DNA of 64,000 bases from a virus (Duplodnaviria; Heunggongvirae; Uroviricota; Caudoviricetes). The translations under genes were made by a program, and so were the position numbers. The stretch lies in the IMG/VR virus record IMGVR_UViG_2654587772_000002. One strand, given 5' to 3'. This document shows positions 1 to 64,000 of this stretch, piece by piece; within the stretch, counting starts at the first letter, position 1; the number at the start of each line of letters is the position of its first letter. Under the pieces are notes generated by a model. That model had not been told where the DNA came from and ran no database searches. It saw nothing but the letters and a program-made list of their open reading frames with translations.

Positions 1-320
1 ACATCCCCCGTTTTATCACTCCCCGCAGAGATTCCGGTACCATTCAGCTTCTGGTTCAATGCCCGGACAAATGCCTGCATGGTCCGGTGTAACTGCAAAC
101 GAGTAGAACTAATCGCCTCCAATAAATCCGTAGCACACCAGTGGATCGGCGTGTCATAGAAGAACGTTGCCTCGATTTCCTCCAGGGTGTTGGATTCCGT
201 CATCAGATAGCGGTCCTGACCAGCCATTAATGCGCGATATTCATCATCAGTCACCGGCGGGGGAAGCACGTCAAGCCCCGGCTTAATCGTCACCCCTTTA
301 TTGATATTGAACTGTTCCAT
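1..320 (-). CDS. Hypothetical protein, partial (start codon at 320-318, runs off window start)
   Basis: ATG at 320 on minus strand opens an uninterrupted frame to position 1 (MEQFNINKGVTIKPG...); absent from ORF track because no stop in window. Confidence 0.35.
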   Translation of the reverse strand, partial: MEQFNINKGVTIKPGLDVLPPPVTDDEYRALMAGQDRYLMTESNTLEEIEATFFYDTPIHWCATDLLEAISSTRLQLHRTMQAFVRALNQKLNGTGISAGSDKTGD

Positions 321-321
321 G

Positions 322-933
322 TTAATTTCCTGCTTTCAGTTGCTTAAGACGGCGTTTGAGTTCGCCATTCCGTGCCTTTTCGTTATTGAGTCGGCCCGTC
401 TCCTTATCCAACTTCGCCCGCAAATCTGTGATCTGCTGTTGATTGAAAGACACCGAATTCTGCGCGGACTTATAAGCGGCAACCACCTGAGCATTCCGCT
501 GTTTTGCTTCTTGCAGGCGCTGAAAGTTGGATTTAACTGCCGGTTTCTTGTCTACCGGATTGGCAACACGCTTCGCTTTGGCGATCAGTGATTTCTGGAA
601 TTTCGCAGAGTTTTTGCGGGCCGCTTGCCCCATGACGGTACCAAGCGTCTTGATATCTGGCGACTGTGCGTTAGGAATAGATTTTCCATTCAGTTTCACA
701 GCCGATATATCACCAGTATCGTTTACCTGTATGGCAAGAATTTGTCCGTCGTTAAGAACCAGTTTTGCGGTTTTAACTTTAACGCCATCTTTCGTTGTTG
801 CGCGGTTGCTGGAGTCAACCTCAATTACCGTAACACCGGTTTTATTGATCGCCGCGATAAGGGATTTCAGCCCCTTTTCATTAACCTGGTCAAAATCGAC
901 CGTTGCATACTTATTTTTCGTCATCTGACACAT
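322..933 (-). CDS. Hypothetical protein with lysine-rich C-terminal coiled-coil
   Basis: 203-aa ORF; C-terminal heptad-like K/Q/E-rich region; no family recognised. Confidence 0.45.
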   Translation of the reverse strand: MCQMTKNKYATVDFDQVNEKGLKSLIAAINKTGVTVIEVDSSNRATTKDGVKVKTAKLVLNDGQILAIQVNDTGDISAVKLNGKSIPNAQSPDIKTLGTVMGQAARKNSAKFQKSLIAKAKRVANPVDKKPAVKSNFQRLQEAKQRNAQVVAAYKSAQNSVSFNQQQITDLRAKLDKETGRLNNEKARNGELKRRLKQLKAGN

Positions 934-1354
934 CCTGTGCGAGATTTATTACGTAACTTCTGCGGATTTGCTGAGTAACAGGGAAAATCCGATACAACGG
1001 GTTAATGAACGAGTCGCCATGCGTAACCATGACGTTGAAATGCCACAGTCGCTCTCCTTTACCCATATATTCAGTGGGTATGTACAACCATTCACTGTTT
1101 TCGCCCTGTTCAGCCGACGTCAGACAACGTTGTTCGCCTTCAATCACTGTCGTCGGCTTCTGAACATCGCGGATCCAATATCTGACCGTTGCGCCGCGCA
1201 AAAACGGGAATTTAGACCGGTATTTGAACGGCACCCGAATGAAACCCGGTTTAATTTCCACATCACCAAGTTCTAAATGCGTGATGTCCTTGCGTTTTAG
1301 CAAATAGCGATCGGCTAAGGCTAACGCAAGAACGCATACACCCCAGCCAATCAT
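911..1354 (-). CDS. Hypothetical protein with N-terminal hydrophobic segment
   Basis: 147-aa ORF, N-terminal GVCVLALALA hydrophobic stretch; overlaps neighbours by a few nt (operon-like). Confidence 0.4.
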   Translation of the reverse strand: MIGWGVCVLALALADRYLLKRKDITHLELGDVEIKPGFIRVPFKYRSKFPFLRGATVRYWIRDVQKPTTVIEGEQRCLTSAEQGENSEWLYIPTEYMGKGERLWHFNVMVTHGDSFINPLYRIFPVTQQIRRSYVINLAQDVSDDEK

Positions 1355-1680
1355 TTCCCACCTCCCTTTTTCACCAAACTTGTAAGAACATTCAGAATGC
1401 TATCGATATTCACTCGTTTCATCCCTGAAATCACCTCATGACCGTTATTGCTGGCTATCGTTACCATTAAGTACGTAATTGATAACTCCCAGCCTTCGTG
1501 TTGCCCCAATAGGTACGCCACCGCGCCAGCTGTCACTGCAACAAAGATCTCCGTAACCAATCCCAACAAGTTGCCAGACTGGCGACCATCTCGGACATCC
1601 ATCAGGAACGTGCCTATCCCACCAATTACTGAAAGCAGGAGCGCAATAGCAACTGGAGCTAATTCCTGTGTGTCAAGCAC
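1351..1680 (-). CDS. Small membrane protein, holin-like
   Basis: 109 aa, two to three predicted TM helices (LLSVIGGIGTFLM, IFVAVTAGAVAYLLG), charged C-terminus; topology typical of holins but family not confirmed. Confidence 0.4.
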   Translation of the reverse strand: MLDTQELAPVAIALLLSVIGGIGTFLMDVRDGRQSGNLLGLVTEIFVAVTAGAVAYLLGQHEGWELSITYLMVTIASNNGHEVISGMKRVNIDSILNVLTSLVKKGGGK

Positions 1681-1752
1681 AAGTTCCCTCCTACGTTGTC
1701 AGGAGGTAATGGTATGCAAAGTAACTTCTCAACCGGTCATGTTACTTGACAT

Positions 1753-1778
1753 CCTCCACGTCCTTTAGAGCGTGGAGG
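1753..1778. other. Perfect 8-bp stem / 10-nt loop hairpin immediately 5' of intron-like GTGCG
   Basis: cctccacg-tcctttagag-cgtggagg; 4 nt upstream of GTGCGCCC at 1783. Confidence 0.5.
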
Positions 1779-1782
1779 ATGT

Positions 1783-2640
1783 GTGCGCCCAGCATGGGCG
1801 CGATCTTGGAGGTGAAAGCCCTCCCGCGAGCTGACCACAGCGAGCGAAAGGAAGTGCAACTGCGTGAGGGCGGCTAGGCGTGGGGAGGAAGCACGGAATG
1901 AACCCGTGAGCCGATGAACAAGAATCGGATATGAGGCGCGATGGAGCAAGGCGAGCAGGCACATCACTGCGAAGCTTTCGTGACAAAGTCGCGTAGATCC
2001 GACGGTTGTGCGGGGAAGGATCGCGTTCTTACCTGGGGAGTTCTCGCCTCATGCCTGAAAGGGCAACGTCGTAAGACGGAGCGAGAAGTCAGCAGAGGCC
2101 GTAGTAGTCAGGACTCCGACGAAGGGCCGAACGAGAAGGAAAGCCAAAAGATATGACTCTTGACAGGACATTGCGTCAGAAGCCGGGGAAGCCCGGTACG
2201 GACCCGCATGCCGGGTGGTGTGGCAGGGGCGCAGCCTTGTGCTCCCCCCTATGCCGATCAAGCAGAACATTGTGCTGGGCCTCTGACGCATCTCCTTGAT
2301 GGTCTTGGCATCGTGCTTAAGTGGATTGGTGTCGTCTCTGATAGGCTCATGGAGGCAGAATGAAACTCAAAAATCCGGGACAGCACGCAAAACAGGCTGC
2401 ACAAAAAGCGCAGGTTGCGTAGGAGTGGAATCCCGCTCCCAAAAAATGGTGCAGAAGTTGCGGCAGTGGTCATCCGACGCACTGGAAAATAACAAACCCG
2501 CCGTGACCAGAATCGGAGGCCTGAGGGAGTGACCGTAAAACCGGATAACCCAGGCAGCAAATACCCGCTGGATGAGGCATGGTTCCGGCAGATAATACCG
2601 AAAACCGCCAGACACACTGGATAATCAGTAGAAATAACCC
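1783..2640 (+). ncRNA. Group II intron 5' fragment (ribozyme domains I-III plus decayed start of the RT/maturase ORF), truncated at the 3' side
   Basis: Begins GTGCGCCCAG as group II introns do; GC-rich, no long ORF on either strand; short frames near 2430-2640 read like RT N-terminal remnants (..NKPAVTRIGG.., ..RQIIPKTARH..); ends abruptly at AT-rich DNA. Confidence 0.45.
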
Positions 2641-2651
2641 ATTAAAATCAT

Positions 2652-2657
2652 TATAAT
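2652..2657 (+). promoter_or_regulatory. Candidate -10 element (TATAAT) for the acetyltransferase moron
   Basis: tataat about 22 nt upstream of ATG at 2679 in AT-rich leader; -35 is weak. Confidence 0.3.
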
Positions 2658-2678
2658 AATTGGGCACATTATTATATT

Positions 2679-3242
2679 ATGCTGAATAATAGAGACATGA
2701 ATATTAATGAACTTAAAGACTGTATTCACTATGAAGTAATCGGTAGCGAGCGTCCTTTCTCCTGGCGAAAGGCAATTGTTCGCGCAATAAAACATAGAAG
2801 AGTTCGTTATTTATTTTGGTGGCGCATAGCCAAATACCTTTTTGATAAAGGCGGATACTGTCGGAAGATTGCGGGGAAAATGGAACGTTTCATTCTTGAT
2901 AAATATAGTGTAACAGTCCCTTTAACTGTAAATATAGGGAAAGGCTTTGATATTTCTTATCTCAACGGTGTTGTTATCGGTCACAAAGTAACCATTGGTG
3001 AAAATTGTTCAATAAAACCAGGGGTAACTATTGGGCTACGTGGTGATTTTAATGATATGGATATTGTTATAGGACATAATGTGACCATTGGTTGTAATGC
3101 CACCATTCTTGGTGGCAAAGTGCGTATAGGAAACAATGTCACAATAGGTGCTCATGCATTGGTATTGCATGATATTCCTGATGATTCAACATTCATCACT
3201 AAATTTCAGTCTGAAGTTATCTGCTCGTCCTCTTGCACATAA
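2679..3242 (+). CDS. Hexapeptide-repeat (left-handed beta-helix) acetyltransferase; candidate surface-polysaccharide O-acetyltransferase moron
   Basis: Tandem [LIV]-G-x-x-x-x hexapeptide repeats ([53 protein letters not shown]); AT-rich; convergent with tfa, 3' ends overlap 37 nt. Confidence 0.75.
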
Positions 3243-3823
3243 CCCTGATTCATCAGCTCTGGCCATACGATATCCGGAGCTGTACTGGTGTCAATTCGAC
3301 TCACTAATACTCTGTATTTTCTCCAGGAATCCAGTTGTGAATTTTCCTCGGTTGTTGCTATTTCAAGATTAACTGCATCCTGCAGAATTGCGATGTTATC
3401 TGTTGCCTCCTGAATCAACCTTGCCTTTTTCTCTTCCGCTTCCCGTATCCGAAACAGTTTTTCTGCTTCCTCATCCTTCACCCAGGATACGCCGTCCCAC
3501 TTCTGATACTCCCCTGCTGGCGACAACCAGGTGACATTCTCTGGTAACGGTCCGAGTTCAGAAATAAACAACGCGTCCCCCGATGCCACGTCATAGACCG
3601 TTTTACCACGATGGTCTTCAACAATAATCCATGATTCATTTTCACTGTTAAAAACTGCCACAAAGCCAGCAGGAATTTCCGGTGGGGCGATATCTGTAGA
3701 ATTAGCTGGTAGCCCTGTATGAGGTGGAATATATGCGTCACCTTCACCAATAAACTCATTAGTTCCGGCGAGCAGGTTATAAATTTTTACAGTACGTGAT
3801 TGTTCACTCATTCTGAATGCCAT
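3206..3823 (-). CDS. tfa: Tail fibre assembly protein (lambda Tfa-like)
   Basis: N-terminus [48 protein letters not shown] matches lambda Tfa as recalled. Confidence 0.85.
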
Positions 3824-4713
3824 TATGCAAGCCTCACAATATAATTAAATGCGATGTTTTTAACGGTGTTTTCCGAGTTACCAGCAGCGTTAACGGTGAT
3901 GGTGTGTCCATGTGAACCAATCGCAACAGAGTGCGTATGAGCGCCAATATCAACTGTATGTGCATGCGCCCCTGCACTTGCAGCGGTGCCTGATACTGAG
4001 TGGGTGTGTGCACCAGAAGAAGGCACAGTTCCATTCCCCACCACAGTGCCGCTTGATGAGCCATCAAGCCAGTCGAAATTCATACCGCCACCATCTGGTC
4101 TCCTTAATGGAACGGTATGAGTATGTGCGCCAGCACTATTTGCAGTACCAGATACATTGTGGGTATGTGCACCTGTGTTATTCGTTGATTTAGTACCGTA
4201 ATCAAACGAAGATGTGGTTTTCGTACCCAAATCCGTATTGGATGCGCTGGCGCTGTGGGTGTGCGATTTAATGCCATCCTGTTCCAGAGACAATACGTCC
4301 CGACCACTGGCGGGTTTGCCCTTGATTGTCCAGCCACGCATATCCGGGATCACGCCTGACGGATAAGCGGCTGCAAGTTTCGGGTATGCAGATTTGTCAA
4401 AAGTCTGTCCCTGCATCAGGGCGTAACCAGACGGCACAGTATCTGATGGCCACGGATGCGGAACACCAACAGGAAGGACCTCAATATCCCCGGAACCATC
4501 AAACGAAACGTTATTAATTTTACGGGCTGTTTTCAGCTTTGTAGCCGTTGAGGCATTGCCGGACAGCTCACCAGAAATGCCACCAACAACTGTTAGATCA
4601 CCAGTTATTGTGCCGCCTGAACTTTCCAGTTTTTTAGCAACATCACTCTTAATAGAGTCGATTTCTTTTTTCAGATTAGTTATATCTGCTGGTATCGTTG
4701 TCACTGTTGCCAT
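3823..4713 (-). CDS. stf: Side tail fibre C-terminal module (lambda Stf-like) with its own start
   Basis: [52 protein letters not shown] ... GAHTH repeats ... [31 protein letters not shown] match lambda Stf C-terminus. Confidence 0.8.
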
Positions 4714-4722
4714 ATTAATTCC

Positions 4723-5001
4723 TTACGCCCATTCCCGCAGCGGTTGTTCTAATTGAACTTCAAAACCATCAAACATTTGTTGTTTCAAACTGTTGTTTAA
4801 AATACGAACATTAACGAAGAAGCCATCATTTTTAATCACTGTTGGTTCTTCGTTCTCGCCGTTTGGTATTTCGGTATATGTAACACCTACAACATCAAGA
4901 AGAATGTTGTTTTGCAGCTCTTCATTATCGTGCCAGGATATACTCTCTAAAAAAGAGTCGTATTCTGCCCTGTCTCTGAATTTCAACGTGATATCTTTCA
5001 T
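4723..5001 (-). CDS. Hypothetical protein; possible chaperone for the upstream fibre
   Basis: 92-aa ORF immediately downstream of the large fibre gene (1-nt stop/start overlap); no family recognised. Confidence 0.3.
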   Translation of the reverse strand: MKDITLKFRDRAEYDSFLESISWHDNEELQNNILLDVVGVTYTEIPNGENEEPTVIKNDGFFVNVRILNNSLKQQMFDGFEVQLEQPLREWA

Positions 5002-7901
5002 TAAATAACCTCAGCCATTTGTTGGTCTGTTAATGCTTTATGCCATATTCTGAAATTTCTGATATGACCAAATAAATGACGTAACCCTGCTGTAGTCTGG
5101 CCTCCAATACGGATGGTTGCAGAGTTCTGAATATAGGACCATGTCGTCTTTGTTTCGCTGGATATGCGCCCGTTACTTACTGAGCACGTAGACTGATCTG
5201 ATTTTACACGCATCCCCATAACCATTTTTTCAAGCAATGCGTTTTCGTTTACCCGTCTGTTAGCTCCTCCAATATCGCAATAAGGAAATCCGTCGTAATC
5301 TGCTGAAGAACCGAAGCCAAGAATAATAGCCGCTCCGGTTTGATGACCGCCGGTATCAAAAACACGTGGCGCTGCATTTGGCGTTTTATACCAGTTCTTA
5401 TGTACCTCACAAAGAACCGTAAAAGGAAGATTATAAAGATTATTATTAATTGGAACTGTAACTATATCGCTTGCGCGGGTAGCCGCCGTCGTTCCCGAGA
5501 TAATAAAAGATGATGCACACGAACCATCCTCAACCTGAGGGGTGGACAGATAAATATAGTCTCCAGATATGGTTGCTCCGCCCTGCTTAGGAGAATACTG
5601 TATCTGAGATCCTATTTTTAACTCATCATCAATTGCCTGGATTGTTGCCTCTGCAAAAATCCATCCGGTAGCTTCGTCCTTTCTGACTCTCGCTGTAATC
5701 CTTGAGGCCGCGCCACCTGTCATATTAATTTCAAGCGTTTGTGTATCAATATATGCATCACCAAGAAAAGTTGTTGCACTACCGTCATATTTATCAAAGC
5801 GGATACGTAACCTTACCTGTCGTTCTGTTTTAAAACGACATGAGGTTGTCACGTACTTGTTATCGCCTGAAACATCAACTGACTTTGTAGCAGCAATTGA
5901 TGCCATATTAATGGCTGACGTTTGCCCAATCAGAGAATCGTTACAGACAAACTTTCCATAGGTAAAACCAAAACTATCCGTCCCGGTTTCGGGAACATCC
6001 ATATTTGACGAGCGCCCCCAACTGGCAGGGTTTTCCGAATTGAGCATGTAGTTTGTTCGTTGTCCCTCAATAAGCAGACCATCACGTTCAAATCGTGGCT
6101 CGTCAATGGCAGCCTCTGTCAGCACACCAGATTTATTTATATAGGTTGCTTTCGATGCGCGTTTAAACTTAACAACCTTGTCGCCAGGCATTGTTATTTC
6201 GTCGTCGCCAATAACAATCTTTTTATATGATGGAGAAAAGCCCGCAATCATATCCAGCGAATCGTTAAACGGTATCCACACATCTGGCAGCGGTTGAATA
6301 ATCTTCCTGGCATCCTCCAGTGACAATGCTTCGACATCCGAAGCTGTTAAAGAAATATCTGCCGAACCGTCAAATGAAACGTTGTTAATCATCCGTGCTG
6401 TTTTTAATTTCGTTGCGGTGTCGGCGTTCCCCATCAGTGCGCCGGTGATCCCGCCGTTGAAAGTCTGGCGTGCACTCCATGTGTTAGCCGTGCTCAACAG
6501 GGGGATCTTTTCACCGCTTGTGCCGAGTTCTCTTAAACCAAGGTATTGGATAACAGCAAGGACGCTTGTTTTGGACAGAATATCGCGACCGACTGACGTT
6601 AAGTCAGTCTGAGAAACAGTGTCTGTACCGGTAAAGTACGGCAGTTTATTTGCGCCTGTAGCAAGACCAGCAAGCGCGGTTAAAGTTGCATCCAGAGGCT
6701 GTTTGCCTGCCAGCGCATTTGTCATTGTTGTCGCAAAGTTCGGGTCATTACCAAGTGCTGCGGCAAGCTCATTCAGGGTATCAAGAGCTTCTGGTGATGA
6801 ACCAACCAATGCGGATATGGCAGCTCTTACATAAGCAGTCGTAGCAATCTGCGTATTATTTGTGCCCTGCGCAGCCGTAGGCGCAGTAGGGACTCCCGTT
6901 AATGCAGGGCTTGCCAAAGGCGCTTTGAGGGCTAGGGCATTGTTGATAGTTGTGCTGAAATTCGGGTCGTTATTGATCGCAGCAGCTATTTCTTTAAGCG
7001 TATCCAGTGTGCCAGGTGCACCGTTGATAAGTGCCGTTATAGCTGACTTAACAAAGGCTGTATTTGCGATCTGCGTGCTATTTGTACCTTGCGCTGCCGT
7101 CGGCGCGGTTGGCGTTCCTGTCAGACTCGGGCTTTCTATTGGCGCTTTGGTATCAGCAAGACCTTTTACAGACTTAACGGCTTTAGGGGTAGCCGCCATT
7201 GTTTCGCTGTCGCTGTTAGTTTCGCTACTGAGCTGAACTAATCCCTTTTGCGTTGTGCTTGCATCCTGTGCCGTATACTTGCTTTTCGCCAGATCGTAGG
7301 CTTTTTTAGCTGCCAGCGAACTTGCAGCAACATCACTTCTGCTACTGGTTACAGAGTCTGAAATATCAATGCCGATCGTGCGGTTAATACGCTCGGATGT
7401 ATCAATCATCTCCTGGGTAATGGCTGATACGCCAGCAGGGATATTCACCGTACAAACAAGCAGCTCTCCATCTCCTAACTGATATGAATCGGTATAGGTT
7501 CTGGCAACAAATTCAGCCGCATGAATATGTGACGCGGTATTAACCTGATAGGTATCCTCTCCAAGGAGGTATCTTCCCTTCAGCACAATTGCATATTTCT
7601 TGCCTTCACTAAGTGCAAGAGAAATATCCTTACGGTGCCGAATAGTTACCTGGTAGAATTCACCAATATCCACTGACGCAGCGCCAGCAGTTTTATCACC
7701 ATCCACTGAGGTGATTAACAGGTTCATACCACCGCCAGGCTTCGGCAGGAAACCGGCATAAAACCCAGGATCAACAATTCCCCTGAATTTTCGGTTTAGC
7801 GCGGCTGACAGATATGGTTCGTGGTATTGCACATCAGCCACCAGAGCCAGTGACTCGGGCGATGGGTAAGTAACTGATGTAACAACTGTAACGTCATTCA
7901 T
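5001..7901 (-). CDS. Tail fibre protein with Stf-type collagen-like repeats and a distinct C-terminal (lectin/LamG-like?) receptor-binding domain
   Basis: Repeated PL(A/D)SPxLTG(T/V)PTAPTAAQGTNxTQIA(N/T)TA(F/Y)V units and GLVQLSSETNSDSETMAATPKAVK as in lambda Stf; start set at internal ATG (MNDVTVV) just after the upstream stop; ORF-track start 7988 overlaps the previous gene. Confidence 0.8.
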   Translation of the reverse strand: MNDVTVVTSVTYPSPESLALVADVQYHEPYLSAALNRKFRGIVDPGFYAGFLPKPGGGMNLLITSVDGDKTAGAASVDIGEFYQVTIRHRKDISLALSEGKKYAIVLKGRYLLGEDTYQVNTASHIHAAEFVARTYTDSYQLGDGELLVCTVNIPAGVSAITQEMIDTSERINRTIGIDISDSVTSSRSDVAASSLAAKKAYDLAKSKYTAQDASTTQKGLVQLSSETNSDSETMAATPKAVKSVKGLADTKAPIESPSLTGTPTAPTAAQGTNSTQIANTAFVKSAITALINGAPGTLDTLKEIAAAINNDPNFSTTINNALALKAPLASPALTGVPTAPTAAQGTNNTQIATTAYVRAAISALVGSSPEALDTLNELAAALGNDPNFATTMTNALAGKQPLDATLTALAGLATGANKLPYFTGTDTVSQTDLTSVGRDILSKTSVLAVIQYLGLRELGTSGEKIPLLSTANTWSARQTFNGGITGALMGNADTATKLKTARMINNVSFDGSADISLTASDVEALSLEDARKIIQPLPDVWIPFNDSLDMIAGFSPSYKKIVIGDDEITMPGDKVVKFKRASKATYINKSGVLTEAAIDEPRFERDGLLIEGQRTNYMLNSENPASWGRSSNMDVPETGTDSFGFTYGKFVCNDSLIGQTSAINMASIAATKSVDVSGDNKYVTTSCRFKTERQVRLRIRFDKYDGSATTFLGDAYIDTQTLEINMTGGAASRITARVRKDEATGWIFAEATIQAIDDELKIGSQIQYSPKQGGATISGDYIYLSTPQVEDGSCASSFIISGTTAATRASDIVTVPINNNLYNLPFTVLCEVHKNWYKTPNAAPRVFDTGGHQTGAAIILGFGSSADYDGFPYCDIGGANRRVNENALLEKMVMGMRVKSDQSTCSVSNGRISSETKTTWSYIQNSATIRIGGQTTAGLRHLFGHIRNFRIWHKALTDQQMAEVI

Positions 7902-7912
7902 CAAGCATATCC

Positions 7913-8347
7913 TTATGCTATAGTCGTGTTGATGGCCATAACTGCGGTATATGTTTTTCCCACATACAGCGAGTCTTCCTGAACACAAATAATTGCGATG
8001 GGCTTATTCTCGTTATCCAGAACAACCAGAGTGTTGAATGGATAGTTTTTCCCTTCCTGCAACTGGCTTTGATCAAGGTCCATTCGGACAGTAATTATCC
8101 CGCCAGAGTAGGTTGGGACGAGGTTGATGGTGCAAAATTGACTGGTCAGTTCTGCCAACTCGAAAGTCTTTGGCAGTTCTCCAATGTCATAAGTACCATC
8201 TTCATTTTTGGTAACCAGCGAACTGGTGCCGAAAACGGCCTTGCTGATTAAAAATCGAGAGCCTTTGTTAATGGACGATTCAGCGCGTCGCTGATAGTAA
8301 TAATCCAACAACTGACTCTTATAGAGATTTGTTGAGACGTCAGACAT
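7913..8347 (-). CDS. Hypothetical virion-associated protein
   Basis: 144-aa ORF in co-directional operon immediately upstream of the tail fibre. Confidence 0.4.
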   Translation of the reverse strand: MSDVSTNLYKSQLLDYYYQRRAESSINKGSRFLISKAVFGTSSLVTKNEDGTYDIGELPKTFELAELTSQFCTINLVPTYSGGIITVRMDLDQSQLQEGKNYPFNTLVVLDNENKPIAIICVQEDSLYVGKTYTAVMAINTTIA

Positions 8348-8425
8348 GATTTTCCCTAATCAATGTTGTGAAGCCTCATTGTAAGAGAAGTAACTTGTCA
8401 CCCCGCCCTGCGGACGGGGTAATTG

Positions 8426-9265
8426 TCAGGCATCGCTATCCAGCAGCAAATCATCTGCGCGGGAGCGATCAAACGTAGGCGTTGCTTTCACAATAGTGCC
8501 GCCCGGCGTTGCAGTGATCGGGGCACTAATCGACGTAACTCCGGCAAGCGAAGTTGTATCCGAAGTTTCAAACCAGCAGTACGCTTTTTCGGTATCAGAA
8601 ATCTCGTTCAAAGTGATCATGTCGGCCTGTTCATTTACAACAACCGACAAATAGAGCGTAAGCCCATCAAACACTATATGCAGTGGCAGTAGAGGCTTTA
8701 CGAACTGATTAAACTTTCTGAGAATTTCTTCTGTAATTGCGGACTGATCTATCGTGCCAGTAATACCCATTGTCCTGGCCAGGTCGTTTATGGGAATACT
8801 GATCATCCCTCTGGAAGTCAGAAACATCTCGCCGAATGTGCCGCCAGTAGTCTCCAGTGTGCTTTCTGGTATTAGAACTGTGCCATAGGGATGACGCTCA
8901 AGGTCCACCGGTGCATATATCGGATCCCATAAAACAGAAATACCGTTAAATTCGCGGTAAATTGTCTGGTTTATAGGACGTTCAGTTCCCTTAAAGTGGA
9001 TCTCATCAAGCCGCTGTTGTAACAACATCGGAACGGAAGATGAGTTCGAGGTTCTGATAGTAAAGAACTGGCCAAGTTCATTTGTCCTGGTCTCCAGATC
9101 CTCCTTGCTCATGGAGAAAATAGACTTCCGGTTGGTAATTCGCTCCAACCATGGGTCAACAAAGGTGTCCATCATTGACTGAACCAAATCAGCCAATGAT
9201 TTATAGAGCAATGACTTTTGCTTAGCTGATGTAAGCCGGTTATTAAACCAGGAACGCTGCATCAC
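8426..9265 (-). CDS. Hypothetical virion-associated protein
   Basis: 279-aa ORF; 4-nt start/stop overlap with upstream gene. Confidence 0.4.
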   Translation of the reverse strand: MMQRSWFNNRLTSAKQKSLLYKSLADLVQSMMDTFVDPWLERITNRKSIFSMSKEDLETRTNELGQFFTIRTSNSSSVPMLLQQRLDEIHFKGTERPINQTIYREFNGISVLWDPIYAPVDLERHPYGTVLIPESTLETTGGTFGEMFLTSRGMISIPINDLARTMGITGTIDQSAITEEILRKFNQFVKPLLPLHIVFDGLTLYLSVVVNEQADMITLNEISDTEKAYCWFETSDTTSLAGVTSISAPITATPGGTIVKATPTFDRSRADDLLLDSDA

Positions 9266-10695
9266 TCCTCCTCATACGAAATATTAAAGGTGGAGCTTTC
9301 TGTATCCAGATAAACGAAATCGTAAAAGCCGTTGGACTCATTCCACTCGACAAATTCCAGATAAAAGTCGCGGAAATAACCCAGCGTTTCGATAAACGCC
9401 CAAACGTCTTTTTTCTTAATCAGGATGTACTTTCCGACGCGGTTCGGATCAAAGAAAGTTGAGTCGCGCCCAAATTTTGTTTCCAGTGCCGACTTCAGCT
9501 CATCGGTCACATTCTCAATGGTCAGGCTTGCCGATATCCGTCCGGTGATGGTTATCTTAAATGGTAGTTTTCTGACCTCTTTATAAGAGAATTTCTTGTT
9601 CAGTTCATTCGGTACCTTCTTAAAGGCAGTCAGGATCATTTCTTCAAGCTCTGACTGGCTTTTATTTGGATGCCATCCTGAAATAAATATCTTATTGATA
9701 TTCTGAACATTATAAGCACCATCTAATTTCTCTTGCTGGCCTTCGCCCCATGCCTTTACCCAGGACAGCCCCGGGATGTTACGAACCAGAAAATACGTAT
9801 AGTCCCCGCCCCATACGACCTGATCATCATAGGCAAGGTAATATTGTGCACGGTTACGTGTGATCTCCGTTGTTTCAGCATCGGTACCTGCGGTTATAGG
9901 TGTCGTTGTCTTAACTGAAATCAAATTAGCTAAATCAGCCGCAGAATCGACAGGCGTCAGGTTTTGGCCAGCAACCAGGGTTATATCGCCGTTGGTGCAC
10001 CATACCTTAAGCGTAATTGTCGAACCTTCTGGCGGTATTTGCCCAATTAGCCCATCGCCGAATCGAACCCCCAACTGCTCGGATGGTTTATAAAACTCAA
10101 CGTAGACCTGGCTTTTACTACCGGCTAACCGGAACATAGTGCTGGAAGACCACTGCGTGGTCTTCCCATCGGTTGTCACGAATACTTCCAGCTTATAGCA
10201 GACAGCAGTAAGAGCCTTTGATAACACGACTTCCAGAAATTCTTTGGCTGCCGTAACGGTATATGTCACCTCCTGGATTTCCAACTGTGCCACTTCTACC
10301 GTACCGGTGCCGTCAACCAACCTGCATACATCCATAGTCATGTAAGGGTACTGGTCGTCAGATATTAAAGGCATGTTTTTGGGGATTACCGCTGGGGCAT
10401 CTTCACTTGTGGCGGTGATCTCAATCATCCCCGATGACGGTGTTGGCTTGGTACCAACATAACTGTTCGTTTCTGCCGCAGCCAGGATAGAGGAACGCCG
10501 CGTCGCGGTCGATATAAAGCCTTCAGCCAGCGCCGCATCGGCATACTGAAAGCACCTGTAGACAATCTGGGTAATAAACAATGTCAGCATCGAGACAAAT
10601 TGAGAGCCGACAAACTTCGACCAGAATGAATCTTTCTCGACAAGCTCTTCAAACTCTGCACGAATACTGTCTTTAGTCGGTGTTGTTTTACTCAT
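9262..10695 (-). CDS. Hypothetical virion-associated protein (477 aa)
   Basis: Long clean ORF, 4-nt overlaps with both neighbours (translational coupling). Confidence 0.4.
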   Translation of the reverse strand: MSKTTPTKDSIRAEFEELVEKDSFWSKFVGSQFVSMLTLFITQIVYRCFQYADAALAEGFISTATRRSSILAAAETNSYVGTKPTPSSGMIEITATSEDAPAVIPKNMPLISDDQYPYMTMDVCRLVDGTGTVEVAQLEIQEVTYTVTAAKEFLEVVLSKALTAVCYKLEVFVTTDGKTTQWSSSTMFRLAGSKSQVYVEFYKPSEQLGVRFGDGLIGQIPPEGSTITLKVWCTNGDITLVAGQNLTPVDSAADLANLISVKTTTPITAGTDAETTEITRNRAQYYLAYDDQVVWGGDYTYFLVRNIPGLSWVKAWGEGQQEKLDGAYNVQNINKIFISGWHPNKSQSELEEMILTAFKKVPNELNKKFSYKEVRKLPFKITITGRISASLTIENVTDELKSALETKFGRDSTFFDPNRVGKYILIKKKDVWAFIETLGYFRDFYLEFVEWNESNGFYDFVYLDTESSTFNISYEEE

Positions 10696-11051
10696 AGCAC
10701 CACGTCCTGTGTGATAGTTATATCCCTGATACGAATGGATATTTTCAACTTATCAAAAGCATCTCCCTCGGCTACTGACAAGCCAGAAATCGGTATGTCA
10801 GGTAAATCTACCGTCAGTTTTTGCAACAGCATTGCCTCAACCGCAATTTGAACATGCGACAAGTTGGTCGGTTCGTGTTTAAACTGCGGTAAAACATTGC
10901 CCCATGACGGATCTCCGTATACCTCACCCTGATAAGTGTTTAGCCACTCATATAAACGAGCGCCCCAGGCCTCCTCCTGGGACTCATACGTTTTTACGCC
11001 GGATAACTCCAGCGTCAGCAAAGGATCAATTTCGTTATTGTTGGCCATCAA
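10692..11051 (-). CDS. Hypothetical small virion protein (119 aa); baseplate gp25/GpW-like is a weak possibility
   Basis: Size and loose pattern resemblance only; not confirmed. Confidence 0.35.
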   Translation of the reverse strand: MMANNNEIDPLLTLELSGVKTYESQEEAWGARLYEWLNTYQGEVYGDPSWGNVLPQFKHEPTNLSHVQIAVEAMLLQKLTVDLPDIPISGLSVAEGDAFDKLKISIRIRDITITQDVVL

Positions 11052-14000
11052 TCAACTCTCGCGTAGTCATTCATCAACGGATCATCAATTGACAGTGGCA
11101 CCGTGCGCATAACGCCCGGTTGAGGCGTGCTGACCTTTACGACAGTTCCCTGGCCTTTCGCCGAGTCTTTAGTGTGCTCTTCAATCCTGGCAAGCAATGA
11201 GGTCATCTGCGCAAACAGCCGCTTCGTTTCACCATCAAGTGAAACGGTATTATCAGCCAACTGCATTGTCGGCTTGGCACCAGAGCCGCCAAGGTCACTA
11301 ATAACCTGTCCGTCTATCTGCATACGACCGGTTGGTTGCTGCAAATCGTTGGCGGCAGTCGTCACCTGGGACGTGGAGGCTGGTTGAGGAGAGTTATTTG
11401 AGCGCATTCCCCGGGCATTAATGAGTTTGTCATACAGCCCATCAATCCCCATTTGTGCACCGAGTTGGTCAAAGTAACTTGAGTTGTTTGCTACCGGACG
11501 TGCCTCTTCAACTGGCATAGGTGTATCAACATACACATTGCCAGCAGCCGTTGCGGTTCCCCTTCCTCGTGCACGTTCTTCGAGGGTTCCCTGAACGACT
11601 TCCCGACGCATCCCCCGACCATTCATGAATTTGTTGACCAGATCGTTAACGCCAACAGCATTACCGATTTTGTCTACCAAACCGCCTTTCTCAAACGGGC
11701 TATCACCAGGGGTAAACGCCAGACCAGTAGACTGATCGATAACGGCGTTATCAGGCAGTGGTCCCCTCACTCCATATTGCGCCCCACCCTGTGCTCCTGC
11801 TCCAGGTGTATAGATTTCACCACCTAAATAGCGAGCACGATGAGTATTGACCTTGATCGCGTACTCACGGTTTTCTTTCGATAAGTCACCTGTGCCTTTT
11901 TTCCACTTATTGATAGTGCCAAACCCAGCATTATATGCAGTGATGGCCTCGTTTAAGTCTCCATTGGCTTGCTTCAGATACTTGCTCATGAGAAGAGCCG
12001 CAGCTTCTGCCGATTTCACAGGATCAAATGCATCCTGTTCCGATATCCCTGTCTCTTTACGAGCAATACTCGTGAACTGGAACATCCCGAGTGCGCCACC
12101 ACTTAACTTTCCATCTGGTGATCTTGTAAGCGGAGACTTTGCGTTAGGATCCCCTCCTGATTCAGTTGCCGCAATCGAGTAAAGAGTGCCTTCAGGAAGG
12201 CCATATTTATTCTCTAGTTCAGCAAAATACGGAGCCAGCTTATCCAGATTTGCCTTACCTTCAGCGCCAAGGCTTCCGACTTTTACATCTAAGTTGCCAT
12301 TGTTGTAGGTATCCGCAGCTTTCTGAATGTCATTCCTAGTGCCAGTAGTATTAAGCGACGATGATGATGAGCTATTTTGACCAATAGCATTATCAATTTT
12401 CTGCAACGCTCGATTGCCCGTTTCTACGGCATTTGCATTGATAATCTGATTGGCAGTTTCTTTAACTGTTTTATTGCTATCTTTCGCCGTCTCTAGGGAT
12501 GCATTTACAACACGAGTGACAATATTAGCCTTTTTAGGGGTATATTCAGTCTTAGGAGCATTGTCCTCCTGACTTTCTTTAGCTGGTGTTTTTAATTCAG
12601 GTGTAACCTCTTTCGCATCCGCTTTGTTGACTAGCTTTGATGCAACCCAGGCCACAGGGGTGCTCTGAACAGCGGCATCGGCAACCTTACCAGGAAGCTC
12701 TTTTGCGGCATTCCATAGATTACTACCAGCCTCTTTAATGTATTTTCCCGGGTTCTTAATGAAATCAATTGCACTATCAATTGCATCACTGAAAACCTTT
12801 TTCAGGTTATCGACAGTAAAGAAGTCTTTGATGGCGTCTAATTTTTCGTTCAGACTCTTGGTTGTGTCACTGAACCAGGCTGAAATAGCATCGCCAATCT
12901 TGGCTGTGTAATCGTTGAATGTTGTGGATATGGTGTCACCAAGGTTAGAAATATATGTTTCTAAATTGGTAATCCCACTATCAATGGCCTGGGCAATACT
13001 TTCCGTCGAAAATGATTGCAACATATTGCCGATATCCTCAAATCCAAGTGATTTGAGAACGCCACCAATGGCATTGCTAATACCAGATACCAGTCCTCCC
13101 ATATCGAGAACGTTAGCCAGTGTATAAGCCGCTTTTTGCTGAAAAGATGGATCTTCCCCATCCTTAAGCCCAAAGGTCCGACGTTGTGCTTCTGTATCAT
13201 TCCAACCGGTTACCGCATCATAGATACCTCCAGCCACCGTGCCGACTAGCGGAATTGCGCGTAAAGCCCCCTTTGCAAAAGCCTTAACACCTAGTTTCTC
13301 CAATCCCTTAGTTGCAAGTTTTCCGGCACCGCGAGTAGCCAATTCGCCAGCTTCTTTGGCAGCAGCTTTTTTCCCACCAAAGCCCAATAAGCTTGCAACT
13401 TTTTTTATACCTAAAGCGCCTAGTGCCATCGAGCCAACTTTCTTTAGTGCCCCACGGCAAAAAATAAGGGAAGCAATACCACCGGCCCCCTTCCCTAACA
13501 GGCTAAATAATTTGGACAGCAAGCCGCCCTTCTTTTTCCCGGTGTTTTTGGCTATCTGATCAAGGGCGCTGAGAATCTTGTCATTGCCCTCTTTAATTTC
13601 GCTGGTCTGATCCTGAAGTTCCTGAACCGTCCGTTTTTGGGTGTTAACCTGAACGACATCGGCACTACTTTGCGATTTACGCCTAAAAAAACCTTTTCTA
13701 CGGCTGTTATCGTCATTGCCACGAATCACATCGGCAATTGACTTTCTGGCACCATTAAGCGAACCGCCAACTTCTTTTGATATTCCGCCAAGCTCCTTTC
13801 CTGCTGCCCACAATGGACCAGCAACGGCATAACCTAAAGCATCGACGGCACGAGTCTCTGAAGGGTTACCTATGCCTTCAGCTACTTTTGACAGTTTTTT
13901 TAATAAACCCGATTCAGCATTTAGACGCTCATCATCCTCTTTGCGCCTAGCTTTTTCAGCACGTTCAGCACGGGCATCTTCCGCTGCGGCCTTACTCCCT

Positions 14001-14476
14001 GACTTCCCAATAAAACGACCACGCGCATCGCGTTGGTTTTGGCTTTTTTGCGCACCGCCTTTTTGACCGAACATTTCGCGAGCGTGTTCGGCTGCTTCGG
14101 TCCGTTGTGCCTTTACATCCTCTGGTATAGCCTTCCTGCGTCGTTTTTTACCCTTTGGTGTGGTTGATTTGGCCCGCTGTTCCTGTTGAGCAACATCTTC
14201 CTGAACTACACGAGAAACGTCCCCTAAGTTAAGCCGTTTCATTGCCTCAACAATAGGGTCCACTGATGGCGCATTGGCCACAAAGTCTGGCCGTGAATTT
14301 TCGATTGTGCGATTTAATGCCGACACACTGCGAGAGACAGGATCAACAGTTGCAACGCGCCCCCCTTTCAAATCTTCAACAGCTTCCCGGATACCTGCAA
14401 GCTCTTCCAGCTCTTTTGCGCTGGCGGTTTCAACTGTCCTTATAACATCGTCAATGTTGGCGTTTTTTCGTTCCAT
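11048..14476 (-). CDS. Large virion/ejection-type protein with internal lytic transglycosylase (SLT) domain
   Basis: 1142 aa; N-terminal charged coiled-coil, Gly-zipper hydrophobic stretch (GKGAGGIASLIF..GALGIKKVASLLGFGG), SLT motif region (ATESGGDP...GALGMFQFTSIARKETG...AYNAGFG), C-terminal repeated G(V/I)(N/D)xL(V/Y)xK(F/L)(M/I)N(G/A)RGMR motifs. Confidence 0.6.
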   Translation of the reverse strand: MERKNANIDDVIRTVETASAKELEELAGIREAVEDLKGGRVATVDPVSRSVSALNRTIENSRPDFVANAPSVDPIVEAMKRLNLGDVSRVVQEDVAQQEQRAKSTTPKGKKRRRKAIPEDVKAQRTEAAEHAREMFGQKGGAQKSQNQRDARGRFIGKSGSKAAAEDARAERAEKARRKEDDERLNAESGLLKKLSKVAEGIGNPSETRAVDALGYAVAGPLWAAGKELGGISKEVGGSLNGARKSIADVIRGNDDNSRRKGFFRRKSQSSADVVQVNTQKRTVQELQDQTSEIKEGNDKILSALDQIAKNTGKKKGGLLSKLFSLLGKGAGGIASLIFCRGALKKVGSMALGALGIKKVASLLGFGGKKAAAKEAGELATRGAGKLATKGLEKLGVKAFAKGALRAIPLVGTVAGGIYDAVTGWNDTEAQRRTFGLKDGEDPSFQQKAAYTLANVLDMGGLVSGISNAIGGVLKSLGFEDIGNMLQSFSTESIAQAIDSGITNLETYISNLGDTISTTFNDYTAKIGDAISAWFSDTTKSLNEKLDAIKDFFTVDNLKKVFSDAIDSAIDFIKNPGKYIKEAGSNLWNAAKELPGKVADAAVQSTPVAWVASKLVNKADAKEVTPELKTPAKESQEDNAPKTEYTPKKANIVTRVVNASLETAKDSNKTVKETANQIINANAVETGNRALQKIDNAIGQNSSSSSSLNTTGTRNDIQKAADTYNNGNLDVKVGSLGAEGKANLDKLAPYFAELENKYGLPEGTLYSIAATESGGDPNAKSPLTRSPDGKLSGGALGMFQFTSIARKETGISEQDAFDPVKSAEAAALLMSKYLKQANGDLNEAITAYNAGFGTINKWKKGTGDLSKENREYAIKVNTHRARYLGGEIYTPGAGAQGGAQYGVRGPLPDNAVIDQSTGLAFTPGDSPFEKGGLVDKIGNAVGVNDLVNKFMNGRGMRREVVQGTLEERARGRGTATAAGNVYVDTPMPVEEARPVANNSSYFDQLGAQMGIDGLYDKLINARGMRSNNSPQPASTSQVTTAANDLQQPTGRMQIDGQVISDLGGSGAKPTMQLADNTVSLDGETKRLFAQMTSLLARIEEHTKDSAKGQGTVVKVSTPQPGVMRTVPLSIDDPLMNDYARVD

Positions 14477-14557
14477 GATCTTATCGCCTACCGTTTCGGT
14501 TTAAGTTTTTCTTCCAGTTTCTCCAACAGGAAAAACGCATAGGATTCAGTAAGCCTT

Positions 14558-15439
14558 TCAGCGTCCTGAATCGGTATACCCCCATACAAAACCAGGTTGG
14601 ACACTAAGGTCTGATAGCTTTTCAATCCCCACCTGTGGAATGAAGTCGGTAGCCCGAAAGGGCACCCACAGACGGGTATATGCACCCTCTGTGGACTCCT
14701 TTTTATCCTGATTTGGGCATTTATGCGGCGGGAGACGAAGACGCATTTCACCTTTATCGATGTAGCACGGCAAACCATGTTCGAGCTTTTCATGAGCCAG
14801 TCGGATGTGTGCCGCCAGCTTCATAAATTCAGTATCAATGGCCATCCGTTTAATCGTTTCATAACGACGCTCAGCCTGATCTTCACGAGTACCGCTAACA
14901 TCGTTATAAAGCTCACACTGATAAGCGAATTCCCAAAAACGCAAATCAACGATCGCTTCTTTGAATTCCGCGTCGTCTTCAGGTGGCAATGCTGCACGGC
15001 GCATCTCCAGCATTTCCATTGCCCAACCATCAAGCGGCACGATACGCCATTGATAAGGCACTCCCTCTACAGACACCTCAATATCGTCAATGAACGGTTC
15101 CGCTTCCAGGACCTGGATATCTTCAGCCAGGGCATTCATATCGCAATCGTAATAATGCTCTTTACCGCAATGTTTACAGGTGTAGGTGAATGTCTCGACC
15201 GGTGTTTCACGGGAGCCGGTAAATATCCACCATAACGCGGTAATCCGGTCCTGCGCCGTCCATGTCAGGGGATCATGTTTCGCGGGTTCAGCCAGCAAGG
15301 CTTTTAAATACGCCGTTGTCTGTTGTTCTTGTTCCTCCGGTGTTATCGAGTTGAAACGCATCGCATCAGCAATATTTGGCTGACGGAACTGGATCAATTC
15401 AGTTGGCCGCGATGGTAGCGGGAAAAGAGGTAAAAGCAT
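14558..15439 (-). CDS. Hypothetical protein with Cys-rich motif (CKHCGKEHYYDCD)
   Basis: 293-aa ORF in same operon. Confidence 0.4.
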   Translation of the reverse strand: MLLPLFPLPSRPTELIQFRQPNIADAMRFNSITPEEQEQQTTAYLKALLAEPAKHDPLTWTAQDRITALWWIFTGSRETPVETFTYTCKHCGKEHYYDCDMNALAEDIQVLEAEPFIDDIEVSVEGVPYQWRIVPLDGWAMEMLEMRRAALPPEDDAEFKEAIVDLRFWEFAYQCELYNDVSGTREDQAERRYETIKRMAIDTEFMKLAAHIRLAHEKLEHGLPCYIDKGEMRLRLPPHKCPNQDKKESTEGAYTRLWVPFRATDFIPQVGIEKLSDLSVQPGFVWGYTDSGR

Positions 15440-15453
15440 CCTTGCTCCTTAAT

Positions 15454-16065
15454 TCAAAGAGAAAAGCTAAAGCCCAGAAGGGAAGCCAAAGAACTTGAGG
15501 ATTGGTTAAACGTGCTGTGCAATGCGAAGGTCATTGGGAATGACTTAAATTCCGTAACCTGATCCCGCGCATAGGTGACATCTCCGGTAGTGACCGGGAA
15601 TACCGTCATCTCATTTTCCAGTTTGGTTAAACCGGAGGACAGCAACCGATAAATACGCACATTGAGCAAATATTTAGATGGTATGTTCCCGGTGCCGTCA
15701 GGATTGATCACCCGACTTTTTGCCGTCTTAAACCAGTCCAAAACGAGGCCATCAACGGTATCCCTGACCATCATTGTTATCTGCCCTGGCGAACGCTCCG
15801 TTGGCTGAAGGATATTCCCTCCGCCGATTTTAATCGTTTCATATTCGATGCTGTAATCGTGGTAGGTAATGTCTTTAGCAAAGAAGTCTGCCCCCTCCAG
15901 ACCATCAACTTCGACAGAGAACTGCCATCCTTGCGCGAACAGCATTTTGTTCATGATGATTGACGTCAGCTTACCAACTTCCCGTTCACCAACGCCGGAG
16001 CCAAATAATGTCGTCGTTAATGCCGAAGATACATAAGACTTTACTGAAGCAACATTAAGCCCCAT
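15454..16065 (-). CDS. Hypothetical virion-associated protein (203 aa)
   Basis: Clean ORF in operon; no family recognised. Confidence 0.4.
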   Translation of the reverse strand: MGLNVASVKSYVSSALTTTLFGSGVGEREVGKLTSIIMNKMLFAQGWQFSVEVDGLEGADFFAKDITYHDYSIEYETIKIGGGNILQPTERSPGQITMMVRDTVDGLVLDWFKTAKSRVINPDGTGNIPSKYLLNVRIYRLLSSGLTKLENEMTVFPVTTGDVTYARDQVTEFKSFPMTFALHSTFNQSSSSLASLLGFSFSL

Positions 16066-16075
16066 ATCAGCCCCC

Positions 16076-16666
<591 letters not shown>

Positions 16667-17000
16667 TTAACCGATTCTACGAGTAGTCATTTGTTCATCG
16701 TGTAACAATATTGCCATTGGATAAAATAACTACAGCGCCCACAAACGGGCGCATTCTGTACATGACTTGAGATATATTATGTTGCATTAAAGCTTTTCAA
16801 ATGATAATCAGCCAAGCCTTTCGCAATTATCGGCATAGTATTTTGTTGCATTTACTATTATTGACTCATAATACGATTTGCATTCTTTCTTCCATGGAGT
16901 GCACGAATTTATTTTTTCCATATCGTTTTTATTTTTAGAAATACCAACAAGCATAATGTACCCGATAAATCTTGTTGTCAACGCGCCAATCGGTAGCGTT

Positions 17001-17288
17001 CTATTCTCGGCTACTGTCTTTTATTAAATTATCTTTATATTGAGGAATGAAATAGTTACCAACATATTCCAGATTTGCTTCAATAGGATTAAGATAGAAT
17101 GAGCAATACTGAAAAGTGGGAATTTGTCTAAATTTAACACCAGAACATAATGAATAAATTTCTTGTTCTTTTGTTAGTTCTTTTACTATGTGACTGTTGT
17201 CAGTCGTATCTTCTAATCTTATATAGTTCAAAGACGATTTTGCTTGTCCTGGGCTTACAAGCTCAATAACAGGATGCCCATTAGACAA
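17001..17288 (-). CDS. Hypothetical protein in AT-rich insert
   Basis: 95-aa ORF in low-GC DNA that interrupts lom. Confidence 0.3.
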   Translation of the reverse strand: MSNGHPVIELVSPGQAKSSLNYIRLEDTTDNSHIVKELTKEQEIYSLCSGVKFRQIPTFQYCSFYLNPIEANLEYVGNYFIPQYKDNLIKDSSRE

Positions 17289-17338
17289 TGTTATTCTTTC
17301 GATCTTACCCCGAATTCTAGAAGTTTGACTCCATTCAT

Positions 17339-17572
17339 CTAGGCTGCTATTTCATTTTTCTTGAATGAATCAACAATATCTGATGGCAAGCTAAAAACAG
17401 TAGCTTTCGTATTCATAGTATATGCAAGCGAAGCAGATACCATATAGTTTCTGACTAAATTATAGTCCTTCTCGGAAACAGAATACTCATTAGGAATAGC
17501 TATTGAATTTGCAAATGAATAGCTGCTAACAAAAGCAAACGGCAACAATAGTTTAAACATTAATTTTTTCAC
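17339..17572 (-). CDS. Small secreted protein (Sec signal peptide)
   Basis: MKKLMFKLLLPFAFVSSYSFA-NS: n-, h- and c-regions with AxA-like cleavage site; AT-rich. Confidence 0.35.
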   Translation of the reverse strand: MKKLMFKLLLPFAFVSSYSFANSIAIPNEYSVSEKDYNLVRNYMVSASLAYTMNTKATVFSLPSDIVDSFKKNEIAA

Positions 17573-17601
17573 TTATCACTATCCTTCGAATATCTTTACA
17601 T

Positions 17602-17787
17602 TTAAAGCCCGTCTTTGCAGAGACTAGTTGCTGTAGCGGTAAGTTGTGAAACAGGAATGTTAGGGCTGTCCCGTTTCTGAAGATACCCGGCGCTTAGTGT
17701 GGACTGATGCTCTGCTGCGCTCGCTGGCGTACCAGCGGCAACCAGCCAGACTACTGCGGACAGAATAACAGCACATAATTTACGCAT
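17602..17787 (-). pseudogene. lom: lom (outer membrane protein) N-terminal fragment, truncated at the AT-rich insert
   Basis: MRKLCAVILSAVVWLVAAGTPASAAEHQSTLSAGYLQ matches lambda Lom N-terminus; ORF ends after 61 codons where the sequence turns AT-rich. Confidence 0.7.
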
Positions 17788-17854
17788 AATTACCTCTCGC
17801 TTTTCTGCAATAAAAAAGGCGTCATTTCTGACGCCCGTATTGGGGTTATAAAAT

Positions 17855-20800
17855 TCAGCTGATACTGATGCCTGCGGTGGCTTTCTTCATCACCACAACC
17901 AGCAAATCGCTGATACTTGCTGTGGGATACCAGCCATTTACCCACCATGCTGATACCGAAAACTCCAGTGTCATTACGCCACTGCCTGCAGGCATATCAA
18001 TAACACCCGTGTAAATCAGAGTATTATCCAGAGCCGTTCGGTTATAAATTTCAGCCCCGTTTTTCTTCACTATCAGGCGGCATGACGAATAAGTATCGCT
18101 ATTCTCCCGTTCATGTCTGGCACCGCTGAAAGCCACCGCCGGGATAACAATTTGCCGGTCAAACGGCTGATCGTCATAAACCCTGACGGTAATGGTCCCT
18201 GATGGCCACCGTTCCGGTGCACGGGAGTCACGGGGGAAAGCTTTGCCCACTGTTTTAACGAGATCGCCTTCAATCTGGTTCGCGGACAGTTTTCCCAGAA
18301 CCCGGCAGTTCTCGTTAATCGTGACGTTGTTGAGCGTCCCGGAGTTCGCATTCACGTTACCGCTGATATCGGCATTTTTTGCCGTCAGCCGCCCGTCCGG
18401 TGTCAGGGAAAATGCCGGAGGATTACCGCCGCTGGTAATGGTGGGAGCCGTCAGATATTTCAGGAACACTTCATTCATAAATATCTGATCGCCCTGACCA
18501 ACAAACATCGGCTTTGTGTTGCCATTCGCAGGATTAATCATCGCAATCCTGTCCGCCGCCAGCAGCACCTGACTCTGCATACCGTCAGGGGTATTCTCAA
18601 TACCGGCACCAATACCCGCGATATAAAGGCGTCCGTCCTGCATCTGCTGCAGCTTCACAGCCCACATGCTGTTCAGGTTATTATTTGTATCAACCTGAAC
18701 CTTCTGTATCTGCTGAATTGCCGCACTCTGGTCTTCCAGTTTCTTATTGACGGTCTGCGTGATTTCATTGCTGACATCCGTAATGGACGTCCTGATTTCA
18801 GCCAGGTCAGGCGCAAGCTGACCGTTATCAATCTGCGTCCACAGCTCCTGAGCCAGATGGCTTTTCCCTATCTCTCCTTTGAAAAAATCCAGATAGCCGG
18901 ATGCATCATCACTCGGCTGGCCAACAGCCTCCACAAATGCCGATTTGCCAACGGTGTTCACACTGCGGATGTAAAAATAATAATCATGGCCCGGTTTGAT
19001 ATTGATACTGGCGGCTATCCAGTACAGCGCCGTGCCAAGATAGCGGGCTGTGGTTTCAACCTGCCTGATATCGGTAATCCGCTTTTCCGAGAACCAGAAC
19101 TCAAACTGTACCGTCGGGTCATAAATGGCAAGATGCGGCGTGGCGGTTATCTGAAAATAGCCCGGCGTCAGCTCAATCCTCGACGGTGCTGCCGGTGCGG
19201 CAATCCGGAACGATACCGACGCCGCATCGCCCTGCTGCCCCACGCATTTACCGCCCGGACTGTCAGCCTGTAGTTCCCCAGCGCCAGTTGCGTGAAGCGG
19301 TATGTGGTTTCCGTCGTCCGGGCCGTGCTGACCAGCCGCTCACTGCCGTCGTCCGCTGTTACGGTCAGACGGAGCAGGAAGCTCACGCCCTTCACCACCT
19401 TCGGTGTGTCCCATCGCGCCAGCACCTGATATTCCCCGCTGTCTGCAGTGACTTCTGCGGTCAGGTGCTGCACCGCTGGCGGCGTGACACCATTCACCGT
19501 GCCACTCTGTTCGCCGTCAAAGTGCGCCCCGTTATCCACGATGGCCTCTTTTTCCGGCACATGCTGCACGGCGGTGATGGCATACGTGCCGTCGTCGTTC
19601 TCACGGATACTCACGCAGCGGAACAGGCGCTGGCGCAGCGTCGGCAGCTTCAGCCCCCATACGCTGTATTCAGCAACACCCTCAGGAACACGGCTCACTT
19701 TTACCTTCACGCCGTCGTTGACGGACTGAACCTCCACGCTGACCGGATTGCCACTTCCGTCAACCAGGCTTATCAGCGTGGTACCGGAGGATGGCAGCGT
19801 GATTTCACGGTCGAGCGTCAGCGTCCGGGTCTGGCTGTTCACCGCCAGCACACGACCACCGGTGCTGATACCGGCATAGTCATCATCGCAGATTTCAATA
19901 ACATCGCCCGGTACATGGCGAAGCCCTTCTGCGCCGACGCTGAAATCCACGGTCTGCGTCTCCAGCAGCTCCGTTTTAATCAGCCACAGCCCGGCGCGGT
20001 GTGCCTGCCCCCGGCTGGTACAGCCAAAGGCATCCATCTTCGTAACATTACGACCGTAACGGGCAATGGCCTGCGTATCTTCAACAAGCTCTGTCGCCGT
20101 CTCCCAGCCGTTGTCCGGGTCAATCCAGTTCACCTCAACGGCATTATGGCGGTCTTTCAGGGCGCTGAAGCTGTAGCGGAACGGCGCGCCATCATCCGGC
20201 ATCACCACATTACTGCGGTTATAGGTCCACGCCTTATCCGACGGTCGGTCCTGCACGAACGTCAGCGTCTGCCCGTTCCATACCGGCATACAGCGCATCG
20301 CCGAGCAGAAATCACTGAGAACGTCCCACGCCTTGCGCTGTGTGGTCAGGTACGCATTACAGGTGATGCGCGGCTCCGTGCCGCCAAAGCCGTCCGGCAC
20401 TGACTGGTCGCAGTACTGGCCGATGACATACAGCGCCCATTTGTCCACATCCGCCGCACCAAGACGTTTCCCCATGCCGTAGCGCGGATGGGTCAGCATA
20501 TCCCACAGACACCAGGCCATGTTGTTGCTGTATGCTGGCTTAAACGTTCCGTCCCAGATACCGCTGTATTGTCGCGTCTGCGGGTTATAGTTCGACGGCA
20601 CCTGCAGAATGCGCCCGCGAAGATGATAATTACGACTCACCTGCTGGCTGCCGAACTGCTCCGAGTCCACCTGTACGCCGACCAGTGCCGTGTTCGGGTA
20701 GCACTGTTTCACATCGATGATTTCGGTGTATGACGACCAGAGCGTTTTGTTCTGCAGCTGGTCTGTGGTGCTGTCCGGCGTCATCCTGCGCATCCGGATA

Positions 20801-21333
20801 TTAAACGGGCGCGGCGGCAGGTTATCCACCACCACCGAGGCCAGATACTGCGAGGTGGTTTTGCCTTTAATGGTGATGTCTTTTTCCGTCACCCAGCCAC
20901 CGTTACGCTGTATCTGAACCAGCAGGCGGACTTCCGACGGATTCCGGTCCCCCTTTGAGGTGGTTTCCACCAGTGCCTGCACACCGAAGGTAAAGCGCAG
21001 ACGGTCGATGTTTGCAGACGTGATGGTCCGGGTAATCGGCGTGTCGTACTTCACTTCCGTACCCAGCACCGTCTCGGAGCCGGAGGATTCAAACCCCTCC
21101 GGCGGTGTCTGCTCCTGCTCACCGGCACGGAACACCACCGTGACACCGGAGATGTTGGTATTCCCCTCAGTGTCCAGCACCGGCGTACTGTTCAGCAGCA
21201 CGCTTTTTAATCCATCCACCGGACCTTCAACCGGCCCTTCGCTGATGGCATCGATCACACTCAGCAACTGCGTGGACTTCAGGTTGTCCTTCGCTTCGCG
21301 CGGGGTATGCCCCTTACTGCTTCCTTTACTCAT
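17855..21333 (-). pseudogene. J: Tail tip / host specificity protein J, split into two ORFs by a 1-nt frameshift in a GGGG tract (~19238-19241)
   Basis: N-part (19168..21333) and C-part (17855..19243) both match lambda J; junction ..NAWG|QQGD.. is continuous in lambda; here tggggcagcag lacks one nt. Confidence 0.8.
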
Positions 21334-21393
21334 TCCTCACGCTCCATAAATGACAAAACCGCCCGCAGGCGGTTTCACATAAAACATTTTGCA

Positions 21394-22065
21394 TCAGCGA
21401 CCAATCACCACAACCTGACCACCGTCCCCTTCGTCTGCCGTGCTGATCTCCTGAGAAACCACGCGTGACCCCACGCGCATTTCCCCGTACAGAACAGGCA
21501 GAACATTGCCCTGGGCAACCATGTTATCCAGTGAGGAGAAATAGGTGTTCTGCTTACCGTTATCCGTTGTCTGTGTACGGGGAGTTCTGGCTTTCGGTGC
21601 CAGCATCTGCGCCACACCACCGAGGACCATACTGGCACCGAGAGAAAACAGGATGCCGGTCATACCACCGGCCCCAATGGCTGCCCCCCATGCTGCAAGG
21701 GTGGCTCCGGCGGTAAAGAATGATCCGGCAATGGCGGCAGCCCCCAGGACAATCTGGAATACGCCACCTGACTTGGCCCCGGCGACTCTGGGAACAATAT
21801 GAATCACAGCGCCATCAGGCAGAGTCTCATGTAACTGCGCCGTTAACCCGGACGTGCTGACGTCCCGCCCGGCAATCCGTACCTGATACCAGCCGTCGCT
21901 CAGTTTCTGACGAAACGCCGGGAGCTGTGTGGCCAGTGCCCGGATGGCTTCAGCCCCCGTTTTCACACGAAGGTCGATGCGGCGACCAAATCGTTGTAAA
22001 TCCCCGTAAAGGCAGATGCGCGCCATGCCCGGTGACGCCAGAGGGAGTGTGTGCGTCGCTGCCAT
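21394..22065 (-). CDS. I: Tail assembly protein I
   Basis: Near-identical to lambda gpI as recalled (MAATHTLPLASPGMARICLYGDLQRFGRR...). Confidence 0.85.
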   Translation of the reverse strand: MAATHTLPLASPGMARICLYGDLQRFGRRIDLRVKTGAEAIRALATQLPAFRQKLSDGWYQVRIAGRDVSTSGLTAQLHETLPDGAVIHIVPRVAGAKSGGVFQIVLGAAAIAGSFFTAGATLAAWGAAIGAGGMTGILFSLGASMVLGGVAQMLAPKARTPRTQTTDNGKQNTYFSSLDNMVAQGNVLPVLYGEMRVGSRVVSQEISTADEGDGGQVVVIGR

Positions 22066-22706
22066 TTGTCGGTGTACCTCTCTCGTTTGCTCAGTTGTTC
22101 AGGAATATGGTGCAGCAGCTCACCGTCACCACAGTAAATGGCGGCATGATTCGGCACCGATGAACCAAAACAGCACAGCAGCACATCGCCCGGCTGCGCC
22201 GCTGACAACGGCACCTGATACAGCCCTGTGGCCTCCAGATTATCCAGATAGAGATTCTGACCGTGACGCCACCAGTCATCCCCGCGATGAAAATCCGGCA
22301 TCTCAATCCCCGCCAGATGATAAGCATCCCGGAACAGCGTGTAACAGTCCGTCACCCCGTGCTCAAAGCGCCGCCCGGTGAGATGCGGCACACAGCGGAA
22401 CTTATGAATCGCCCCCCGGCAGACCAGCCACCACGGCAAATCACTCTGCACCTGCAGCCGCCGGTCAGCCTCACTCAGCCAGGGCAGACCACCGGGGTGG
22501 CTGTGGACCAGCGCCACAATCTCACCCTGCATTTCTGCCTGCAGCCAGTCCTCCGGAGCCATCCGGAAATAATCCTCCGGCTCACCGGAAATATTCACGC
22601 CGGGAAAATATCTTTCCCCCTCCGGCGTGCTTACCACGAAGCCGCACGACTCCGCTGGCGCACATCGCCGGGCGTGCGCCAGAATCGCTGATTCTGTCTG
22701 TGTCAT
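21963..22706 (-). CDS. K: Tail assembly protein K (NlpC/P60 + JAB/MPN-type)
   Basis: HSHPGG motif; lambda gpK-like; overlaps I as in lambda. Confidence 0.85.
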   Translation of the reverse strand: MTQTESAILAHARRCAPAESCGFVVSTPEGERYFPGVNISGEPEDYFRMAPEDWLQAEMQGEIVALVHSHPGGLPWLSEADRRLQVQSDLPWWLVCRGAIHKFRCVPHLTGRRFEHGVTDCYTLFRDAYHLAGIEMPDFHRGDDWWRHGQNLYLDNLEATGLYQVPLSAAQPGDVLLCCFGSSVPNHAAIYCGDGELLHHIPEQLSKRERYTDKWQRRTHSLWRHRAWRASAFTGIYNDLVAASTFV

Positions 22707-22711
22707 GGGAT

Positions 22712-23410
22712 TTACTGCGAAAGTTTGTTAATGGAAAGGAAGCCGCCAAAGTTGCCGACGTTATTGCGAAACTTACAGCCACTCAGGCATTTGCTGCATT
22801 TATCCTTCGTGATATCGGACGTCGGCTGGTCATATTCATCCGCGACCGCCGGACCGCTATAACCGCACTCATCGCCGCGATAGGTCCAGGTGCAGGTGTT
22901 GGCCAGCATGATACGTCCCGGAAAAACAGCGCCATCCGTTTCAGTCGGCGTGGACAGTACAAAAGAGGCACTGACCGCGCTCAGTTCGCTGCACTGCTCG
23001 ATGCGCCAGCGGCTGATCACCTCCTGCTCCGGATCGGCTTCGCTGTTTCCGTTGACGAAGTTCACCGCATCCAGAAAGCGGGCGTAAACCTTACGCCGGA
23101 CCACCGTTCCGCCGACCAGACTCTGCAGATCTTCCGCCATCCCGGTGATCATGCCGTGCAGGTTAGAGACCGTCAGTGTCGGACGGGCAGCACTGCCCTT
23201 GCCGTTCATCTCAAATCCACTCCCCTGAATGGGATAGGCCTGATACTGCCGACTCTGCCAGGTGACAGACTCACCTTTTTCGTTCTGCTCATTACAGAAA
23301 AAGTAGCGATCCCCGTCTACCTCTGTCAGGTCGATTTCCCAGAGCACCACGCTGGCAGACTGCTCCGCACGAATGCATTCATTCAGCGTTTCCTGTTGTA
23401 TGTCCTGCAT
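22712..23410 (-). CDS. L: Minor tail protein L
   Basis: Lambda gpL-like, C-terminal Cys cluster (CSKCLSGC). Confidence 0.85.
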   Translation of the reverse strand: MQDIQQETLNECIRAEQSASVVLWEIDLTEVDGDRYFFCNEQNEKGESVTWQSRQYQAYPIQGSGFEMNGKGSAARPTLTVSNLHGMITGMAEDLQSLVGGTVVRRKVYARFLDAVNFVNGNSEADPEQEVISRWRIEQCSELSAVSASFVLSTPTETDGAVFPGRIMLANTCTWTYRGDECGYSGPAVADEYDQPTSDITKDKCSKCLSGCKFRNNVGNFGGFLSINKLSQ

Positions 23411-23748
23411 CAGATCACCACTTCGTCAAACTGACACGAAAAATCGGTATAGGTGATATGTTCTGTCGCTGACCACGTTCGACACACCACTCTGATTTTT
23501 CTGTTAATACCCGGCGGGCGCCAAAAAAAAGATTTATAGCCTTCATGCCGGGCTAAAAATTTTTCAAATGAATCACGTTCATTCGCCTCAACTTTGAAAT
23601 CACAGGTGAAAACGCGCAGAGAATGATTAAGTCCATTTGGACTTCGTTGCTCATAACCATCGCCAAATCTTACAGTTTTTATCGATGGTTTATTTTCTGT
23701 TTTCATTCCATCCTCTGGTAACCAGTGAAATTCTTCCGTATTAGCCAC
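23410..23748 (-). CDS. M: Minor tail protein M
   Basis: [16 protein letters not shown] motif as in lambda gpM. Confidence 0.85.
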
Positions 23749-26700
23749 TTAACATTCCCCCATCACGTCGCATATTTAACAGATTGCCCTGCACCCGCTG
23801 ATCAACCATCCCCATAAGTGCTTTTATTGCCTGAGGGCCAATCTCTCCATTCTGGCCGTCATTTTGAATAGTGATTTGGTATACAGGGGCATAGGTAATA
23901 TCTCCGCCTCCATTACCACTTTTACTATTAATAGCTCTGACACCAAGAGAACCATCGGAAGTTCGTGTTAATGGCATAATGGCTTCCGGACCAGCCTCAC
24001 CAAAAACACCAGCCCCTCTTGCAAAAGCAAAAAATTGCGGGGAATCATAAATACCGTTCGAATACGTGTTCAATGACGGAGACTCATAAACACCGCCCTT
24101 TGCATTCGGAATAAATTTACTAATAGCACTCCCGATAGTTCCTAAAATCCCCCCAGAAGAACTGTTACTAATGCTGTCGAAAATCCCAGTAATTGAAGCC
24201 TTTAATGCTATTCGACTAAGATCCGAAATCACGGAAGTAGCGAAAGAACGAAAATTTGCCTTGCCTGTCGTGACAAAATCACCCAGCGCATCGGTCATTC
24301 CATCAAACATCTGAGTCGTGGTTGATTTTATCTGCTCACTGATATCCTTAGTGTCATCCAGCCAGTTATTGAATCCCTGGGAGGCACCACTAACCCAGTC
24401 TCCTGCCTGAATATCGAGCTGCTCGTTTTTCTGTCTGACAATTTCTTTTTCTCGTTCCAGAGCATCATTCAGAGCCTGCATTTTCTCCTGAAAAACATGA
24501 TTTGACATCCCACGGGATTTATCTGCATAGTCACGTTCAAGTTGCAGACGCTGATTGTTATATTCACGTTCAATCCGCAGTAATTCCTGCTGGCGTTGCT
24601 GATTTTTATCGCCAACCCCATAACCAGCAATCTGAATATCATACCCCTGTTGACGATTATCAATCGAAGCCTGCAATGAATCACGCCATGCAGCTATTTC
24701 GGCGGATTCCTTGATTAGCCTGTTATTTTTTTCAATCGCAACATTTTTCTCCATCAACGCGGTTATTTCTTCCAGGTGTAAGAGAAGCGATTTCTGATCC
24801 TGGGTTAATTTCGATGACGGTCGTGACTCCAGGTCGGCAATCTGCTGACGCCACTTAACCAGTTCCTGTTCAGAGGAACTTAATTTAACGGTTAATTCAG
24901 TTTGTGAACTTAGTAACGCATTCTGTTGATTCAGATGATCAATCATTCGTTGGGCAGCATCATCCGAATAACCTTTCGCCTTTGGTTGCTTTGGATCTTT
25001 ATAACGCTCATTTATTTGAGCGATAAAATTATTATATTCTTCCTTTGAATACTGACTCTTTAGCTTTTCCAGTTTTGCAAGTTCACTAGCTCTCTGCTGC
25101 TCCCGGGTCTGATATTGTTTTGAAAAGGCATCTGCTCTCTGTCTGAGTTCAATTCCTTCCTGTTGTCGCTTGTTGTAATCGTTTATTGATGAATTTAGGA
25201 CGTCCTGAGCAATTTTTTCTGCTTGAAGTACGCCCAATTGCTGCTTTAATCGTGCCAGCCTTTTATTTTGAGCTCCGCCATCTCCAATGCCACCTAACCC
25301 GAAAACTCCGGGTCGGGTATTTTTTTCTATTTCATCAATTTGACGGAGAACATCTGAGATTTTTTGATCAAGGGAGGCCTCACGGCCAATGTCCAGCATG
25401 GAATCCCATGCCCATTTTGCGGAGTCTGCGACAGCTTTCCATGCAGTCTCAAGATAACCAAGATTTTCTTTAATCTGGTTGGTGCGCTGGATCATTGAGG
25501 ATGAGTATTCTTCTGTCGCAATGCGGGCGGCCTCCTGCTGGTTCCCTTCATCCTGTAGCGCCTTAATCTGGTTATAAGTCGCAAGTGTCAGAAAATGGTA
25601 CTGATCATTAAGTTTTGATATGGCACTGACAGGATCCTTTGCAATTTCATTGAAGTCATTAACCAGTTGTTCGGTTGATATTCCTGTTACTTCGCTCGTT
25701 TTTACTATCGCTGTCGTCACTTGCTCCAGCGAACTGCTCGCTACCTTTCCCGAACGCACAAGCTGATTTAATACTGCCGCCGCAGCACCAGTTGTCGAAT
25801 CAGCCGCATTCCCGGCACGTTGAGCTATATCGCCCAATTGCCCGCTGGTTGTCCCCAACTGATTTCCGGTAAGAATAAGAGATTTATTAAATTCGTCCTG
25901 CTCCTGAGAGCCTTTATAGTAAGCCAGTCCTAAGACCCCAACGGCTGCTGCGGCCAGGGTAAAAGGATTAATTAATCCCAGCACATAAGAACCTACACCT
26001 TTGATCGCCGGGCCAATCCCACCGAACATATCTTTTAGCTGGCCGCCCTGCTGCATTAACACCATAAATGGCGACTGACCAGTGGACAACCCAACAACAA
26101 TATCCGTCATTTGTGCAGGCAACATGCGCATAGCAAAAGCCGTTTGTTTTGCCGACATTCCGGTTTTGCTTAATTGTGATTGAGTAACCTCAAGCTCACT
26201 CCGCATAGCACGAAGTTTTCCAGAAAGCTCCTCATACATTTCAGGAGAAAGCATCCCCTTAGCTTTTGCTTCATTGAGCTGTTTCTGTTGTTCTACCAGA
26301 CGATTAAAAGCAGTTCCGACAGGATCAAGTTGAGCAATCAGACGTTGCAAAGCAACAACCTGTTCATCATGCGCTTTTGCTGCTTCTCGCTCTGCCTGAG
26401 CCTCTCCGGTAAGCTCTCGCCGTGTTTCCTGTATTTTTCGGCTATAATTCTCAAACTGAGAACCATTTATTTTCCCGGATGCAAACGCAGCATTAAGTTC
26501 ATCATGCTGTTGTTCAAGATTTCTTAGCGCCGCAGCCAGAGGGTCGATCTTGTCCAGCATTCTTTGAAAGGCCTGAGCCTGCGCTTCCTGCTGGGCGGCA
26601 GCAAGTTTTCCGGCCTTCTCGGCTTCTCTCTGCGCTTGCGCAACCCCGCTCAATTCCTCTGTGGTTTCATTAAGTTTACGGACAAGAAATTCATATTCTT

Positions 26701-26974
26701 CTTTATCAATAAGCCCTTTATCGAAAAATTTCTTTAATTCAGAATAGCGTCGACCGACAGTATCAATTGCGGCACCAACTGGATCAATAGCTGCTTTTAA
26801 TTTTGCGAGCGCGTTCTTCTCATCTTCTGTTGCCTTAGTCACTTTCCCTGCGCTATTTGCAGCAGTTTCCCCAGCCTGCGTCATTTTGACTAATGAGGAG
26901 GTCAGATTGTCAGCATTATTTTTCGCTCCAGTGCTATCAATAATTATTGCGAGACGCGAGGTTTGCTCTGCCAT
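23741..26974 (-). CDS. H: Tail tape measure protein (lambda H-like)
   Basis: 1077 aa, extended coiled-coil, hydrophobic central segment, C-terminus like lambda H. Confidence 0.85.
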
Positions 26975-27139
26975 TTATTAAAACTCCTGACAACAAAAAA
27001 CCCACCGCGAAGTGGGTTTCAGGCGACATAATAGTAGATATAGCGATTACGAGGCCACGCAATGCTTTTCTCCAGGAGCATCATCGATTTAATTAAAGAC
27101 ACCATCACATCTCTGTAACAGAGTGTACGTAATTAACAA

Positions 27140-27459
27140 CTACACACACTGCTCCTGAAAATACTGGTCATCCAGTGCAAAGATCACTGCTTCAAATTCA
27201 TCGCGCTCAATCAATACCGGATGAGTGGCTAAATATTCATTTATCTCTGTCAGAGATAAAGGCAAAGGCACCCCAGCCATTCCAGCATAACGTCGGGCAC
27301 GGGATATTACCGAATAGGCGTACAACAACTCCTTAAGCACCGGGTCTATTTCTGGTTCCGGTATCGGTGGCAACCTGAGTTTTTCTCGCTTCCATCTTGC
27401 CTTTTCCCCCCTTTCTCCCCCGAACTCCGATAACCACCGCTGGGCAGCTATGGCTTTTT
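27140..27459 (-). CDS. T: T extension of the GT frameshift product (-1 frame relative to G)
   Basis: -1 frame is open from the AAAAAAG heptamer at the end of G through to 27140; no canonical ATG (ORF track starts it at TTG). Confidence 0.55.
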
Positions 27460-27909
27460 TATCGTATCCTGCTTCTGCTGCTCTTTACCCTGGGCGATGC
27501 TGGCTGCTTCTGCAAGGATCTGCCAGTACAACTCTGGATTCTGCTTAAGCAGCGCGATCCCTCGTTCTGCCGTATATTCCAGTGCAACCTCAACACCATT
27601 AACCAGTTCACCAACCCCTTTCCAGTCTTTCAGCAGATAACGAGCGGCATTATCAATGAGTAAATCATCAACAGAATCCACCTCGGAAACCTTTGAAATA
27701 TCAAACTCCTTCGTTCCGACGTGCAAACTGGCATCCATTTTCTCAATGTGGCGACGGATTAATGCATTACGGGAGCGATACTGATCGTTATCGCTGCTTG
27801 CCACCAACAGTTTTAACCCGTCTACAGGTTTTAAGTCCTTCATTGGCGTAAACCAGCGTTCTCCACCAATGATAATTTTCTGATTAAGAATAAACATCCA
27901 TAACCTCAT
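27448..27909 (-). CDS. G: Tail assembly chaperone G
   Basis: 153-aa ORF between major tail protein and tape measure; ends just after an A-AAA-AAG heptamer. Confidence 0.7.
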   Translation of the reverse strand: MRLWMFILNQKIIIGGERWFTPMKDLKPVDGLKLLVASSDNDQYRSRNALIRRHIEKMDASLHVGTKEFDISKVSEVDSVDDLLIDNAARYLLKDWKGVGELVNGVEVALEYTAERGIALLKQNPELYWQILAEAASIAQGKEQQKQDTIKKP

Positions 27910-27957
27910 TCAATGCGTCCCCCTGTAGGGCAGTACCACAGGAGGAATAACGGAAAA

Positions 27958-28920
27958 TCAACTAATCGCCTCAGCACTGGCTTTTGCGATCACGGCAGCC
28001 GGGGAATTTTTTTTTCTGGTTATCGTAGGTGCTTCATCTGCTGCGGTAATGCTCAATTGAACCTGGATAATGTCGCTATTACCCCCATCAGGCCATTCAC
28101 CTGACACCTGAACCTTCGGGAAACTGAAAGTGTATGCCCCCTCTCCATTCGAAAGCGTGAAGCTGAACGGAACTGTTTCTCCAGTCAGTGTTTTACTCCA
28201 GATTTCCCACGCGGCTTTAGACCATGAAAGCGTCACCGTACCGGACGGTGTAAAAGTAGTCGGAATATTTGCTCCTGCATAAGGCGAGCCAGTCCCGATA
28301 CAACGCTGTGTCTGGAGTTTGTTATCGAACTGAATATCAAAACTGTCGATACAAAAACCGTTACCTCCGGCAACACCATTCAGGCTTACTGCTGAAACCT
28401 CCTTAAACGAATAACGTAGCTTTCCTGCACTATCCACAGGTTCGCCTTTGATAAAATTCGTATCATCGGCCTTTGATTCCCAGTCCAGTCCGGCAAAGGT
28501 TACGGTCGCTGTAATATCGCCGTCGTTAGGGATCTGCATTTTCCATGAGCCAACCTGCGCTCCTCTGACGACAGAGGCAATTCCGACATCGGACGCATAG
28601 GTCGCCAGAGAAAATGTTATTCGCTCATTCCCCATTGTCAGAGAATCGCCTGACCATTCCGCGCCGAAACAGGATGCAAGAAAATCATCATGTTGACCCC
28701 AGCGAAATTTGGTACCAACATCACCGCCGACATCCACAGTGCCAGGCGTCGCCCCCTGAGCCATCCGGGAGCCACCAATCTCATTATTTTCGCCTTTATT
28801 ATGGGTGGGTTTTACTCCCCAGCTTGTGCGTTTTAATAAACTCCAGTCACCACTTGCTGGCGTAGTGCCTGCAACCGTCTCCCGGATAAATGCCGAGATA
28901 ACCTTTGCACCTGAACTCAC
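27958..28920 (-). CDS. V: Major tail (tube) protein with probable C-terminal Ig-like domain
   Basis: 320 aa, position directly upstream of G/GT; Thr/Ser/Gly-rich beta-type composition. Confidence 0.7.
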   Translation of the reverse strand: MSSGAKVISAFIRETVAGTTPASGDWSLLKRTSWGVKPTHNKGENNEIGGSRMAQGATPGTVDVGGDVGTKFRWGQHDDFLASCFGAEWSGDSLTMGNERITFSLATYASDVGIASVVRGAQVGSWKMQIPNDGDITATVTFAGLDWESKADDTNFIKGEPVDSAGKLRYSFKEVSAVSLNGVAGGNGFCIDSFDIQFDNKLQTQRCIGTGSPYAGANIPTTFTPSGTVTLSWSKAAWEIWSKTLTGETVPFSFTLSNGEGAYTFSFPKVQVSGEWPDGGNSDIIQVQLSITAADEAPTITRKKNSPAAVIAKASAEAIS

Positions 28921-28946
28921 AGGAGCCTCCTATGTCATTAATTGCG

Positions 28947-29339
28947 CTAGAGCGCGCGATATGGAATTTGAAGATTAAGCTGGAACCAGCCATTCTTTTC
29001 GCCAACGGCTATTGAGGAAACAGCCTGGTAACTGAGACGATCGTCATCCTGAAACTCAAACAGTTCCCGCAATTTATCGGCTGTCTCAGTAATGAGTTTT
29101 GAACCAGAACCTGCGGGGACAAATAACTGAATAATGATTATCCCCGTGCGATAAACAATCGGCCCCGCGCCAATTTCATTAACTCCAGCCTGCCCGGGAA
29201 TATTACTTAACCGCGCCCAGATTAACTTACCGGAAGGATCGAACGTTGGCGCGTTCGGATACAATACGTCTTTTCCATCAATAATCGTCTGTGCCGTCAT
29301 TCTGGAAATAACCGTATTTCTGATTTCAGTAAACGTCAT
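28947..29339 (-). CDS. Tail terminator (lambda U-like position)
   Basis: 130-aa ORF immediately upstream of major tail gene (lambda U is about this size). Confidence 0.5.
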   Translation of the reverse strand: MTFTEIRNTVISRMTAQTIIDGKDVLYPNAPTFDPSGKLIWARLSNIPGQAGVNEIGAGPIVYRTGIIIIQLFVPAGSGSKLITETADKLRELFEFQDDDRLSYQAVSSIAVGEKNGWFQLNLQIPYRAL

Positions 29340-29716
29340 TTGTAAGCCTGTAAAACACCATGAAAAGCGTTGGCATACACGCCAGTTGGCGCTTGTTGTG
29401 AATGACCGTTTTCAAGAGCCTCTGCATAAGGAAGGTTATTCTGGATATAAATAACTCCGTAATTTGCAGCTTTCGAAATAACCCCGATCCCACGCTGAAC
29501 AGCAATCGTACCGTTCGGATCCACGTTATCAGATATACCAAAATCGGGATGCTGTAACGACACCAGGTTGTTATTTCTGAAACGTCCGGTATCAACCGGA
29601 GCAGCAATATCAATAGCAGTAAGAATCTGAATAGCGATGTAGCGAATCTTCAGCCCTACATCTTCCTCAATCATCCCGGCAAATATTGACGGTTCTATAT
29701 CCCATGCCTTTGCCAT
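29336..29716 (-). CDS. Tail completion / head-tail joining protein
   Basis: 126-aa ORF, synteny. Confidence 0.45.
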   Translation of the reverse strand: MAKAWDIEPSIFAGMIEEDVGLKIRYIAIQILTAIDIAAPVDTGRFRNNNLVSLQHPDFGISDNVDPNGTIAVQRGIGVISKAANYGVIYIQNNLPYAEALENGHSQQAPTGVYANAFHGVLQAYK

Positions 29717-30100
29717 TTACGCTCTCCTTAACTGGATAGAGTAAACTGATGCGGAAGGATCTACACTTGCTGTAATTACCTCGTATCGTTGTAACTGCCT
29801 TGATACAGGATCATAAATCTCAATAATATGGTCGACAGCTGGTTTATCCGTAACCTCGCATACCAGAGCGGTTAATTTAAGGTCACCATGCAAAATATTA
29901 ATCCCATCAATTCTGCCCAGCTTATAACGTGTCAACACGCCTCGCCCGGTATAGATTGCGGTGGATTCGCCGCCAGTTTCCGTCACAGGATCCCAGTGCC
30001 GGTGCGTAACGTAAGAACCAGAAAAATCACTCACGGCGTCCGCTAAATCCTCATCAAAAGCAGCGGCAACCTCTGACTGAATCTCTTCACGAAGCCCCAT
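29717..30100 (-). CDS. Head-tail connector protein
   Basis: 127-aa ORF, synteny between capsid and tail genes. Confidence 0.45.
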   Translation of the reverse strand: MGLREEIQSEVAAAFDEDLADAVSDFSGSYVTHRHWDPVTETGGESTAIYTGRGVLTRYKLGRIDGINILHGDLKLTALVCEVTDKPAVDHIIEIYDPVSRQLQRYEVITASVDPSASVYSIQLRRA

Positions 30101-30495
30101 TATCCCCCCCTCACAACCCTGACTTGTGAGCGACTAAGTCCGTACGGTTTCAGCAGTGCTATCGCAAGCTGTAAATCGGGTTCAAGCAATGCAGTGCTGT
30201 TTGCTGGCAACTCAGAAAATGATTTCGATACACTGACCCCGTCAGCCGACACGGCTTTACTGATAACAACGCCAGAATCATTTTTCTGCTGAAACAACTT
30301 ACCGAATGAGGCAATTCTGGCTGCATATGCTCCCGCAAGTTTTACCTCTTCCGGAATACGGGATGGGTTAATTTTCAGGTTGAAGCCATTAAGCCAGGCA
30401 TTAGCCATTAAAACAGCTTTATTTTTAGCGTTCTCACTCGTCCAGGCGTTCCCAAACGCATTATCAACGTCATCACAGGTCACGTAAGTGATCAT
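30100..30495 (-). CDS. Head-tail connector / head completion protein
   Basis: 131-aa ORF, synteny. Confidence 0.45.
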   Translation of the reverse strand: MITYVTCDDVDNAFGNAWTSENAKNKAVLMANAWLNGFNLKINPSRIPEEVKLAGAYAARIASFGKLFQQKNDSGVVISKAVSADGVSVSKSFSELPANSTALLEPDLQLAIALLKPYGLSRSQVRVVRGG

Positions 30496-30498
30496 GTG

Positions 30499-30675
30499 TT
30501 ACTCCTGAGTTTTCCAGCCCATAGCCTTCCAGTTGTCAACTTCATCAGGATGAACATTAGCGATAGTTGGTGCGCCGGGAAACATCTGATAATCGGTCAC
30601 CATAACCACTAACTCAATTTGCGTTTTTTGTGCGGCTTCACGCTGTGCTCTTTGCTCTTTAGTTAATCCGGCCAT
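30499..30675 (-). CDS. Small hypothetical head-region protein (~58 aa)
   Basis: Short ORF (MAGLTKEQRAQREAAQ...) filling the gap after the capsid gene; below ORF-track length cut-off. Confidence 0.3.
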   Translation of the reverse strand: MAGLTKEQRAQREAAQKTQIELVVMVTDYQMFPGAPTIANVHPDEVDNWKAMGWKTQE

Positions 30676-30717
30676 ATGCCCCCCATTAAAAATGGGGCCG
30701 AAGCCCCGTTTGAATGT

Positions 30718-31857
30718 TTAACCAAGAATCAGACAACCATGTGCCGGCTTCACTGATGAAACACCCCATGCCAGTCCAACTTCATAGCGCACCTGGCGAT
30801 ACTGACGATACAGTGCAATCTGGAACGTAATCCCTGAAATCGGGTCCGTAACATTCATTACATCATCAGCATTATCGCCACCTTCCGGCATTGCCGGAGT
30901 ACGGGATGCCAGCAGAAACGCGTTGCGATCAAACGCCATATTTGCCGTAAAGGCCCCAACAACTGTGATGGCAGTATCATCGGCCAGATCCTGACGCAGT
31001 CCGGGCGCTGCAAGAGTAATCAGATTGCTGGTCGCTGCTGCCACAACATACTGATTCGGATCACCAGCGAACGTAACAATCTGACCTGCAGAAATACTCC
31101 CCGAACCAGTATCAATGGAAATAAGAACATCGCCTTCTTTTTTCTCTCCATTCACGAGATAACCAGTTGCAGCAACCTTTGGCGCTCGTTTCACACCTGC
31201 CGAACTGTGAATATTGAATCCCTCCAGACGCCCCAACACGCCCTCACGCAGTAGCTGTTCAGTGCCGGATTCATTCACTTTAAACAATACAGACTGTTTT
31301 CCGCGCAAATTAGCAATGGCAGTGGAGCCAAGCACCATCTGCAGATCGGTTGTCGGTGCGCCGTTATCCTCCAGAACCTGACGAGCCAGAGCAGCATCAG
31401 AAAGATCATCTTTAACACCAAACGGCGTTGTCCCTGCGGTTCCCACGGCGCGGGAAGCACCGAAATACAACGCACCAAGATCAGCCTCAACCTCGTTTGC
31501 AAGGGCGCGAAAAGCCTGCTTGAACTGATCAGCCAGAATGGTGTTGTAAGTCCCTGAAGGGCCAAGAGCCAGTTGTTCTTCACCATTCCATTTAACCGGT
31601 GCCATTTTGGATTTAGTAATTTTTACATCAACAGTGCCAATATTTTGATCACCGGTATTCGGAGCTGACGGCCCCGGTACGATATCTTCGGTTTTCGCCT
31701 CAGGCGCAACTGGCGCGGTTACCGTCTGATCTTTTGCTGCGGCGTCAGCTTTTGCGTTTTTTGCTACCGCAGGGATAAAACCTACCTGCTCACGGGATAC
31801 AACATCCAGGGCGGTATAAATAGTCGGGATCAACCCGGTCAGGGTATTTCCAGCCAT
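30718..31857 (-). CDS. Major capsid protein
   Basis: Start at ATG (MAGNTLTG) preceded by AAGGAA RBS; 379 aa; position after scaffold. Confidence 0.7.
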   Translation of the reverse strand: MAGNTLTGLIPTIYTALDVVSREQVGFIPAVAKNAKADAAAKDQTVTAPVAPEAKTEDIVPGPSAPNTGDQNIGTVDVKITKSKMAPVKWNGEEQLALGPSGTYNTILADQFKQAFRALANEVEADLGALYFGASRAVGTAGTTPFGVKDDLSDAALARQVLEDNGAPTTDLQMVLGSTAIANLRGKQSVLFKVNESGTEQLLREGVLGRLEGFNIHSSAGVKRAPKVAATGYLVNGEKKEGDVLISIDTGSGSISAGQIVTFAGDPNQYVVAAATSNLITLAAPGLRQDLADDTAITVVGAFTANMAFDRNAFLLASRTPAMPEGGDNADDVMNVTDPISGITFQIALYRQYRQVRYEVGLAWGVSSVKPAHGCLILG

Positions 31858-31955
31858 AATTAAATATTCCTTAAAAATTTGCGTAATTGTGAATAGATGG
31901 AGTAATGAGCTATCCAGCCCTGACACCAGCTCCCATCCGGAAGCTGACAAATGTG

Positions 31956-32720
31956 TTAATCAACGATTGTGATACCGTCTTTCAATGCGTTTTGCTTACC
32001 TGCAACATCCAGTGCATCAAAAGCAGAGCGTTTCATCGTTTTCTGACCAATATCATGCTGTGTCGGACGGGAGCCGCCGCCATTGTTGCCACTGGCTTTC
32101 AGGATGTAGTCTTTCTGAGGGTAATTTTCGACAAGGAACTCCAGCGCCTCATCAAACTGCGCCAGTTCGCCAGGCTTCGCGCGGGAATAAATTTTGTTGC
32201 CGGAAGCGTCATAAGCAACGATCCTCCCTTCTTCCACTTTGAATGCCTGCCCGAAGCGGGCTTGTAATAAATCTGCCGGGATCGCAATTTTATCGGCAAT
32301 ATATTTTGAACCCGCAAAACTACCGCCAATCATAGAATCGTAAAGCTGCTTCTCCAGCATCTGAGAGCGTTGCTTTTCTTCATCTAATTGCTGCTGAAAA
32401 TTTTTCGTAATTTCTGCCTTAACCTGGTCAACCTGTCCCGCATCGAGCAGCTTTTTCTGGTCGATTTTTGACAGCATTTCCAGTGCCTCGATCGCCTTCT
32501 TCGGGTCTTCGATAGCGGCAAACTTAGCCAGTTTTTCCTCTGCAGCTTCTTTAGCCAGGCGATGATTTTTTGCCTCGCCATTAAGCTCTGTAATTTTTTT
32601 TGTCGCCAGCGGTGCATCGAAGCCAATTTCTTTACCATCGTCGTGCACATAAACTGGCAGGCCAGCAGTATCAATTTCTGCGTATTGTTTTCCGTTAATC
32701 TCGACCGTTTTCAGTTTCAT
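31956..32720 (-). CDS. Scaffolding protein
   Basis: Highly charged, coiled-coil-rich 254-aa product between head-morphogenesis and capsid genes; start at MKLKTVEING. Confidence 0.55.
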   Translation of the reverse strand: MKLKTVEINGKQYAEIDTAGLPVYVHDDGKEIGFDAPLATKKITELNGEAKNHRLAKEAAEEKLAKFAAIEDPKKAIEALEMLSKIDQKKLLDAGQVDQVKAEITKNFQQQLDEEKQRSQMLEKQLYDSMIGGSFAGSKYIADKIAIPADLLQARFGQAFKVEEGRIVAYDASGNKIYSRAKPGELAQFDEALEFLVENYPQKDYILKASGNNGGGSRPTQHDIGQKTMKRSAFDALDVAGKQNALKDGITIVD

Positions 32721-32824
32721 ATTAGTACCTGGTTTAAGTCTTCCGACAGTTACGCTGCTCACCATCCGGATCGCAGCAATAAAAAAGGCCACCCGAAGGT
32801 AGCCTGTTGTAATAAATGATTTAT

Positions 32825-33940
32825 TTAAATCCCTGCTTTTCTGAATACCTGTGCATCACGCTCACGGAGCTGCTTCAGCGTCAGCCATTCGCCTTTATCG
32901 GTGTAAAATTCATCTGGCGACATACCACCATCCCGAATCAGCTTTGCTCGGGTTTCCCCCACAATCTGTTTTTGTCTGGTGTAAGGCTGACGCAAAAACC
33001 ATTCCCTGTAGGTTGTATCTCCGGCCACCACGCCATCCATGCTGGCCCGCTCAGCCGGGGAAATATCGCGAACATCAATACCCAGTTCCTTCGCTGATTT
33101 CAGAATGAACGTTTCCGTTGAGCGGCAGCAGAAATGAATTTTTCCCGGCCCCTGCAAATAAGGCACGCTGTGACCTACAGGTTTATTATTCAGCGTATAT
33201 TTGAGGCGATCCCTGATTCGACATTGTGGCGTAGTACGATTATCAAGCGTTGATAACCATTGCTTACCCTTAATCAAATCATTATTCGCGCTGGCAAAAC
33301 TCTCACGGGCAGTAGCAGCAAGATGTCCAACCGCTGTTTTTGCAATGCTGGCCGCATTAGCCCGGCTCATCTGCAATGCACCATCCTGAAATCCCTTACT
33401 GACATGTCCCCGAATTTTTCTTGCGATCTGCTCATTGGTATCCCCCAGCAAAAAACCCTGACGCACTGTATTTGTTATGCGTCTGAGCCGATCCGCCTCA
33501 AGATCTGAGGCCCACTCACTGAGCAGTCGTCCCTGGAATGGTCGCGCCATTGCAGCGGCATAAAGTGCATCAGGAGAGATACCAACCAGAGGGTGAACAT
33601 CAGCAACAAAATCAGGTAGCATAGAATCAAACAGACTTAACTGATAACCAGCCTCATAAATTGCCAGCTCGTTCAGCTCTCCGGAGAGACTGGTAAACAT
33701 GCTGTTAATAGCAGTGCGGTTAACCTTTCTGACGCTCGCCAGAAGTGACTCCAGGCGCTTAACGGTAAAATTACCTGGATCGAGGCTGTCCAGTGCTATC
33801 AGCAGGCGAGCAGTAAGTTCCGCATCGCTGTCATTCAGTATTTTCACCATTCTGGCAGCCACGCCAGTGCTATAGCGGGATATCCAGACTGCATGAGCAA
33901 TTGATTCATCACGCAGCCGTTCATTCACGGTTTGCATCAT
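32825..33940 (-). CDS. Head morphogenesis protein (Mu F-like minor head protein)
   Basis: 371 aa following portal; TTPQCR motif region typical of this family. Confidence 0.6.
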   Translation of the reverse strand: MMQTVNERLRDESIAHAVWISRYSTGVAARMVKILNDSDAELTARLLIALDSLDPGNFTVKRLESLLASVRKVNRTAINSMFTSLSGELNELAIYEAGYQLSLFDSMLPDFVADVHPLVGISPDALYAAAMARPFQGRLLSEWASDLEADRLRRITNTVRQGFLLGDTNEQIARKIRGHVSKGFQDGALQMSRANAASIAKTAVGHLAATARESFASANNDLIKGKQWLSTLDNRTTPQCRIRDRLKYTLNNKPVGHSVPYLQGPGKIHFCCRSTETFILKSAKELGIDVRDISPAERASMDGVVAGDTTYREWFLRQPYTRQKQIVGETRAKLIRDGGMSPDEFYTDKGEWLTLKQLRERDAQVFRKAGI

Positions 33941-35327
33941 TGATTTCCATCAGCATTACACTCTGATTTTTTAATTCATCGATCACTTCCTCTGGACGGG
34001 AATCCTGATCGATAAATTTCAACGCCTGCAACACCCGAACCGCATCAATCTGACGTATATCACCGCCCTGACGCAATGACTGAACAGCCAGCGCGGAGGA
34101 TGAGTCAAACACCTGGGCAGATACATCCAGTTCAGTGCGCACATCCACATTGCCACCGCAACTCTCTCCGATCCATTCCGCCATTATCTGGAGAATATTA
34201 TCGAGGGCATCTTCGAGGGAGTTCGCCATTGTATAAAGCGGCGAGTTTTCCTGCATTCGCTCTTCATTAGTCTGATCAACAGATTTGGTGGATGTATTTT
34301 CAGCACGCAGAAGTTTAGCGCCGGCATGACGCATCTGATTTTCCAGCTTCTCAAGTGATGTTTCGCCAGATTCTATCGCTGCGCCACTATGTTCAACATA
34401 TTCGAGGCCATTTTTTGTTCTGTCCTCAAAAATCGTAGCGGTGGATGCACCAACCGTCAGTTCTTCATTCCTGTCCAGCCCGTAGGCCACCAGCAATGGA
34501 ACGCGGGTAACATGAAGAATATTGTCCTGCTCGCTCTGGCTTTGCCAGTGCTTGATATTCAGCAAGCCAAGATTAAGCAATGGCGGTGTACCACGCATAA
34601 ATCCTGTTTTCTTCGTGTACAGTGTTACCAGAGGAATATCATCACGGCTGGTATTCCATGACTCATGAAGCGTCCAGACAGATTCGCCATTAGTGCCTTC
34701 GCTACGTCGATAAATTTCAACTCGACGGGGCATAATATGGCGGATCTGCTCCACCTTCTTCTGCCCGAAATCATCACCATCAATAATGATGACCTCTTTT
34801 ATACGCAAATCAGTGAGAACAACTTTCCCTTTTTCAACTTTCGATTTCCATCCAATAACCTGGCGTGGATTCAGCATCGTAACGTACGGACGACCACCGG
34901 TCGCGTTTTCATCGGCTTTTGTACGAATCTCTTTCATATCCGTTCGTGGATAGTCCACCAGCGCATGTGCCACACCATACTGAAATGCGAGGCTGAAAAA
35001 TTGCTGGGCCCACACATCCAGTCGGCTCCCCTCCATGTCGATATTTTCTGCATATTCCCTGATTTTTGCCGGCGTTTCCTCACTCAATACTGTCGGCTCT
35101 GCAAATATGCGCCCAATATTTTGCTTGATGCTTTCTTCATACACAGGAAGTAGCGTAGCCACAGACAGGCGTTTTTTATAAGCGTCTTCATCTTCGTTAG
35201 GCCATTTTGGGAGATAATTTTCCCCCTGCCTGCGCATTTCAAGCGTACCGCCCATCAGTGCGTCGTTAATATCCCACGCCTCCAGCATATCGTTATAGTC
35301 GAGGTTGGGTGTTGATATATCAGCCAT
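33921..35327 (-). CDS. Portal protein
   Basis: 468 aa directly downstream of terminase large subunit. Confidence 0.7.
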   Translation of the reverse strand: MADISTPNLDYNDMLEAWDINDALMGGTLEMRRQGENYLPKWPNEDEDAYKKRLSVATLLPVYEESIKQNIGRIFAEPTVLSEETPAKIREYAENIDMEGSRLDVWAQQFFSLAFQYGVAHALVDYPRTDMKEIRTKADENATGGRPYVTMLNPRQVIGWKSKVEKGKVVLTDLRIKEVIIIDGDDFGQKKVEQIRHIMPRRVEIYRRSEGTNGESVWTLHESWNTSRDDIPLVTLYTKKTGFMRGTPPLLNLGLLNIKHWQSQSEQDNILHVTRVPLLVAYGLDRNEELTVGASTATIFEDRTKNGLEYVEHSGAAIESGETSLEKLENQMRHAGAKLLRAENTSTKSVDQTNEERMQENSPLYTMANSLEDALDNILQIMAEWIGESCGGNVDVRTELDVSAQVFDSSSALAVQSLRQGGDIRQIDAVRVLQALKFIDQDSRPEEVIDELKNQSVMLMEINDANRE

Positions 35328-35329
35328 AA

Positions 35330-36640
35330 TTAAATCCGAAGTGATGTGACTCTTCCGGTCGGTTTGACAATAGGGAATTGCTTAACGATGAAATAACCTC
35401 CTGCATCATTCGGGTGATCATTGCCAGATTTTTTATCAGGCTCCCCCTTCTCATCCCAGACCTGTTGCTCCAGAGATTCGGCATATAACGGGCAACGCTT
35501 CACATTAACTTTATAGCGACGCTCACCATTGGCATTGCAGAACATTGCATTCATTGAGTTAACGCGATCTTTTACTGGCGGGTTCGAGCTGTTCACCACA
35601 ACGTTAAAACCAGCCTGCTTAAGCTGGGCTATATCCGTCGTACTTGCGTTACTTGATTTTCTGGAATCCCCGGAAGCATCTGGATAAATATAAATTTCCC
35701 TCACTTTCCGGTAATCATTCCCATCATACAGCCAGAAGCGTTCTTTAATGATGCGGATCATATCCGGCGTATCGTAGGCATTGATGATTTCAGTTACCGC
35801 ACATGGAAGCCCCAAACGCAGCACATGGACGATTCCCGCCATCTTTCCAACGTTAAAATCCATCCCAATATAAATCGGCTCCCCTGGCTGCTCCACTTCT
35901 TCGCAATTATTCAGTTTCCGGTCAAACTGATGGTAAACAGTACCACTTGTCAGGTTAGTAAACTGTCCTCGAAGATAGGCTTTAATCAGCTCTGGAGGGT
36001 ATGATTCAAGAAGCGAAGGAATGTAATCTGCTGGCAGGTTCTTTTCATTATCGAAAGTAGATGCCTGCACCAGACCATACAGTGAGGCCAGCTCTGTTTT
36101 TTCACGCACGGCTTTAACAAACTGCTCGTAGACAAATTTGAATCCTTCCGGCGTGGTTGTAACGTCAATACCGTTGCGAAGTCCATCAATCTTATAACGC
36201 ATACGTGCAATTATCTTGCGCCACGCCGTTCTGGCTTTTTCCTTCGGCAAAATGTCCAGTTCATCCACCAACGCATTACCAATTTTGAAACCGACGATCG
36301 TTTGTGGCTTCTCCATCGATCTGCAGATAGTGGTTCCCCGATACTGGCGTCCGTAATAAAAGTGAACCTCTTTATTTCCCTCATTAATTTTTACGTTCAA
36401 TCCCCAGTCAGCAGCAACTTCTTCCACTGTAGGGTAAAAAATATCGCGAATTTGGGGATACGTTGGCGCAAAATATCCCTGATTTATACCTGGATGCTCC
36501 CAAATCCCCTTGCATATGCCGCCACACCCAACCCATGTTTTGCCCGAGCCAAAACCAGCAATATAGGCTTTAAATTTATGGGGCATTGAAAGAAATCGCG
36601 CCTGAGGCACATTAAGCGTCGGAGAGATCATCTTCATCAC
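35330..36640 (-). CDS. Terminase large subunit
   Basis: Walker A (AGFGSGKT), 436 aa, C-terminal nuclease-type region. Confidence 0.85.
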   Translation of the reverse strand: MMKMISPTLNVPQARFLSMPHKFKAYIAGFGSGKTWVGCGGICKGIWEHPGINQGYFAPTYPQIRDIFYPTVEEVAADWGLNVKINEGNKEVHFYYGRQYRGTTICRSMEKPQTIVGFKIGNALVDELDILPKEKARTAWRKIIARMRYKIDGLRNGIDVTTTPEGFKFVYEQFVKAVREKTELASLYGLVQASTFDNEKNLPADYIPSLLESYPPELIKAYLRGQFTNLTSGTVYHQFDRKLNNCEEVEQPGEPIYIGMDFNVGKMAGIVHVLRLGLPCAVTEIINAYDTPDMIRIIKERFWLYDGNDYRKVREIYIYPDASGDSRKSSNASTTDIAQLKQAGFNVVVNSSNPPVKDRVNSMNAMFCNANGERRYKVNVKRCPLYAESLEQQVWDEKGEPDKKSGNDHPNDAGGYFIVKQFPIVKPTGRVTSLRI

Positions 36641-37706
36641 TCCTTACTCTGGCATCAACCACATTAATATTGATCGCCACAGGCTGGGGATGTTCATTAT
36701 CTTCCACCGTTTCGATCTCTTTGCGCAGCTTCTGGTTTTCCATTCTGCGCCGTTCAATTTCCAGTTCCTGTAGCCGTTTATCTGCACATAAAGCCCCGCC
36801 AGCAGAAAACAAACGCAACAATTCACGCCGGGCGGCAGCCTTATCCTCCAGCAGGATCTCAACGCCGAATTTTCCGAATTTTGCCCCTGCATATAATTGC
36901 CGCGCATCCCCATCAAGCAGAGTGGTATCAGCCATATAAAGCTGTCCCGTTCCCTCACCGCAGCACTTCGGGCAGTCCGGATTGGGTATGGCGTTATCAA
37001 CAAAGCCGAGGCCTCCATATTCCGGTTCGGGTTTGCCATCTCTGGAAGCCTGCGCCGCTGCCTTGTCGAATTCTGCTATATCGCGCCACTGGTAGAGATG
37101 ATTCTCGCCCCAGCAATAACGGCAGTTAACACGGCGAAATTGTGCAAGCTGATTGGGGTCGGCCAGGACAATAGCCATCAACTGACTCACTAGTAAATCC
37201 AGGTCTGCGGTATAGCGTTTCTGGTACTGATTGCGGAAGTAGCTGATAGCGCGAAAAACCCTGGCATTTCTAAGCATACGACTGGCGTTGCTGTTAGCTG
37301 TCGCACCTTGCCCCTCATAACCGGCTAGTCGGTACGCCTCTGTCGGCTTTTTACCCTGAGCAACAAGCATCGCAAACTTAGCCTGCTGGTCAGAAATGCC
37401 GAATTCATCGGGACAGAACGAAAATTCCTCCGCGTCGCCCTCATTCAGGCCCGCATCGAATACTGGCTTTTTTTCCTGAGATTTTTCGTTCCGCTTTTGT
37501 GCAGTCTGCGCAGATTTTTTCTGCGCACTTTTTTGCGCAGTTTTGCACATTTCTGTCTGCGCATTTTTCGGAGTTTTTTTGATGTAACGACGGGCTGTTG
37601 CGTAATTCAGTCCCCTTGCTTCACACCATGCCACCGGAGATATACCGGAGCGGGTGTATTCAGCAATATACTCCTGCTGCAACGCCCCCCAGTCCGGTCT
37701 GCTCAT
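36612..37706 (-). CDS. Terminase small subunit / DNA-binding packaging protein
   Basis: 364 aa with N-terminal HTH-like segment, immediately upstream of and overlapping TerL. Confidence 0.55.
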   Translation of the reverse strand: MSRPDWGALQQEYIAEYTRSGISPVAWCEARGLNYATARRYIKKTPKNAQTEMCKTAQKSAQKKSAQTAQKRNEKSQEKKPVFDAGLNEGDAEEFSFCPDEFGISDQQAKFAMLVAQGKKPTEAYRLAGYEGQGATANSNASRMLRNARVFRAISYFRNQYQKRYTADLDLLVSQLMAIVLADPNQLAQFRRVNCRYCWGENHLYQWRDIAEFDKAAAQASRDGKPEPEYGGLGFVDNAIPNPDCPKCCGEGTGQLYMADTTLLDGDARQLYAGAKFGKFGVEILLEDKAAARRELLRLFSAGGALCADKRLQELEIERRRMENQKLRKEIETVEDNEHPQPVAININVVDARVRSDEDDLSDA

Positions 37707-37709
37707 CAG

Positions 37710-37961
37710 TTAGTCCTGATTTTTATCCACCCTGAGTAGTTCGCGCAGAGCAAAGGCATCCCCTTTTCTGGCAAGCTTAAACAATGCCGCTCGTAACTCG
37801 GCTTCACCTTTCGCTCTGCCCTTACGGATGGCCGCATAAAAATCTGTCATTGCTTCCCGATTTTCTTTCAGTCGGTTCAGATCAACATCCAGAACGTCAG
37901 CGATTTGTTGTGCAGTCATCCGGCACGCTGCCAGAGACTCGACTTTCGAATACGGAATCAT
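37710..37961 (-). CDS. Hypothetical small protein
   Basis: 83-aa ORF; true start may be internal (MTAQQIADVLD) because it overlaps the upstream gene. Confidence 0.3.
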   Translation of the reverse strand: MIPYSKVESLAACRMTAQQIADVLDVDLNRLKENREAMTDFYAAIRKGRAKGEAELRAALFKLARKGDAFALRELLRVDKNQD

Positions 37962-38829
37962 TTGTCACCCCCATTGATATGCAGGGTGTCTTCTTCCTGT
38001 ATTTTTCGTGAAGGATTTTTACTGCAGCGTTGTTCCAGGTGACCTGATGGTGAATGCGTTTATGGCTGGCACCCATCAGTGAGATTTTTACGCACGACGG
38101 CGCATACATGACGGAGTAAAAACTTTTAACGTAGGTTCCGGAATCCAGATACAGCTCGGTCATTCCGCCGCTGTTTTTCTGCGTCTGTTTCTGCCCTAAC
38201 TGGACAGCACCGATCGTCATAAACAATTCACCACAGCGACCGAGATTCGTGTACGTATTCACATCCTCGTTAATGCGCCCCATGAATGAGAACGGTCGAT
38301 CAACCGAACAGATAAAGCTGTTCATTGCCTTGCGTTTCACCCACGAAGCATGGCCGCCATTGTCACCAAGAAAATCCCCGCCCTGCGACATAGCGATGGA
38401 AAGAGCAGGTATTGATTCGTAGTACGCCAGCATTTCAGAAAGGATCGCATCCAGTTTCCTTATCGGAAAATAGGCCTGGTCATAGTTGCGATCCACCCGA
38501 AACTGGAACTCGTGATAATCATCATCGAGCTGAATGAAGTATTTACACCCGACCAGTTTTGCCAGGTCGAAACAGGCATTACGGGCGTAAAAAATTGAGC
38601 GGCGGTCACAGAAATTATCGGCTTCGTCAAAACGACTGGCGATATCGGCTTTGGAAAACACCAGCACCTGTTCACCAAATTCAGCCATGTACTGATTCCG
38701 TGTCTTATCTTCATCATCAACAACGATAAAAATTTTCCCGGTATAGCCAGCACGACGCAACGTCCGGTAAGTCAGAACTTTGTCCGGTCGCCCGTGAGTC
38801 AGAATAAAGGCGCAAAAATCATCACGCAT
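37897..38829 (-). CDS. GT-A fold glycosyltransferase-like protein (soluble)
   Basis: FILTHGRPDKV...IFIVVDDED and IQLDDDY resemble the family-2 glycosyltransferase N-terminal and DxD motifs; no TM segments. Confidence 0.5.
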   Translation of the reverse strand: MRDDFCAFILTHGRPDKVLTYRTLRRAGYTGKIFIVVDDEDKTRNQYMAEFGEQVLVFSKADIASRFDEADNFCDRRSIFYARNACFDLAKLVGCKYFIQLDDDYHEFQFRVDRNYDQAYFPIRKLDAILSEMLAYYESIPALSIAMSQGGDFLGDNGGHASWVKRKAMNSFICSVDRPFSFMGRINEDVNTYTNLGRCGELFMTIGAVQLGQKQTQKNSGGMTELYLDSGTYVKSFYSVMYAPSCVKISLMGASHKRIHHQVTWNNAAVKILHEKYRKKTPCISMGVTNDSVFESRVSGSVPDDCTTNR

Positions 38830-39613
38830 ATTCCTCCTCCTCACCACCATGCATGATCTCCACCATGCGCTGCGTCATCCGGACAAATCCATTTTCAATA
38901 GCCTGCTGATAATCAATGATCACCAGCGCCGACTCCTCGAAAAAACACTGAATTTCAGAGGGGGCGTGAGCGTAATAGTCCGCAATTCTGCTGAAATTAA
39001 ACACCGTGTGACGTTCTGCCGCACACAGGAGGAATTTCTCAATATCAGGCTCAAGGGACGCCGAACGTATCCGGCTGATCAGCTCCTGAGTTTTCGTATC
39101 GTCGTACAGTTCACTGATATCCGGTTTACCGCCCGACGGCTCATAAACAGGCGTATCAATTTTCGTCGCATACGGCTCCTCCTCATTTCCTGTACCGGGC
39201 AAAACATCCGTCAACAGTTCATCAATTTCTGTCGGGATGAAGCCTGTCAGGGAGACATCAAAATCAGCATTGATTAGGTCCGACAGCTCCATCCGCAACA
39301 GATCTTCATCCCAGCCAGCATTCATCGGCAGGCGATTATCTGCCAGGCGGTACGCCTTTTTCTGCTCATCCGTCAGGCCAGACAGAACAATGACCGGAAC
39401 AGAATCCATTTTGAGCATTTCAGCCGCCATAACACGACCGTGACCCGCAATAATTTCGCCCTTTTCGTCAATCAGCACCGGATTAGTCCAGCCGAATTGC
39501 TTAATACTTTCTACCAGTTGTGCCACCTGCTCAGGGCTGTGCGTCCTGGCGTTGTGCGCATACGGTGACAATTCTTGTAATGGGCGATAGACTATCTTTA
39601 ATTTCTCGCTCAT
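38822..39613 (-). CDS. ynaK: ParB-like nuclease domain protein
   Basis: N-terminal ParB/Srx-type motif (..VLIDEKGEIIAGHGRVMAA..); position as in Rac. Confidence 0.7.
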   Translation of the reverse strand: MSEKLKIVYRPLQELSPYAHNARTHSPEQVAQLVESIKQFGWTNPVLIDEKGEIIAGHGRVMAAEMLKMDSVPVIVLSGLTDEQKKAYRLADNRLPMNAGWDEDLLRMELSDLINADFDVSLTGFIPTEIDELLTDVLPGTGNEEEPYATKIDTPVYEPSGGKPDISELYDDTKTQELISRIRSASLEPDIEKFLLCAAERHTVFNFSRIADYYAHAPSEIQCFFEESALVIIDYQQAIENGFVRMTQRMVEIMHGGEEEEYA

Positions 39614-39750
39614 ACAGCCTTGCTTTATGAATAAAACGCACCCCAGCAGCCAGTGCTACTGGGGACGGAGGGGTTGCTGGTAAAGTTAGGTATTGGATCA
39701 ATGAGTGAGTCAACATAATATTAAACTCACAATTATAAATCAGCCATATA

Positions 39751-41208
39751 TTAGGAGCGCCAAAAAAAACCTGAAAACAATATAATAACAGGATAAATTT
39801 CAAGGCGACCAAGAATCATAGCTATGCACATTAAACATTTTGCAATGTCATTAAGCACTCCGAATGACGATGCAGTAGCCCCAAAACCTAATCCCATATT
39901 ATTAATACATGCAGCCACTGTTGCAAATGATGTAAGAAAATCATATCCCATACCATTTAACACCAGTATAAAAAACACCGTGAAGAGAGTATAAAGAAAA
40001 AAGAAACTCCATACAGACCTCATTACACGATCTGTAACTATCTTCCCTCCTACATTTACACTCAACAACGCTCTGGGATGAGAAAGCTGATTTATCTCGT
40101 GTTTGCTTTGTTTGAAAAGTATAAGAAATCGAAGTGACTTAATTCCACCACAAGTTGAACCTATACATCCCCCAAAGAAACTTGACAACAGCAAAAACAC
40201 TATCGTGTGCGTGGGCCAACTTGCATAATCCTGCGTAGCTAAACCATTATCAGTGAGCATGGAGCTGGCAAGAAAAAACGAATGAATAAAACTTCCATGC
40301 AAGTCATACATACCTATATGCCAGACCTGGAAAGAGGTAACAATGATCACCCCTAAGGCTATTAACAGAAAGAAACGAAGTTCAATATCTCTGATTAAAG
40401 GTTTTATCGTTTTCCTGCTAATAACAATATACCAAAGAGTGAAGTTGAAAGCCGATAGCAGGGAAAAAGAACCAGCCACCAGCTCAACCAAATAGTTATT
40501 AAAATATCCGATACTCTCGCTATGAGTTGAGAAACCACCAAGCGAAACTGTGGAAATCCCGTGACAAATAGCATCAAACAAAGGCATTCCTGCAAGTCTA
40601 TAACAGACAATACAAGCAATACCTAATAAAGAATAAGTTATCCACAGTGTCCGTGACGTATCGGCCAGGCGGGGAGTGAGTTTGTCATCCTTAAATGGCC
40701 CCGGCATTTCTGACTGATAAAGCTTTGCACCACCAATACCCAATAATGGCAATACAGCAACCGCCAGAACAATAACTCCTAAACCACCTATAAAATTTAA
40801 CTGTGACCGATAGTACAAATATGCCCGAGGTAATGAACTAACATCATCAATTACAGTTGCTCCTGTTGTTGTTATTCCAGAAACCCCTTCAAACAGAGCA
40901 TCAATGAACGTTAAATTAAGTTCTGAGTCAATCCATAAAGGGAATGCACTAATAACAGAAAACAAAATCCAAAACATTACAATTATAATAAACCCATCAC
41001 GGGTACGTAATTGAATGCCAGATTTCTTAGTTGTATACCACGCTCCGCCACCAATGCAAAAAAATATAACGAAAGTTATAAAGAAAACGAACAGGCTTTT
41101 TTCTTTATAAAACAATGCTACAACCATTGGTGGCAACATTGAAAGACTATAGAGCCAAACCAGGAACCCACACATATGAGTAACAACTCTTACATGAGAT
41201 GTATTCAT
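39751..41208 (-). CDS. trkG: Trk system potassium uptake protein TrkG (prophage cargo)
   Basis: 485-aa polytopic membrane protein starting MNTSHVRVVTHMCGFLVW; AT-rich relative to flanks; known Rac cargo gene. Confidence 0.85.
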   Translation of the reverse strand: MNTSHVRVVTHMCGFLVWLYSLSMLPPMVVALFYKEKSLFVFFITFVIFFCIGGGAWYTTKKSGIQLRTRDGFIIIVMFWILFSVISAFPLWIDSELNLTFIDALFEGVSGITTTGATVIDDVSSLPRAYLYYRSQLNFIGGLGVIVLAVAVLPLLGIGGAKLYQSEMPGPFKDDKLTPRLADTSRTLWITYSLLGIACIVCYRLAGMPLFDAICHGISTVSLGGFSTHSESIGYFNNYLVELVAGSFSLLSAFNFTLWYIVISRKTIKPLIRDIELRFFLLIALGVIIVTSFQVWHIGMYDLHGSFIHSFFLASSMLTDNGLATQDYASWPTHTIVFLLLSSFFGGCIGSTCGGIKSLRFLILFKQSKHEINQLSHPRALLSVNVGGKIVTDRVMRSVWSFFFLYTLFTVFFILVLNGMGYDFLTSFATVAACINNMGLGFGATASSFGVLNDIAKCLMCIAMILGRLEIYPVIILFSGFFWRS

Positions 41209-41345
41209 ATCTAAATATTCTTTCAATTATAACCACCTTGCTGCAATATTATGATTATACTGTATAAAATTTAACTCCTCTTAGATCTTACTTCACTGTT
41301 CCTTATGAAACAATCATCAAAATGAATCATATTGTAGTTAAGATT

Positions 41346-41810
41346 TTACTTTAAACACTGCTCGGTTATGTATTGCTGAGCACCTTCAAGTTGGGCCTGC
41401 ATCATTACCAGTCGTTCCCGGAGGGTGAAATAATCCCGTTCAGCGGTGTCTGCCAGTCGGGGGGAGGCTGCATTATCCACGCCGGAGGCGGTGGTGGCTT
41501 CACGCACTGACTGACAGACTGCTTTGATGTGCAACCGACGACGACCAGCGGCAACATCATCACGCAGAACATCATTTTCAGCTTTCGCATCAGCTAACTC
41601 CTTCGTGTATTTTGCATCGAGCGCAGCAACATCACGCTGACGCATCTGCATGTCAGTAATTGCCGCGTTCGCCAGCTTCAGTTCTCTGGCATTTTTGTCG
41701 CGCTGTTCTTTGTAGGCGATGGCGTTATCACGGTAATGATTAACACCCCATGACAGGCAGACGACGATGCAGATAACCAGAGCGGAGATAATCGCGGTTA
41801 CTCTGTTCAT
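41346..41810 (-). CDS. Rz: Spanin inner-membrane subunit Rz
   Basis: N-terminal TM anchor followed by coiled-coil periplasmic region; downstream of endolysin. Confidence 0.8.
41405..41590 (-). CDS. Rz1: Spanin outer-membrane lipoprotein Rz1, embedded in Rz in the +1 frame
   Basis: [20 protein letters not shown] lipobox then proline-rich (PPPPPAW..PPPDW) periplasmic tail; entirely inside Rz. Confidence 0.75.
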
Positions 41811-42304
41811 TGCTGACCCCACAAACAGATTTCACGCTCAATCTCACGACGAGTCATGAGACCTTTCCATTGCTTACCGCCAGCATATGTCCAGCGACGT
41901 AGCTGATCACATGCGCCTTTGATATCGCCCTGGTTTATTTTGCGAAGAAGCGTCGATGTTCTGAAATTGCCAGCACCCACGTTGTAAACGAATGAGTAAA
42001 GAGCGCCGCGCGTTGTTTCCGGTATATCGACTTTGATGTACGGGTTAATTTGTCTGGCGACCGTGGCAAGGTCTTTATTCAAGAGTGTTTTGCATTCTGC
42101 TTTGGTATACGTTTTACCGAGCATGATGTCTTTTCCTGTATGCCCGTGACATACAGTCCATACACCAACAATATCTTTGTATGGTATGTAGCTGACACCT
42201 TCCAGACCATCGTTACCACTTGGGCCAGTGATTAACACTGATGCTATAGCAATTGCTCCGCCACCAATAGCAGCAGCAACGACTTTTCGTAATGATGGAG
42301 GCAT
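41807..42304 (-). CDS. R: SAR endolysin (lysozyme with N-terminal signal-anchor-release domain)
   Basis: Gly/Ala-rich N-terminal SAR helix ([18 protein letters not shown]) followed by lysozyme-type domain; phage 21 R-like. Confidence 0.85.
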
Positions 42305-42519
42305 TATTCACCTCTCGCAGCCTTGCGCTTATCTTCTTTAATCTTGAAATAAAGGTTTGTCAGGTACGTCAGCAGGCCAAATACCAGACTACCCAGCACA
42401 CCGATTGCAGCCCACTGTGACGGAGTTACTCTATCGAGCAACTGTAAAAACCAGTAGCCAGCACTGCCTGCGGAGGTGCCGTAGGCAATGCCTGTTGAAA
42501 TTTTGTCCATGGATTTCAT
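42304..42519 (-). CDS. S: Pinholin (phage 21 S-like) with dual-start MKSMDK motif
   Basis: [26 protein letters not shown]...[13 protein letters not shown] matches S21 as recalled; upstream in-frame extension to 42576 probably not translated. Confidence 0.85.
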
Positions 42520-42619
42520 AGCCTCACCTCCGCACGGAACGGATGGCATAGTTATTATGTGTAGGCTTTCAGACACATCAATCAGAGCCTTAATTGATAT
42601 ATATGCTGGAGACGATGCA

Positions 42620-42645
42620 ATATAAAAAGCTCGCCGTAGCGAGCT
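42620..42645 (-). terminator. Rho-independent terminator after lipoprotein moron
   Basis: agctcgc-cgta-gcgagct stem-loop followed by U-run in the minus-strand sense. Confidence 0.4.
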
Positions 42646-42770
42646 AATAAAATGTATTTCTCTGATATTATGTTTATTTGTATTAGCTCAGACTTGACAT
42701 CACAGGTTTCGTATATAGAACATCATCAAATCTGTCAGTTTGCTATGAATGAGATATAGTAACTGAAGAG

Positions 42771-43166
42771 CTAACCTCGCATGTCAAAGCCAGATTTCTG
42801 AAAATCTCTGTAGACTTCCGGATTGTTGAAGGCCGGAAATTTGGCTTTATGAGCTGCGGACTTTATCGCTTCGCAATAGGCTTTATCACCGTTACTGGTA
42901 GATATTTTTAACGCCGTACCATCCTGAGAGAATTCCATATGCAACCTGCATTTTTTCCCTTTCCAGTTATGCGGCTCATCAAGTTTGGCATTAATTGCAG
43001 CTCTGATTCCCCGCGCTTGCGCCCCCCATTCATCCTGATCATCCCAGCGTCCTGAACTGCAACTACCTGTAGCAGTAGTTTTGTGGCAATCTGAAGGGTG
43101 TAAAGGTGTGCATCCCGCAACAAAACCGACCCAAAAAGTCAACATAACGATTTTCTTTAATCCCAC
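42771..43166 (-). CDS. Lipoprotein (moron), paralog of 43317..43745
   Basis: Signal peptide with lipobox VAGC; shared C-terminal domain (GKKC.L.M....G..L.....GD...C.A...A..KA.FPA...PEVY..FQ). Confidence 0.6.
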   Translation of the reverse strand: MGLKKIVMLTFWVGFVAGCTPLHPSDCHKTTATGSCSSGRWDDQDEWGAQARGIRAAINAKLDEPHNWKGKKCRLHMEFSQDGTALKISTSNGDKAYCEAIKSAAHKAKFPAFNNPEVYRDFQKSGFDMRG

Positions 43167-43316
43167 TTCTTGCTCCTCAATCCATTAAAATCTCAGCAAT
43201 AGTAGTTGTTACGTCCGCCACTGGCTCAGAGCTGACTATCCGCTAAATTTAGCTCAGTGCCGTAGCTGTGTCAGAACAAACCTAAGCCGAAACCGTTTAT
43301 TACAAAACAATAAATA

Positions 43317-43745
43317 TCAGGGTTTAAAATCCAGCACCCCATTTTGAAATACTTTATATACTTCCGGCGAAGGGGGGGCAGGTATATCAGCATTCTTTAT
43401 CGCATTCATCGCTTCACGACATAAATCGAGGTCTCCACTTTCTCTTTTAACCTCCAGTAGAAGGCCATTCGGGGCCATATGCATTCTCAGTGTACACTCT
43501 TTTCCTGAATACTTACTCGCATCCCCGAACTGTTTTTCGATGGCGCTCTTGATTTGATGGGCATACAGACGGATATCCTCACTAACATCAGAAGTACGTT
43601 CAGATGAACTCACATACTGTGTCTCTATTGCTTTATCGGAGTAATATGATGTACGGTCATGATAATTTGTCGATACAGCATCAGTGCACCCGATAATAAT
43701 CCCACTAATAATCAACGTAAGAATTGATGCGCTACGAAAACCCAT
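43317..43745 (-). CDS. Lipoprotein (moron), paralog of 42771..43166
   Basis: Signal peptide with lipobox IIGC; same C-terminal domain as the neighbour. Confidence 0.6.
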   Translation of the reverse strand: MGFRSASILTLIISGIIIGCTDAVSTNYHDRTSYYSDKAIETQYVSSSERTSDVSEDIRLYAHQIKSAIEKQFGDASKYSGKECTLRMHMAPNGLLLEVKRESGDLDLCREAMNAIKNADIPAPPSPEVYKVFQNGVLDFKP

Positions 43746-44332
43746 TTTTCCTCACATATGTCATATAGTAAAGGATTATATATACCGTTGTTTTGGACGC
43801 TCAAACAGCGAATCAGATCAAATAAAACGCACATTTGTTAACATTTACACAAAGTCTGCGTGGGATATTCTGAAAGAATATCCATAATGTGGAGAGAATC
43901 TATTGAAGTGCATGGTGCCGGGTGCCTCCCGGTGAACAAAATGTTCGTGATACCTGTCGGCGACAGAAAAGGTTAATGGTATCACCCCACCGCACAGGGG
44001 GATTCACCATGCAGGAGTTTTCTTAGCAAACTCACTGCGCGCCCGGCAACTCCCAACCACATAAAATGCGGAGTTTGTGGTATTTATGCATATAACTCGC
44101 AGGAATTATCTTAAAAAACTGATGTCGATCCGGATTAAAAAGAAGCAGGTCATCATCAGATGACTGGAAAAAAGGAAAACAAAAAATACTCATCATACAG
44201 TTTTGATTGCAGGGATGAGCCTGCTATGCACAATATGCAGAATATAAGCAAGATAAAAATATGCAGGCATATTATTTCGGATTTTGTTATTAACACAACC
44301 TTTTTAATAATCATTTGGCATACAATAAACCA

Positions 44333-44362
44333 GCCCAAAAAGAACCGCCTAAACAGGCGGTT
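44333..44362 (-). terminator. Rho-independent terminator (candidate late-operon tR')
   Basis: aaccgcc-taaaca-ggcggtt stem-loop followed by CTTTTTGGG on the minus strand. Confidence 0.45.
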
Positions 44363-44682
44363 GGTCAATACAAAGGATGCTTCGTCTTTATTATAGTAAT
44401 CTGAGGCGTCGAGTGTCTTGTATCAGACAACATATTGTCCCGCTAAACAGCGAATTACAAACCACCCTGCAATGATCTCTCATCTCATTTTATATGAGTT
44501 GACGACATCAGGATAACGCATCATCAGCCCCTGCCAAGAAATATCAAAACTCCCGCCAGCAATGTGTTATCACAATATTGTAAAAAAAACACAGCACCGA
44601 AACTATAACTGGTCTCTGTTATAATTTGGAGCAGAAAGACCAGTTGCCCAACTAGCAGCATTCTCCCCTGCTTTCCTGACGT

Positions 44683-44710
44683 AAAAAAACCGCATTGAGC
44701 GGTTTTTTTA
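44683..44710. terminator. Bidirectional stem-loop terminator about 100 nt downstream of Q
   Basis: aaaaaaaccgc-attga-gcggttttttt: 7-bp stem with A-run and T-run on either side. Confidence 0.45.
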
Positions 44711-44789
44711 CGATGTCCATGTCTGCAATCCGCCTCGCGATACAGCTTTACGAAGCATAGCAAAATTGAAGCAGTTTATACGTAAGAAA

Positions 44790-45332
44790 TCAAGCCATTT
44801 TCTCAGCAAATGATTCACGCATGGGAATATATAGGGCATACTCAGCAACAGCTAACCAATTAGCAATCCGTTTTTCGCATGTGCTAAAACACCACTCTGG
44901 GTGTGCATCATTTAGCAATTCAGCCATTTTGCGCTTAGTCATCCCCCGCCCTTCATAGCGTTGCCGGAGAATGCAAATCAATCCTGGATGCTCTGCCAGC
45001 ACCTCACTTATGACTCGATCAATACATAACGCCTCTGCATCAGTACAATGCGCCAGCCAGCTCTTTTGCTTGCCGTTGATCATCTCTCGCAAAAACGCTT
45101 CCAGCTCAGCTTTCTCTATTCCCGCTTTTTTCATTCTGCGCAGGGCTTCATTAATGGCTGTTTTCGTCAGTTTTTTGGATGCCAACAACTGATTGAACAT
45201 ATTCCCTGACCTGCCACCGCCAATATACGACCAGCGCCCCCACATACGTAGTTTTCCCTGAATCCAGACACTTTCCAGCGTGGTGAGGCGAAGGTGTTCT
45301 CCGCTTTTTCCTGTATTCGTTGGGTAAATCAT
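44790..45332 (-). CDS. Q: Late-gene antiterminator Q
   Basis: 180-aa protein in the Q position (after nin-like genes, before terminators and lysis cassette); resembles phage 82/21-type Q as recalled. Confidence 0.7.
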   Translation of the reverse strand: MIYPTNTGKSGEHLRLTTLESVWIQGKLRMWGRWSYIGGGRSGNMFNQLLASKKLTKTAINEALRRMKKAGIEKAELEAFLREMINGKQKSWLAHCTDAEALCIDRVISEVLAEHPGLICILRQRYEGRGMTKRKMAELLNDAHPEWCFSTCEKRIANWLAVAEYALYIPMRESFAEKMA

Positions 45333-45619
45333 AAATGACCTTTCTTTCTCCAGATTTCTTGTGTGCGAAAAACCCCTTCAGCATGCATCAGGCGCAATTC
45401 TTCTTTGGTGTAATCGCTGGTTTTTACCCGCCCGTCGATTAGATCGTGGCATGAGCTACAGGCTATCGCCGCCTGCATATCGTGTGGTTTTGTCGCTGTT
45501 CCGCACGTCCCCGCCAGCCTGTAATGCGCCAGCACAGAGGTTTCGGGATTGTGATTGCAGTAGCCAGGGATTCTGATCTGGCATATCTGGCCTTTAGCCG
45601 CTTTACGTAAATTCACCAT
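45329..45619 (-). CDS. Nin-region Cys-rich protein (DUF1364/YbcO-like)
   Basis: 96 aa with CxxxxxxC...CSSCH Cys/His pattern; 4-nt overlap with Q start. Confidence 0.5.
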   Translation of the reverse strand: MVNLRKAAKGQICQIRIPGYCNHNPETSVLAHYRLAGTCGTATKPHDMQAAIACSSCHDLIDGRVKTSDYTKEELRLMHAEGVFRTQEIWRKKGHL

Positions 45620-46218
45620 TACGCAAACTCCAGTAGTTGTGCGGCCACATTTTCAACTTCCTCCTGAGAGGAGAATTTACGGAACAGAATCCAGTTCCAC
45701 AGCACATTCAGTACAGATTTATAAACCTGCTGAAACTCGACTTCGTCCATATTCGCAAAAGCGATGGATTTTGCCCGACGCCCACGGCTACCGTCCGGAT
45801 AAATATGCTCGGTGTAAAATCCGGCCTGAATGGTTACCCACTCGCGGAAAGCCTCAAACGACTTTAGCAACGCCGTATCCCGGGTTCTACGAGTCGCAAC
45901 GGTGTTAAGGTATTGCTCTGCGGCATCACTCAGGGCTGGCGTGTGTTCCCGACCAACTGATTCGCACAGGTAATCAACGAAACCAGACAGCAGTTCTCGT
46001 TCGCGAGGCGTGATCGCCCCACCGACCGGAGTCCAGTAATCGAATCCCAGTTGCAGGAGTTTGAAAAAACGCTTGTGGAATGCGTAGTTACGCACACGCT
46101 TAAAATCTGCGTGTATCCACTCACCTATTTTGATTTGATGCAGAAAATCGCAACTCTCCGGCGTCGCCGGGAGAAGTAAACCAGAAGAAGTTTGTTTGAC
46201 CAGTTGTATATGCGCCAT
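45619..46218 (-). CDS. Nin-region protein (DUF1367-like)
   Basis: 199-aa ORF, 1-nt overlap with downstream gene; family assignment from memory only. Confidence 0.4.
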   Translation of the reverse strand: MAHIQLVKQTSSGLLLPATPESCDFLHQIKIGEWIHADFKRVRNYAFHKRFFKLLQLGFDYWTPVGGAITPRERELLSGFVDYLCESVGREHTPALSDAAEQYLNTVATRRTRDTALLKSFEAFREWVTIQAGFYTEHIYPDGSRGRRAKSIAFANMDEVEFQQVYKSVLNVLWNWILFRKFSSQEEVENVAAQLLEFA

Positions 46219-46636
46219 TTCTCAATCTCTCGATGGCGCAGTGCAGCAGATGCCAGTTGTTCAAGCTAGCACGCAAATTGTAAACCAGAATGCCAGGAAA
46301 AAACAAAACCCGCCGAAGCTGGTTGTGTGCGGTTGCGTTGAAGTCTCCTAGCCAAAGAGTAGCGGTGACCACTCCCCGCCGATAATCTTAGTTGTTTAAT
46401 TTCGTAAGCTAACTAGGCTAAAAGCTCTCTGTTGTCTGCCTGTTGTACAATTAACAAAATGAACAACGAACTAGATATACCAACGCCAGAATGGTGCAAC
46501 AAATCCCAAACAACACAGCAATGCAACAATAACATATGTTATTTTCCTCTCACGGGATTCAGTCCTGAATTCTCATAAAGCTAATCTTTTTTTAAAAACA
46601 TACTGTTAGATCACATGCACTTTCTTTCTTAACATC

Positions 46637-46664
46637 GTTGACTTCGCATGCGAAGCGTTTAAAA
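46637..46664 (+). promoter_or_regulatory. Sigma70-type promoter for the ATPase operon with palindrome TTCGCATGCGAA in the spacer
   Basis: TTGACT (46637-46642), 16-nt spacer, TAAAAT (46659-46664); perfect 12-bp palindrome 46642-46653. Confidence 0.45.
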
Positions 46665-46717
46665 TCAACAATTTGCACTTAAGGTATTTATTTTCCCAAA
46701 CACATAGAGAGTAAATT

Positions 46718-48109
46718 ATGACTGAGAACACGACTCCAACAGCAGACTTTAGTCCTAGTAAAAGATTTTTTGTGAGTATGCTAACTCGAGATATCGACTT
46801 AAACGATGCCATACTTGATCTGCTTGATAACTGCGTCGATGGGGCTTTACGTACAATAAAAGACACAAAAAAAACTTCAAAACCATATGAAGGATTTTAT
46901 GCGAAACTTACGATTAATAAAGATGTCTTTATTATAGAAGACAATTGCGGAGGTATCCCTAAAAGCTTCCGAGAATATGCTTTTAAAATGGGACGACCCC
47001 ATCAAAAAGAAGAAGAAAATGAAGGCACCGTTGGCGTCTATGGTATTGGTATGAAAAGAGCCATTTTTAAAATGGGTAGAGATTGCTCAATACAATCGAA
47101 TAATCCCGATGGCGCATTCACTGTAGATATAACACCTGATTGGATCGATGGTGATGGTTGGAAAATACCGATGCACGAGAGTGACTATGATAACAAAAAT
47201 CCAACAGGCACAACTATAGAGATAAAAAAACTCCATTCTAATGTGGCACAAAAATTTAATGAGAGCACATATCTTACTGATCTCTTTTTACAGATAAAAC
47301 ACTCATTGTCATTTATTATTCAAAAAGGATTTAAAATAGAATTAAATGGAGTTGTTGTTGAACATAATCCGATTAACATCATAACTGATCATTCTAAAAT
47401 AGAACCATACATATATAAAGCTAAAATAGACGATGTTGATATCGATTTAGTTGTTGGCTTCTATAAAAATTTAGAAGATGACAATGATGATGTTTTAGAA
47501 AAAAGGAGTTCTGATGATGCTGGATGGACTGTCATTTGCAATGACCGCGTTGTTCTATATTGTGATAAGACACATCTCACAGGTTGGGGCTTTGCTAATG
47601 TACCAAGGTTTCATACCCAATTTATAGCAATTTCTGGGGTTGTTCGCTTTACCAGTAAAAACCCAGAAAAATTACCAATAACAACAACGAAACGAGGTGT
47701 CGATCTTAGTTCTACATTGTACAATGATGTACGAAATAAAATGATTGAAGGGATGATGCATTTTATTCGATTCACCAATCAGTGGAAAGGTGAGCATCTT
47801 GAAGAAGGGAAAAAATTACTTAAGTCAGCTCAGTCACATGAAGCTCAATCTTTATTTGAAATTACCCCACAATCAACTCCAGAAGATAAAAAAAATAACT
47901 GGTCCAACCCTAATAGAAACAAAAATGAGTGGCGATATACACCTAAGCTGCCTACCCCAGTAAAAAAAAGCTCTACTGTACGAATAATCTTCACCAGAGA
48001 GAAAGAAGATGTTAAAATTTTATCTAAATATTTCTTTGGACATGAAGATGCTAGCGCTTCTGATGTGGGGATGCAATGCTTTGATACGGTGATTGAAGAG
48101 GTGAAGTGA
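46718..48109 (+). CDS. GHKL-family (MutL/MORC/histidine-kinase-like) ATPase with about 330-aa C-terminal domain of unknown function
   Basis: Bergerat-fold motifs: N box LLDNCVDGA, G1 box IEDNCGGIP, G2 box GVYGIGMKRAIFKMG in the first ~120 residues. Confidence 0.8.
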   Translation: MTENTTPTADFSPSKRFFVSMLTRDIDLNDAILDLLDNCVDGALRTIKDTKKTSKPYEGFYAKLTINKDVFIIEDNCGGIPKSFREYAFKMGRPHQKEEENEGTVGVYGIGMKRAIFKMGRDCSIQSNNPDGAFTVDITPDWIDGDGWKIPMHESDYDNKNPTGTTIEIKKLHSNVAQKFNESTYLTDLFLQIKHSLSFIIQKGFKIELNGVVVEHNPINIITDHSKIEPYIYKAKIDDVDIDLVVGFYKNLEDDNDDVLEKRSSDDAGWTVICNDRVVLYCDKTHLTGWGFANVPRFHTQFIAISGVVRFTSKNPEKLPITTTKRGVDLSSTLYNDVRNKMIEGMMHFIRFTNQWKGEHLEEGKKLLKSAQSHEAQSLFEITPQSTPEDKKNNWSNPNRNKNEWRYTPKLPTPVKKSSTVRIIFTREKEDVKILSKYFFGHEDASASDVGMQCFDTVIEEVK

Positions 48110-49098
48110 TGTCTGGACAATACATTCCCTATCACTTAAGGCATAATAAGTCTATTGATAGAGAGATTTTTCTCGAAAGCCTAAACCTCTTAAGCAAAAG
48201 ACTAAATATTCAAGAATATACATATATAGGTTTTGGTGGTCCGATGCTTGAAGATTTTAGAATCATGCATAATCGTATCGCTCTTTCTGATATGATTTCT
48301 CTCGAAGAACAAGAGTCTACTCACATCAGACAAAAATATAATTTGCCTTATAATTGTATTGATTGTAAGCTAATATCAGCTCATGACTTTATTCTTGATT
48401 ATAGTTTTTCTAAACCATCAATAACATGGTTAGACTATGCCTCCCCGAAAAAAATACAAACGGATCTAGATGATATACACTTACTAAGTACTAAAGTAAG
48501 CTCTTTTGATATTTTGAAGGTCACCTTCCCCATAAATCCTAGTTCTTATTACCAACGTAGAGTTGGAGAAAGTTTAGATATTTTTAAAGAAGCTTTTATT
48601 AATTCATTAAAATCATTGCTTGGGAAAAAGTATCTTGATTTTAATCTTCAGATATCAAATGCAGATCTTTCAGATCGTAAGATTAAAGCTCTTTTAATAC
48701 GAATTATTACAAACGCTTTTAGATCAGCAATAGAACGTGGTCTTTCAGGACGTAAGGATAAGATTCAGTATTACCCATTATCTTTAAATCAATATAATGA
48801 TGGCAGTCATACCATGTTGACAATATCAGGTTTTTTCTCCTCAGAACAAGAATATATAGAGTTATCTAAGGCATGCGACCTTTCTAACTGGCAATTTTAT
48901 TCAACAAATTGGGAAGACGTGCAAGAAATAGCAATACCAACACTAACAATTAAAGAAAAGATAAATTTAGATAGTAAACTGCCTGATAAAGAAGCATATC
49001 AGGCAGCCGCTGAAGAGTTCTCTTTAAACGAAAATGAACGGGATAACTATTATAAATACTATAGGTTATACCCTAACTTCCAAAGAATTATGGTTTAA
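48106..49098 (+). CDS. Unknown 330-aa protein translationally coupled to the GHKL ATPase (candidate effector/specificity subunit)
   Basis: Stop/start overlap (GTGATG) with upstream gene; AT-rich; no recognisable motif. Confidence 0.6.
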   Translation: MMSGQYIPYHLRHNKSIDREIFLESLNLLSKRLNIQEYTYIGFGGPMLEDFRIMHNRIALSDMISLEEQESTHIRQKYNLPYNCIDCKLISAHDFILDYSFSKPSITWLDYASPKKIQTDLDDIHLLSTKVSSFDILKVTFPINPSSYYQRRVGESLDIFKEAFINSLKSLLGKKYLDFNLQISNADLSDRKIKALLIRIITNAFRSAIERGLSGRKDKIQYYPLSLNQYNDGSHTMLTISGFFSSEQEYIELSKACDLSNWQFYSTNWEDVQEIAIPTLTIKEKINLDSKLPDKEAYQAAAEEFSLNENERDNYYKYYRLYPNFQRIMV

Positions 49099-50217
49099 AT
49101 ATTCGGGCTGTACTCTTTTATTTAATAAATTGTACAGCCCCTTTAATATATATTCAGCAACTATTGGTGACACGCTATTTCCTATTTGTCTGAAACTATG
49201 CCATTTAGTTACATGAAAGCGAAACCAATCAGGGAAGCCTTGTAATCTAGCAGCTTCTCTTGGTGTAATCACTCTTGGATGATAAGGGTGGATCGGCCTG
49301 ACGGCTTGAAAGCTTCCTTTATCTCTAGCGGTTCCCGCCCTTAAAGTCGGGCAAAAACCATTTGGATCTAATCTTGTAGATCTTGAAATTTTATCAGTTT
49401 CCCCAAAAGATAAGGAAGCATAACGCTCTTGGACGATTTTGCTATGTAATGTTCCGGTACATCCAGATATGATATTATTTTTTAACTTAGCGATCGATTC
49501 TGTATCACCAACATTCCGAGGGATCTGCCCCCATAATTTTTCATAAAATCCCCCTTTTCGATCTTTTTTAATTGTTCGCCAACTCTCAGAGTCTGATTGC
49601 CAATTGGCATCGATAATATCTGGTAATCCATACAAAGCATCTTTTACAGTAACCGGATCAATCATTTTAGGCATAAATACTTCATCTGAAATATCAAGCT
49701 TCAATGATTTTTTTACACCGATAAAAAAATATCTAGTTCGAATAGTTGGAGCACCATAATCAGATGCTTTTACCTTGATGGGATCAAGAATATCATAATC
49801 ACCGCTAACCAAATTAAATGCTTTATTTCTAATGCCAGAATATTTCTCTTGCATAATACCTGGAACATTTTCTGCCAAAAAGAATAATGGCTGTAATTCT
49901 GATACTAAACGGTAGAAATGCATGTAAAGCTGATTCCTGCTATCATCAGGATTCCCCTTGCCTATTGAACTAAATCCTTGGCACGGAGGACCGCCAATAA
50001 TACCATCTATGGGCATATCGTTTTTAAAAAAACCCTTAATTATTTCTGCATTTAGTAAAGAAACATCTTCTTGGACGTGCAAACTTCTTGGAAAATTAAT
50101 TGCGTGAGTATTAATAGCATGTTGATCAATTTCAACTGCCATTTTAACATCAAATCCAGCACGTGCAGCACCAAGACTTAGACCTCCAACGCCAGAAAAC
50201 AAATCTATTACATTCAT
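49066..50217 (-). CDS. DNA (cytosine-5)-methyltransferase
   Basis: Motif I DLFSGVGG, motif IV GGPPCQGFS, motif VI ENV (FLAENVPG), motif X GNSVSP; about 150-aa variable target-recognition region; convergent with partner gene, 3' ends overlap 33 nt. Confidence 0.9.
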   Translation of the reverse strand: MNVIDLFSGVGGLSLGAARAGFDVKMAVEIDQHAINTHAINFPRSLHVQEDVSLLNAEIIKGFFKNDMPIDGIIGGPPCQGFSSIGKGNPDDSRNQLYMHFYRLVSELQPLFFLAENVPGIMQEKYSGIRNKAFNLVSGDYDILDPIKVKASDYGAPTIRTRYFFIGVKKSLKLDISDEVFMPKMIDPVTVKDALYGLPDIIDANWQSDSESWRTIKKDRKGGFYEKLWGQIPRNVGDTESIAKLKNNIISGCTGTLHSKIVQERYASLSFGETDKISRSTRLDPNGFCPTLRAGTARDKGSFQAVRPIHPYHPRVITPREAARLQGFPDWFRFHVTKWHSFRQIGNSVSPIVAEYILKGLYNLLNKRVQPEYLNHNSLEVRV

Positions 50218-50479
50218 ATAGTTGCAACGTCTCTTATTAGTTTCTATGTATTATAACACAACTGTTCTTGATGTTTTAACCCCATAAGATAACCTCATAA
50301 AGGCTATCCCTTGAAAATACCGGATCGCATAAATTTAATCTTTCAAAACTACTTGTCTATTAATCGAGCAATTTAAGGTTTTTTTAGTCATGTCGATACC
50401 GACATAGTTAACTAAACCCATTTCATCGTCCAACAAATGGGGGTAATACACTTTGATTTATAGTCGGGTGGGTTTTTCT

Positions 50480-50515
50480 CTATCTGCCTTTGGTGTTCAT
50501 GCCCAAGGCAGATAG
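50480..50515. repeat. Perfect 11-bp inverted repeat with 14-nt spacer
   Basis: ctatctgcctt ... aaggcagatag in the intergenic region upstream of the methyltransferase. Confidence 0.6.
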
Positions 50516-50568
50516 CCTCAAGCACCCGCAGCAATTCTACTTAACTATCCTTTTCCCGCAAATCGTTT

Positions 50569-50652
50569 TTATCCCCAGCGGCAAATCGAATACACAACCA
50601 GCGCCACCGCCATCGCAATTCCTACCGTTGTGAATGCTTCAGTCCAGGTCAT
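50569..50652 (-). CDS. Small hydrophobic peptide (27 aa), translationally coupled (ATGA) to upstream ORF
   Basis: MTWTEAFTTVGIAMAVALVVYSICRWG: single predicted TM helix; start overlaps stop of 50649..50906. Confidence 0.35.
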   Translation of the reverse strand: MTWTEAFTTVGIAMAVALVVYSICRWG

Positions 50653-51152
50653 CGTGAAACATCCTCCACGCTTATAAGTCCGCTTCGCTCCAGGTAGTCC
50701 ATCACTTTATCCGGCAATTTGCAGCCCGGTTTCGCTTTCTTCAGTTGACTAACCAATTGTTTAACCAGCATTGTCAATTCGCGAACTTGTTTCCCGGGCT
50801 CCCCTTTGCCCTGAAGCAGGGCAGCGCGGCAAGCGTTCCATCCCTCAGCATATGTTTCAGTTACACCATCGAGATGGCATGTAAGCAAATCCATTTCTTC
50901 CGGCACTACTGGCGCTGGAAAAACGGCATAGGGTGGCGTCCATTTTGGCGCTTTATCTCCAGCCGAACGCTGCTACCAGTCATCCGGTTTGTATTCATAA
51001 AAATCACCAACTGGCTCTGCTTCCAGCGATGCCAGAGCAATTTTGAATAATTCGCCCTCTACCCGTGCCATCCCTGAATTGGGGTGGCATTTCTCAATCG
51101 CTATTTTTAATTTAGCTTCTTCGATTAATTGCTTTTTGGTTAATTCAGTCAT
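50649..51152 (-). pseudogene. Early-region ORF interrupted by an in-frame TAG at 50973-50975
   Basis: ATG at 51152 and the 85-aa ORF are in the same frame, separated only by one TAG (..YKPDDW*QRSAGDKAPKW..PEEMDLL..). Confidence 0.45.
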
Positions 51153-51312
51153 TTTTCATTACCGCCCTTTCGGGCCGCCTCCTAATATTTTGAGGGTGCA
51201 GCCCCCCCTCCGGTTAAGGATTAAATTTTATTTACAGTGCTAAATTTAATTATTCAGATTTGGATTATGATTTCTCTTTCAGTTCACGCAGTTCCCTGAT
51301 TGTTAATTTGGC

Positions 51313-51750
51313 TCACAACAGCACATCCTGAAAATTACCCTGATAGAACGCCAGTACACGCTGCATGACTTCGCTCTTCCGGCACTCGCGACAGATTATA
51401 TTCAGACGCCTGTCATAGCGGCGTATTTCTCCGTCTGGTAATGACCAGATAAGGTCCGGATCAACTACAGCAGGTTTCTTCACCTTTGCCCTCGATAGTT
51501 TTTTGCGGGCGTTTTGCCAGTCTTTACGCGCCTGTTCAGACGGGAATAACCCGTAACCAGAGTTGTATACATCGCCACTGGCAACCAGCTCACTGGCGAG
51601 AACACTCATCAGATATCTTGTCGCACCTGTCTTGGCTTCCAGTTGCCGTAACGTCTCGCGACCGCTCAGACGTACAAGTTCAACAACCTGCCCTTTAATT
51701 TTTTCCCGCTCTTCTGGTGTAAATACTTTTGCCATAAGCGCCTCCGGCAA
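51313..51750 (-). CDS. Hypothetical early-region protein
   Basis: 145-aa ORF abutting the upstream gene. Confidence 0.45.
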   Translation of the reverse strand: MPEALMAKVFTPEEREKIKGQVVELVRLSGRETLRQLEAKTGATRYLMSVLASELVASGDVYNSGYGLFPSEQARKDWQNARKKLSRAKVKKPAVVDPDLIWSLPDGEIRRYDRRLNIICRECRKSEVMQRVLAFYQGNFQDVLL

Positions 51751-52563
51751 TCACTTTTCCGATGCAACACAGCGAGAAGAATCAGTAATCTGTCGAACAA
51801 TATCCCGGTGCTTGTTCAGCTCCCGCAGCGCGGCGCAGACACGCTCCCACTTCTGGACATGATTTTTCGCCCGACGCAGTTCGCGGTTTGCCATATGCAG
51901 CGATGGCAGAACGAGGTCATCCGCTCGCGTTTCGGTAAACGATGGCAACGACTGCACAATGTCCGCCACAGTTTCTGTTTTAATATCTTCCTGTGTTGCA
52001 GCTTCCTGTCCCGGTAACGCAACACCTGCTGGTTGAGGAAAGGCTTTACCATCAGTTTCCGTTACCGATGCAGCTTTCGGCTCTGCTGGTAAATTATCGC
52101 CCGGCATGCAGTAACGAAATTTACCGTTCTGATTAACGCGAATCAGACGACCTTTACTGATTGCCATTGCCAGCGTTGAAGCCACTTTGCGTGATGTGAT
52201 GCCGAAAAACGTAGCCAGTTCATCCGCCGTTTGTGGGCCACGTTGTTCAATCGTCGCAGTTAAATCGCACTCCGAAATTTTTGCGACTGTTGCCGTGGTG
52301 GTTTCTTCCGGCAGTTCTGCCTGCTCTGGCTGTTCCTGCTGAACGTTGTTATCAGCCACGCGCCAGGTGTATACGCTTTTATCAACGAAGCCAGCCTTTT
52401 TCAGTTCCCACAGCTCGTTCAGCACTTCTTCACGACTGATATCAAGTCGCGCAGCCAGTTCTACCGACGTAGCTTTCCCCATTGCTTTCAGTGCGTCAAA
52501 AACAGTCTCCATTAAATTTTTCTCCCGGTAAAAACTACTTCGCAATTCCTGGCTGGACGACAT
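51751..52563 (-). CDS. Hypothetical early-region protein with putative winged-helix segment
   Basis: 270-aa ORF downstream of the DnaC-like gene; acidic/Gln-rich linker. Confidence 0.45.
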
Positions 52564-53281
52564 TCGGACGCCAGCTCTCCCAGTTAAAATTCACCCATCG
52601 CCCGCCGTTCATGGTCATGCGATCCATAATCCGCTCGCCGAGCAATGTTTTCATGGCCTCATAGTTCAGGTTTGTCAGCATTCCCACGCTACGCATCGAC
52701 GCTGTCCGTCGATCAATAATCTGGTGCAGTACCACCTGCTCGTTTTTCGTCTCGCGCTGAATGCCAATTTCATCAAGAACCAGCAGATCCACTTCGCACA
52801 GTTCCCGCAAAAATTTTTCGCCTGACTGCCCGTCGTCATAGCTGGCGTGGAGGGCACTCATAACATCAGCCACGGTAACCACAATCACTGTCTGACCGTC
52901 TTTCAGCAGGCGATTCCCGATAGCTGCCGCTAAGTGATTCTTCCCGGTACCAGGTTTTCCGCTGAACGCAAAATTTGTACACCCGGTCATCAGTTCATCA
53001 GCGATGGATTTCGCCTGACTCAACGCGTATCGCTGCCCTTCGTTCTGCACCTGGTAATTCGAAAACGAGCATTTGCGGTGCAATGGCTGGATGCCAGAGC
53101 GATTCAGAATTTTTTCCACCCGCAACTGACGATTCTGACGGTTGATCTCCTCACAACGTTTCTGGCCTTCGGAAAGTTGCCACTCGCGCCACTCCGCTAC
53201 CGTCTTGAATGGCGCGGTTACATGTGACGGGGCCAGTCTGCGGATACGTTCAAGAACGTCGCCTGTCGCAATATTTTTCAT
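52535..53281 (-). CDS. ydaV: DnaC-like replicative helicase loader (AAA+)
   Basis: Walker [16 protein letters not shown], Walker B LLVLDEIG; 248 aa. Confidence 0.8.
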
Positions 53282-53287
53282 GGTCAG

Positions 53288-54076
53288 TTACCCCCTGAAG
53301 CCTGGCGGGATCGCACTATCCGGTAACGAGACGGTGTTAACCTGTCGGAGTAACGTCTCAGGTCGAACACCTTTCGGCGCGAACAAGCCCTGGTATTCGT
53401 TGGCGATGCTGTGTCGAATCACCTGCTCAGGTGAAAAACCCTGCTGGCGGAATTTTTCCAGCTCCCGTATCGCCCCGTTAGCGCCCTGCTCCGTTCGAAT
53501 CGGTTTTCGCAATGCCTGCCTGAACTGAACCCACTCATGCCAGAGTGTTTCCGGCAACCAGTCAGGCAGCTCGATAGCCTCCGGTTCGAATTTTTTAGAC
53601 GCTCGTTTTTGGCGAGGGGGATTTAGGGGGAGATAAGTATTTATATCTTCCTCTTTCTCTTCCTCTGGTAACGCTTTTTGATCCGTTTTTGTAACGCTGG
53701 CAGCGTTACCTTTTCGTTTCAGTTCTCGTATTTTTGTTACTCTCTCGTTTGTAACCGCCCGTTTTTTAGAGCTTTTCCCGTTATGGCGCTCAAAGTTAGG
53801 AAGCGACAACACACCATTAGTTTCGACCAGCCATCCAACCTGAATTAACGCATCAGCAAAACCAGCCATAAAAGTGATGCGATCTATTGCACTTTTTGTA
53901 ACGCCGCGAGCGTTACACTCTGCGTTACCGTCTATCATTTGTTGATCCGCCCATGCCCAGAAGCGAATGACTTTCCCTAATGCGGCATCTGGATCAATAT
54001 TCAGAATCTCAGCAAGCCTGAATATTTCCGGCTTATCCGGCGTAATAACTTCGAGCTTTATCCAGTTTGAAGCCAT
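53288..54076 (-). CDS. ydaU: Replication initiation (O-like) protein
   Basis: 262 aa, position between ydaT-like and DnaC-like genes; Lys/Glu-rich linker. Confidence 0.65.
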   Translation of the reverse strand: MASNWIKLEVITPDKPEIFRLAEILNIDPDAALGKVIRFWAWADQQMIDGNAECNARGVTKSAIDRITFMAGFADALIQVGWLVETNGVLSLPNFERHNGKSSKKRAVTNERVTKIRELKRKGNAASVTKTDQKALPEEEKEEDINTYLPLNPPRQKRASKKFEPEAIELPDWLPETLWHEWVQFRQALRKPIRTEQGANGAIRELEKFRQQGFSPEQVIRHSIANEYQGLFAPKGVRPETLLRQVNTVSLPDSAIPPGFRG

Positions 54077-54153
54077 TTGTTTTCACCTTGTAACGCTCGC
54101 AGCGTTACATTTAACTGATACCGAACAAAACAGTTCGGTACGATTAATTTCAA

Positions 54154-54576
54154 TCAATGCACTACGACAGAATCGCTAGGAGAACCGCCGCCGCTGAAAT
54201 GCGCTTTCCGGTAAACGGCTTGGACTGCATCATCATGCGCATCAATTGCCGTACTTAACGCTTCCTGCGCCGCCAGTAATGCACGGCGTTCCAGGGTATC
54301 GAAGATGCAGAGTCGGTGACGCAGCTCGCGCGGAAGGATTGCCAGAATTGCTGGGATCAGCTTCTGAATTTTTTCCCTTTGCGCATTCGTTTCACCTTTC
54401 AACCAACGGTGATAGATATTCTGCTGATTGTTCCAGTCCTTGCCTGGAACCAGGGGCAATTCGCCGCCCCCCTGGCGCAGATATTCTTCAGTAATTGCAT
54501 TGGCTACCCATGCCTGCCTTTTTTCGGCTGCCAGGGCAAACAACACCGATTCGATGTGCTCATGCTTGATTTTCAT
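54154..54576 (-). CDS. ydaT: YdaT-like regulatory protein
   Basis: 140 aa, immediately downstream of the Cro-like gene, as in Rac. Confidence 0.65.
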   Translation of the reverse strand: MKIKHEHIESVLFALAAEKRQAWVANAITEEYLRQGGGELPLVPGKDWNNQQNIYHRWLKGETNAQREKIQKLIPAILAILPRELRHRLCIFDTLERRALLAAQEALSTAIDAHDDAVQAVYRKAHFSGGGSPSDSVVVH

Positions 54577-54598
54577 GAATCATTTGCCTCTTGATGTT

Positions 54599-54895
54599 TC
54601 AGGTATGATCAAATGAGGATTTGTTACTGTCATTTAGTTGCTTCACTGACATATTCTGCGAACAACATGCCGAACGTCGTAAATATGACCAGTCAATATC
54701 AGGACGAAGTTCTTCGCACAGCACCTCACCTCTTGTTGCACGTTCAATTGCTGGACATCTCTCGGCAGGCAATTGACGTACCCCTTTGATCCATTGATTT
54801 ACGCTTGGAGGTGATACACCTAAAAGCCTAGCCATTGCTGTTTGCCCACCGACAACAGCACAAGCTTGCTTGAATGAATAGTTCTCTTTTTTCAT
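54599..54895 (-). CDS. ydaS: Cro-like HTH regulator
   Basis: 98 aa, HTH (QTAMARLLGVSPPSVNQWIKG), divergent from the repressor gene. Confidence 0.75.
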   Translation of the reverse strand: MKKENYSFKQACAVVGGQTAMARLLGVSPPSVNQWIKGVRQLPAERCPAIERATRGEVLCEELRPDIDWSYLRRSACCSQNMSVKQLNDSNKSSFDHT

Positions 54896-54924
54896 CGAAT
54901 GAACTCCAAAAACACACAGAGATA

Positions 54925-54990
54925 TTAGGCGACGCCTAATACAAATGTCAATAGGCTATGCCTAATACAATGAGAGTAGGGATTGCCTAA
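54925..54990. promoter_or_regulatory. OR-like operator array: three TTAGGC-N3-GCCTAA-type palindromes between ydaS and racR
   Basis: ttaggcgacgcctaa (54925-54939), ataggctatgcctaa (54951-54965), gtagggattgcctaa (54976-54990); about 25-bp spacing. Confidence 0.6.
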
Positions 54991-55018
54991 TGCAATGAGC
55001 ATAGGAGAATATTAAGCA

Positions 55019-55495
55019 ATGCTTAGTGGTAAAGACTTAGGCCGAGCGATAGAGCAGGCCATTAACAAAAAAATCGCATCGGGATCCGTCAAATCAAAGG
55101 CGGAGGTCGCACGCCACTTCAAAGTCCAACCACCATCAATCTATGACTGGATTAAGAAAGGCTCCATAAGTAAAGATAAACTTCCAGAATTATGGCGTTT
55201 CTTTGCTGATGTTGTTGGTCCAGAGCATTGGGGGCTTAACGAATACCCCATACCAACCCCCACCAATCCAGATACAAAAAGTGAACTTTTAGATATAAAC
55301 AACCTTTATCAAGCAGCCTCTGATGAAATAAGAGCGATTGTAGCTTTCCTGTTATCTGGAAATGCTACAGAACCAGATTGGGTTGACCACGATGTTCGCG
55401 CCTACATAGCAGCGATGGAAATGAAAGTGGGTAAGTATCTGAAAGCTCTAGAATCTGAACGGAAAAGCCAGAACATCACAAAAACTGGAACTTAA
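55019..55495 (+). CDS. racR: Prophage repressor (CI-like)
   Basis: 158 aa, N-terminal HTH, divergent from the Cro-like gene and flanked by operator arrays. Confidence 0.75.
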   Translation: MLSGKDLGRAIEQAINKKIASGSVKSKAEVARHFKVQPPSIYDWIKKGSISKDKLPELWRFFADVVGPEHWGLNEYPIPTPTNPDTKSELLDINNLYQAASDEIRAIVAFLLSGNATEPDWVDHDVRAYIAAMEMKVGKYLKALESERKSQNITKTGT

Positions 55496-55572
55496 ACTTA
55501 TATGGTCTGACGGAAAACTCCTGGATTCCGTTATTTAACCCCCCCATCACTTTCTCCAGTCGCCATCACCTA

Positions 55573-55631
55573 TTAGGTTACGCTTAAAACATTAGGCATA
55601 GCCTATTGACAATCAATTAGGCATTACCTAT
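55573..55631. promoter_or_regulatory. OL-like operator array: three copies of the same palindrome downstream of racR
   Basis: ttaggttacgcttaa (55573-55587), ttaggcatagcctat (55592-55606), ttaggcattacctat (55617-55631). Confidence 0.55.
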
Positions 55632-55803
55632 AGTTCCAGCATACCACCCACCCCGCCCCACAGAACGCCAGGCAATACTTCGAGTTACCAGGTAGTGGTC
55701 AGGGGTTAAGTAGCCAGCCCGAGGCGTATGAACATGACGGCGGGATTCAAATTTTGCAGTGCAGCAGTTAGTTCCGCCACCCGGCGTTAAGGGGATAGAT
55801 AAG

Positions 55804-55938
55804 ATGGTGCATTACGAAGTAGTTCAGTATTTGATGGATTGTTGCGGTATCACTTACAACCAGGCTGTGCAGGCTTTACGCAGCAACGACTGGGATCTCT
55901 GGCAGGCAGAAGTCGCTATACGTAGCAACAAGATGTGA
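55804..55938 (+). CDS. ydaG: Small early-left protein (44 aa)
   Basis: MVHYEVVQYLMDCCGITYNQAVQALRSNDWDLWQAEVAIRSNKM; symbol from recalled Rac order and size. Confidence 0.45.
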   Translation: MVHYEVVQYLMDCCGITYNQAVQALRSNDWDLWQAEVAIRSNKM

Positions 55939-55948
55939 GATTCGCAAA

Positions 55949-56104
55949 ATGCAAAAAATCGACCTCGGCAACAACGAATCCCTGGTGTGCGGCGTGTTCC
56001 CCAACCAGGATGGAACGTTCACTGCCATGACGTATACCAAAAGCAAAACATTTAAAACCGAAACTGGTGCGCGCCGATGGTTGGAGAAGCACACAGTAAG
56101 CTAA
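55949..56104 (+). CDS. ydaF: Small early-left protein (51 aa)
   Basis: MQKIDLGNNESLVCGVFPNQDGTFTAMTYTKSKTFKTETGARRWLEKHTVS; overlaps sieB 3' end by 4 nt. Confidence 0.45.
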   Translation: MQKIDLGNNESLVCGVFPNQDGTFTAMTYTKSKTFKTETGARRWLEKHTVS

Positions 56105-56589
56105 CGATTAAAACGTCTACTCCTGCTGTTCCAGAATAACTTCATAAAATGGGAGTATTTTTCGGTGACGAGATAATAAGAACAGTTTGCGCTATCACTC
56201 TGATGTTGAATGATGCCCTTCCGTTCTAATTTTTTCATAACCGGGTTACGGCAAGGAGAAGTGATAATAAGATTTCCTGTTTTAAGGAAATCTTTAAATA
56301 CAGCGATTTCTTTCTCAGATAAACGAAGCAATACTCGTTGCTCTGGTAGTAATGAATAATGCTTTTGAATATGTGCTCGCAATCTTGAGAAGGAAATGGC
56401 GACCACGAAAGAAAAGGCAAAAACGATAATCTGAAAGAGCCAAGGTATTTCAGTATAAGCATTGAATGCGACAGTAAACTCTTTCGGTATCAGCCAGAGA
56501 GTGAGACCAAAAATGATAATCGTATACATAAGTCTTTCGAGTGGCTCGTTAGCAAAAAGTTTCAACAATGGAGTAAATACATCCAACAT
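56101..56589 (-). CDS. sieB: Superinfection exclusion protein B
   Basis: 162-aa product from internal start MLDVFTPLLKLFANEPLERLMYTIIIFGLTLWLIP with TM segments; antisense to the early-left operon. Confidence 0.8.
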   Translation of the reverse strand: MLDVFTPLLKLFANEPLERLMYTIIIFGLTLWLIPKEFTVAFNAYTEIPWLFQIIVFAFSFVVAISFSRLRAHIQKHYSLLPEQRVLLRLSEKEIAVFKDFLKTGNLIITSPCRNPVMKKLERKGIIQHQSDSANCSYYLVTEKYSHFMKLFWNSRSRRFNR

Positions 56590-57030
56590 ATCAATAACTC
56601 TCAACTGTAAGGGTATTGAAATGTTAACACAAGCTCTCGCTGTAGGGGTATAGCCGAGACCACCGAAGCCCGGAGGTGGTGAAATAAAACCGGGCACAAC
56701 ACGAAGGCGCATTTCCGATATCCATAAAGAGTCGGTCTTGTCTGTTAAATTTAAATGGTGGGAGTGCGCCTCCGGTTGTAAATAACGACATTGCTGTGTG
56801 TAGTCCTGGCGGCATCAGTTTTTTTCTTGAAGTTCGGCTGATGTCCGCCCTTTTTAAAGTGAATTTTGTGATGCGGTGAATGCGGCTAAGCGCACGTGGC
56901 ACAGTTAAAAGTCATGTTTGTCCTTATTGGTTTGGGTGGGAAAGCCGACTGTAATTGTTAACTGGTTGCAGTCACCTGGAGGCACCAGGCACCGCATCAA
57001 CAAAGTTCATTTGTAAAAATGGAGATAATT

Positions 57031-57252
57031 ATGATTGCACATCACTTCGGAACTGATGAAATACCACGTCAGTGTGTGACTCCTGGCGATTATGTTCTTC
57101 ATGAAGGCCGGACATATATTGCCTCGGCAAACAATATTAAAAAGCGAAAACTATATATTCGTAACCTGACCACAAAAACATGCATTACTGACCGCATGAT
57201 TAAAGTCTTCCTCGGTCGTGATGGTTTACCTGTAAAGGCGGAGTCATGGTGA
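57031..57252 (+). CDS. kilR: Cell-division inhibitor KilR
   Basis: 73-aa product [46 protein letters not shown]... as recalled for Rac KilR; ORF-track start 57019 adds 4 residues. Confidence 0.7.
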
Positions 57253-57422
57253 TGACTAAGAAAATAAAATGTGCTTACCACCTTTGCAAAAAAGACGTTG
57301 AAGAAAGCAAAGCTATTGAAAGAATGCTTCACTTCATGCACGGGATTTTATCAAAAGACGAACCGAGAAAATATTGCAGTGAAGCTTGTGCCGAAAAAGA
57401 CCAGATGGCACATGAACTTTAA
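57252..57422 (+). CDS. ydaE: Small Cys/His-rich protein YdaE-like
   Basis: 56 aa, start overlaps kilR stop (TGATG); C..H..C pattern. Confidence 0.55.
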   Translation: MTKKIKCAYHLCKKDVEESKAIERMLHFMHGILSKDEPRKYCSEACAEKDQMAHEL

Positions 57423-57496
57423 TTAATTGACTATTCGAAACTGAATTTATGCCAGAAATGGCAGGTATTCGCTCAACCTTAATTAAGGAGAAAAAC

Positions 57497-57772
57497 ATGA
57501 TTACCAATTATGAAGCCACTGTTGTAACTACCGATGACATTGTTCACGAGGTGAATCTGGAAGGAAAGCGCATTGGCTACGTAATTAAAACAGAAAATAA
57601 AGAAACCCCATTCACTGTGGTTGATATCGATGGTCCATCAGGCAACGTAAAAACACTTGATGAAGGTGTCAAAAAAATGTGCCTGGTGCATATCGGAAAG
57701 AATCTGCCCACAGAAAAAAAAGCCGAATTTCTGGCAACTCTAATTGCAATGAAATTAAAAGGTGAAATCTGA
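57497..57772 (+). CDS. racC: RacC-like protein
   Basis: 91-aa product from ATG at 57497 (MITNYEATVV...), between ydaE and recE. Confidence 0.55.
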   Translation: MITNYEATVVTTDDIVHEVNLEGKRIGYVIKTENKETPFTVVDIDGPSGNVKTLDEGVKKMCLVHIGKNLPTEKKAEFLATLIAMKLKGEI

Positions 57773-57873
57773 AAGAAATAGCCTGCGTATGGCGCAGGCT
57801 ATGAACAGTGTGTATCCGGCAAGATCATTCACTGAACAAAACGAATTTTAATCTGAGTTGAGGTTAAAAAACA

Positions 57874-60800
57874 ATGAGCACAAAACCACTCTTCCTGTTA
57901 CGGAAAGCGAAAAAATCATCCGGTGAACCTGACGTCGTCCTGTGGGCAAGCAACGATTTTGAATCGACCTGTGCCACTCTGGACTACCTGATCGTTAAGT
58001 CAGGTAAAAAACTGAGCAGCTATTTTAAAGCTGTTGCCACGAATTTTCCTGTCGTTAATGACCTGCCCGCTGAAGGTGAGATCGATTTTACCTGGAGTGA
58101 ACGCTATCAACTCAGCAAAGACTCCATGACATGGGAACTAAAACCGGGAGCAGCACCAGACAACGCTCACTATCAAGGCAATACCAACGTCAACGGCGAA
58201 GACATGACTGAGATTGAGGAGAATATGCTACTCCCAATTTCTGGCCAGGAACTGCCCATTCGTTGGCTTGCTCAACACGGTAGCGAAAAACCGGTAACGC
58301 ACGTTTCACGCGACGGACTCCAGGCATTACACATTGCTCGGGCTGAAGAACTACCGGCTGTTACTGCCCTGGCTGTTTCCCACAAAACCAGCCTGCTCGA
58401 CCCGCTGGAAATTCGCGAACTCCACAAACTGGTTCGTGACACTGACAAAGTTTTCCCTAATCCTGGTAATTCAAACCTGGGACTGATAACTGCTTTTTTC
58501 GAAGCATACCTGAACGCTGACTACACCGATCGAGGACTGCTGACAAAAGAGTGGATGAAGGGTAATCGTGTTTCACACATCACTCGCACGGCTTCCGGTG
58601 CTAATGCTGGCGGCGGAAACCTCACCGATCGCGGCGAAGGTTTCGTACACGATCTGACGTCACTGGCGCGCGACGTAGCCACTGGCGTACTGGCCCGTTC
58701 AATGGATCTGGACATCTATAACCTTCATCCGGCACACGCTAAACGCATTGAGGAAATTATCGCTGAAAATAAACCGCCCTTTTCTGTTTTCCGCGACAAA
58801 TTCATCACCATGCCTGGCGGGCTGGATTATTCCCGCGCCATCGTGGTTGCGTCCGTAAAAGAAGCACCAATTGGGATCGAGGTCATCCCCGCGCACGTCA
58901 CTGAATATCTGAACAAAGTACTGACTGAAACCGATCATGCCAACCCTGATCCGGAAATCGTGGATATTGCCTGCGGTCGCTCCTCTGCCCCGATGCCGCA
59001 GCGAGTAACAGAAGAAGGAAAACAGGATGATGAAGAAAAACCGCAACCATCTGGAACAACGGCAGTTGAACAGGGAGAGGCTGAAACAATGGAACCGGAC
59101 GCAACTGAACATCATCAGGACACGCAGCCGCTGGATGCTCAGTCACAGGTAAATTCTGTTGATGCGAAATATCAGGAACTGCGGGCAGAACTCCATGAAG
59201 CCCGGAAAAACATTCCATCAAAAAATCCTGTCGATGCCGATAAATTGCTTGCTGCATCACGTGGTGAATTTGTTGACGGAATTAGCGACCCAGACGATCC
59301 GAAATGGGTAAAGGGGATCCAGACTCGCGATTGTGTGTACCAGAACCAGCCAGAAACGGAAAAAACCAGCCCGGATATGAATCAACCTGAGCCAGTAGTG
59401 CAACAGGAACCGGAAATAGCCTGCAATGCCTGCGGCCAGACTGGCGGGGATAACTGCCCTGACTGTGGTGCGGTGATGGGCGACGCAACATACCAGGAAA
59501 CATTCGATGAAGAGAGTCAGGTTGAAGCTAAGGAAAATGATCCGGAGGAAATGGAAGGCGCTGAACATCCGCACAATGAGAATGCTGGCAGCGATCCGCA
59601 TCGTGATTGCAGTGATGAAACTGGTGAAGCGTCAGCTCCTGTAGCAACTGAAATCATGTGGCCGTCATATTTCGAGCCTGGCCGCTATGAAAACCTCCCG
59701 AACGAGGTTTATCACTCCGCCAACGGAATAAGCAGCACGATGCTGAAGGATGCCCGTATCAGCCTGATGTATTACCATGGACGGCACATTGCCGGAACTA
59801 TTCCGAACGAGGAAAGTGATGCACTGCTGCGTGGGCGGATCATTCACAGCTATGTTCTGGAAACGGATAAATTCGCTGATGAATATGCCATTCCGGTACC
59901 GGTTCCTGAATATGTGGTTACTACTTCTAACGAACTGATCGCCATCATTAAAAAACACAATGCCAGTCTGCCAGCACTGATGACACCAGAGCAGATGAAA
60001 GAGTGGATCGAAAGCTACAACAGCACTCTTATACAGCCACTGTCTGTAAGTGCCGGGGCCGAAGAAACAGGCATCCTTTACGGTTCGCTTCCGGTGGAAT
60101 TTCGGCGTATTCCTGAGGGGGAAAAACACACAGCATCAGCAATGAAAGCCTGTATTAAAGAATACAACGCAAGCCTCCCTCCTCTGTTGAAAACCAGTGG
60201 AGCACGGGAGCAGCTTCTGGATCAAATTGAAACTGTAGCCCCAGAACTAGCAAAAAAAGAACGTGCTAAATCTTTGCCTTACAACATCAGTGGCACAAAA
60301 GAGCAATTAACCGAAATCGCACGGCAAATTCGCCCGGAACTGGTGACTCTGGAGGACTGGCAAAAACGCCAGCAAGAAGAAAACGCCGGGAAAACGTTTA
60401 TCAGTCCGGATATGTATGAACAGGCAAAAAATATTCACGCGGCACTACAAAACAATACCGATGCAGCAAGGTTACTCAACCACCCGGATCGCAAATCTGA
60501 AATCAGCTATTTCGGGTTTGATGAAGAAACCGGGCTGGAAATCAGGGTCCGTCCTGATATCGAAATCCGGCTGCCATACGAAAGCATTTGCGCTGACGTG
60601 AAGTCAGTCAGCCTCGGTTATGTGCGACAGGAACGACTTAAAGATCGCCTGCACCGTGAAATTATTGAACGTGATTATCATCTCAGCGCCGCAATGTATT
60701 GCGATGTGGCAAACCTGGACAAATTTTTCTGGATCTTCGTCAACAAAGATGCTGGCTATCACTGGGTGGCAGTCGTGGAAGCCTCGCAGGAACTCCTGGA

Positions 60801-60945
60801 ACTTGGTCGACAGGAATATCGCCGGACGCTACGCCAGATAAACGAAGCCCTGGAGACAAACAACTGGCCAGCACCGATTACCGAAAGTTATACCGACGAA
60901 TTAAACGACTTTGATCTTCGTCGTCTTGAAGCACTGAGCATCTGA
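57874..60945 (+). CDS. recE: RecE-family 5'-3' exonuclease (exonuclease VIII-like), 1023 aa
   Basis: N-terminus [36 protein letters not shown] as recalled for RecE; acidic linker; C-terminal PD-(D/E)xK-like region (..[20 protein letters not shown]..). Confidence 0.8.
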
Positions 60946-60956
60946 GGAAGGACACA

Positions 60957-62009
60957 ATGAACGAATTAACTCAACAAGAAAATATTAACTCTAATGTTGC
61001 GGTTTTCAGCCCTCAGTCCCTGGCTGCAATTCAGACATTTTCCCAGGTAATGGCTTCCGGCATGGCTACTGTACCGGAACACCTCCGGGGAAATCCATCA
61101 GACTGCATGGCCATCACCATGCAGGCGATGCAGTGGCAAATGAACCCTTACGCAGTAGCTCAGAAAACTTTCGTTGTGAATGGTGTGCTCGGATATGAAG
61201 CGCAACTGGTTAATGCCGTAATCAGTACTCGTGGGCCGCTAACCGGGCGTATTGAATATGACTGGTTCGGGCCGTGGGAAAAAATTATCGGGAAATTTGA
61301 AATCAGGAAGAGCGACAAAGGGAAAGAATATCGTGTACCTGGCTGGAAGCTGGCCGATGAAAACGGGATCGGTGTTCGTGTCCAGGCAACACTACGCGGC
61401 GAAAGTAAACCACGCGTACTGGAATTACTTCTGGCGCAGGCCAGAACACGTAACTCAACGCTATGGGCCGACGATCCTCGCCAGCAGCTTGCCTATCTGG
61501 CGCTGAAACGCTGGGCGCGCCTTTATTGCCCCGAAGTGATTCTTGGAGTGTACACCAGGGACGAACTGGACGAGCCACAGGAAAAAATCATTAATCCGGT
61601 TCAGGAACATAAAAACACTTCCGCTTGCCGCGCTGAACGTGAAACAACAATTATTGAGCAGGATGCCGGGGAAAACTGGATCGATGCTTTCCGTGAACGT
61701 ATTGAGCAGGCACAAAGCACCGGGGAAACAACAGCACTTCGCCAGGAAGTGGAAGATCATAAAAATACACTTGGCGCTCTCTATACGGAACTTAAAGGAA
61801 AAGTGGTTCAGCGTCATCACCGTCTCAATGCTATTGCCCGTATCGAGAAGATGATAAATGACCTACCTTCTTCAGGTGATCCAGAAGCAGAACAAAAATT
61901 TACTGCTCTGGAAAATACGCTGAATGCTGCCCGGCCACATCTGGGTGAATTATATGAGGCGTATAAAACGACACTGACAGATATGAAACCAGAATATATC
62001 GGCTCCTGA
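60957..62009 (+). CDS. recT: RecT/Red-beta-family single-strand annealing protein
   Basis: Position directly after exonuclease gene; conserved C-terminal pattern (..NSTLWADDPRQQLAYLALKRWARLYCPEV..). Confidence 0.7.
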   Translation: MNELTQQENINSNVAVFSPQSLAAIQTFSQVMASGMATVPEHLRGNPSDCMAITMQAMQWQMNPYAVAQKTFVVNGVLGYEAQLVNAVISTRGPLTGRIEYDWFGPWEKIIGKFEIRKSDKGKEYRVPGWKLADENGIGVRVQATLRGESKPRVLELLLAQARTRNSTLWADDPRQQLAYLALKRWARLYCPEVILGVYTRDELDEPQEKIINPVQEHKNTSACRAERETTIIEQDAGENWIDAFRERIEQAQSTGETTALRQEVEDHKNTLGALYTELKGKVVQRHHRLNAIARIEKMINDLPSSGDPEAEQKFTALENTLNAARPHLGELYEAYKTTLTDMKPEYIGS

Positions 62010-62072
62010 TATTGACTTTGGCGGTGTAGCCTCACCGCCATCACAAAATTTTATTTTATGAGAGAAAAGACA

Positions 62073-62267
62073 ATGCGGTATGAAAAAGTCAAACCATGCC
62101 CTTTTTGTGGTTGTCTATCAGTAACGGTAAAAGCCATTTCAGGATATTACCGCGCGAAGTGTAACGGATGCGAATCCCGAACCGGCTATGGTGGAAGTGA
62201 AAAAGAAGCACTCGAACGATGGAATAAACGAACCACTGGAAATAATAATGGAGGTGTTCATGTATAA
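62073..62267 (+). CDS. ralR: Restriction alleviation protein Lar/RalR
   Basis: 64 aa, MRY..VKPCPFCGC.SVTVKAISGYYRAKCNGCESRTGYGGSEKEALERWNKRT Cys4 motif. Confidence 0.8.
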   Translation: MRYEKVKPCPFCGCLSVTVKAISGYYRAKCNGCESRTGYGGSEKEALERWNKRTTGNNNGGVHV

Positions 62268-62448
62268 AATTACCGCCACTATTGAAAAGGAAGGTGGCAC
62301 TCCTACTAACTGGACAAGGTACTCAAAAACAAAATTAACCAAATCAGAATGCGAAAAAATGCTCTCAGGTAAAAAAGAAGCAGGCGGTTCCAGAGAGCAG
62401 AAAGTAAAACTGATAAATTTTAATTGCGAGAAACTTCAGTCGTCGTGA
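62260..62448 (+). CDS. ydaC: YdaC-like small protein
   Basis: 62-aa ORF from ATG at 62260 overlapping ralR 3' end. Confidence 0.45.
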   Translation: MYKITATIEKEGGTPTNWTRYSKTKLTKSECEKMLSGKKEAGGSREQKVKLINFNCEKLQSS

Positions 62449-62547
62449 ATTGCATTGTATTCAAATTAAAACTTCATAGCTGATTATTAATAATCAACAT
62501 CGGGCGTCAATTTCAGTCTAACATTGGCGCCTGCCAGAGGTGATGCG

Positions 62548-62763
62548 ATGGCACAAGTAATCTTTAATGAAGAGTGGATGGTTGAATACGGCCTGATGCT
62601 TCGCACTGGTCTGGGGGCCAGACAAATTGAAGCATACCGCCAGAACTGTTGGGTGGAAGGCTTCCACTTCAAACGAGTATCTCCTTTAGGGAAGCCAGAC
62701 AGTAAGCGAGGGATTATCTGGTACAACTATCCAAAGATAAATCAGTTTATCAAAGACTCATGA
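62548..62763 (+). CDS. xisR: Excisionase
   Basis: 71-aa basic protein immediately upstream of and abutting the integrase gene. Confidence 0.65.
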
Positions 62764-62764
62764 T

Positions 62765-64000
62765 ATGTCTAAATTACCAACAGGTGTCGAGATTCGAGGT
62801 AAATACATTCGCATCTGGTTCATGTTTCGAGGAAAACGATGTCGGGAAACATTGAAAGGCTGGGAGGTTACTAACAGTAACATTAAAAAGGCCGGGAATT
62901 TAAGAGCGTTGATAGTTCATGAAATCAACTCCGGTGAATTTGAGTATTTAAGACGTTTTCCCCAGTCCAGCACTGGGGCAAAAATGGTGACAACGAGGGT
63001 CATAAAAACGTTCGGGGAGCTTTGTGATATCTGGACAAAAATTAAAGAGACAGAGTTAACAACAAACACAATGAAGAAAACGAAATCACAATTAAAAACA
63101 CTCAGGATAATAATTTGTGAGAGTACACCTATATCACATATTCGTTATAGCGATATCTTAAACTACCGGAATGAACTGCTGCATGGAGAAACGCTTTACC
63201 TGGATAATCCAAGATCCAACAAAAAAGGAAGAACCGTGCGCACAGTTGATAACTATATCGCCCTGCTCTGTTCGTTGTTACGTTTTGCGTATCAGTCGGG
63301 ATTTATATCAACCAAACCATTTGAAGGAGTAAAAAAATTACAGCGAAACAGAATAAAGCCTGATCCGTTATCTAAAACAGAATTCAATGCATTAATGGAA
63401 AGTGAAAAAGGACAGAGCCAGAACTTGTGGAAATTTGCCGTTTACTCCGGGCTTCGTCACGGGGAACTGGCTGCTCTGGCGTGGGAGGATGTGGATTTCG
63501 AGAAGGGAATTGTGAATGTCAGAAGAAACCTGACGATACTTGATATGTTCGGTCCCCCAAAAACAAATGCCGGGATCCGGACGGTAACATTACTACAGCC
63601 AGCTCTTGAAGCACTGAAGGAGCAATACAAACTGACCGGGCATCATCGCAAAAGCGAAATCACTTTTTATCATCGGGAGTACGGCAGAACCGAAAAGCAA
63701 AAACTGCATTTTGTTTTCATGCCCAGGATGTGTAACGGAAAACAGAAACCTTATTACTCGGTAAGCAGTTTGGGTGCGAGATGGAATGCAGCAGTAAAAC
63801 GTGCTGGTATTCGCCGCCGTAATCCGTACCATACGCGACATACTTTTGCCTGCTGGCTGTTGACGGCAGGAGCGAACCCGGCATTTATAGCCAGCCAGAT
63901 GGGGCATGAAACTGCGCAGATGGTGTATGAAATTTACGGTATGTGGATTGATGACATGAACGACGAACAGGTAGCTATGTTGAATGCGCGGTTATCGTAG
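62765..64000 (+). CDS. intR: Tyrosine-type site-specific integrase
   Basis: 411 aa, C-terminal catalytic region (..RHGELAALAWEDVDF..YHTRHTFACWLLTAGANPAFIASQMGHE..); stop codon is the last triplet of the window. Confidence 0.85.
   Translation: MSKLPTGVEIRGKYIRIWFMFRGKRCRETLKGWEVTNSNIKKAGNLRALIVHEINSGEFEYLRRFPQSSTGAKMVTTRVIKTFGELCDIWTKIKETELTTNTMKKTKSQLKTLRIIICESTPISHIRYSDILNYRNELLHGETLYLDNPRSNKKGRTVRTVDNYIALLCSLLRFAYQSGFISTKPFEGVKKLQRNRIKPDPLSKTEFNALMESEKGQSQNLWKFAVYSGLRHGELAALAWEDVDFEKGIVNVRRNLTILDMFGPPKTNAGIRTVTLLQPALEALKEQYKLTGHHRKSEITFYHREYGRTEKQKLHFVFMPRMCNGKQKPYYSVSSLGARWNAAVKRAGIRRRNPYHTRHTFACWLLTAGANPAFIASQMGHETAQMVYEIYGMWIDDMNDEQVAMLNARLS

Follow-up and report, generated by a model that had tools for sequence, protein, structure and literature searches.

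On the explanation that fits the data best overall, and which we consider probable, an early gene broken by a Tyr60-to-amber mutation stands in front of a separate and genuine gene for a small membrane protein, whose translation would be coupled to that of the gene before it. The pair lies in a window of 64,000 nucleotides (IMG/VR record IMGVR_UViG_2654587772_000002) that belongs to a Rac-like prophage of E. coli. On the minus strand, 51152..50649 translates as a single frame of 168 codons with 167 sense positions; TGA at 50651..50649 ends it and a TAG at 50975..50973 interrupts it. The translation reads MTELTKK...YKPDDW(stop)QRSAGDKAPKW...VEDVSR(stop) (window:50649-51152, minus strand). Both the 59-aa ORF (51152..50973) and the 85-aa ORF that starts with GTG (50906..50649) are in this frame, as the initial annotation had described them, split by the TAG; its figure of about 166 codons was right as to the single frame and is corrected to 167 when the sense-codon positions are counted. 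The TGA of the 167-codon gene overlaps the ATG of the 27-codon ORF as ATGA, and the overlap with a one-helix peptide of 27 residues that had been proposed from the letters alone is also found at 50652..50569. The features of the pair are:

50649..51152, minus strand: pseudogene of a 167-codon mosaic early-region prophage gene of the phrog_660 type (translation, orthologue, profile match and PGAP)
50973..51152, minus strand: 59-codon N-terminal fragment, which spans the whole N-module and is the sole part translatable from the original start
50973..50975, minus strand: amber codon TAG in place of Tyr60 (TAT), the inactivating mutation (pairwise alignment, homologues and 61-mer counts)
50649..50906, minus strand: 85-codon residual ORF with a GTG start, 3' of the TAG, with no Shine-Dalgarno sequence in front
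50649..50667, minus strand: translation-initiation region of the microprotein gene, with GGAGG at 50667..50663, a 10-nt spacer and ATGA at 50652..50649
50569..50652, minus strand: 27-codon microprotein gene, MTWTEAFTTVGIAMAVALVVYSICRWG, with one predicted transmembrane helix, of the 'WPEAF' family (comparative data)

Distribution and constraint of the 27-codon ORF

In a single sequence an ORF of 27 codons could be due to chance; the comparative data argue that this one is not. Out of 5426 complete E. coli genomes, 1610 (~30%) have E. coli-type copies, which were found by DNA pattern scans and alignment queries; the copies occupy 3065 places, with up to seven per genome and 163 of the places on plasmids. 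The ORF is also found in the Stx phages 933W and VT2-Sakai and in one virulent Vequintavirinae phage. A strict codon pattern applied to 185,579 species genomes found the E. coli-type peptide only in Escherichia/Shigella and in two tiny contaminant-like contigs. K-12 Rac and CPS-53 do not have the ORF, so that Ribo-RET data from K-12 are uninformative. The peptide sequence has no entry in the literature or in the ribosome-profiling and smORF supplements searched, and the ORF is annotated in no RefSeq or phage record that was inspected.

The borders of the ORF are sharp. Behind unrelated genes, BLAST homology sets in at its ATG and breaks off at the stop codon, with three different C-terminal modules upstream and at least ten unrelated sequences directly 3' of the stop. 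Among the complete copies in viral contigs 111 of 115 have exactly 27 codons, indel variants are in frame (+2, +4 and −2 codons) and the 27-codon peptide is kept in diverged copies with 68-74% nucleotide identity. The pN/pS ratio is 0.27-0.35 and the variable sites fall 13/13/18 over codon positions 1/2/3. The excess of synonymous changes (binomial p = 8e-5; p = 0.0016 for codons 8-27 alone, the part that the search pattern left free) is moderate, and is given without a correction for transition bias, which would raise the expected synonymous fraction. Individual copies show the same trend (P0248, pS 0.65 vs pN 0.22, p = 0.0015; TH18, p = 8e-5; Fisher). A few copies are broken: W3 is a stop codon in POCJ13, the L102 copy is cut short, and the stop codon is missing from L074 and L100. 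No conserved RNA structure was seen within the ORF, which folds no better than its shuffles (z = +0.35). These comparisons show that the ORF is a gene whose protein is constrained, with a conservation beyond what the initial annotation could know; its translation is what we infer from them. On this evidence the ORF is a true phage gene, which annotation has almost always passed over, and its product is a predicted single-pass inner-membrane microprotein.

On the Kyte-Doolittle scale the peptide reaches 2.1 in its best 17-residue window, and six variants reach 2.0-2.3, which is consistent with one predicted transmembrane helix. At the near-invariant Pro4 the copy in the window carries a private change to Thr. 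At E<=1e-3, a profile search of 1.84 billion representatives recovered 65 clusters that share the signature x-WP[ED]AF-xx-VG-x-A-x-A; a hydrophobic helix comes next, and it is kept after WPEAF-xx-VG in the relatives. The WPEAF microprotein family is absent from Pfam, PHROGs and NCBIfam, and neither the 27-aa peptide nor the 167-aa protein had a significant match in Pfam, NCBIfam or PADLOC; the matches to DUF883_C, KdpF, TspO and MCP lay well under threshold and were set aside.

The start region is conserved as well. GGAGG and ATGA are kept behind three unrelated upstream C-terminal modules, ending ..EDVLR, ..PPQEVNQ and ..IEQEVNR, and both are also present in VT1-Sakai, PhiR12, TH18 and P0248; ATGA is found in the high-GC relatives as well. 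Overlaps of the ATGA or TGATG type mark translationally coupled pairs, as in trpB-trpA and many phage operons. The junction in the window resembles these in its 4-nt ATGA, in a Shine-Dalgarno sequence that lies inside the upstream coding sequence and in the predicted pairing of that sequence. It differs from them in that the downstream cistron has only 27 codons and in that the Shine-Dalgarno sequence and ATGA move as a unit, imposing the last five codons on unrelated upstream genes. Local folds predict a sequestered Shine-Dalgarno sequence in both main junction types, which is a hint only, as the sequences differ and there was no shuffle control. A programmed frameshift that would fuse the upstream protein to the peptide was rejected, because the junction types share no slippery sequence.

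The peptide and the Ea22-like proteins

The gene upstream of E. coli-type copies always encodes an Ea22-like/DUF551 mosaic protein. The small ORF is the last cistron of the early operon, and a terminator or a 'moron' slot follows it. GGAGG and ATGA would let ribosomes that finish the preceding gene start on it. The peptide would then be synthesised along with the Ea22-like protein encoded before it, often a coiled-coil one, and may be its membrane-embedded partner or anchor, a serious candidate role that we hold somewhat short of probable. It would pack through a conserved face of small residues, G11-x-A13-x-A15-x-A17, which would sit between two aromatic belts, W3/F7 and Y21/W26. The pair in the window is probably crippled, because the partner is truncated, there is no upstream ribosome to couple and Pro4 carries the private change.

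In six contigs from at least three samples the peptide is fused in frame to a protein that passes the Pfam Ead_Ea22 model (35.3 bits; gathering score 27), which suggests that the peptide is the membrane partner of that protein. A second fusion (P0266) occurs on one contig only. The high-GC relatives overlap by ATGA a gene with coiled-coil-like, sub-threshold matches, and their neighbourhoods consist of unknown proteins throughout. The peptide also fell into a cluster with 121-aa DUF551 proteins, which was an artefact of partial ORFs at contig ends and not a fusion.

Single-pass regulatory microproteins of E. coli such as AcrZ, MgtS, KdpF and CydX have 25-50 residues and one transmembrane helix, are missed by annotation pipelines and pack helix-to-helix with a larger partner, with which KdpF and CydX are co-transcribed. 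The peptide in the window resembles them in its size class, its single helix and in having been missed by annotation. It differs in that it has no sequence relationship to them (KdpF model E=0.17, not significant) and is phage-borne, multi-copy and horizontally mobile, with a partner that is putative.

A wider and more tentative reading, which we would regard as possible but less likely than not, is that the 27-aa ORF is the first representative, among well-studied phages, of a WPEAF family not yet described that is coupled or fused to Ea22-like coiled-coil early proteins and tethers them to the inner membrane. Were the tethering true, it would give a first mechanistic handle on how the exo-xis or 'ea' region biases the choice between lysis and lysogeny in lambda and Stx phages, and the family reading would extend to unrelated high-GC phages. 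The small ORF closes the array of Ea22-like genes in all cases, and the products of the array are known only to shift Stx phages and lambda towards lysogeny. As a membrane partner the peptide would thus offer a testable entry into the mechanism of the 'ea' region and hence into the control of Stx prophage induction.

Some observations sit uneasily with a partnership. The three upstream C-terminal modules are unrelated to one another and offer no obvious shared docking surface, and the peptide would have only seven N-terminal and three C-terminal residues outside the membrane. Fusions are seldom seen, the second one being confined to its single contig. They also imply an N-in orientation, whereas the positive-inside rule weakly predicts otherwise for the free peptide, whose only Arg is near the C-terminus. 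Unlike the window, phage lambda has no such small ORF after its own ea22.

Instead of serving its neighbour the peptide could be an independent effector that binds or modulates a host inner-membrane protein in early infection, for instance a transporter, a protease or a component of DNA entry or defence, with the upstream gene linked only by a shared operon. The strong constraint in the virulent Vequintavirinae phage and the very heterogeneous upstream partners would fit this, and the small-residue face with its aromatic belts is typical of helix-packing microproteins; the high copy number per genome likewise suggests a generally useful module. However, no result points to a host target, there is no PADLOC match, and both the ATGA coupling and the fusions to Ead/Ea22-like proteins point back to the upstream protein, so that we see an independent effector as conceivable but doubtful.

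Similarity to small membrane toxins was raised in the initial annotation, and a type I-like or Kil-like toxin that damages the membrane on prophage induction would be in keeping with the size and hydrophobicity of the peptide, which resemble those of TisB, DinQ, ShoB and Ldr. The small ORF also lies immediately upstream of hok loci in about half of its contexts, and one natural chimera (P0244) joins the N-terminal half of the peptide to the C-terminal half of Hok and is named Hok toxin by PGAP. A toxin nevertheless seems unlikely. No conserved antisense RNA, dedicated promoter or antitoxin accompanies the ORF, because both flanks change right at its borders. It is predicted to be translationally coupled to a normal gene, reaches seven copies per genome and is carried by virulent phages. 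The peptide has no family match to Hok/Gef (PF01848 gave none) or to any toxin model, and the Rfam sok match in the window belongs to a separate hok remnant. The peptide is not a hok-type toxin, and the comparison with small membrane toxins is not supported; what functional clue there is points to a partnership with the upstream Ea22-like protein.

The interrupted 167-codon gene

The 167-aa protein matches only PHROG families of unknown function, phrog_660 (E=5.3e-50) and phrog_60, and all of its 2079 homologues are hypothetical or DUF551-linked. Those homologues that cover 29-77% of the query carry PF04448 (DUF551 C-termini), and the DUF551-bearing homologues fill the same slot in front of the small ORF. 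The gene is built of an N-module that ends ..IALASLEAEP, a variable middle and a conserved C-module that ends ..KLPDKVMDYLERSGLISVEDVSR. The AlphaFold2 model is poor (mean pLDDT 57, pTM 0.29) and its best-predicted part is the 59-codon N-terminal fragment, a helical hairpin with a pLDDT of 72-82.

Its homologues place the gene among the Ea22-like/DUF551-associated proteins of lambdoid phages, a set that is highly mosaic. Ea22 of lambda is encoded in the exo-xis ('ea') region of these phages (PMC10834534; PMC7093339). The Ead/Ea22-like and DUF551 proteins share its setting, in the early operon after the replication genes or before xis-int, and its extremely modular build with conserved joints. 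Neighbouring members of the array have been labelled Ea22 or EaA by other annotators, and the fusion described above joins the small ORF to a protein that passes the Ead_Ea22 model. The protein in the window differs from these in that PF13935 (Ead/Ea22-like) and PF04448 gave no match to it at E<=1 and in that a PDB sequence search found no solved relative. BLASTP against Ea22 of lambda also found no similarity (E=3.2).

Comparison with intact relatives shows that the 59-aa and 85-aa ORFs are the halves of one 167-codon gene killed by a single TAT-to-TAG change, from Tyr60 to amber. In PSS-07 the gene is a 167-aa coding sequence with TAT at the position of the TAG, where pairwise alignment shows a lone G/T difference, and the intact orthologue is represented by WP_032170691.1. 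Tyr is found at this position in all eight homologues that have this middle module (8/8). In orthologues the 85-codon stretch is continuous with the part upstream, every other family member inspected is a continuous gene, and PGAP calls the copy in the window's own genome a pseudogene with an internal stop. The initial annotation had left open whether this was a nonsense-inactivated gene or two adjacent genes; the orthologues, with a sense codon in place of the TAG, bear out the former and speak against the latter. The 85-codon residual ORF is probably not a gene of its own, and sequence inspection found no Shine-Dalgarno sequence before the GTG at 50906 or before the next ATG.

Of the complete E. 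coli genomes, 172 contain the exact 61-mer with TAG and 102 its TAT counterpart, so that the amber allele is found in 63% (172/274) of the module-carrying genomes, O157:H7 Sakai (prophage Sp10) and EDL933 among them. A stop at the same place is hence widespread, but as a single allele and not as independently conserved split genes: all 172 genomes share one identical 61-mer, which argues for one allele that has spread and not for convergent evolution, and it travels with the same prophage type. The allele is, as far as its sequence can date it, recent, since only ~3 further differences are found over the 321 nt that follow the TAG. It is common because it is carried by the Sp10-like prophage type with the methyltransferase island. 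The TAG, the small ORF, the hok remnant and the methyltransferase island recur in Sakai Sp10 behind another N-module, and the switch between the two N-modules falls exactly within the DNA that encodes IALASLEAEP, so that the amber allele has recombined onto at least two different N-modules. The near-invariant Leu166 is Ser in the lineage of the window.

The presence of the amber allele in 63% of the module-carrying genomes could mean that the 59-aa fragment has retained a function, and one may imagine a functional gene split or a regulated read-through, in which the fragment and perhaps a re-initiated C-terminal product work in Sp10-type prophages. The fragment does hold the complete N-module up to the IALASLEAEP joint in a family of modular proteins, and the allele is found on more than one N-module. 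We consider this quite improbable, however: the single shared 61-mer comes from a prophage type that is heavily sampled in STEC, the downstream GTG and ATG lack a Shine-Dalgarno sequence, the other family members are continuous, the PGAP call is a pseudogene and Leu166 has been lost. We read the broken gene as a case of ordinary prophage decay. Least probable of all, and in our view highly improbable, is that the 81 nt of the small ORF are not a gene and are themselves a conserved DNA 'linker', a recombination joint or an RNA element that ends the Ea-type array: lambdoid mosaics do use short conserved joints such as the IALASLEAEP-coding DNA, most E. coli copies are 88-100% identical, which favours homologous exchange, and a few copies are broken, but copies with as little as 68% nucleotide identity still have the same start, stop, reading frame and length and show an excess of synonymous changes, indels stay in frame, there is no RNA structure signal, and relatives at the protein level exist in contigs of 56-71% GC where the similarity of the DNA is gone.

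The hok/sok remnant and the cargo island

The small ORF marks the end of the operon, after which phages insert cargo, and it is a useful landmark in the search for morons. The cargo consists of hok/sok, type II toxin-antitoxin pairs, KilA-N/Ant genes or, in the window, a methyltransferase island:

50470..50568, minus strand: remnant of a hokW-type hok/sok locus (alignment to 933W and O157 strain 4276; Rfam RF01794)
46718..50469, no strand assigned: cargo island that replaces the rest of the hok locus, its left limit provisional
49066..50217, minus strand: C5 DNA methyltransferase, in the cargo island
48106..49098, plus strand: Methyltransf_35 protein, in the cargo island
46718..48109, plus strand: HATPase_c_3 ATPase, in the cargo island

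In 933W, in O157 prophages and in about half of the viral contigs, the small ORF is followed after ~30 nt by an intact hok locus. The place of the small ORF in 933W/VT2-Sakai is between L0139 and hokW. The remnant in the window keeps the promoter (−10 TAGAAT, 50539..50534), the 5' hairpin and the first ~57 nt of the hok mRNA, and has no mok ORF, hok ORF or sok promoter. The Rfam sok model RF01794 matches at 50527..50403 with 50.2 bits, short of its gathering cut-off of 59 bits, and the good part of the alignment is confined to model positions ~1-57. 933W has mokW and hokW at the equivalent place, and the homology to the window stops before them; between 50568 and 50218 the window has no Hok-like ORF. 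The small ORF and hok/sok (hokW/mokW/sokW of 933W) are alike in that each encodes a small hydrophobic peptide. The 27-aa peptide gene is, in contrast, a separate gene upstream of the hok promoter, without Hok sequence, mok, fold-back elements or Sok, and it also occurs without any hok locus.

The pair had been placed directly next to the cargo island. The neighbourhood is right, but the two are not in direct contact, as ~100 nt of truncated hok/sok (50568..50470) lie between them, and the homology to the phage backbone ends at the far edge of this remnant, ~100 nt past the small ORF. Of the genes here PADLOC matches only the neighbouring C5 methyltransferase (type II MTase models). Prophage Sp10 of O157:H7 Sakai has the same island and the same junction.

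The amber codon and the gene it interrupts

The window is identical (100%) to a stretch of E. coli strain ST2747 (NZ_CP007394.1), and the region is a Rac-like prophage. The order on the minus strand is kilR, sieB, racR, ydaS, ydaT, replication genes (ydaV-like), DUF1627, DUF977, the interrupted 167-codon frame with the small ORF, a methyltransferase island and DUF1367/DUF1364/DUF1133. The frame and the small ORF, both on the minus strand, follow the replication genes in the early rightward operon.

51152..50649, minus strand: single 168-codon frame with an internal TAG (50975..50973) and a terminal TGA (50651..50649)
50667..50663: GGAGG ahead of the small-ORF ATG
50652..50569, minus strand: 27-codon small ORF, MTWTEAFTTVGIAMAVALVVYSICRWG; its ATG shares ATGA with the upstream TGA

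The initial annotation described 59-aa and 85-aa ORFs in one frame, split by a single TAG, with the frame's stop overlapping the start of a 27-aa ORF as ATGA. Translation of the minus strand bears out both descriptions, the two ORFs of the mechanical listing being halves of one 168-codon frame. Of the two explanations offered, a nonsense-inactivated gene or two adjacent genes, the orthologues support the former. E. coli PSS-07 carries 99% identical DNA with the sense codon TAT in place of TAG, annotated in RefSeq as one 167-aa protein (WP_032170691.1), and in an alignment of 17 family members the position is Tyr in 8/8 of those sharing the middle module. The ST2747 copy is flagged by PGAP as a pseudogene with an ‘internal stop’, and inspection of the sequence found no Shine-Dalgarno ahead of either the GTG or the ATG in the distal half.

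A 61-mer centred on the amber codon was searched in complete E. coli genomes; 274 contained it, with TAG in 172 and TAT in 102. Among those with TAG are O157:H7 Sakai (prophage Sp10), EDL933 and a large number of non-O157 STEC. Sakai Sp10 shares the TAG, the small ORF, the downstream remnant and the methyltransferase island with the window, though behind a different N-terminal module, the switch falling exactly in the DNA encoding IALASLEAEP. The amber is therefore a single allele that travelled with, and recombined inside, a prophage type common among sequenced STEC, rather than an independently conserved split between two genes. The TAG and TAT versions have only ~3 further differences in the 321 nt after the codon, one of them putting Ser in place of the nearly invariant Leu166, and the inactivation of the 167-codon gene is recent. 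The TAG is thus a nonsense mutation in a single gene, an ordinary, recent pseudogenising change that has hitch-hiked widely. In the intergenic spacer between DUF977 and the pseudogene, upstream of the latter, a homopolymer G/C run (~51200-51210) has length 7 in the window and 8 in the orthologous PSS-07 region; it adjoins AGGAGG and then a GC-rich hairpin.

No match for the 167-aa protein was found in Pfam or NCBIfam, while phrog_660 (unknown function) is matched over its entire length (E=5e-50). Its 2079 homologues are essentially all ‘hypothetical’ Escherichia/Shigella prophage proteins, many joining parts of it to a DUF551 C-terminus. The family is modular: its conserved N-module closes with IALASLEAEP, its middle modules can be exchanged for one another, and its C-module (ELTMLVKQLVSQLKKAKPDCKLPDKAMDYLKRNGLISVEDVLR) is conserved. 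The IALASLEAEP-encoding DNA (window 51020-51050, minus strand, compared with 3480-3500 of stretch L131) is the N-module switch point and appears to serve this mosaic family as a recombination joint within the gene. Ea22-like proteins of the lambdoid exo-xis region (PMC10834534) are built in the same modular style. Lambda Ea22, however, has no detectable similarity to the window's protein (BLASTP E=3.2), no solved structure is detectably similar to it and, except for an N-terminal helical hairpin, its AlphaFold2 model is poor. We therefore describe it by the modules and position that it shares with Ea22-like/DUF551 proteins, and not as a PF13935 member.

The small ORF and the wider WPEAF family

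With its Shine-Dalgarno (99 nt), the small ORF occurs at 3065 places in 1610 of 5426 complete E. coli genomes, in up to 7 copies per genome, 163 of these places being plasmid-borne. It is carried by 93 phage records, including 933W, VT2-Sakai, VT1-Sakai and BP-4795 and also virulent Vequintavirinae phages. None of the RefSeq/phage records inspected annotates it, and a few GenBank pipelines label it ‘bacteriophage protein’. BLAST homology starts exactly at its ATG behind otherwise unrelated genes and stops at its stop codon. Directly 3′ of the stop, the 112 viral-contig copies show at least 10 unrelated sequences, among them terminator hairpins and the hok promoter. Upstream, three unrelated C-terminal modules (..EDVLR, ..PPQEVNQ and ..IEQEVNR) occur, always with the GGAGG and ATGA overlap kept.

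Length is exactly 27 codons in 111/115 complete copies, the variants differing in whole codons, and pN/pS is 0.27-0.35. The synonymous excess has a binomial p=8e-5 overall and p=0.0016 in codons 8-27, which the search pattern left unconstrained, neither test being corrected for transition bias. The peptide is kept in copies at 68-74% nucleotide identity; Fisher tests, likewise uncorrected, gave p=8e-5 for TH18 and p=0.0015 for P0248.

VT1-Sakai copy: MNWPEAFTAVGVAIAVAFILYSLFRWG
PhiR12 copy: MSWPDAIVTLGMVFAAAFVVYSICRWG
TH18 copy: MTWPEAFTTVGVVMAVAFAVYSVCRWG
P0248 copy: MNWPEAFAITGVAMAIAFLVYVICRWG

Decayed or altered copies also occur. In the Shigella phage POCJ13 (L129 2001-2081) Trp3 is a stop; others lie in the compared stretches L074, L100, L102 and L038. 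Two copies lack the stop codon and thus encode 38-40 aa, another, of 24 aa, is truncated or recombined, a further one is two codons shorter by an in-frame deletion, and the protein P0149 contains a 15-aa internal duplication.

A degenerate scan also found short hydrophobic MTWPEAF peptides in viral contigs of 56-71% GC. An HMMER search of 1.84 billion representative proteins with a family profile matched 65 clusters at E<=1e-3, of which 14 reached E<=1e-10; many of the clusters are distinct 25-60-aa proteins in which x-WP[ED]AF-xx-VG-x-A-x-A precedes a hydrophobic helix. No model in Pfam, PHROG or NCBIfam covers the family, and searches of literature and supplements for the peptide sequence gave no match. 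The strict E. coli-type version was found in Escherichia and Shigella only. The high-GC relatives are 46-50 aa (MTWPEAF[AT]xVGLAFAALGALP...RR), with a longer hydrophobic stretch, and overlap by ATGA a 117-aa upstream gene whose product has coiled-coil-type matches, sub-threshold only; their neighbours have no family matches except one virion structural protein.

L144 5001-5141: high-GC relative, metagenome/MAG contig
L146 5001-5150: high-GC relative, metagenome/MAG contig

Taken together, the comparisons point to the small ORF being a genuine, widespread and essentially unannotated phage microprotein gene of an undescribed family.

The hok remnant and the cargo slot

50470-50568, minus strand: truncated hokW-type hok/sok locus (cf. 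L005 2585-2950)
46718-50217: island, a C5 DNA methyltransferase (minus strand) and, convergent, a Methyltransf_35 ‘O-methyltransferase’ and an HATPase_c_3 ATPase
L149 1709-2220; L010, L007, L053, L023, L071: slot after the small ORF in compared stretches, with varied cargo

Directly after the small ORF come a hokW-type promoter (−10 TAGAAT, 50539..50534) and some 57 nt from the 5′ end of a hokW-type mRNA. The equivalent stretch of 933W and O157 prophages continues into sokW, mokW and hokW; in the window the homology ends at ~50470, no mok/hok ORF follows, and the Rfam sok model reaches 50.2 bits against a gathering score of 59, its first third alone being aligned. The toxin-like element of this neighbourhood is thus a separate locus, truncated by the island, and the likeness of the peptide to small membrane toxins noted earlier does not extend to a hok-type identity, which is ruled out. 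The island replaced the mok ORF, the hok ORF and the sok promoter, and the leftover hok promoter is directed towards the methyltransferase gene.

An identical island and junction are present in Sakai Sp10 (ECs_1953-1955). PADLOC recognises only the methyltransferase among the three island genes, which may form an uncharacterised modification or defence module. Other phages carry in the slot intact hok/sok, type II TA pairs, KilA-N/Ant-like genes, a 298-aa unknown protein with hok, hok alone or other cargo. The slot is a recurrent moron insertion site, and the small ORF therefore marks the end of the operon before the hotspot. P0244, named Hok family toxin by PGAP, is a natural 44-aa chimera (MTWPEAFTTVGIAMA|LVTRKDLCEVRSRTGQTEVAVFTAYESEE) of the microprotein N-half and the Hok C-half, and apparently arose by deletion between two ‘ALV’ codons. 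If so, a Hok-like toxin would have come under translational coupling instead of sok control.

A possible partnership with Ea22-like proteins and the state of the pair in the window

Whether the array follows the replication genes, precedes xis-int or sits in a virulent phage, the small ORF is always its final cistron, preceded by an Ea22-like/DUF551 mosaic gene, and the coupling junction is conserved. P0259 (143 aa) and P0266 (206 aa) are natural fusion proteins in which the WPEAF peptide is joined in frame to an Ead/Ea22-like protein as a C-terminal transmembrane segment. P0259 (L150 3001-3432) scores 35.3 bits with Pfam Ead_Ea22, above the gathering score of 27, ends in MSWPDAFAIAGVAMSIALIVFAICRWG and lies just upstream of DUF4222, xis and int; it was found in 6 contigs from at least 3 samples/sequencing runs, and its DNA was checked. 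The peptide conserves two aromatic belts, W3/F7 and Y21/W26, together with a face of small residues (G11, A13, A15 and A17), features typical of helix-packing transmembrane segments.

The link to Ea22-like early proteins is the best supported, and on these grounds we tentatively favour a role in which the peptide would be co-translated with the preceding protein as its membrane partner or anchor. Against this reading, the C-termini of the upstream proteins vary, the peptide has little outside the bilayer, fusions occur rarely and imply a topology at odds with a weak positive-inside signal, and lambda's own ea22 is not followed by such an ORF. The peptide might instead act independently, as an effector on a host membrane protein, which we consider somewhat unlikely. 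A toxin is improbable. The small ORF folds no better as RNA than shuffled sequence, and a non-coding linker is very improbable indeed.

Whatever the role of this putative partner elsewhere, the upstream gene in the window ends after its N-module and therefore no ribosome would arrive at the ATGA junction. In the local fold, the Shine-Dalgarno region pairs with codons 4-7 (−12.7 kcal/mol for a 52-nt junction segment, uncontrolled), so uncoupled initiation may be poor. The window peptide also has Thr for Pro4, a near-invariant position, and its exact 99-nt version is found in only 3 records of the E. coli collection. The module is probably non-functional in the window, while intact versions are common elsewhere.

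Follow-up and report, generated by a model that had tools for sequence, protein, structure and literature searches.

Among the few transcription factors that E. coli K-12 cannot do without is RacR, which is essential because it keeps the toxic genes ydaS, ydaT, and kilR of the prophage silent. K-12 Rac, an annotated cryptic prophage of about 23 kb (PMC6765115), is the closest described relative of the locus analysed here. Binding of RacR to its racR-ydaS intergenic region was demonstrated by EMSA and ChIP-qPCR (PMC5700373), and DNase I footprinting defined the promoters and the operator consensus (T/A)TAGGC-n3-GCCTA(T/A) (PMC9638921). The racR mRNA is leaderless and begins at the start codon, position 55019 in our coordinates (PMC9638921). 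YdaS reportedly does not repress racR (PMC9638921), and the circuit logic therefore differs from that of lambda. RacR forms an octamer in solution by size exclusion (PMC11014345), and a Rho-dependent terminator, trac, is reported to guard or silence kilR (PMC4150792). Published experiments also show that RacR represses PydaS and that lowering RacR raises ydaG, ydaF, kilR, ydaE, racC, recET, xisR, and intR 40- to 100-fold. RacR occupancy has been shown for the right cluster only (PMC5700373, PMC9638921); K-12 Rac publications describe the intergenic (right) operators alone and not the cluster downstream of racR.

A described analogue is CP-933P of E. coli O157:H7, a lambdoid cryptic prophage whose PaaR2/YdaS/YdaT switch has operators OR1-3 and OL1-3 (PMC8630535). 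Like Rac, it combines a repressor, a YdaS-type Cro, and a YdaT-type CII, with a leaderless repressor gene and an octameric repressor, and its PL-like promoter has been described together with operators resembling those at PR (PMC8630535). The PaaR2 operator consensus, GTTTAGTAA, differs from the Rac repeat TTAGGC-N3-GCCTAA (PMC8630535). Since both repressor and operator repeat differ, so does immunity; CP-933P also carries a toxin-antitoxin pair downstream of the repressor gene, unlike Rac.

The window, a 64-kb stretch of viral DNA, holds a Rac-type prophage at ttcA that is full length, its terminase, coat, tail, and lysis genes all being present. Its immunity region shares genes, order, and the ttcA integration site with K-12 Rac: ydaT and ydaS on the minus strand, then racR, a ydaG-like ORF, ydaF, (sieB), kilR, ydaE, a racC-like gene, recE, recT, ralR, xisR, intR, and ttcA. 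This annotated order bears out the gene identities and layout of a preliminary description made from the sequence. RacR is identical to K-12 RacR at 156 of 158 residues, including all of residues 1-61, and YdaS at 97 of 98; the products of the divergent ydaS and ydaT genes match the Pfam YdaS and YdaT families. The phage record vB_EcoS-683R6 encodes a RacR identical to that of the window. Together with the intact ORFs and promoters, this identity fits the preliminary statement that the immunity switch is intact, and we infer the same.

Scanning the whole window with the 15-bp consensus at up to 2 mismatches yields six matches, all inside two clusters flanking racR (6/6), which are the six sites of the preliminary description at the same positions. 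Shuffled sequences (n = 100) average 2.2 such matches and never exceed 5 (0/100 reach six); at this stringency the motif is confined to the clusters and not spread through the window at similar density. At 3 mismatches the motif is not enriched across the window (19 found vs 23.7 expected), and two of these matches fall in the racR region, at 55012-55026 (TTAAGCAATGCTTAG, across the racR ATG) and 55037-55051. A position weight matrix (PWM) trained solely on 78 sites from non-Escherichia loci places seven local sites within the top eight of the window, ranked 54925, 54951, 55592, 55617, 55012, 55573, 42481 (13.5 bits), and 54976 (13.2 bits), with a mean best score of 12.3 bits on shuffles. The off-cluster match at 42481 scores at chance level and is therefore rejected as an operator. 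Coordinates of all features are collected in Table 1.

Table 1. Genes, operators, promoters, and hairpin of the immunity region, in window coordinates.
Feature	Position	Strand	Sequence	Description
ydaS	54599..54895	-		Cro-like HTH protein, 98 aa; Pfam YdaS_toxin and P22_Cro matches
PydaS (PR-equivalent)	54922..54951	-	-35 TTGACA (54951..54946), -10 TAATAT (54927..54922)	18-nt spacer
OR1 (published O1)	54925..54939		TTAGGCGACGCCTAA, TTAGGC-GAC-GCCTAA	perfect palindrome, 0 mismatches
OR2	54951..54965		ATAGGCTATGCCTAA, ATAGGC-TAT-GCCTAA	1 mismatch; abuts PydaS -35
OR3	54976..54990		GTAGGGATTGCCTAA, GTAGGG-ATT-GCCTAA	2 mismatches
OR4	55012..55026		TTAAGCAATGCTTAG, TTAAGC-AAT-GCTTAG	3 mismatches; across racR start codon at 55019
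racR	55019..55495	+		repressor, 158 aa; N-terminal HTH domain, C-terminal domain without Peptidase_S24
Hairpin	55509..55532	+		7-bp stem then UUAUUU, past racR stop; candidate weak terminator
OL3	55573..55587		TTAGGTTACGCTTAA, TTAGGT-TAC-GCTTAA	2 mismatches; PWM 14.8 bits
OL2	55592..55606		TTAGGCATAGCCTAT, TTAGGC-ATA-GCCTAT	1 mismatch
PL-equivalent promoter (predicted)	55606..55634	+	-35 TTGACA (55606-55611), -10 TATAGT (55629-55634)	17-nt spacer
OL1	55617..55631		TTAGGCATTACCTAT, TTAGGC-ATT-ACCTAT	2 mismatches; over spacer and -10 of PL

The cluster between racR and ydaS is the published RacR operator and is already known. The three upstream sites of the preliminary description are present as given, but the set has four members, at -94, -68, -43, and -7 relative to the racR ATG. 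The missed site, OR4, carries 3 mismatches in Escherichia and for that reason escapes the 2-mismatch scan. OR1 extends across the PydaS spacer and over 3 nt of the -10 element; its half-sites are invariant in K-12, O103, and O157 relatives, with the N3 spacer changing from GAC to TTA, and in K-12 it is footprinted first, at the lowest RacR concentration (PMC9638921). OR3 repeats the OR2 unit in tandem at 25 bp, within a 25-bp x 3.2 array at 54926-55005 (TRF), and its TTGCCT is a possible -35 element of the leaderless racR promoter. The OR3 PWM score lies below the best chance match in the window (42481) and barely above the shuffles, and the scanned non-Escherichia loci have one site at most in this region (about -42). 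OR4 ranks fifth by PWM (15.0 bits) and has been published as an operator overlapping the racR ATG, footprinted in K-12 (PMC9638921). It occupies the best-kept position in the family, -7 from the ATG in all scanned non-Escherichia loci but one (L018). PydaS, which drives ydaS-ydaT, matches the promoter consensus at 10/12 positions and is identical in sequence to its K-12 counterpart, which was mapped by primer extension and by mutating the -10 element (PMC9638921).

Alignment with the K-12 Rac immunity region extends over the OR and OL DNA, with invariant half-sites and varying N3 spacers. All eight OR half-sites are identical; OR1, OR3, and OR4 match throughout, and OR2 is one spacer base apart. 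OL1 and OL2 are likewise identical, with OL3 carrying 3 mismatches in K-12 vs 2 here. The -10 of the published K-12 PracR2 (AGTAAG) is changed in the window.

The cluster after racR, located 78-136 bp past its stop codon, has the sequence features of an ordinary lambda-style left operator and is undescribed in the literature found. Searches of the openly accessible literature yielded no description of a Rac OL or PL. Three matches stand where the preliminary description placed three downstream sites, but they comprise two strong sites plus a weak one, OL3. The predicted PL matches the promoter consensus at 11/12 positions, with a predicted start at ~55641, and points into ydaG, ydaF, kilR, ydaE, racC, recE, recT, ralR, xisR, and intR. 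The PL -35 element begins with the final T of OL2, and this A-to-T departure from the palindrome is kept in all loci, as expected if the base is shared with TTGACA. OL2 is the exact reverse complement of OR2. PL and PydaS are each bracketed by two sites, and the two promoter-operator units are mirror copies.

Between racR and this cluster, the hairpin listed in Table 1 is a candidate weak terminator that may separate racR from PL. RNAalifold on four sequences, representing only two independent lineages, finds two of its pairs kept through two-sided changes; other genera have a hairpin and T-run directly upstream of OL2. An antiterminator RNA, put-like or structured in some other way, was considered for the conserved PL leader (55641-55815) and rejected for lack of evidence: the leader folds no more stably than its shuffles (z = -0.52), and HK022 is absent from the phage matches. 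An Rfam search of 54000-58000 at E <= 1 matched neither the operator region nor the PL leader. The sole Rfam matches in that interval are sub-threshold, DicF-like and STnc100-like, and lie upstream of kilR.

Loci from Enterobacterales to Betaproteobacteria keep the module [site]TGACA-N5-[site]TAT downstream of their RacR-type repressor genes: it is present in 14 diverse genome loci and, among viruses, in 57 distinct variants. These 14, in which near-identical Escherichia copies are not counted and whose sources are Enterobacterales and Betaproteobacteria, come from 25 genome loci encoding a RacR-type N-terminal domain, and each combines a cluster upstream with a downstream pair of sites spaced 25 bp from each other. 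The pair contains the same embedded promoter, sits between 60 bp and 2.5 kb past the repressor gene, and is conserved into Burkholderiales despite unrelated flanks. A reciprocal search seeded with the DNA module alone found 120 viral contigs; a RacR-type gene is present in 111 of them, with the module downstream and co-directional in every case (111/111).

Betaproteobacterial loci (Achromobacter, Burkholderia, Herbaspirillum, and Hydrogenophaga) encode repressors whose N-terminal DNA-binding domain is 40-75% identical to that of RacR, with the same half-sites and the same PL module, PL lying 0.07-2.5 kb past the repressor gene. Their upstream sites number up to three (about -67, -42, and -7), never four, and OL3 is missing. 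These repressors bear a LexA/CI-type Peptidase_S24 C-terminal domain, unlike RacR, for which Pfam gives no Peptidase_S24 match and just a sub-threshold HTH_17. A search of the RacR sequence against solved structures at E <= 1 gave no match. Operator-repressor covariation among RacR homologues is uninformative as a specificity test, because all homologues found share a conserved N-terminal domain and therefore a conserved half-site. The Rac-like phage vB_EcoS-666R9 bears on this point: it has the same flanking genes, a different repressor, and a different repeat (..AAGTACA..) at both cluster positions, and the DNA it shares with the window picks up again some 10 bp past the -10 of PL. This concerted swap of repressor and repeat supports the proposal that the sites define immunity specificity.

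We conclude that the two clusters are very probably the operators of a Rac-type immunity switch, with RacR bound at the 15-bp inverted repeats. RacR dimers would recognise (T/A)TAGGC-N3-GCCTA(T/A) through the N-terminal helix-turn-helix domain. OR1 and OR2, bracketing the ydaS-ydaT promoter, would shut PydaS off; OR3 and OR4 would cover the -35 region and start point of the leaderless racR transcript, so that RacR's own level would be set by these two sites. On the left, OL2 shares a base with the PL -35 and OL1 shares bases with the -10. Bound RacR would consequently occlude RNA polymerase, keeping the kil, recombination, and excision genes silent, and OL3 would be either a weak accessory site or one in decay. 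What we infer from this arrangement is that RacR binds OL1 and OL2 and that PL serves as the early-left promoter. RacR-mediated looping between the clusters, whose outer sites are 692 bp apart, is possible, and early-left derepression could in part be indirect or reflect read-through from racR.

A different origin for the downstream cluster would be a duplicated PR/OR relic with no regulatory role, early-left expression being governed by racR read-through and termination (trac) or by another factor. In favour of a relic, the units are clear paralogues, OL2 being the reverse complement of OR2, Rho-dependent termination is reported to silence kilR (PMC4150792), and the literature search found no direct OL binding data, nor binding or transcription data for the cluster downstream of racR in any strain. 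A relic would decay, however; instead, loci from Enterobacterales to Burkholderiales retain the pair, the 25 bp between its sites, and the embedded -35 and -10 elements, even though the distance to the repressor gene varies widely and the flanks are unrelated. The co-directional downstream placement in all 111 viral contigs and the joint replacement of both clusters in the heteroimmune phage also speak against it, leaving a relic very unlikely. Still less credible, to the point of being negligible, is that the palindromes act as RNA or DNA hairpins, such as racR transcription terminators, instead of protein-binding operators. A terminator scan does flag 55593-55605 on the minus strand, with a 5-bp stem and a T-rich tail, but the stems would be 5-6 bp with a 3-nt loop, half-site bases are kept without compensatory changes as the N3 loop varies freely, and the same sequence at OR is footprinted by RacR (PMC9638921). 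Because base identity is conserved and pairing is not, the OL2 palindrome was rejected as an intrinsic terminator, and the separate hairpin past the racR stop is the better terminator candidate.

The number of left operators is more evenly balanced. PL may have just two functional operators, OL3 being a decaying or fortuitous half-site, in which case the layout is four plus two and the three-plus-three symmetry with lambda is superficial; we place this a little short of an even chance. OL3 is absent outside Escherichia in the loci compared, where a terminator hairpin occupies its position, and it stands 19 bp from OL2 (centre to centre) vs 25-26 bp elsewhere. Its right half drifts within Escherichia (GCTCAA in K-12, GATCAA, GCCCAA, ACCCAA), giving 2-4 mismatches. 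Against this, no Escherichia variant departs from TTAGGT in the left half, not even relatives only 88% identical overall in which neighbouring bases have changed, and at the motif-scan rate the probability of a site with <=2 mismatches arising by chance within 30 bp of OL2 is about 0.002. Lambda OL3 and OR3, moreover, are weak yet functional.

Set beside lambda, the Rac switch as read here, with both clusters as RacR operators, has the same divergent repressor and cro genes, multiple operators between them that overlap PR and PRM, and a second operator cluster over a PL that lies beyond the repressor gene and fires in that gene's direction. In both, the repressor mRNA is leaderless and the repressor forms octamers (PMC9638921, PMC11014345). 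Sites are spaced 25-26 bp centre to centre in Rac vs 23-24 bp in lambda. The operator sequences are unrelated (15-bp vs 17-bp sites); Rac has four plus two (or three) sites, one on the right from the 25-bp duplication and two strong plus one weak on the left, vs three plus three; and the clusters are about 0.7 kb apart vs 2.3 kb. No N gene follows PL in Rac, unlike lambda. RacR also differs from lambda repressor CI in having no S24 autocleavage domain, and induction therefore cannot be RecA-stimulated self-cleavage. The suggested parallel with lambda OR/OL thus holds for operator layout but not for induction.

The comparison hints at an old, portable immunity module, consisting of a RacR-type DNA-binding domain and its TTAGGC-N3-GCCTAA OR/OL promoter-operator cassette, common to gammaproteobacterial and betaproteobacterial phages. 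Within the Rac lineage of enterobacteria, an ancestral S24 autocleavage domain may have given way to a non-cleavable oligomerisation domain, and the 25-bp OR duplication may have split the operator abutting the PR -35 from that overlapping the PRM -35. The outcome would be an SOS-independent switch, with a RacR octamer bridging OR and an undescribed OL/PL about 0.7 kb away. We offer this history tentatively, at slightly under even confidence.

The preliminary reading was correct, of a largely known system, and its novelty is low; the current picture of lambdoid switches is unchanged by these results. Published work accounts for the right-hand operators only, and the conserved PL/OL module downstream of racR would provide a direct, testable route for RacR control of kilR, recET, and xis/int, and thereby of Rac excision. 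OL would also be a second DNA partner for the reported RacR octamer. The motif allows Rac-type immunity, and homo- vs hetero-immunity among Rac-like prophages, to be called by sequence alone.

The operators flanking racR comprise two clusters, OR between ydaS and racR and a putative OL downstream of racR. The preliminary description had assigned three 15-bp near-palindromes to each, and direct reading of 54500-56100 revealed all six at the positions proposed. A scan of the 64-kb window for TTAGGC-N3-GCCTAA, allowing up to two mismatches, returned these six operator sites and none elsewhere; dinucleotide shuffles (n=100) gave a mean of 2.2 matches and a maximum of 5, with six reached in 0/100. 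As matches at this threshold are confined to the operator region, the motif does not recur at comparable density across the window. At up to three mismatches, the motif is not enriched overall in the 64-kb window (19 observed vs 23.7 expected), and the operator region contains two extra three-mismatch matches, OR4 and 55037-55051. The three upstream sites were correctly placed, but the published fourth, OR4, had been overlooked.

A PWM trained on 78 sites, all non-Escherichia, ranks the matches starting at 54925, 54951, 55592, 55617, 55012, and 55573 as the top six in the window. OR3 scores 13.2 bits, versus 13.5 for a chance match at 42481 and shuffle maxima of ~12.3, and its reality rests on position and published footprints, not on score. 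The 42481-42495 match (GTAGGCAATGCCTGT, chance level), the best outside the clusters, falls within a small ORF (42304-42576, - strand; start 42518) directly upstream of a 165-aa ORF; going by position alone, our guess is that the pair encodes a holin and then an endolysin. One paper reports activation of the phi80 lysozyme gene lysN when RacR is overexpressed, via poorly defined CCTA-containing motifs (PMC6715736), and tying the 42481 match to this activation is speculative.

Operators, promoters, and the racR 3' hairpin in the window
Feature	Position	Strand	Elements or sequence	Remark
OR1	54925-54939			
OR2	54951-54965			
OR3	54976-54990			
OR4	55012-55026		TTAAGCAATGCTTAG	centre on racR ATG; three-mismatch match
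PydaS	54951..54922	-	-35 TTGACA 54951..54946, 18 nt, -10 TAATAT 54927..54922	promoter scan
Hairpin	55509-55532		hairpin, then UUAUUU (weak U-tract)	just after racR stop codon; candidate terminator
OL3	55573-55587			
OL2	55592-55606			
OL1	55617-55631			
PL	55606-55634	+	-35 TTGACA 55606-55611, 17 nt, -10 TATAGT 55629-55634	promoter scan, 11/12 consensus positions

OR1 covers the spacer and -10 of PydaS, the PR equivalent, and OR2 abuts its -35. At PL, the predicted early-left promoter, OL2 contributes the first T of the -35 and OL1 overlaps the -10. The reverse complement of OR2 is exactly OL2, and the PydaS/OR and PL/OL units are mirror-image paralogues. Centre-to-centre spacings are 26, 25, and 36 bp in the right cluster and 19 and 25 bp in the left, with 692 bp between OR1 and OL1.

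The OR half is textbook for the Rac prophage. A 2017 study noted three palindromes in the K-12 racR-ydaS intergenic region, which gave three complexes in EMSA and was also probed by ChIP-qPCR (PMC5700373). DNase I footprinting in 2022 yielded the RacR consensus (T/A)TAGGC-n3-GCCTA(T/A); PydaS and three racR promoters, one of them leaderless, were mapped in K-12, with RacR filling the operator over PydaS first and one operator spanning the racR ATG (PMC9638921). In later papers the inverted repeats number four, and RacR behaves as an octamer in size exclusion (PMC11014345). The right cluster and the lambda analogy are therefore already known. Lowering RacR derepresses ydaG, ydaF, kilR, ydaE, racC, recET, xisR, and intR 40- to >100-fold. 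The literature searched contained no description of the cluster downstream of racR or of a Rac PL, whereas an analogous OL1-3/PL has been described in the heteroimmune prophage CP-933P (PMC8630535).

Comparative analysis supports the downstream module. The OL1 and OL2 half-sites are kept in K-12 and in two relatives 88% identical across the immunity region, with variable spacers and flanks. Scanning a RacR homologue alignment against one genome per species gave 25 loci; most non-Escherichia loci have upstream sites at ~-67 and ~-42, and all except L018 have a -7 site spanning the ATG. A downstream pair exactly 25 bp apart is present in 14 diverse loci, 60 bp to 2.5 kb beyond the repressor gene, including Mixta, Morganella, Proteus, Erwinia, Pigmentiphaga, Achromobacter, Burkholderia, Herbaspirillum, and Rhodoferax. 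Its layout, [TTAGGC-N3-GCCTAT]TGACA-N5-[TTAGGC-N3-GCCTAA]TAT, is invariant in these 14 loci, placing a -35 and a -10 with a 17-nt spacer within the operator pair; the palindrome carries a conserved A-to-T break at the OL2 end because this base doubles as the first of TTGACA. Reciprocally, with the DNA module as the only query, at least 120 loci in viral contigs were matched. Among the matches listed, 111/120 have a gene with a RacR-type N-terminal domain, and in 111/111 the module is downstream of this gene and points away from it. In four of the nine other loci the module is so near an end that the repressor gene would fall outside the sequence, and the remaining five extend only ~1.4-3.2 kb towards where the repressor would be. 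Judged from sequence, OL/PL is a well-supported set of putative operators and promoter; such a module is to be expected in a lambdoid switch and does not make this a novel type of system.

The proposed 3 + 3 symmetry gives way to a 4 + 2(+1) layout. Upstream, 54926-55005 comprises 3.2 copies of a 25-bp unit (78% matches, Tandem Repeats Finder), and the tandem OR2 units 54951-54975 and 54976-55000 match at 19/25 positions. No more than three upstream sites, one 25-bp unit fewer, occur in the non-Escherichia loci scanned; tandem duplication of the OR2 unit accounts for the fourth in the E. coli lineage. The left copy retains adjacency to the PR -35, and the right copy retains TTGCCT, a probable -35 for the leaderless racR promoter. 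Downstream, OL3 is present only in Escherichia loci, its left half TTAGGT invariant and its right half drifting by 2-4 mismatches (three in K-12); many non-Escherichia loci have a hairpin plus T-run at this position instead. The chances that OL3 is functional are about even. In the hairpin following racR, two pairs survive double changes in the 88%-identical O103/O157 relatives, which represent only two lineages, and this hairpin is a candidate terminator shielding PL from racR transcription.

Phage vB_EcoS-666R9 has ydaT, ydaG, ydaF, sieB, kilR, and recE in common with the window but differs in repressor and cro. In this phage a repeat of another sequence (..AAGTACA..) is present both between the divergent genes and immediately ahead of the shared leader, with homology restarting ~10 bp past the PL -10; other matches start at ~55640. 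The repeat swap and resumed homology support the PL assignment as well as the earlier proposal that the sites define immunity specificity. The ~160-nt leader between PL and ydaG (55640-55800) is conserved in >3,400 of 5,426 complete E. coli genomes and kept in heteroimmune phages, homology beginning within ~10 bp of the predicted PL start. Its C-rich, G-poor 5' end (CCACCCACCCCGCCCCACA) resembles Rho-loading sites; the leader has no significant fold (z = -0.52) and no Rfam match.

The Rac-type prophage is integrated beside ttcA, and its immunity region (54590-55760, 1,171 bp) matches E. coli ST2747 at 100% identity. One strand carries, in order, ydaV, a ydaU-like gene, ydaT, and ydaS, and the other racR, a ydaG-like ORF, ydaF, (sieB), kilR, ydaE, a racC-like gene, recE, recT, ralR, xisR, and intR. 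RacR and YdaS match their K-12 counterparts at 156/158 and 97/98 residues. Unlike K-12 Rac, a remnant, this prophage has terminase, coat, tail, and lysis genes, and deposited phage genome records, among them one encoding an identical RacR, match the window at 97-99% identity. The window's recE (57874-60945) is a 1023-aa ORF; the K-12 product has 866 aa, and the greater length fits a less decayed prophage. A cargo block at ~46700-50200 (1129-4628 in locus L001), annotated with an ATP-binding protein, an O-methyltransferase, and a DNA cytosine methyltransferase, is possibly a moron for defence or modification. Upstream of kilR, sub-threshold Rfam matches on the + strand are DicF-like (56795-56850, 39.1 bits vs gathering 48) and STnc100-like (56852-57038, 35.6 vs 47); the sRNA KilS is annotated in K-12 between sieB and kilR. 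An E. coli Rac immunity region at 99% identity also turns up in a 5.2-kb contig (L008, JARKOR010000130.1) assigned to a 'Candidatus Nanosynbacter' bin, almost certainly a binning or contamination artefact.

The likeness to lambda OR/OL holds for the operator/promoter layout and not for induction. No Peptidase_S24 domain was found in RacR, so Rac induction cannot proceed through RecA-stimulated self-cleavage. This domain is present in betaproteobacterial homologues with a RacR-type N-terminal domain and RacR-type operators, and in some enterobacterial homologues (P0103, P0105). Most of the fusion loci (L015-L017, L020-L023, L025, L028) have the same operators and PL module as Rac; no downstream operator pair was seen in L020 or L021. 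These fusions imply that the enterobacterial RacR lineage underwent a swap of its C-terminal domain, and the N-terminal domain and operators shared despite it indicate that the lambda-like layout predates the swap. Rac further differs from lambda in having no N-like gene after PL; YdaS is reported not to repress racR (PMC9638921), and kilR silencing is reported to be reinforced by a Rho-dependent terminator (PMC4150792).

The preliminary observation holds and its interpretation is supported; what the window contains is the Rac immunity switch already known. Modestly new are the conserved PL/OL module, the site layout with its 25-bp duplication in OR, and the broad phylogenetic spread of the TTAGGC-N3-GCCTAA specificity, to which interchangeable C-terminal domains are joined.

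Follow-up and report, generated by a model that had tools for sequence, protein, structure and literature searches.

A recET allele of an Escherichia coli Rac-type prophage with a Gifsy-type nuclease and annealase, and covariation between nuclease and RecT C-terminal domain

Does the recET locus of a Rac-type prophage carry a swapped nuclease–annealase cassette, and which part of the annealase goes with the nuclease? The question is raised by the 64,000-nt window (the whole stretch of viral DNA analysed here), which holds two adjacent open reading frames of 1023 and 350 codons, on the + strand exactly where the initial annotation had placed them (Table 1). RefSeq names the two genes recE (WP_001605350.1) and RecT family recombinase (WP_001004422.1). 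They lie 11 nt apart, whereas K-12 recE and recT overlap, and a + strand scan inside the pair found no promoter-like or terminator-like site. The early region of the window contains intR, xisR, ralR, kilR, sieB, racR and ydaS/T in the Rac gene order, and the DNA on both sides of the cassette described below is 96–99% identical to K-12 Rac. The window stops within intR; ttcA itself is visible in an identical locus of E. coli ST2747 (100% match). Its sequence thus identifies the window as a Rac-type prophage of E. coli, integrated at ttcA and sharing with K-12 Rac the prophage family, the ttcA site, the operon position and an essentially identical RecE aa 1–585.

In blastn against K-12 Rac, positions 54156–59643 are 99% (99.0%) identical, positions 59644–62018 match nothing and positions 62019–64000 are 96% identical. 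Junction alignments place the left break at about 59630, which is RecE codon 585/586, and the right break in a hairpin, 10 nt past the recT stop codon. Given these two breakpoints, RecE keeps K-12 aa 1–585 and has another nuclease. In the alignments, the RecE nuclease domain and the whole RecT are swapped for Salmonella Gifsy-type versions exactly at the domain boundary. A swapped nuclease–annealase cassette on a Rac backbone had been proposed in the initial annotation, and the pairwise break pattern supports it. Alignment with K-12 RecE and RecT locates the mosaic breakpoints and favours a swap: instead of full-length collinearity at high identity, it finds 25–29% identity in the nuclease, in two pieces around an insertion, and undetectable similarity in RecT. 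The swap could have run either way, and comparative data suggest K-12 RecE as the possible derived chimera.

Table 1. Features of the recET region (window coordinates)
Feature	Position	Strand	Evidence
recE allele, 1023 aa	57874–60945	+	ORF, ATG start; Pfam PF06630 and PF12684
RecE N-terminal extension, aa 1–585: Exonuc_VIII domain and acidic linker	57874–59628	+	BLASTP near-identity to K-12 RecE
Cys4 motif C517-x2-C520-x7-C528-x2-C531 in linker, also in K-12 RecE	59422–59466	+	read from sequence
Replaced cassette, ~2.4 kb: nuclease domain and entire recT	59629–62018	+	blastn gap against K-12 Rac; junction alignments
RecE aa 586–1023, PD-(D/E)XK nuclease, RecE fold, Gifsy type	59629–60942	+	Pfam PF12684; PDB 3H4R fold
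Predicted catalytic H658; D895; D908; K910	59845–59847; 60556–60558; 60595–60597; 60601–60603	+	alignment with K-12 RecE
Helical insertion, RecE aa ~672–834 (main block ~672–785), not in K-12 RecE	59887–60375	+	alignment with K-12 RecE
Acidic C-terminal tail of RecE, 19 aa, conserved, not in K-12 RecE	60886–60942	+	family alignment
Shine-Dalgarno GGAAGGA for recT	60946–60952	+	4 nt upstream of ATG
recT-family annealase gene, 350 aa	60957–62009	+	ORF, ATG start; Pfam RecT
RecT core, predicted DNA-binding/annealing domain, aa 30–209	61044–61583	+	PF03837; AF2 core aa 17–193
Linker, predicted disordered, aa 194–238	61536–61670	+	AF2 pLDDT <50
RecT C-terminal domain, aa 239–350, helical, proposed nuclease/SSB dock	61671–62006	+	AF2 helix bundle, pLDDT 77–88
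Hairpin GGCGGTGTAGCCTCACCGCC at right junction, where K-12 Rac similarity restarts	62019–62038	+	junction alignment

The first protein indeed starts like Rac RecE, as originally described, since aa 1–585 differ from K-12 RecE at 2 positions in BLASTP, and the acidic linker reported ahead of the nuclease region is present. Pfam Exonuc_VIII (PF06630) matches aa 2–178 (E 7.6e-98), and the whole protein reaches 1535 bits with the NCBIfam equivalog NF007259 (cut-off 1269), a score driven by the N-terminus common with K-12 RecE. The Cys4 motif region gave a non-significant Pfam match to Zn_ribbon_3 (E 1.3). The function of this extension is stated as unknown, and the extension is reported to raise linear-linear recombination in full-length K-12 RecE (PMC11611040). 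The natural break at aa 585/586 falls where the protein has been truncated in the laboratory, at aa 588 (PMC3945230), and the allele therefore lends itself to testing whether what the extension does depends on its nuclease. In practical terms, it provides an E. coli-native RecET pair in which the same N-terminal extension precedes another nuclease and annealase.

The Pfam matches of both proteins are well past chance. At the C-terminus of RecE, DUF3799 (PF12684) matches aa 836–1000 (E 2.2e-13), confirming the PD-(D/E)XK-type nuclease that had been suspected there. This domain is like K-12 RecE (exonuclease VIII; PDB 3H4R) in its nuclease fold and its catalytic His, Asp, Asp and Lys: H658, D895, D908 and K910 align with K-12 H652, D748, D759 and K761 and are invariant or nearly so across the family. 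However, it is neither collinear with nor highly identical to the K-12 nuclease (aa 588–866), and DNA similarity is absent as well. It exceeds the K-12 domain by 162 aa and carries both a helical insertion and an acidic tail, the latter predicted by AF2 as a helix at low confidence. The extra helical region amounts to roughly 115–190 aa; its AF2 model is all-helical (pLDDT 83–95), and the insertion is conserved across the family. A T-x3-A-x-IK-x-YNASLP-x-L motif is repeated three times in it, and the internal repeat scores 54 in a Smith-Waterman comparison against 25 ± 4.7 for shuffled sequences (equalled by 1 of 2000). Pfam at E ≤ 10 yielded nothing but noise for the insertion and for the RecE middle region, and the PDB fold comparison had no match for the insertion. 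When the insertion by itself served as query, a word-indexed search recovered fragments only, of which the source-named ones are annotated as partial RecE-type exonucleases. The repeated helix with its YNASLP motif resembles SAP/HeH-like DNA-binding motifs. An identification as SAP/HeH, which came from reading the motif, was rejected because no Pfam or fold match backs it.

In the second protein, the Pfam RecT family (PF03837) covers aa 30–209 (E 4.6e-43; 147.5 bits against a gathering cut-off of 24), and from this family membership it is predicted to bind and anneal ssDNA. The initial annotation held that it is not K-12 RecT at the N-terminus; it does differ there, but the difference spans the whole length. 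BLASTP finds no significant similarity to K-12 RecT in any part of it (best E 0.36), so the protein differs throughout and not N-terminally only. A comparison of its family alignment with K-12 RecT by hhalign detected nothing (probability 0.3), no NCBIfam family, RecT models included, matched at E ≤ 0.001, and the two RecTs are linked via the Pfam profile only, both being PF03837 members. The window RecT belongs to a group historically annotated as 'enterohemolysin', with homologues of 345–370 aa across Enterobacterales. It is 46–59% identical to most enterobacterial homologues at ~98% coverage, and 82–83% to the two closest. Near-invariant blocks flank the variable centre of the core in the alignment, and the linker (aa 194–238) is the most variable stretch. 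Unlike K-12 RecT, the protein has this added linker and, behind it, a helical C-terminal domain of 112 aa. Pfam assigns its last 140 aa to no family, with nothing but noise at E ≤ 10, so the RecT/Red-beta C-terminal pattern noted at first is not borne out. This domain occurs in only 50 representative clusters among 1.84 billion proteins, always C-terminally, and all 10 of the longer representatives scanned have a PF03837 match. Overall, the AF2 models are moderate in quality (pLDDT 70–74). Foldseek found no match for the RecT model in the PDB at E ≤ 0.001, so neither similarity to LiRecT or Red-beta nor a Red-beta-like C-terminal fold is demonstrable.

The window pair has the layout of a Gifsy-type RecET module, with an N-extended RecE, an insertion-bearing nuclease and then a RecT of 345–370 aa with a helical C-terminal domain, and 63 of the 80 related loci have the same layout. 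Gifsy-1/Gifsy-2 and mEp237/HK225 share with it a RecE that joins the PF06630 extension to an insertion-bearing PF12684 nuclease, and a long-tailed RecT (350–370 aa). Gifsy-1 RecE is 52% identical to the window nuclease (99% coverage), and in mEp237/HK225 the RecE nuclease is 51–52% and RecT ~49% identical over 97–99% of the length. Unlike in this group, the window nuclease and C-terminal domain fall into a separate sub-clade of five loci (69–87% alike by normalised alignment score); unlike in Gifsy, the N-terminal extension is that of K-12 Rac. In Rac-SA53 (KU052037), the nuclease is 98.8% identical and the last ~60 aa of RecT are identical, but its RecT has a different core, in which a central patch is non-homologous (64% identity over the whole RecT), and the RecE extension carries a different patch at aa ~100–220. 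A record named 'Actinobacillus phage vB_Apl-pPE4' (PP818812) has a 100% identical RecT, with 96% DNA identity over 4 kb.

These relatives bear on which allele is the chimera. The window architecture could be the ordinary enterobacterial RecET, and K-12 RecE a compact nuclease grafted, together with its RecT, onto the N-terminal extension. An in-frame extension of 239–808 aa is present in 51 of 52 Gifsy-type nuclease loci (138 aa in the exception), in most of them with parts detectably similar to the N-terminal or middle regions of RecE, and PF06630 is found in mEp237 RecE too. The nearest relatives of the K-12-type nuclease found outside E. coli Rac (52–54% identity) are stand-alone proteins of ~270 aa, with 0–28 aa upstream in 80/80 viral contigs and 6/6 species-representative genomes. 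On viral contigs, the K-12 nuclease query had returned Rac copies only (99–100%), and a Pantoea-led alignment was used for this wider scan. For K-12 RecT, the closest relatives outside Rac come from actinophages (46% identity). Against a graft in K-12, its cassette is nine times as common among 5426 complete E. coli genomes (1751 against 192 with the window cassette), a frequency that says little on ancestry, and our searches did not find a compact donor pair of a close K-12-type nuclease with a K-12-type RecT. We give a K-12 graft an even chance.

Matched exonuclease and annealase partners had also been expected from the initial annotation. The cores do not match up; the C-terminal domain of the annealase alone tracks the nuclease. 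Among 48–52 related loci, the pairwise similarities of the C-terminal domain correlate with those of the nuclease segments at r 0.78–0.83, all three segments behaving alike (0.82–0.83 for the insertion), against r 0.22 with the RecT core and 0.27 with downstream DNA. The core itself correlates with the nuclease at r 0.18–0.19. Some of the signal stems from shared backbone, given that the similarity of the RecE N-terminal extension follows that of the C-terminal domain as well (r 0.68). At a threshold of 0.6, the adjusted Rand index is 0.77 between nuclease and C-terminal domain and 0.05 between nuclease and core; we found 304 pairs with a similar nuclease and a different core, and zero discordant pairs of nuclease and C-terminal domain. 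These values reflect few independent events, with ~4–5 nuclease clusters. In the class-level association over 80 loci, no window-type C-terminal domain stands beside a nuclease of the YqaJ or K-12 type. Where the nuclease is YqaJ-type or short RecE-type, the C-terminal domain is a different one, yet the RecT cores of these loci are 62–79% identical to that of the window. The L035-type C-terminal domain has no detectable relation to the window type. A locus with only the 3' end of recT (H102) was considered as a counter-example and proved to be a deletion derivative. Extended helical C-termini of RecT, with predicted RecT–RecE contacts near the C-terminus, are already described (ETfinder, PMC13490951), and the proteins themselves are in RefSeq and phage records; what is new here is that the C-terminal domain follows the nuclease and not the intervening RecT core.

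This covariation fits partner docking, and a neutral process, in which gene conversion replaces the RecT core patch by patch, would explain it as well. On the neutral account, the C-terminal domain would bind host SSB or another factor rather than the nuclease, and the conserved blocks at both core ends would let homologous recombination exchange just the core and leave its two flanks together. Rac-SA53 and the window, alike on either side of the non-homologous core patch (61223–61482, ~260 bp), look like such a case, and the near-invariant blocks around the variable core centre and the backbone correlation of the extension agree with it. Short RecE-type nucleases ~72% identical to each other are paired with two unrelated types of C-terminal domain, and SSB is bound by the Red-beta C-terminal domain too (PMC11611040). 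However, the nuclease lies more than 630 bp away and still correlates at 0.80–0.83, well above the adjacent core and downstream DNA and above the extension. The different C-terminal domains beside YqaJ and short RecE-type nucleases, despite the core identity, also speak for a tie to the nuclease. Moreover, the tail of SSB hardly varies among Enterobacterales and would not push the C-terminal domain to diverge so far. We regard the neutral account as a serious possibility, though one clearly short of even.

If the C-terminal domain does dock on the nuclease, the helical insertion might be the platform, being confidently folded in AF2, conserved in the family and as strongly correlated with that domain as any segment. 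Yet the other nuclease segments correlate equally, five loci with half of the insertion (92 aa) still have the C-terminal domain, and in nine viral contigs a distant relative of the window-type domain (30–40% identity) sits next to a short nuclease that lacks the insertion. The YNASLP repeats have a resemblance to DNA-binding motifs, for which neither Pfam nor the fold comparison offers support. An insertion dock therefore appears rather unlikely.

The anatomy and breakpoints, family membership, conservation of catalytic residues and E. coli distribution are established by the analysis. With them, the region is most likely the Rac recET operon for a two-component single-strand-annealing recombinase, in which RecE is a natural chimera and RecT the partner travelling with a Gifsy/mEp237-type nuclease. 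As in RecET and lambda Red, derepression of the Rac early-left operon would lead to co-transcription of recE and recT; the nuclease, a predicted 5'-3' dsDNA exonuclease, would resect DNA ends to 3' ssDNA tails, which RecT would coat and anneal to complementary ssDNA. The covariation and the analogy with Red-beta and lambda Exo suggest that the C-terminal domain may anchor RecT on the nuclease it is encoded with, and perhaps also on host SSB, in which case partner specificity would lie in this domain rather than in the annealing core. Lambda Exo/Red-beta (C-terminal-domain complex in PDB 6M9K), which the window pair would resemble in its working, combines a toroidal PD-(D/E)XK 5'-3' exonuclease with an annealase of DNA-binding core, linker and helical C-terminal domain. 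The Red-beta C-terminal domain docks on lambda Exo and SSB, and whether RecT does so is stated to be unknown (PMC11611040); the window domain is the proposed counterpart. Lambda Exo, however, is of the YqaJ/lambda Exo family and the window nuclease of RecE/DUF3799, and the Red-beta C-terminal domain has no sequence or detected fold similarity to that of the window RecT. Tentatively, and with somewhat less than even confidence, we combine these points: a RecT core freely exchangeable between nuclease types, a separate helical C-terminal domain that is inherited jointly with the nuclease and confers partner specificity, a 585-aa RecE module portable between two unrelated nuclease–annealase pairs, and a K-12 RecE that is a graft. 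If true, this would answer the question of a 2023 review on whether the C-terminal domain of a RecT-family protein binds its exonuclease. The mosaics offer a cheap, testable lead on the seat of partner specificity in RecT-family recombinases.

The cassette is neither rare nor undescribed, being annotated in RefSeq and within the genetically characterised Gifsy-type recET group. Gifsy recET orthologues, once activated, suppress recombination defects (PMC3121763). Much of K-12 Rac is decaying, and the pair could in principle be a non-functional remnant too: some relatives (H14, H17–H20) have IS21-family insertions in recE, one recE-recT deletion derivative comes with two pseudogenes, and RecE-RecT fusion proteins are also known. 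Such decay is highly improbable for the window pair. Both of its ORFs are intact with the catalytic residues retained, and the prophage around it, which encodes terminase, portal, coat and tail proteins, matches isolated phages at 98.7%. The cassette matches cover at least 80% of its length in 158 of the 192 genomes, and 92 of the 192 carry it at 99% identity or more.

We found that the recE and recT genes of this Rac-type prophage form a mosaic with K-12 Rac. By blastn against K-12 Rac, window 54156-59643 is 99.0% identical, 59644-62018 has no match and 62019-64000 is 96.0% identical, which supports, with corrections, the swapped cassette on a Rac backbone proposed in the initial annotation. 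In the junction alignment, the left break falls near 59630, following ...SDETGE (RecE codon 585/586), and the right break within a hairpin beginning 10 nt past the recT stop; full-length RecE/RecT collinearity was not seen. Except for differences in its loop, the hairpin is kept in K-12. The replacement measures about 2.4 kb in the window versus 1.64 kb in K-12. RecE aa 1-585 differs from K-12 RecE at two positions, as expected from the K-12-like N-terminus first noticed, and the remainder shows 25-29% identity in two pieces. The annealase had been called unlike K-12 RecT at its N-terminus; this is correct, but the whole length lacks significant similarity to K-12 RecT (best E 0.36; hhalign probability 0.3), and both proteins match PF03837. 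The left break coincides with the experimentally defined border of the nuclease domain: that of K-12 RecE comprises residues 564-866 (PMC11611040), and the customary laboratory truncation begins at aa 588 (PMC3945230).

Coordinates of the recET features in the window and of the genes in one Pseudomonas locus (L065)
Feature	Position	Strand	Remark
recE ORF	57874..60945	+	1023 aa
recT ORF	60957..62009	+	350 aa
Hairpin GGCGGTGTAGCCTCACCGCC	62019-62038		right recombination junction, just 3' of recT, just 5' of ralR
RecT core	aa 17-193		AF2 model
RecT disordered linker (predicted)	aa 194-238		AF2 model
RecT helical bundle, CTD (predicted)	aa 239-350		AF2 model, pLDDT 77-88
L065 recT	~5935-6876		
L065 next ORF	6873-7538		

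Both ORFs lie exactly where they were initially annotated. The longer product matches Pfam Exonuc_VIII at aa 2-178 (E 7.6e-98) and, at the C-terminal end where a nuclease had been recognized, the PDDEXK-like DUF3799 at aa 836-1000 (E 2.2e-13); the shorter matches Pfam RecT at aa 30-209 (E 4.6e-43). Between the genes lie 11 nt, which include the Shine-Dalgarno sequence GGAAGGA. Since a scan detected no promoter-like site and no plus-strand terminator-like site inside the pair, co-transcription from an upstream promoter would be the simplest reading.

We then investigated the nuclease domain. In a phmmer search of the PDB, its sole match was RecE 3H4R (E 2.3e-7), in two stretches flanking an insertion. 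H658, D895, D908 and K910 align with K-12 H652, D748, D759 and K761 and are invariant or almost so across the family. Compared with K-12 RecE, the domain has a conserved acidic tail and a helical insertion, with a main block at aa ~672-785 and smaller additions to ~834. The AF2 model of the domain (16-sequence alignment, mean pLDDT 73.8) predicts the insertion at pLDDT 83-95. The insertion holds a T-x3-A-x-IK-x-YNASLP-x-L motif repeated three times (Smith-Waterman 54 versus 25 +/- 4.7 for shuffles, 1/2000 of which reached this score), and neither Pfam nor the fold search gave a match that names it. The extra region between the two nuclease blocks compared (RecE aa 681-870) has a length of 190 aa in 49 related loci; in 5 others it is 92 aa. 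The latter come from five species (L038, L048, L060, L063 and L082, each with its nuclease gene at roughly 4940-5965), and this half-size form is compatible with the insertion having arisen by internal duplication. The acidic linker has a CxxC-x7-CxxC at RecE aa 517-531 (window 59422-59466), common to K-12 RecE; it resembles a zinc ribbon, with a non-significant Pfam match (E 1.3). NCBIfam rates the allele an equivalog of exodeoxyribonuclease VIII because the N-terminus is shared.

No NCBIfam model matched the window RecT, for which the AF2 model (38 sequences) has a pLDDT of 70. RecT proteins of this family, 345-370 aa long, are common in Enterobacterales and still frequently labelled 'enterohemolysin'. 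The helical C-terminal domain (CTD) defines a small family of 50 representative clusters in 1.84 billion proteins. It is always C-terminal in its representatives, and PF03837 was matched in all ten of the longer ones scanned, the longest being RecE-RecT deletion fusions.

To see which segments travel together, we fetched 80 loci encoding relatives of the window RecT from species-representative genomes and scored five segments in each. All five segments were present in 52 loci (1326 pairs), among which the pairwise CTD identity correlates with that of the three nuclease segments at r 0.78-0.83, a covariation that rests on few independent events (four to five nuclease clusters). The CTD and the RecT core correlate at r 0.22, and the core and the nuclease at r 0.18-0.19. 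Nuclease and annealase had been suggested to be matched partners; within the annealase, the CTD covaries with the nuclease and the core does not behave as such a partner. In the DNA, the core sits between the nuclease and the CTD. Normalised scores for 48 loci show the same pattern, with r 0.27 between the CTD and downstream DNA and r 0.68 between the CTD and the RecE N-extension (aa 1-585 in the window RecE); part of the covariation signal is therefore shared backbone. A similarity threshold of 0.6 gives an adjusted Rand index of 0.77 between nuclease and CTD and of 0.05 between nuclease and core. At this threshold, no pair combines a similar nuclease with a dissimilar CTD or a similar CTD with a dissimilar nuclease; dissimilar cores accompany similar nucleases in 304 pairs. 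The window's nuclease clade (5 loci) has one private CTD type and two core types, and phage Rac-SA53 shares the nuclease and the last 60 RecT residues with the window and has a different core.

A Gifsy-type nuclease and a window-type CTD occur together in 63 loci. Where the RecT core shares 62-79% identity with that of the window and the neighbouring nuclease is a different one, the CTD is of another type; this nuclease is either a short K-12-like RecE nuclease (53% identical to K-12 RecE 595-862) or a YqaJ nuclease encoded downstream. In three Pseudomonas loci (L065, L075 and L084), RecT is 64-69% identical to the window RecT in the core and ends in a C-terminal tail of its own, and the YqaJ-type exonuclease follows rather than precedes recT. 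Three nuclease classes are thus served by one and the same annealase core. The sole Gifsy-type nuclease locus without a CTD match is L067 of Serratia sp. Ag1 (~4694-7026; nuclease 49% identical), whose RecT tail is either a very divergent CTD or genuinely breaks the association.

By analogy with lambda, in which the Red-beta CTD is bound to lambda Exo, the CTD may dock directly on the nuclease, a proposal we regard as evenly balanced. A 2023 review leaves undecided whether the RecT CTD binds the exonuclease like Red-beta (PMC11611040); RecT-RecE contacts near the RecT C-terminus have since been predicted, and 'extended helical bundle' C-termini described (PMC13490951, 2026). Alternatively, neutral homologous exchange of the core only, between near-invariant end blocks, would keep the flanks linked without selection, and such blocks are present at both core ends. 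If docking does occur, the helical insertion is unlikely to be its sole surface. Of the 80 viral contigs whose nuclease is of the short K-12 type, 65 have a Pantoea-type CTD with no detectable relation to the window CTD, and 9 have a distant relative of the latter (30-40% identity), so the CTD family is not exclusive to insertion-bearing nucleases. The short nucleases of these two groups are 72% identical to each other.

As for the direction of the swap, in-frame N-extensions of 239-808 aa occur in 51 of 52 Gifsy-type nuclease loci (138 aa in the exception). In most of these loci, similarity to the N-terminal and middle regions of RecE can be detected over parts of the extension. Outside E. 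coli Rac, the closest relatives found for the K-12 nuclease domain are all stand-alone proteins, some 270 aa in length (80/80 viral contigs, 6/6 genomes), and K-12 RecT has its nearest non-Rac relatives among actinophage proteins (46% identity). These observations suggest that the architecture in the window may be the one usual for enterobacteria and that the graft could be K-12 RecE. We give this reading an equal chance of being right or wrong because a compact donor pair for the K-12-type nuclease and RecT was not found in the searches made.

The window RecET belongs to known families (RecE-fold nuclease, RecT annealase, Gifsy-type recET, Rac prophage) and has already been sequenced and annotated many times. 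Mildly new are the precise swap at a domain boundary, the independent exchange of the RecT core, a hint on partner specificity and the possible graft origin of K-12 RecE. The nuclease domain is 98.8% identical to that of Rac-SA53, about 70% to some Salmonella proteins, 52% to Gifsy-1 RecE and 51-52% to mEp237 and HK225 RecE; RecT is 49% identical to that of mEp237 and HK225. Lysogens keep the Gifsy recET orthologues repressed; once activated, these genes suppress recombination defects (PMC3121763), which is the sole functional evidence for this RecET type. A gene in the 'Actinobacillus phage vB_Apl-pPE4' record is 100% identical to the window RecT. Positions 4842-10541 of this record (PP818812.1) show 93-96% DNA identity to window 56845-62497, and its early region is Rac-type (kil, ydaT, recE, recT), although it is attributed to Actinobacillus pleuropneumoniae. 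The host attribution looks doubtful, and the phage may derive from induction of an E. coli prophage or from contamination.

Among 5426 complete E. coli genomes, 192 have the window-type cassette (158 at >=80% coverage) and 1751 the K-12-type. The window-type cassette is repeatedly inactivated in other strains: IS21-family elements (ISEc62, IS100) interrupt recE in five E. coli genome matches (H14, H17-H20), an internal recE-recT deletion left two pseudogenes in one fetched locus (L086), and two protein-cluster representatives (P0272, P0278) are in-frame RecE-RecT fusions.

Rac prophage genes flank the pair, with racR, ydaS/T, sieB, kilR and ydaE upstream and ralR (Lar), DUF1187, xisR and intR downstream. 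E. coli ST2747 is 100% identical across all 4136 bp, and in this strain, like in K-12, the locus adjoins ttcA. The two ST2747 genes are listed in RefSeq as recE (exodeoxyribonuclease VIII) and RecT family recombinase. Unlike the defective K-12 Rac, the window prophage has large structural genes: window 1-54000 contains terminase, portal, coat and tail ORFs (up to 1142 aa) as well as trkG. Over 70% of the 24 kb at 30001-54000, the sequence matches isolated Escherichia phages, namely vB_EcoS-666R9 and its relatives, at 98.7%. Given these ORFs and matches, the prophage may be inducible. A 383-aa ORF at 49066-50217 (minus strand) is a DNA cytosine methyltransferase by annotation of the identical ST2747 locus; this Rac-type element carries a prophage-borne methyltransferase.
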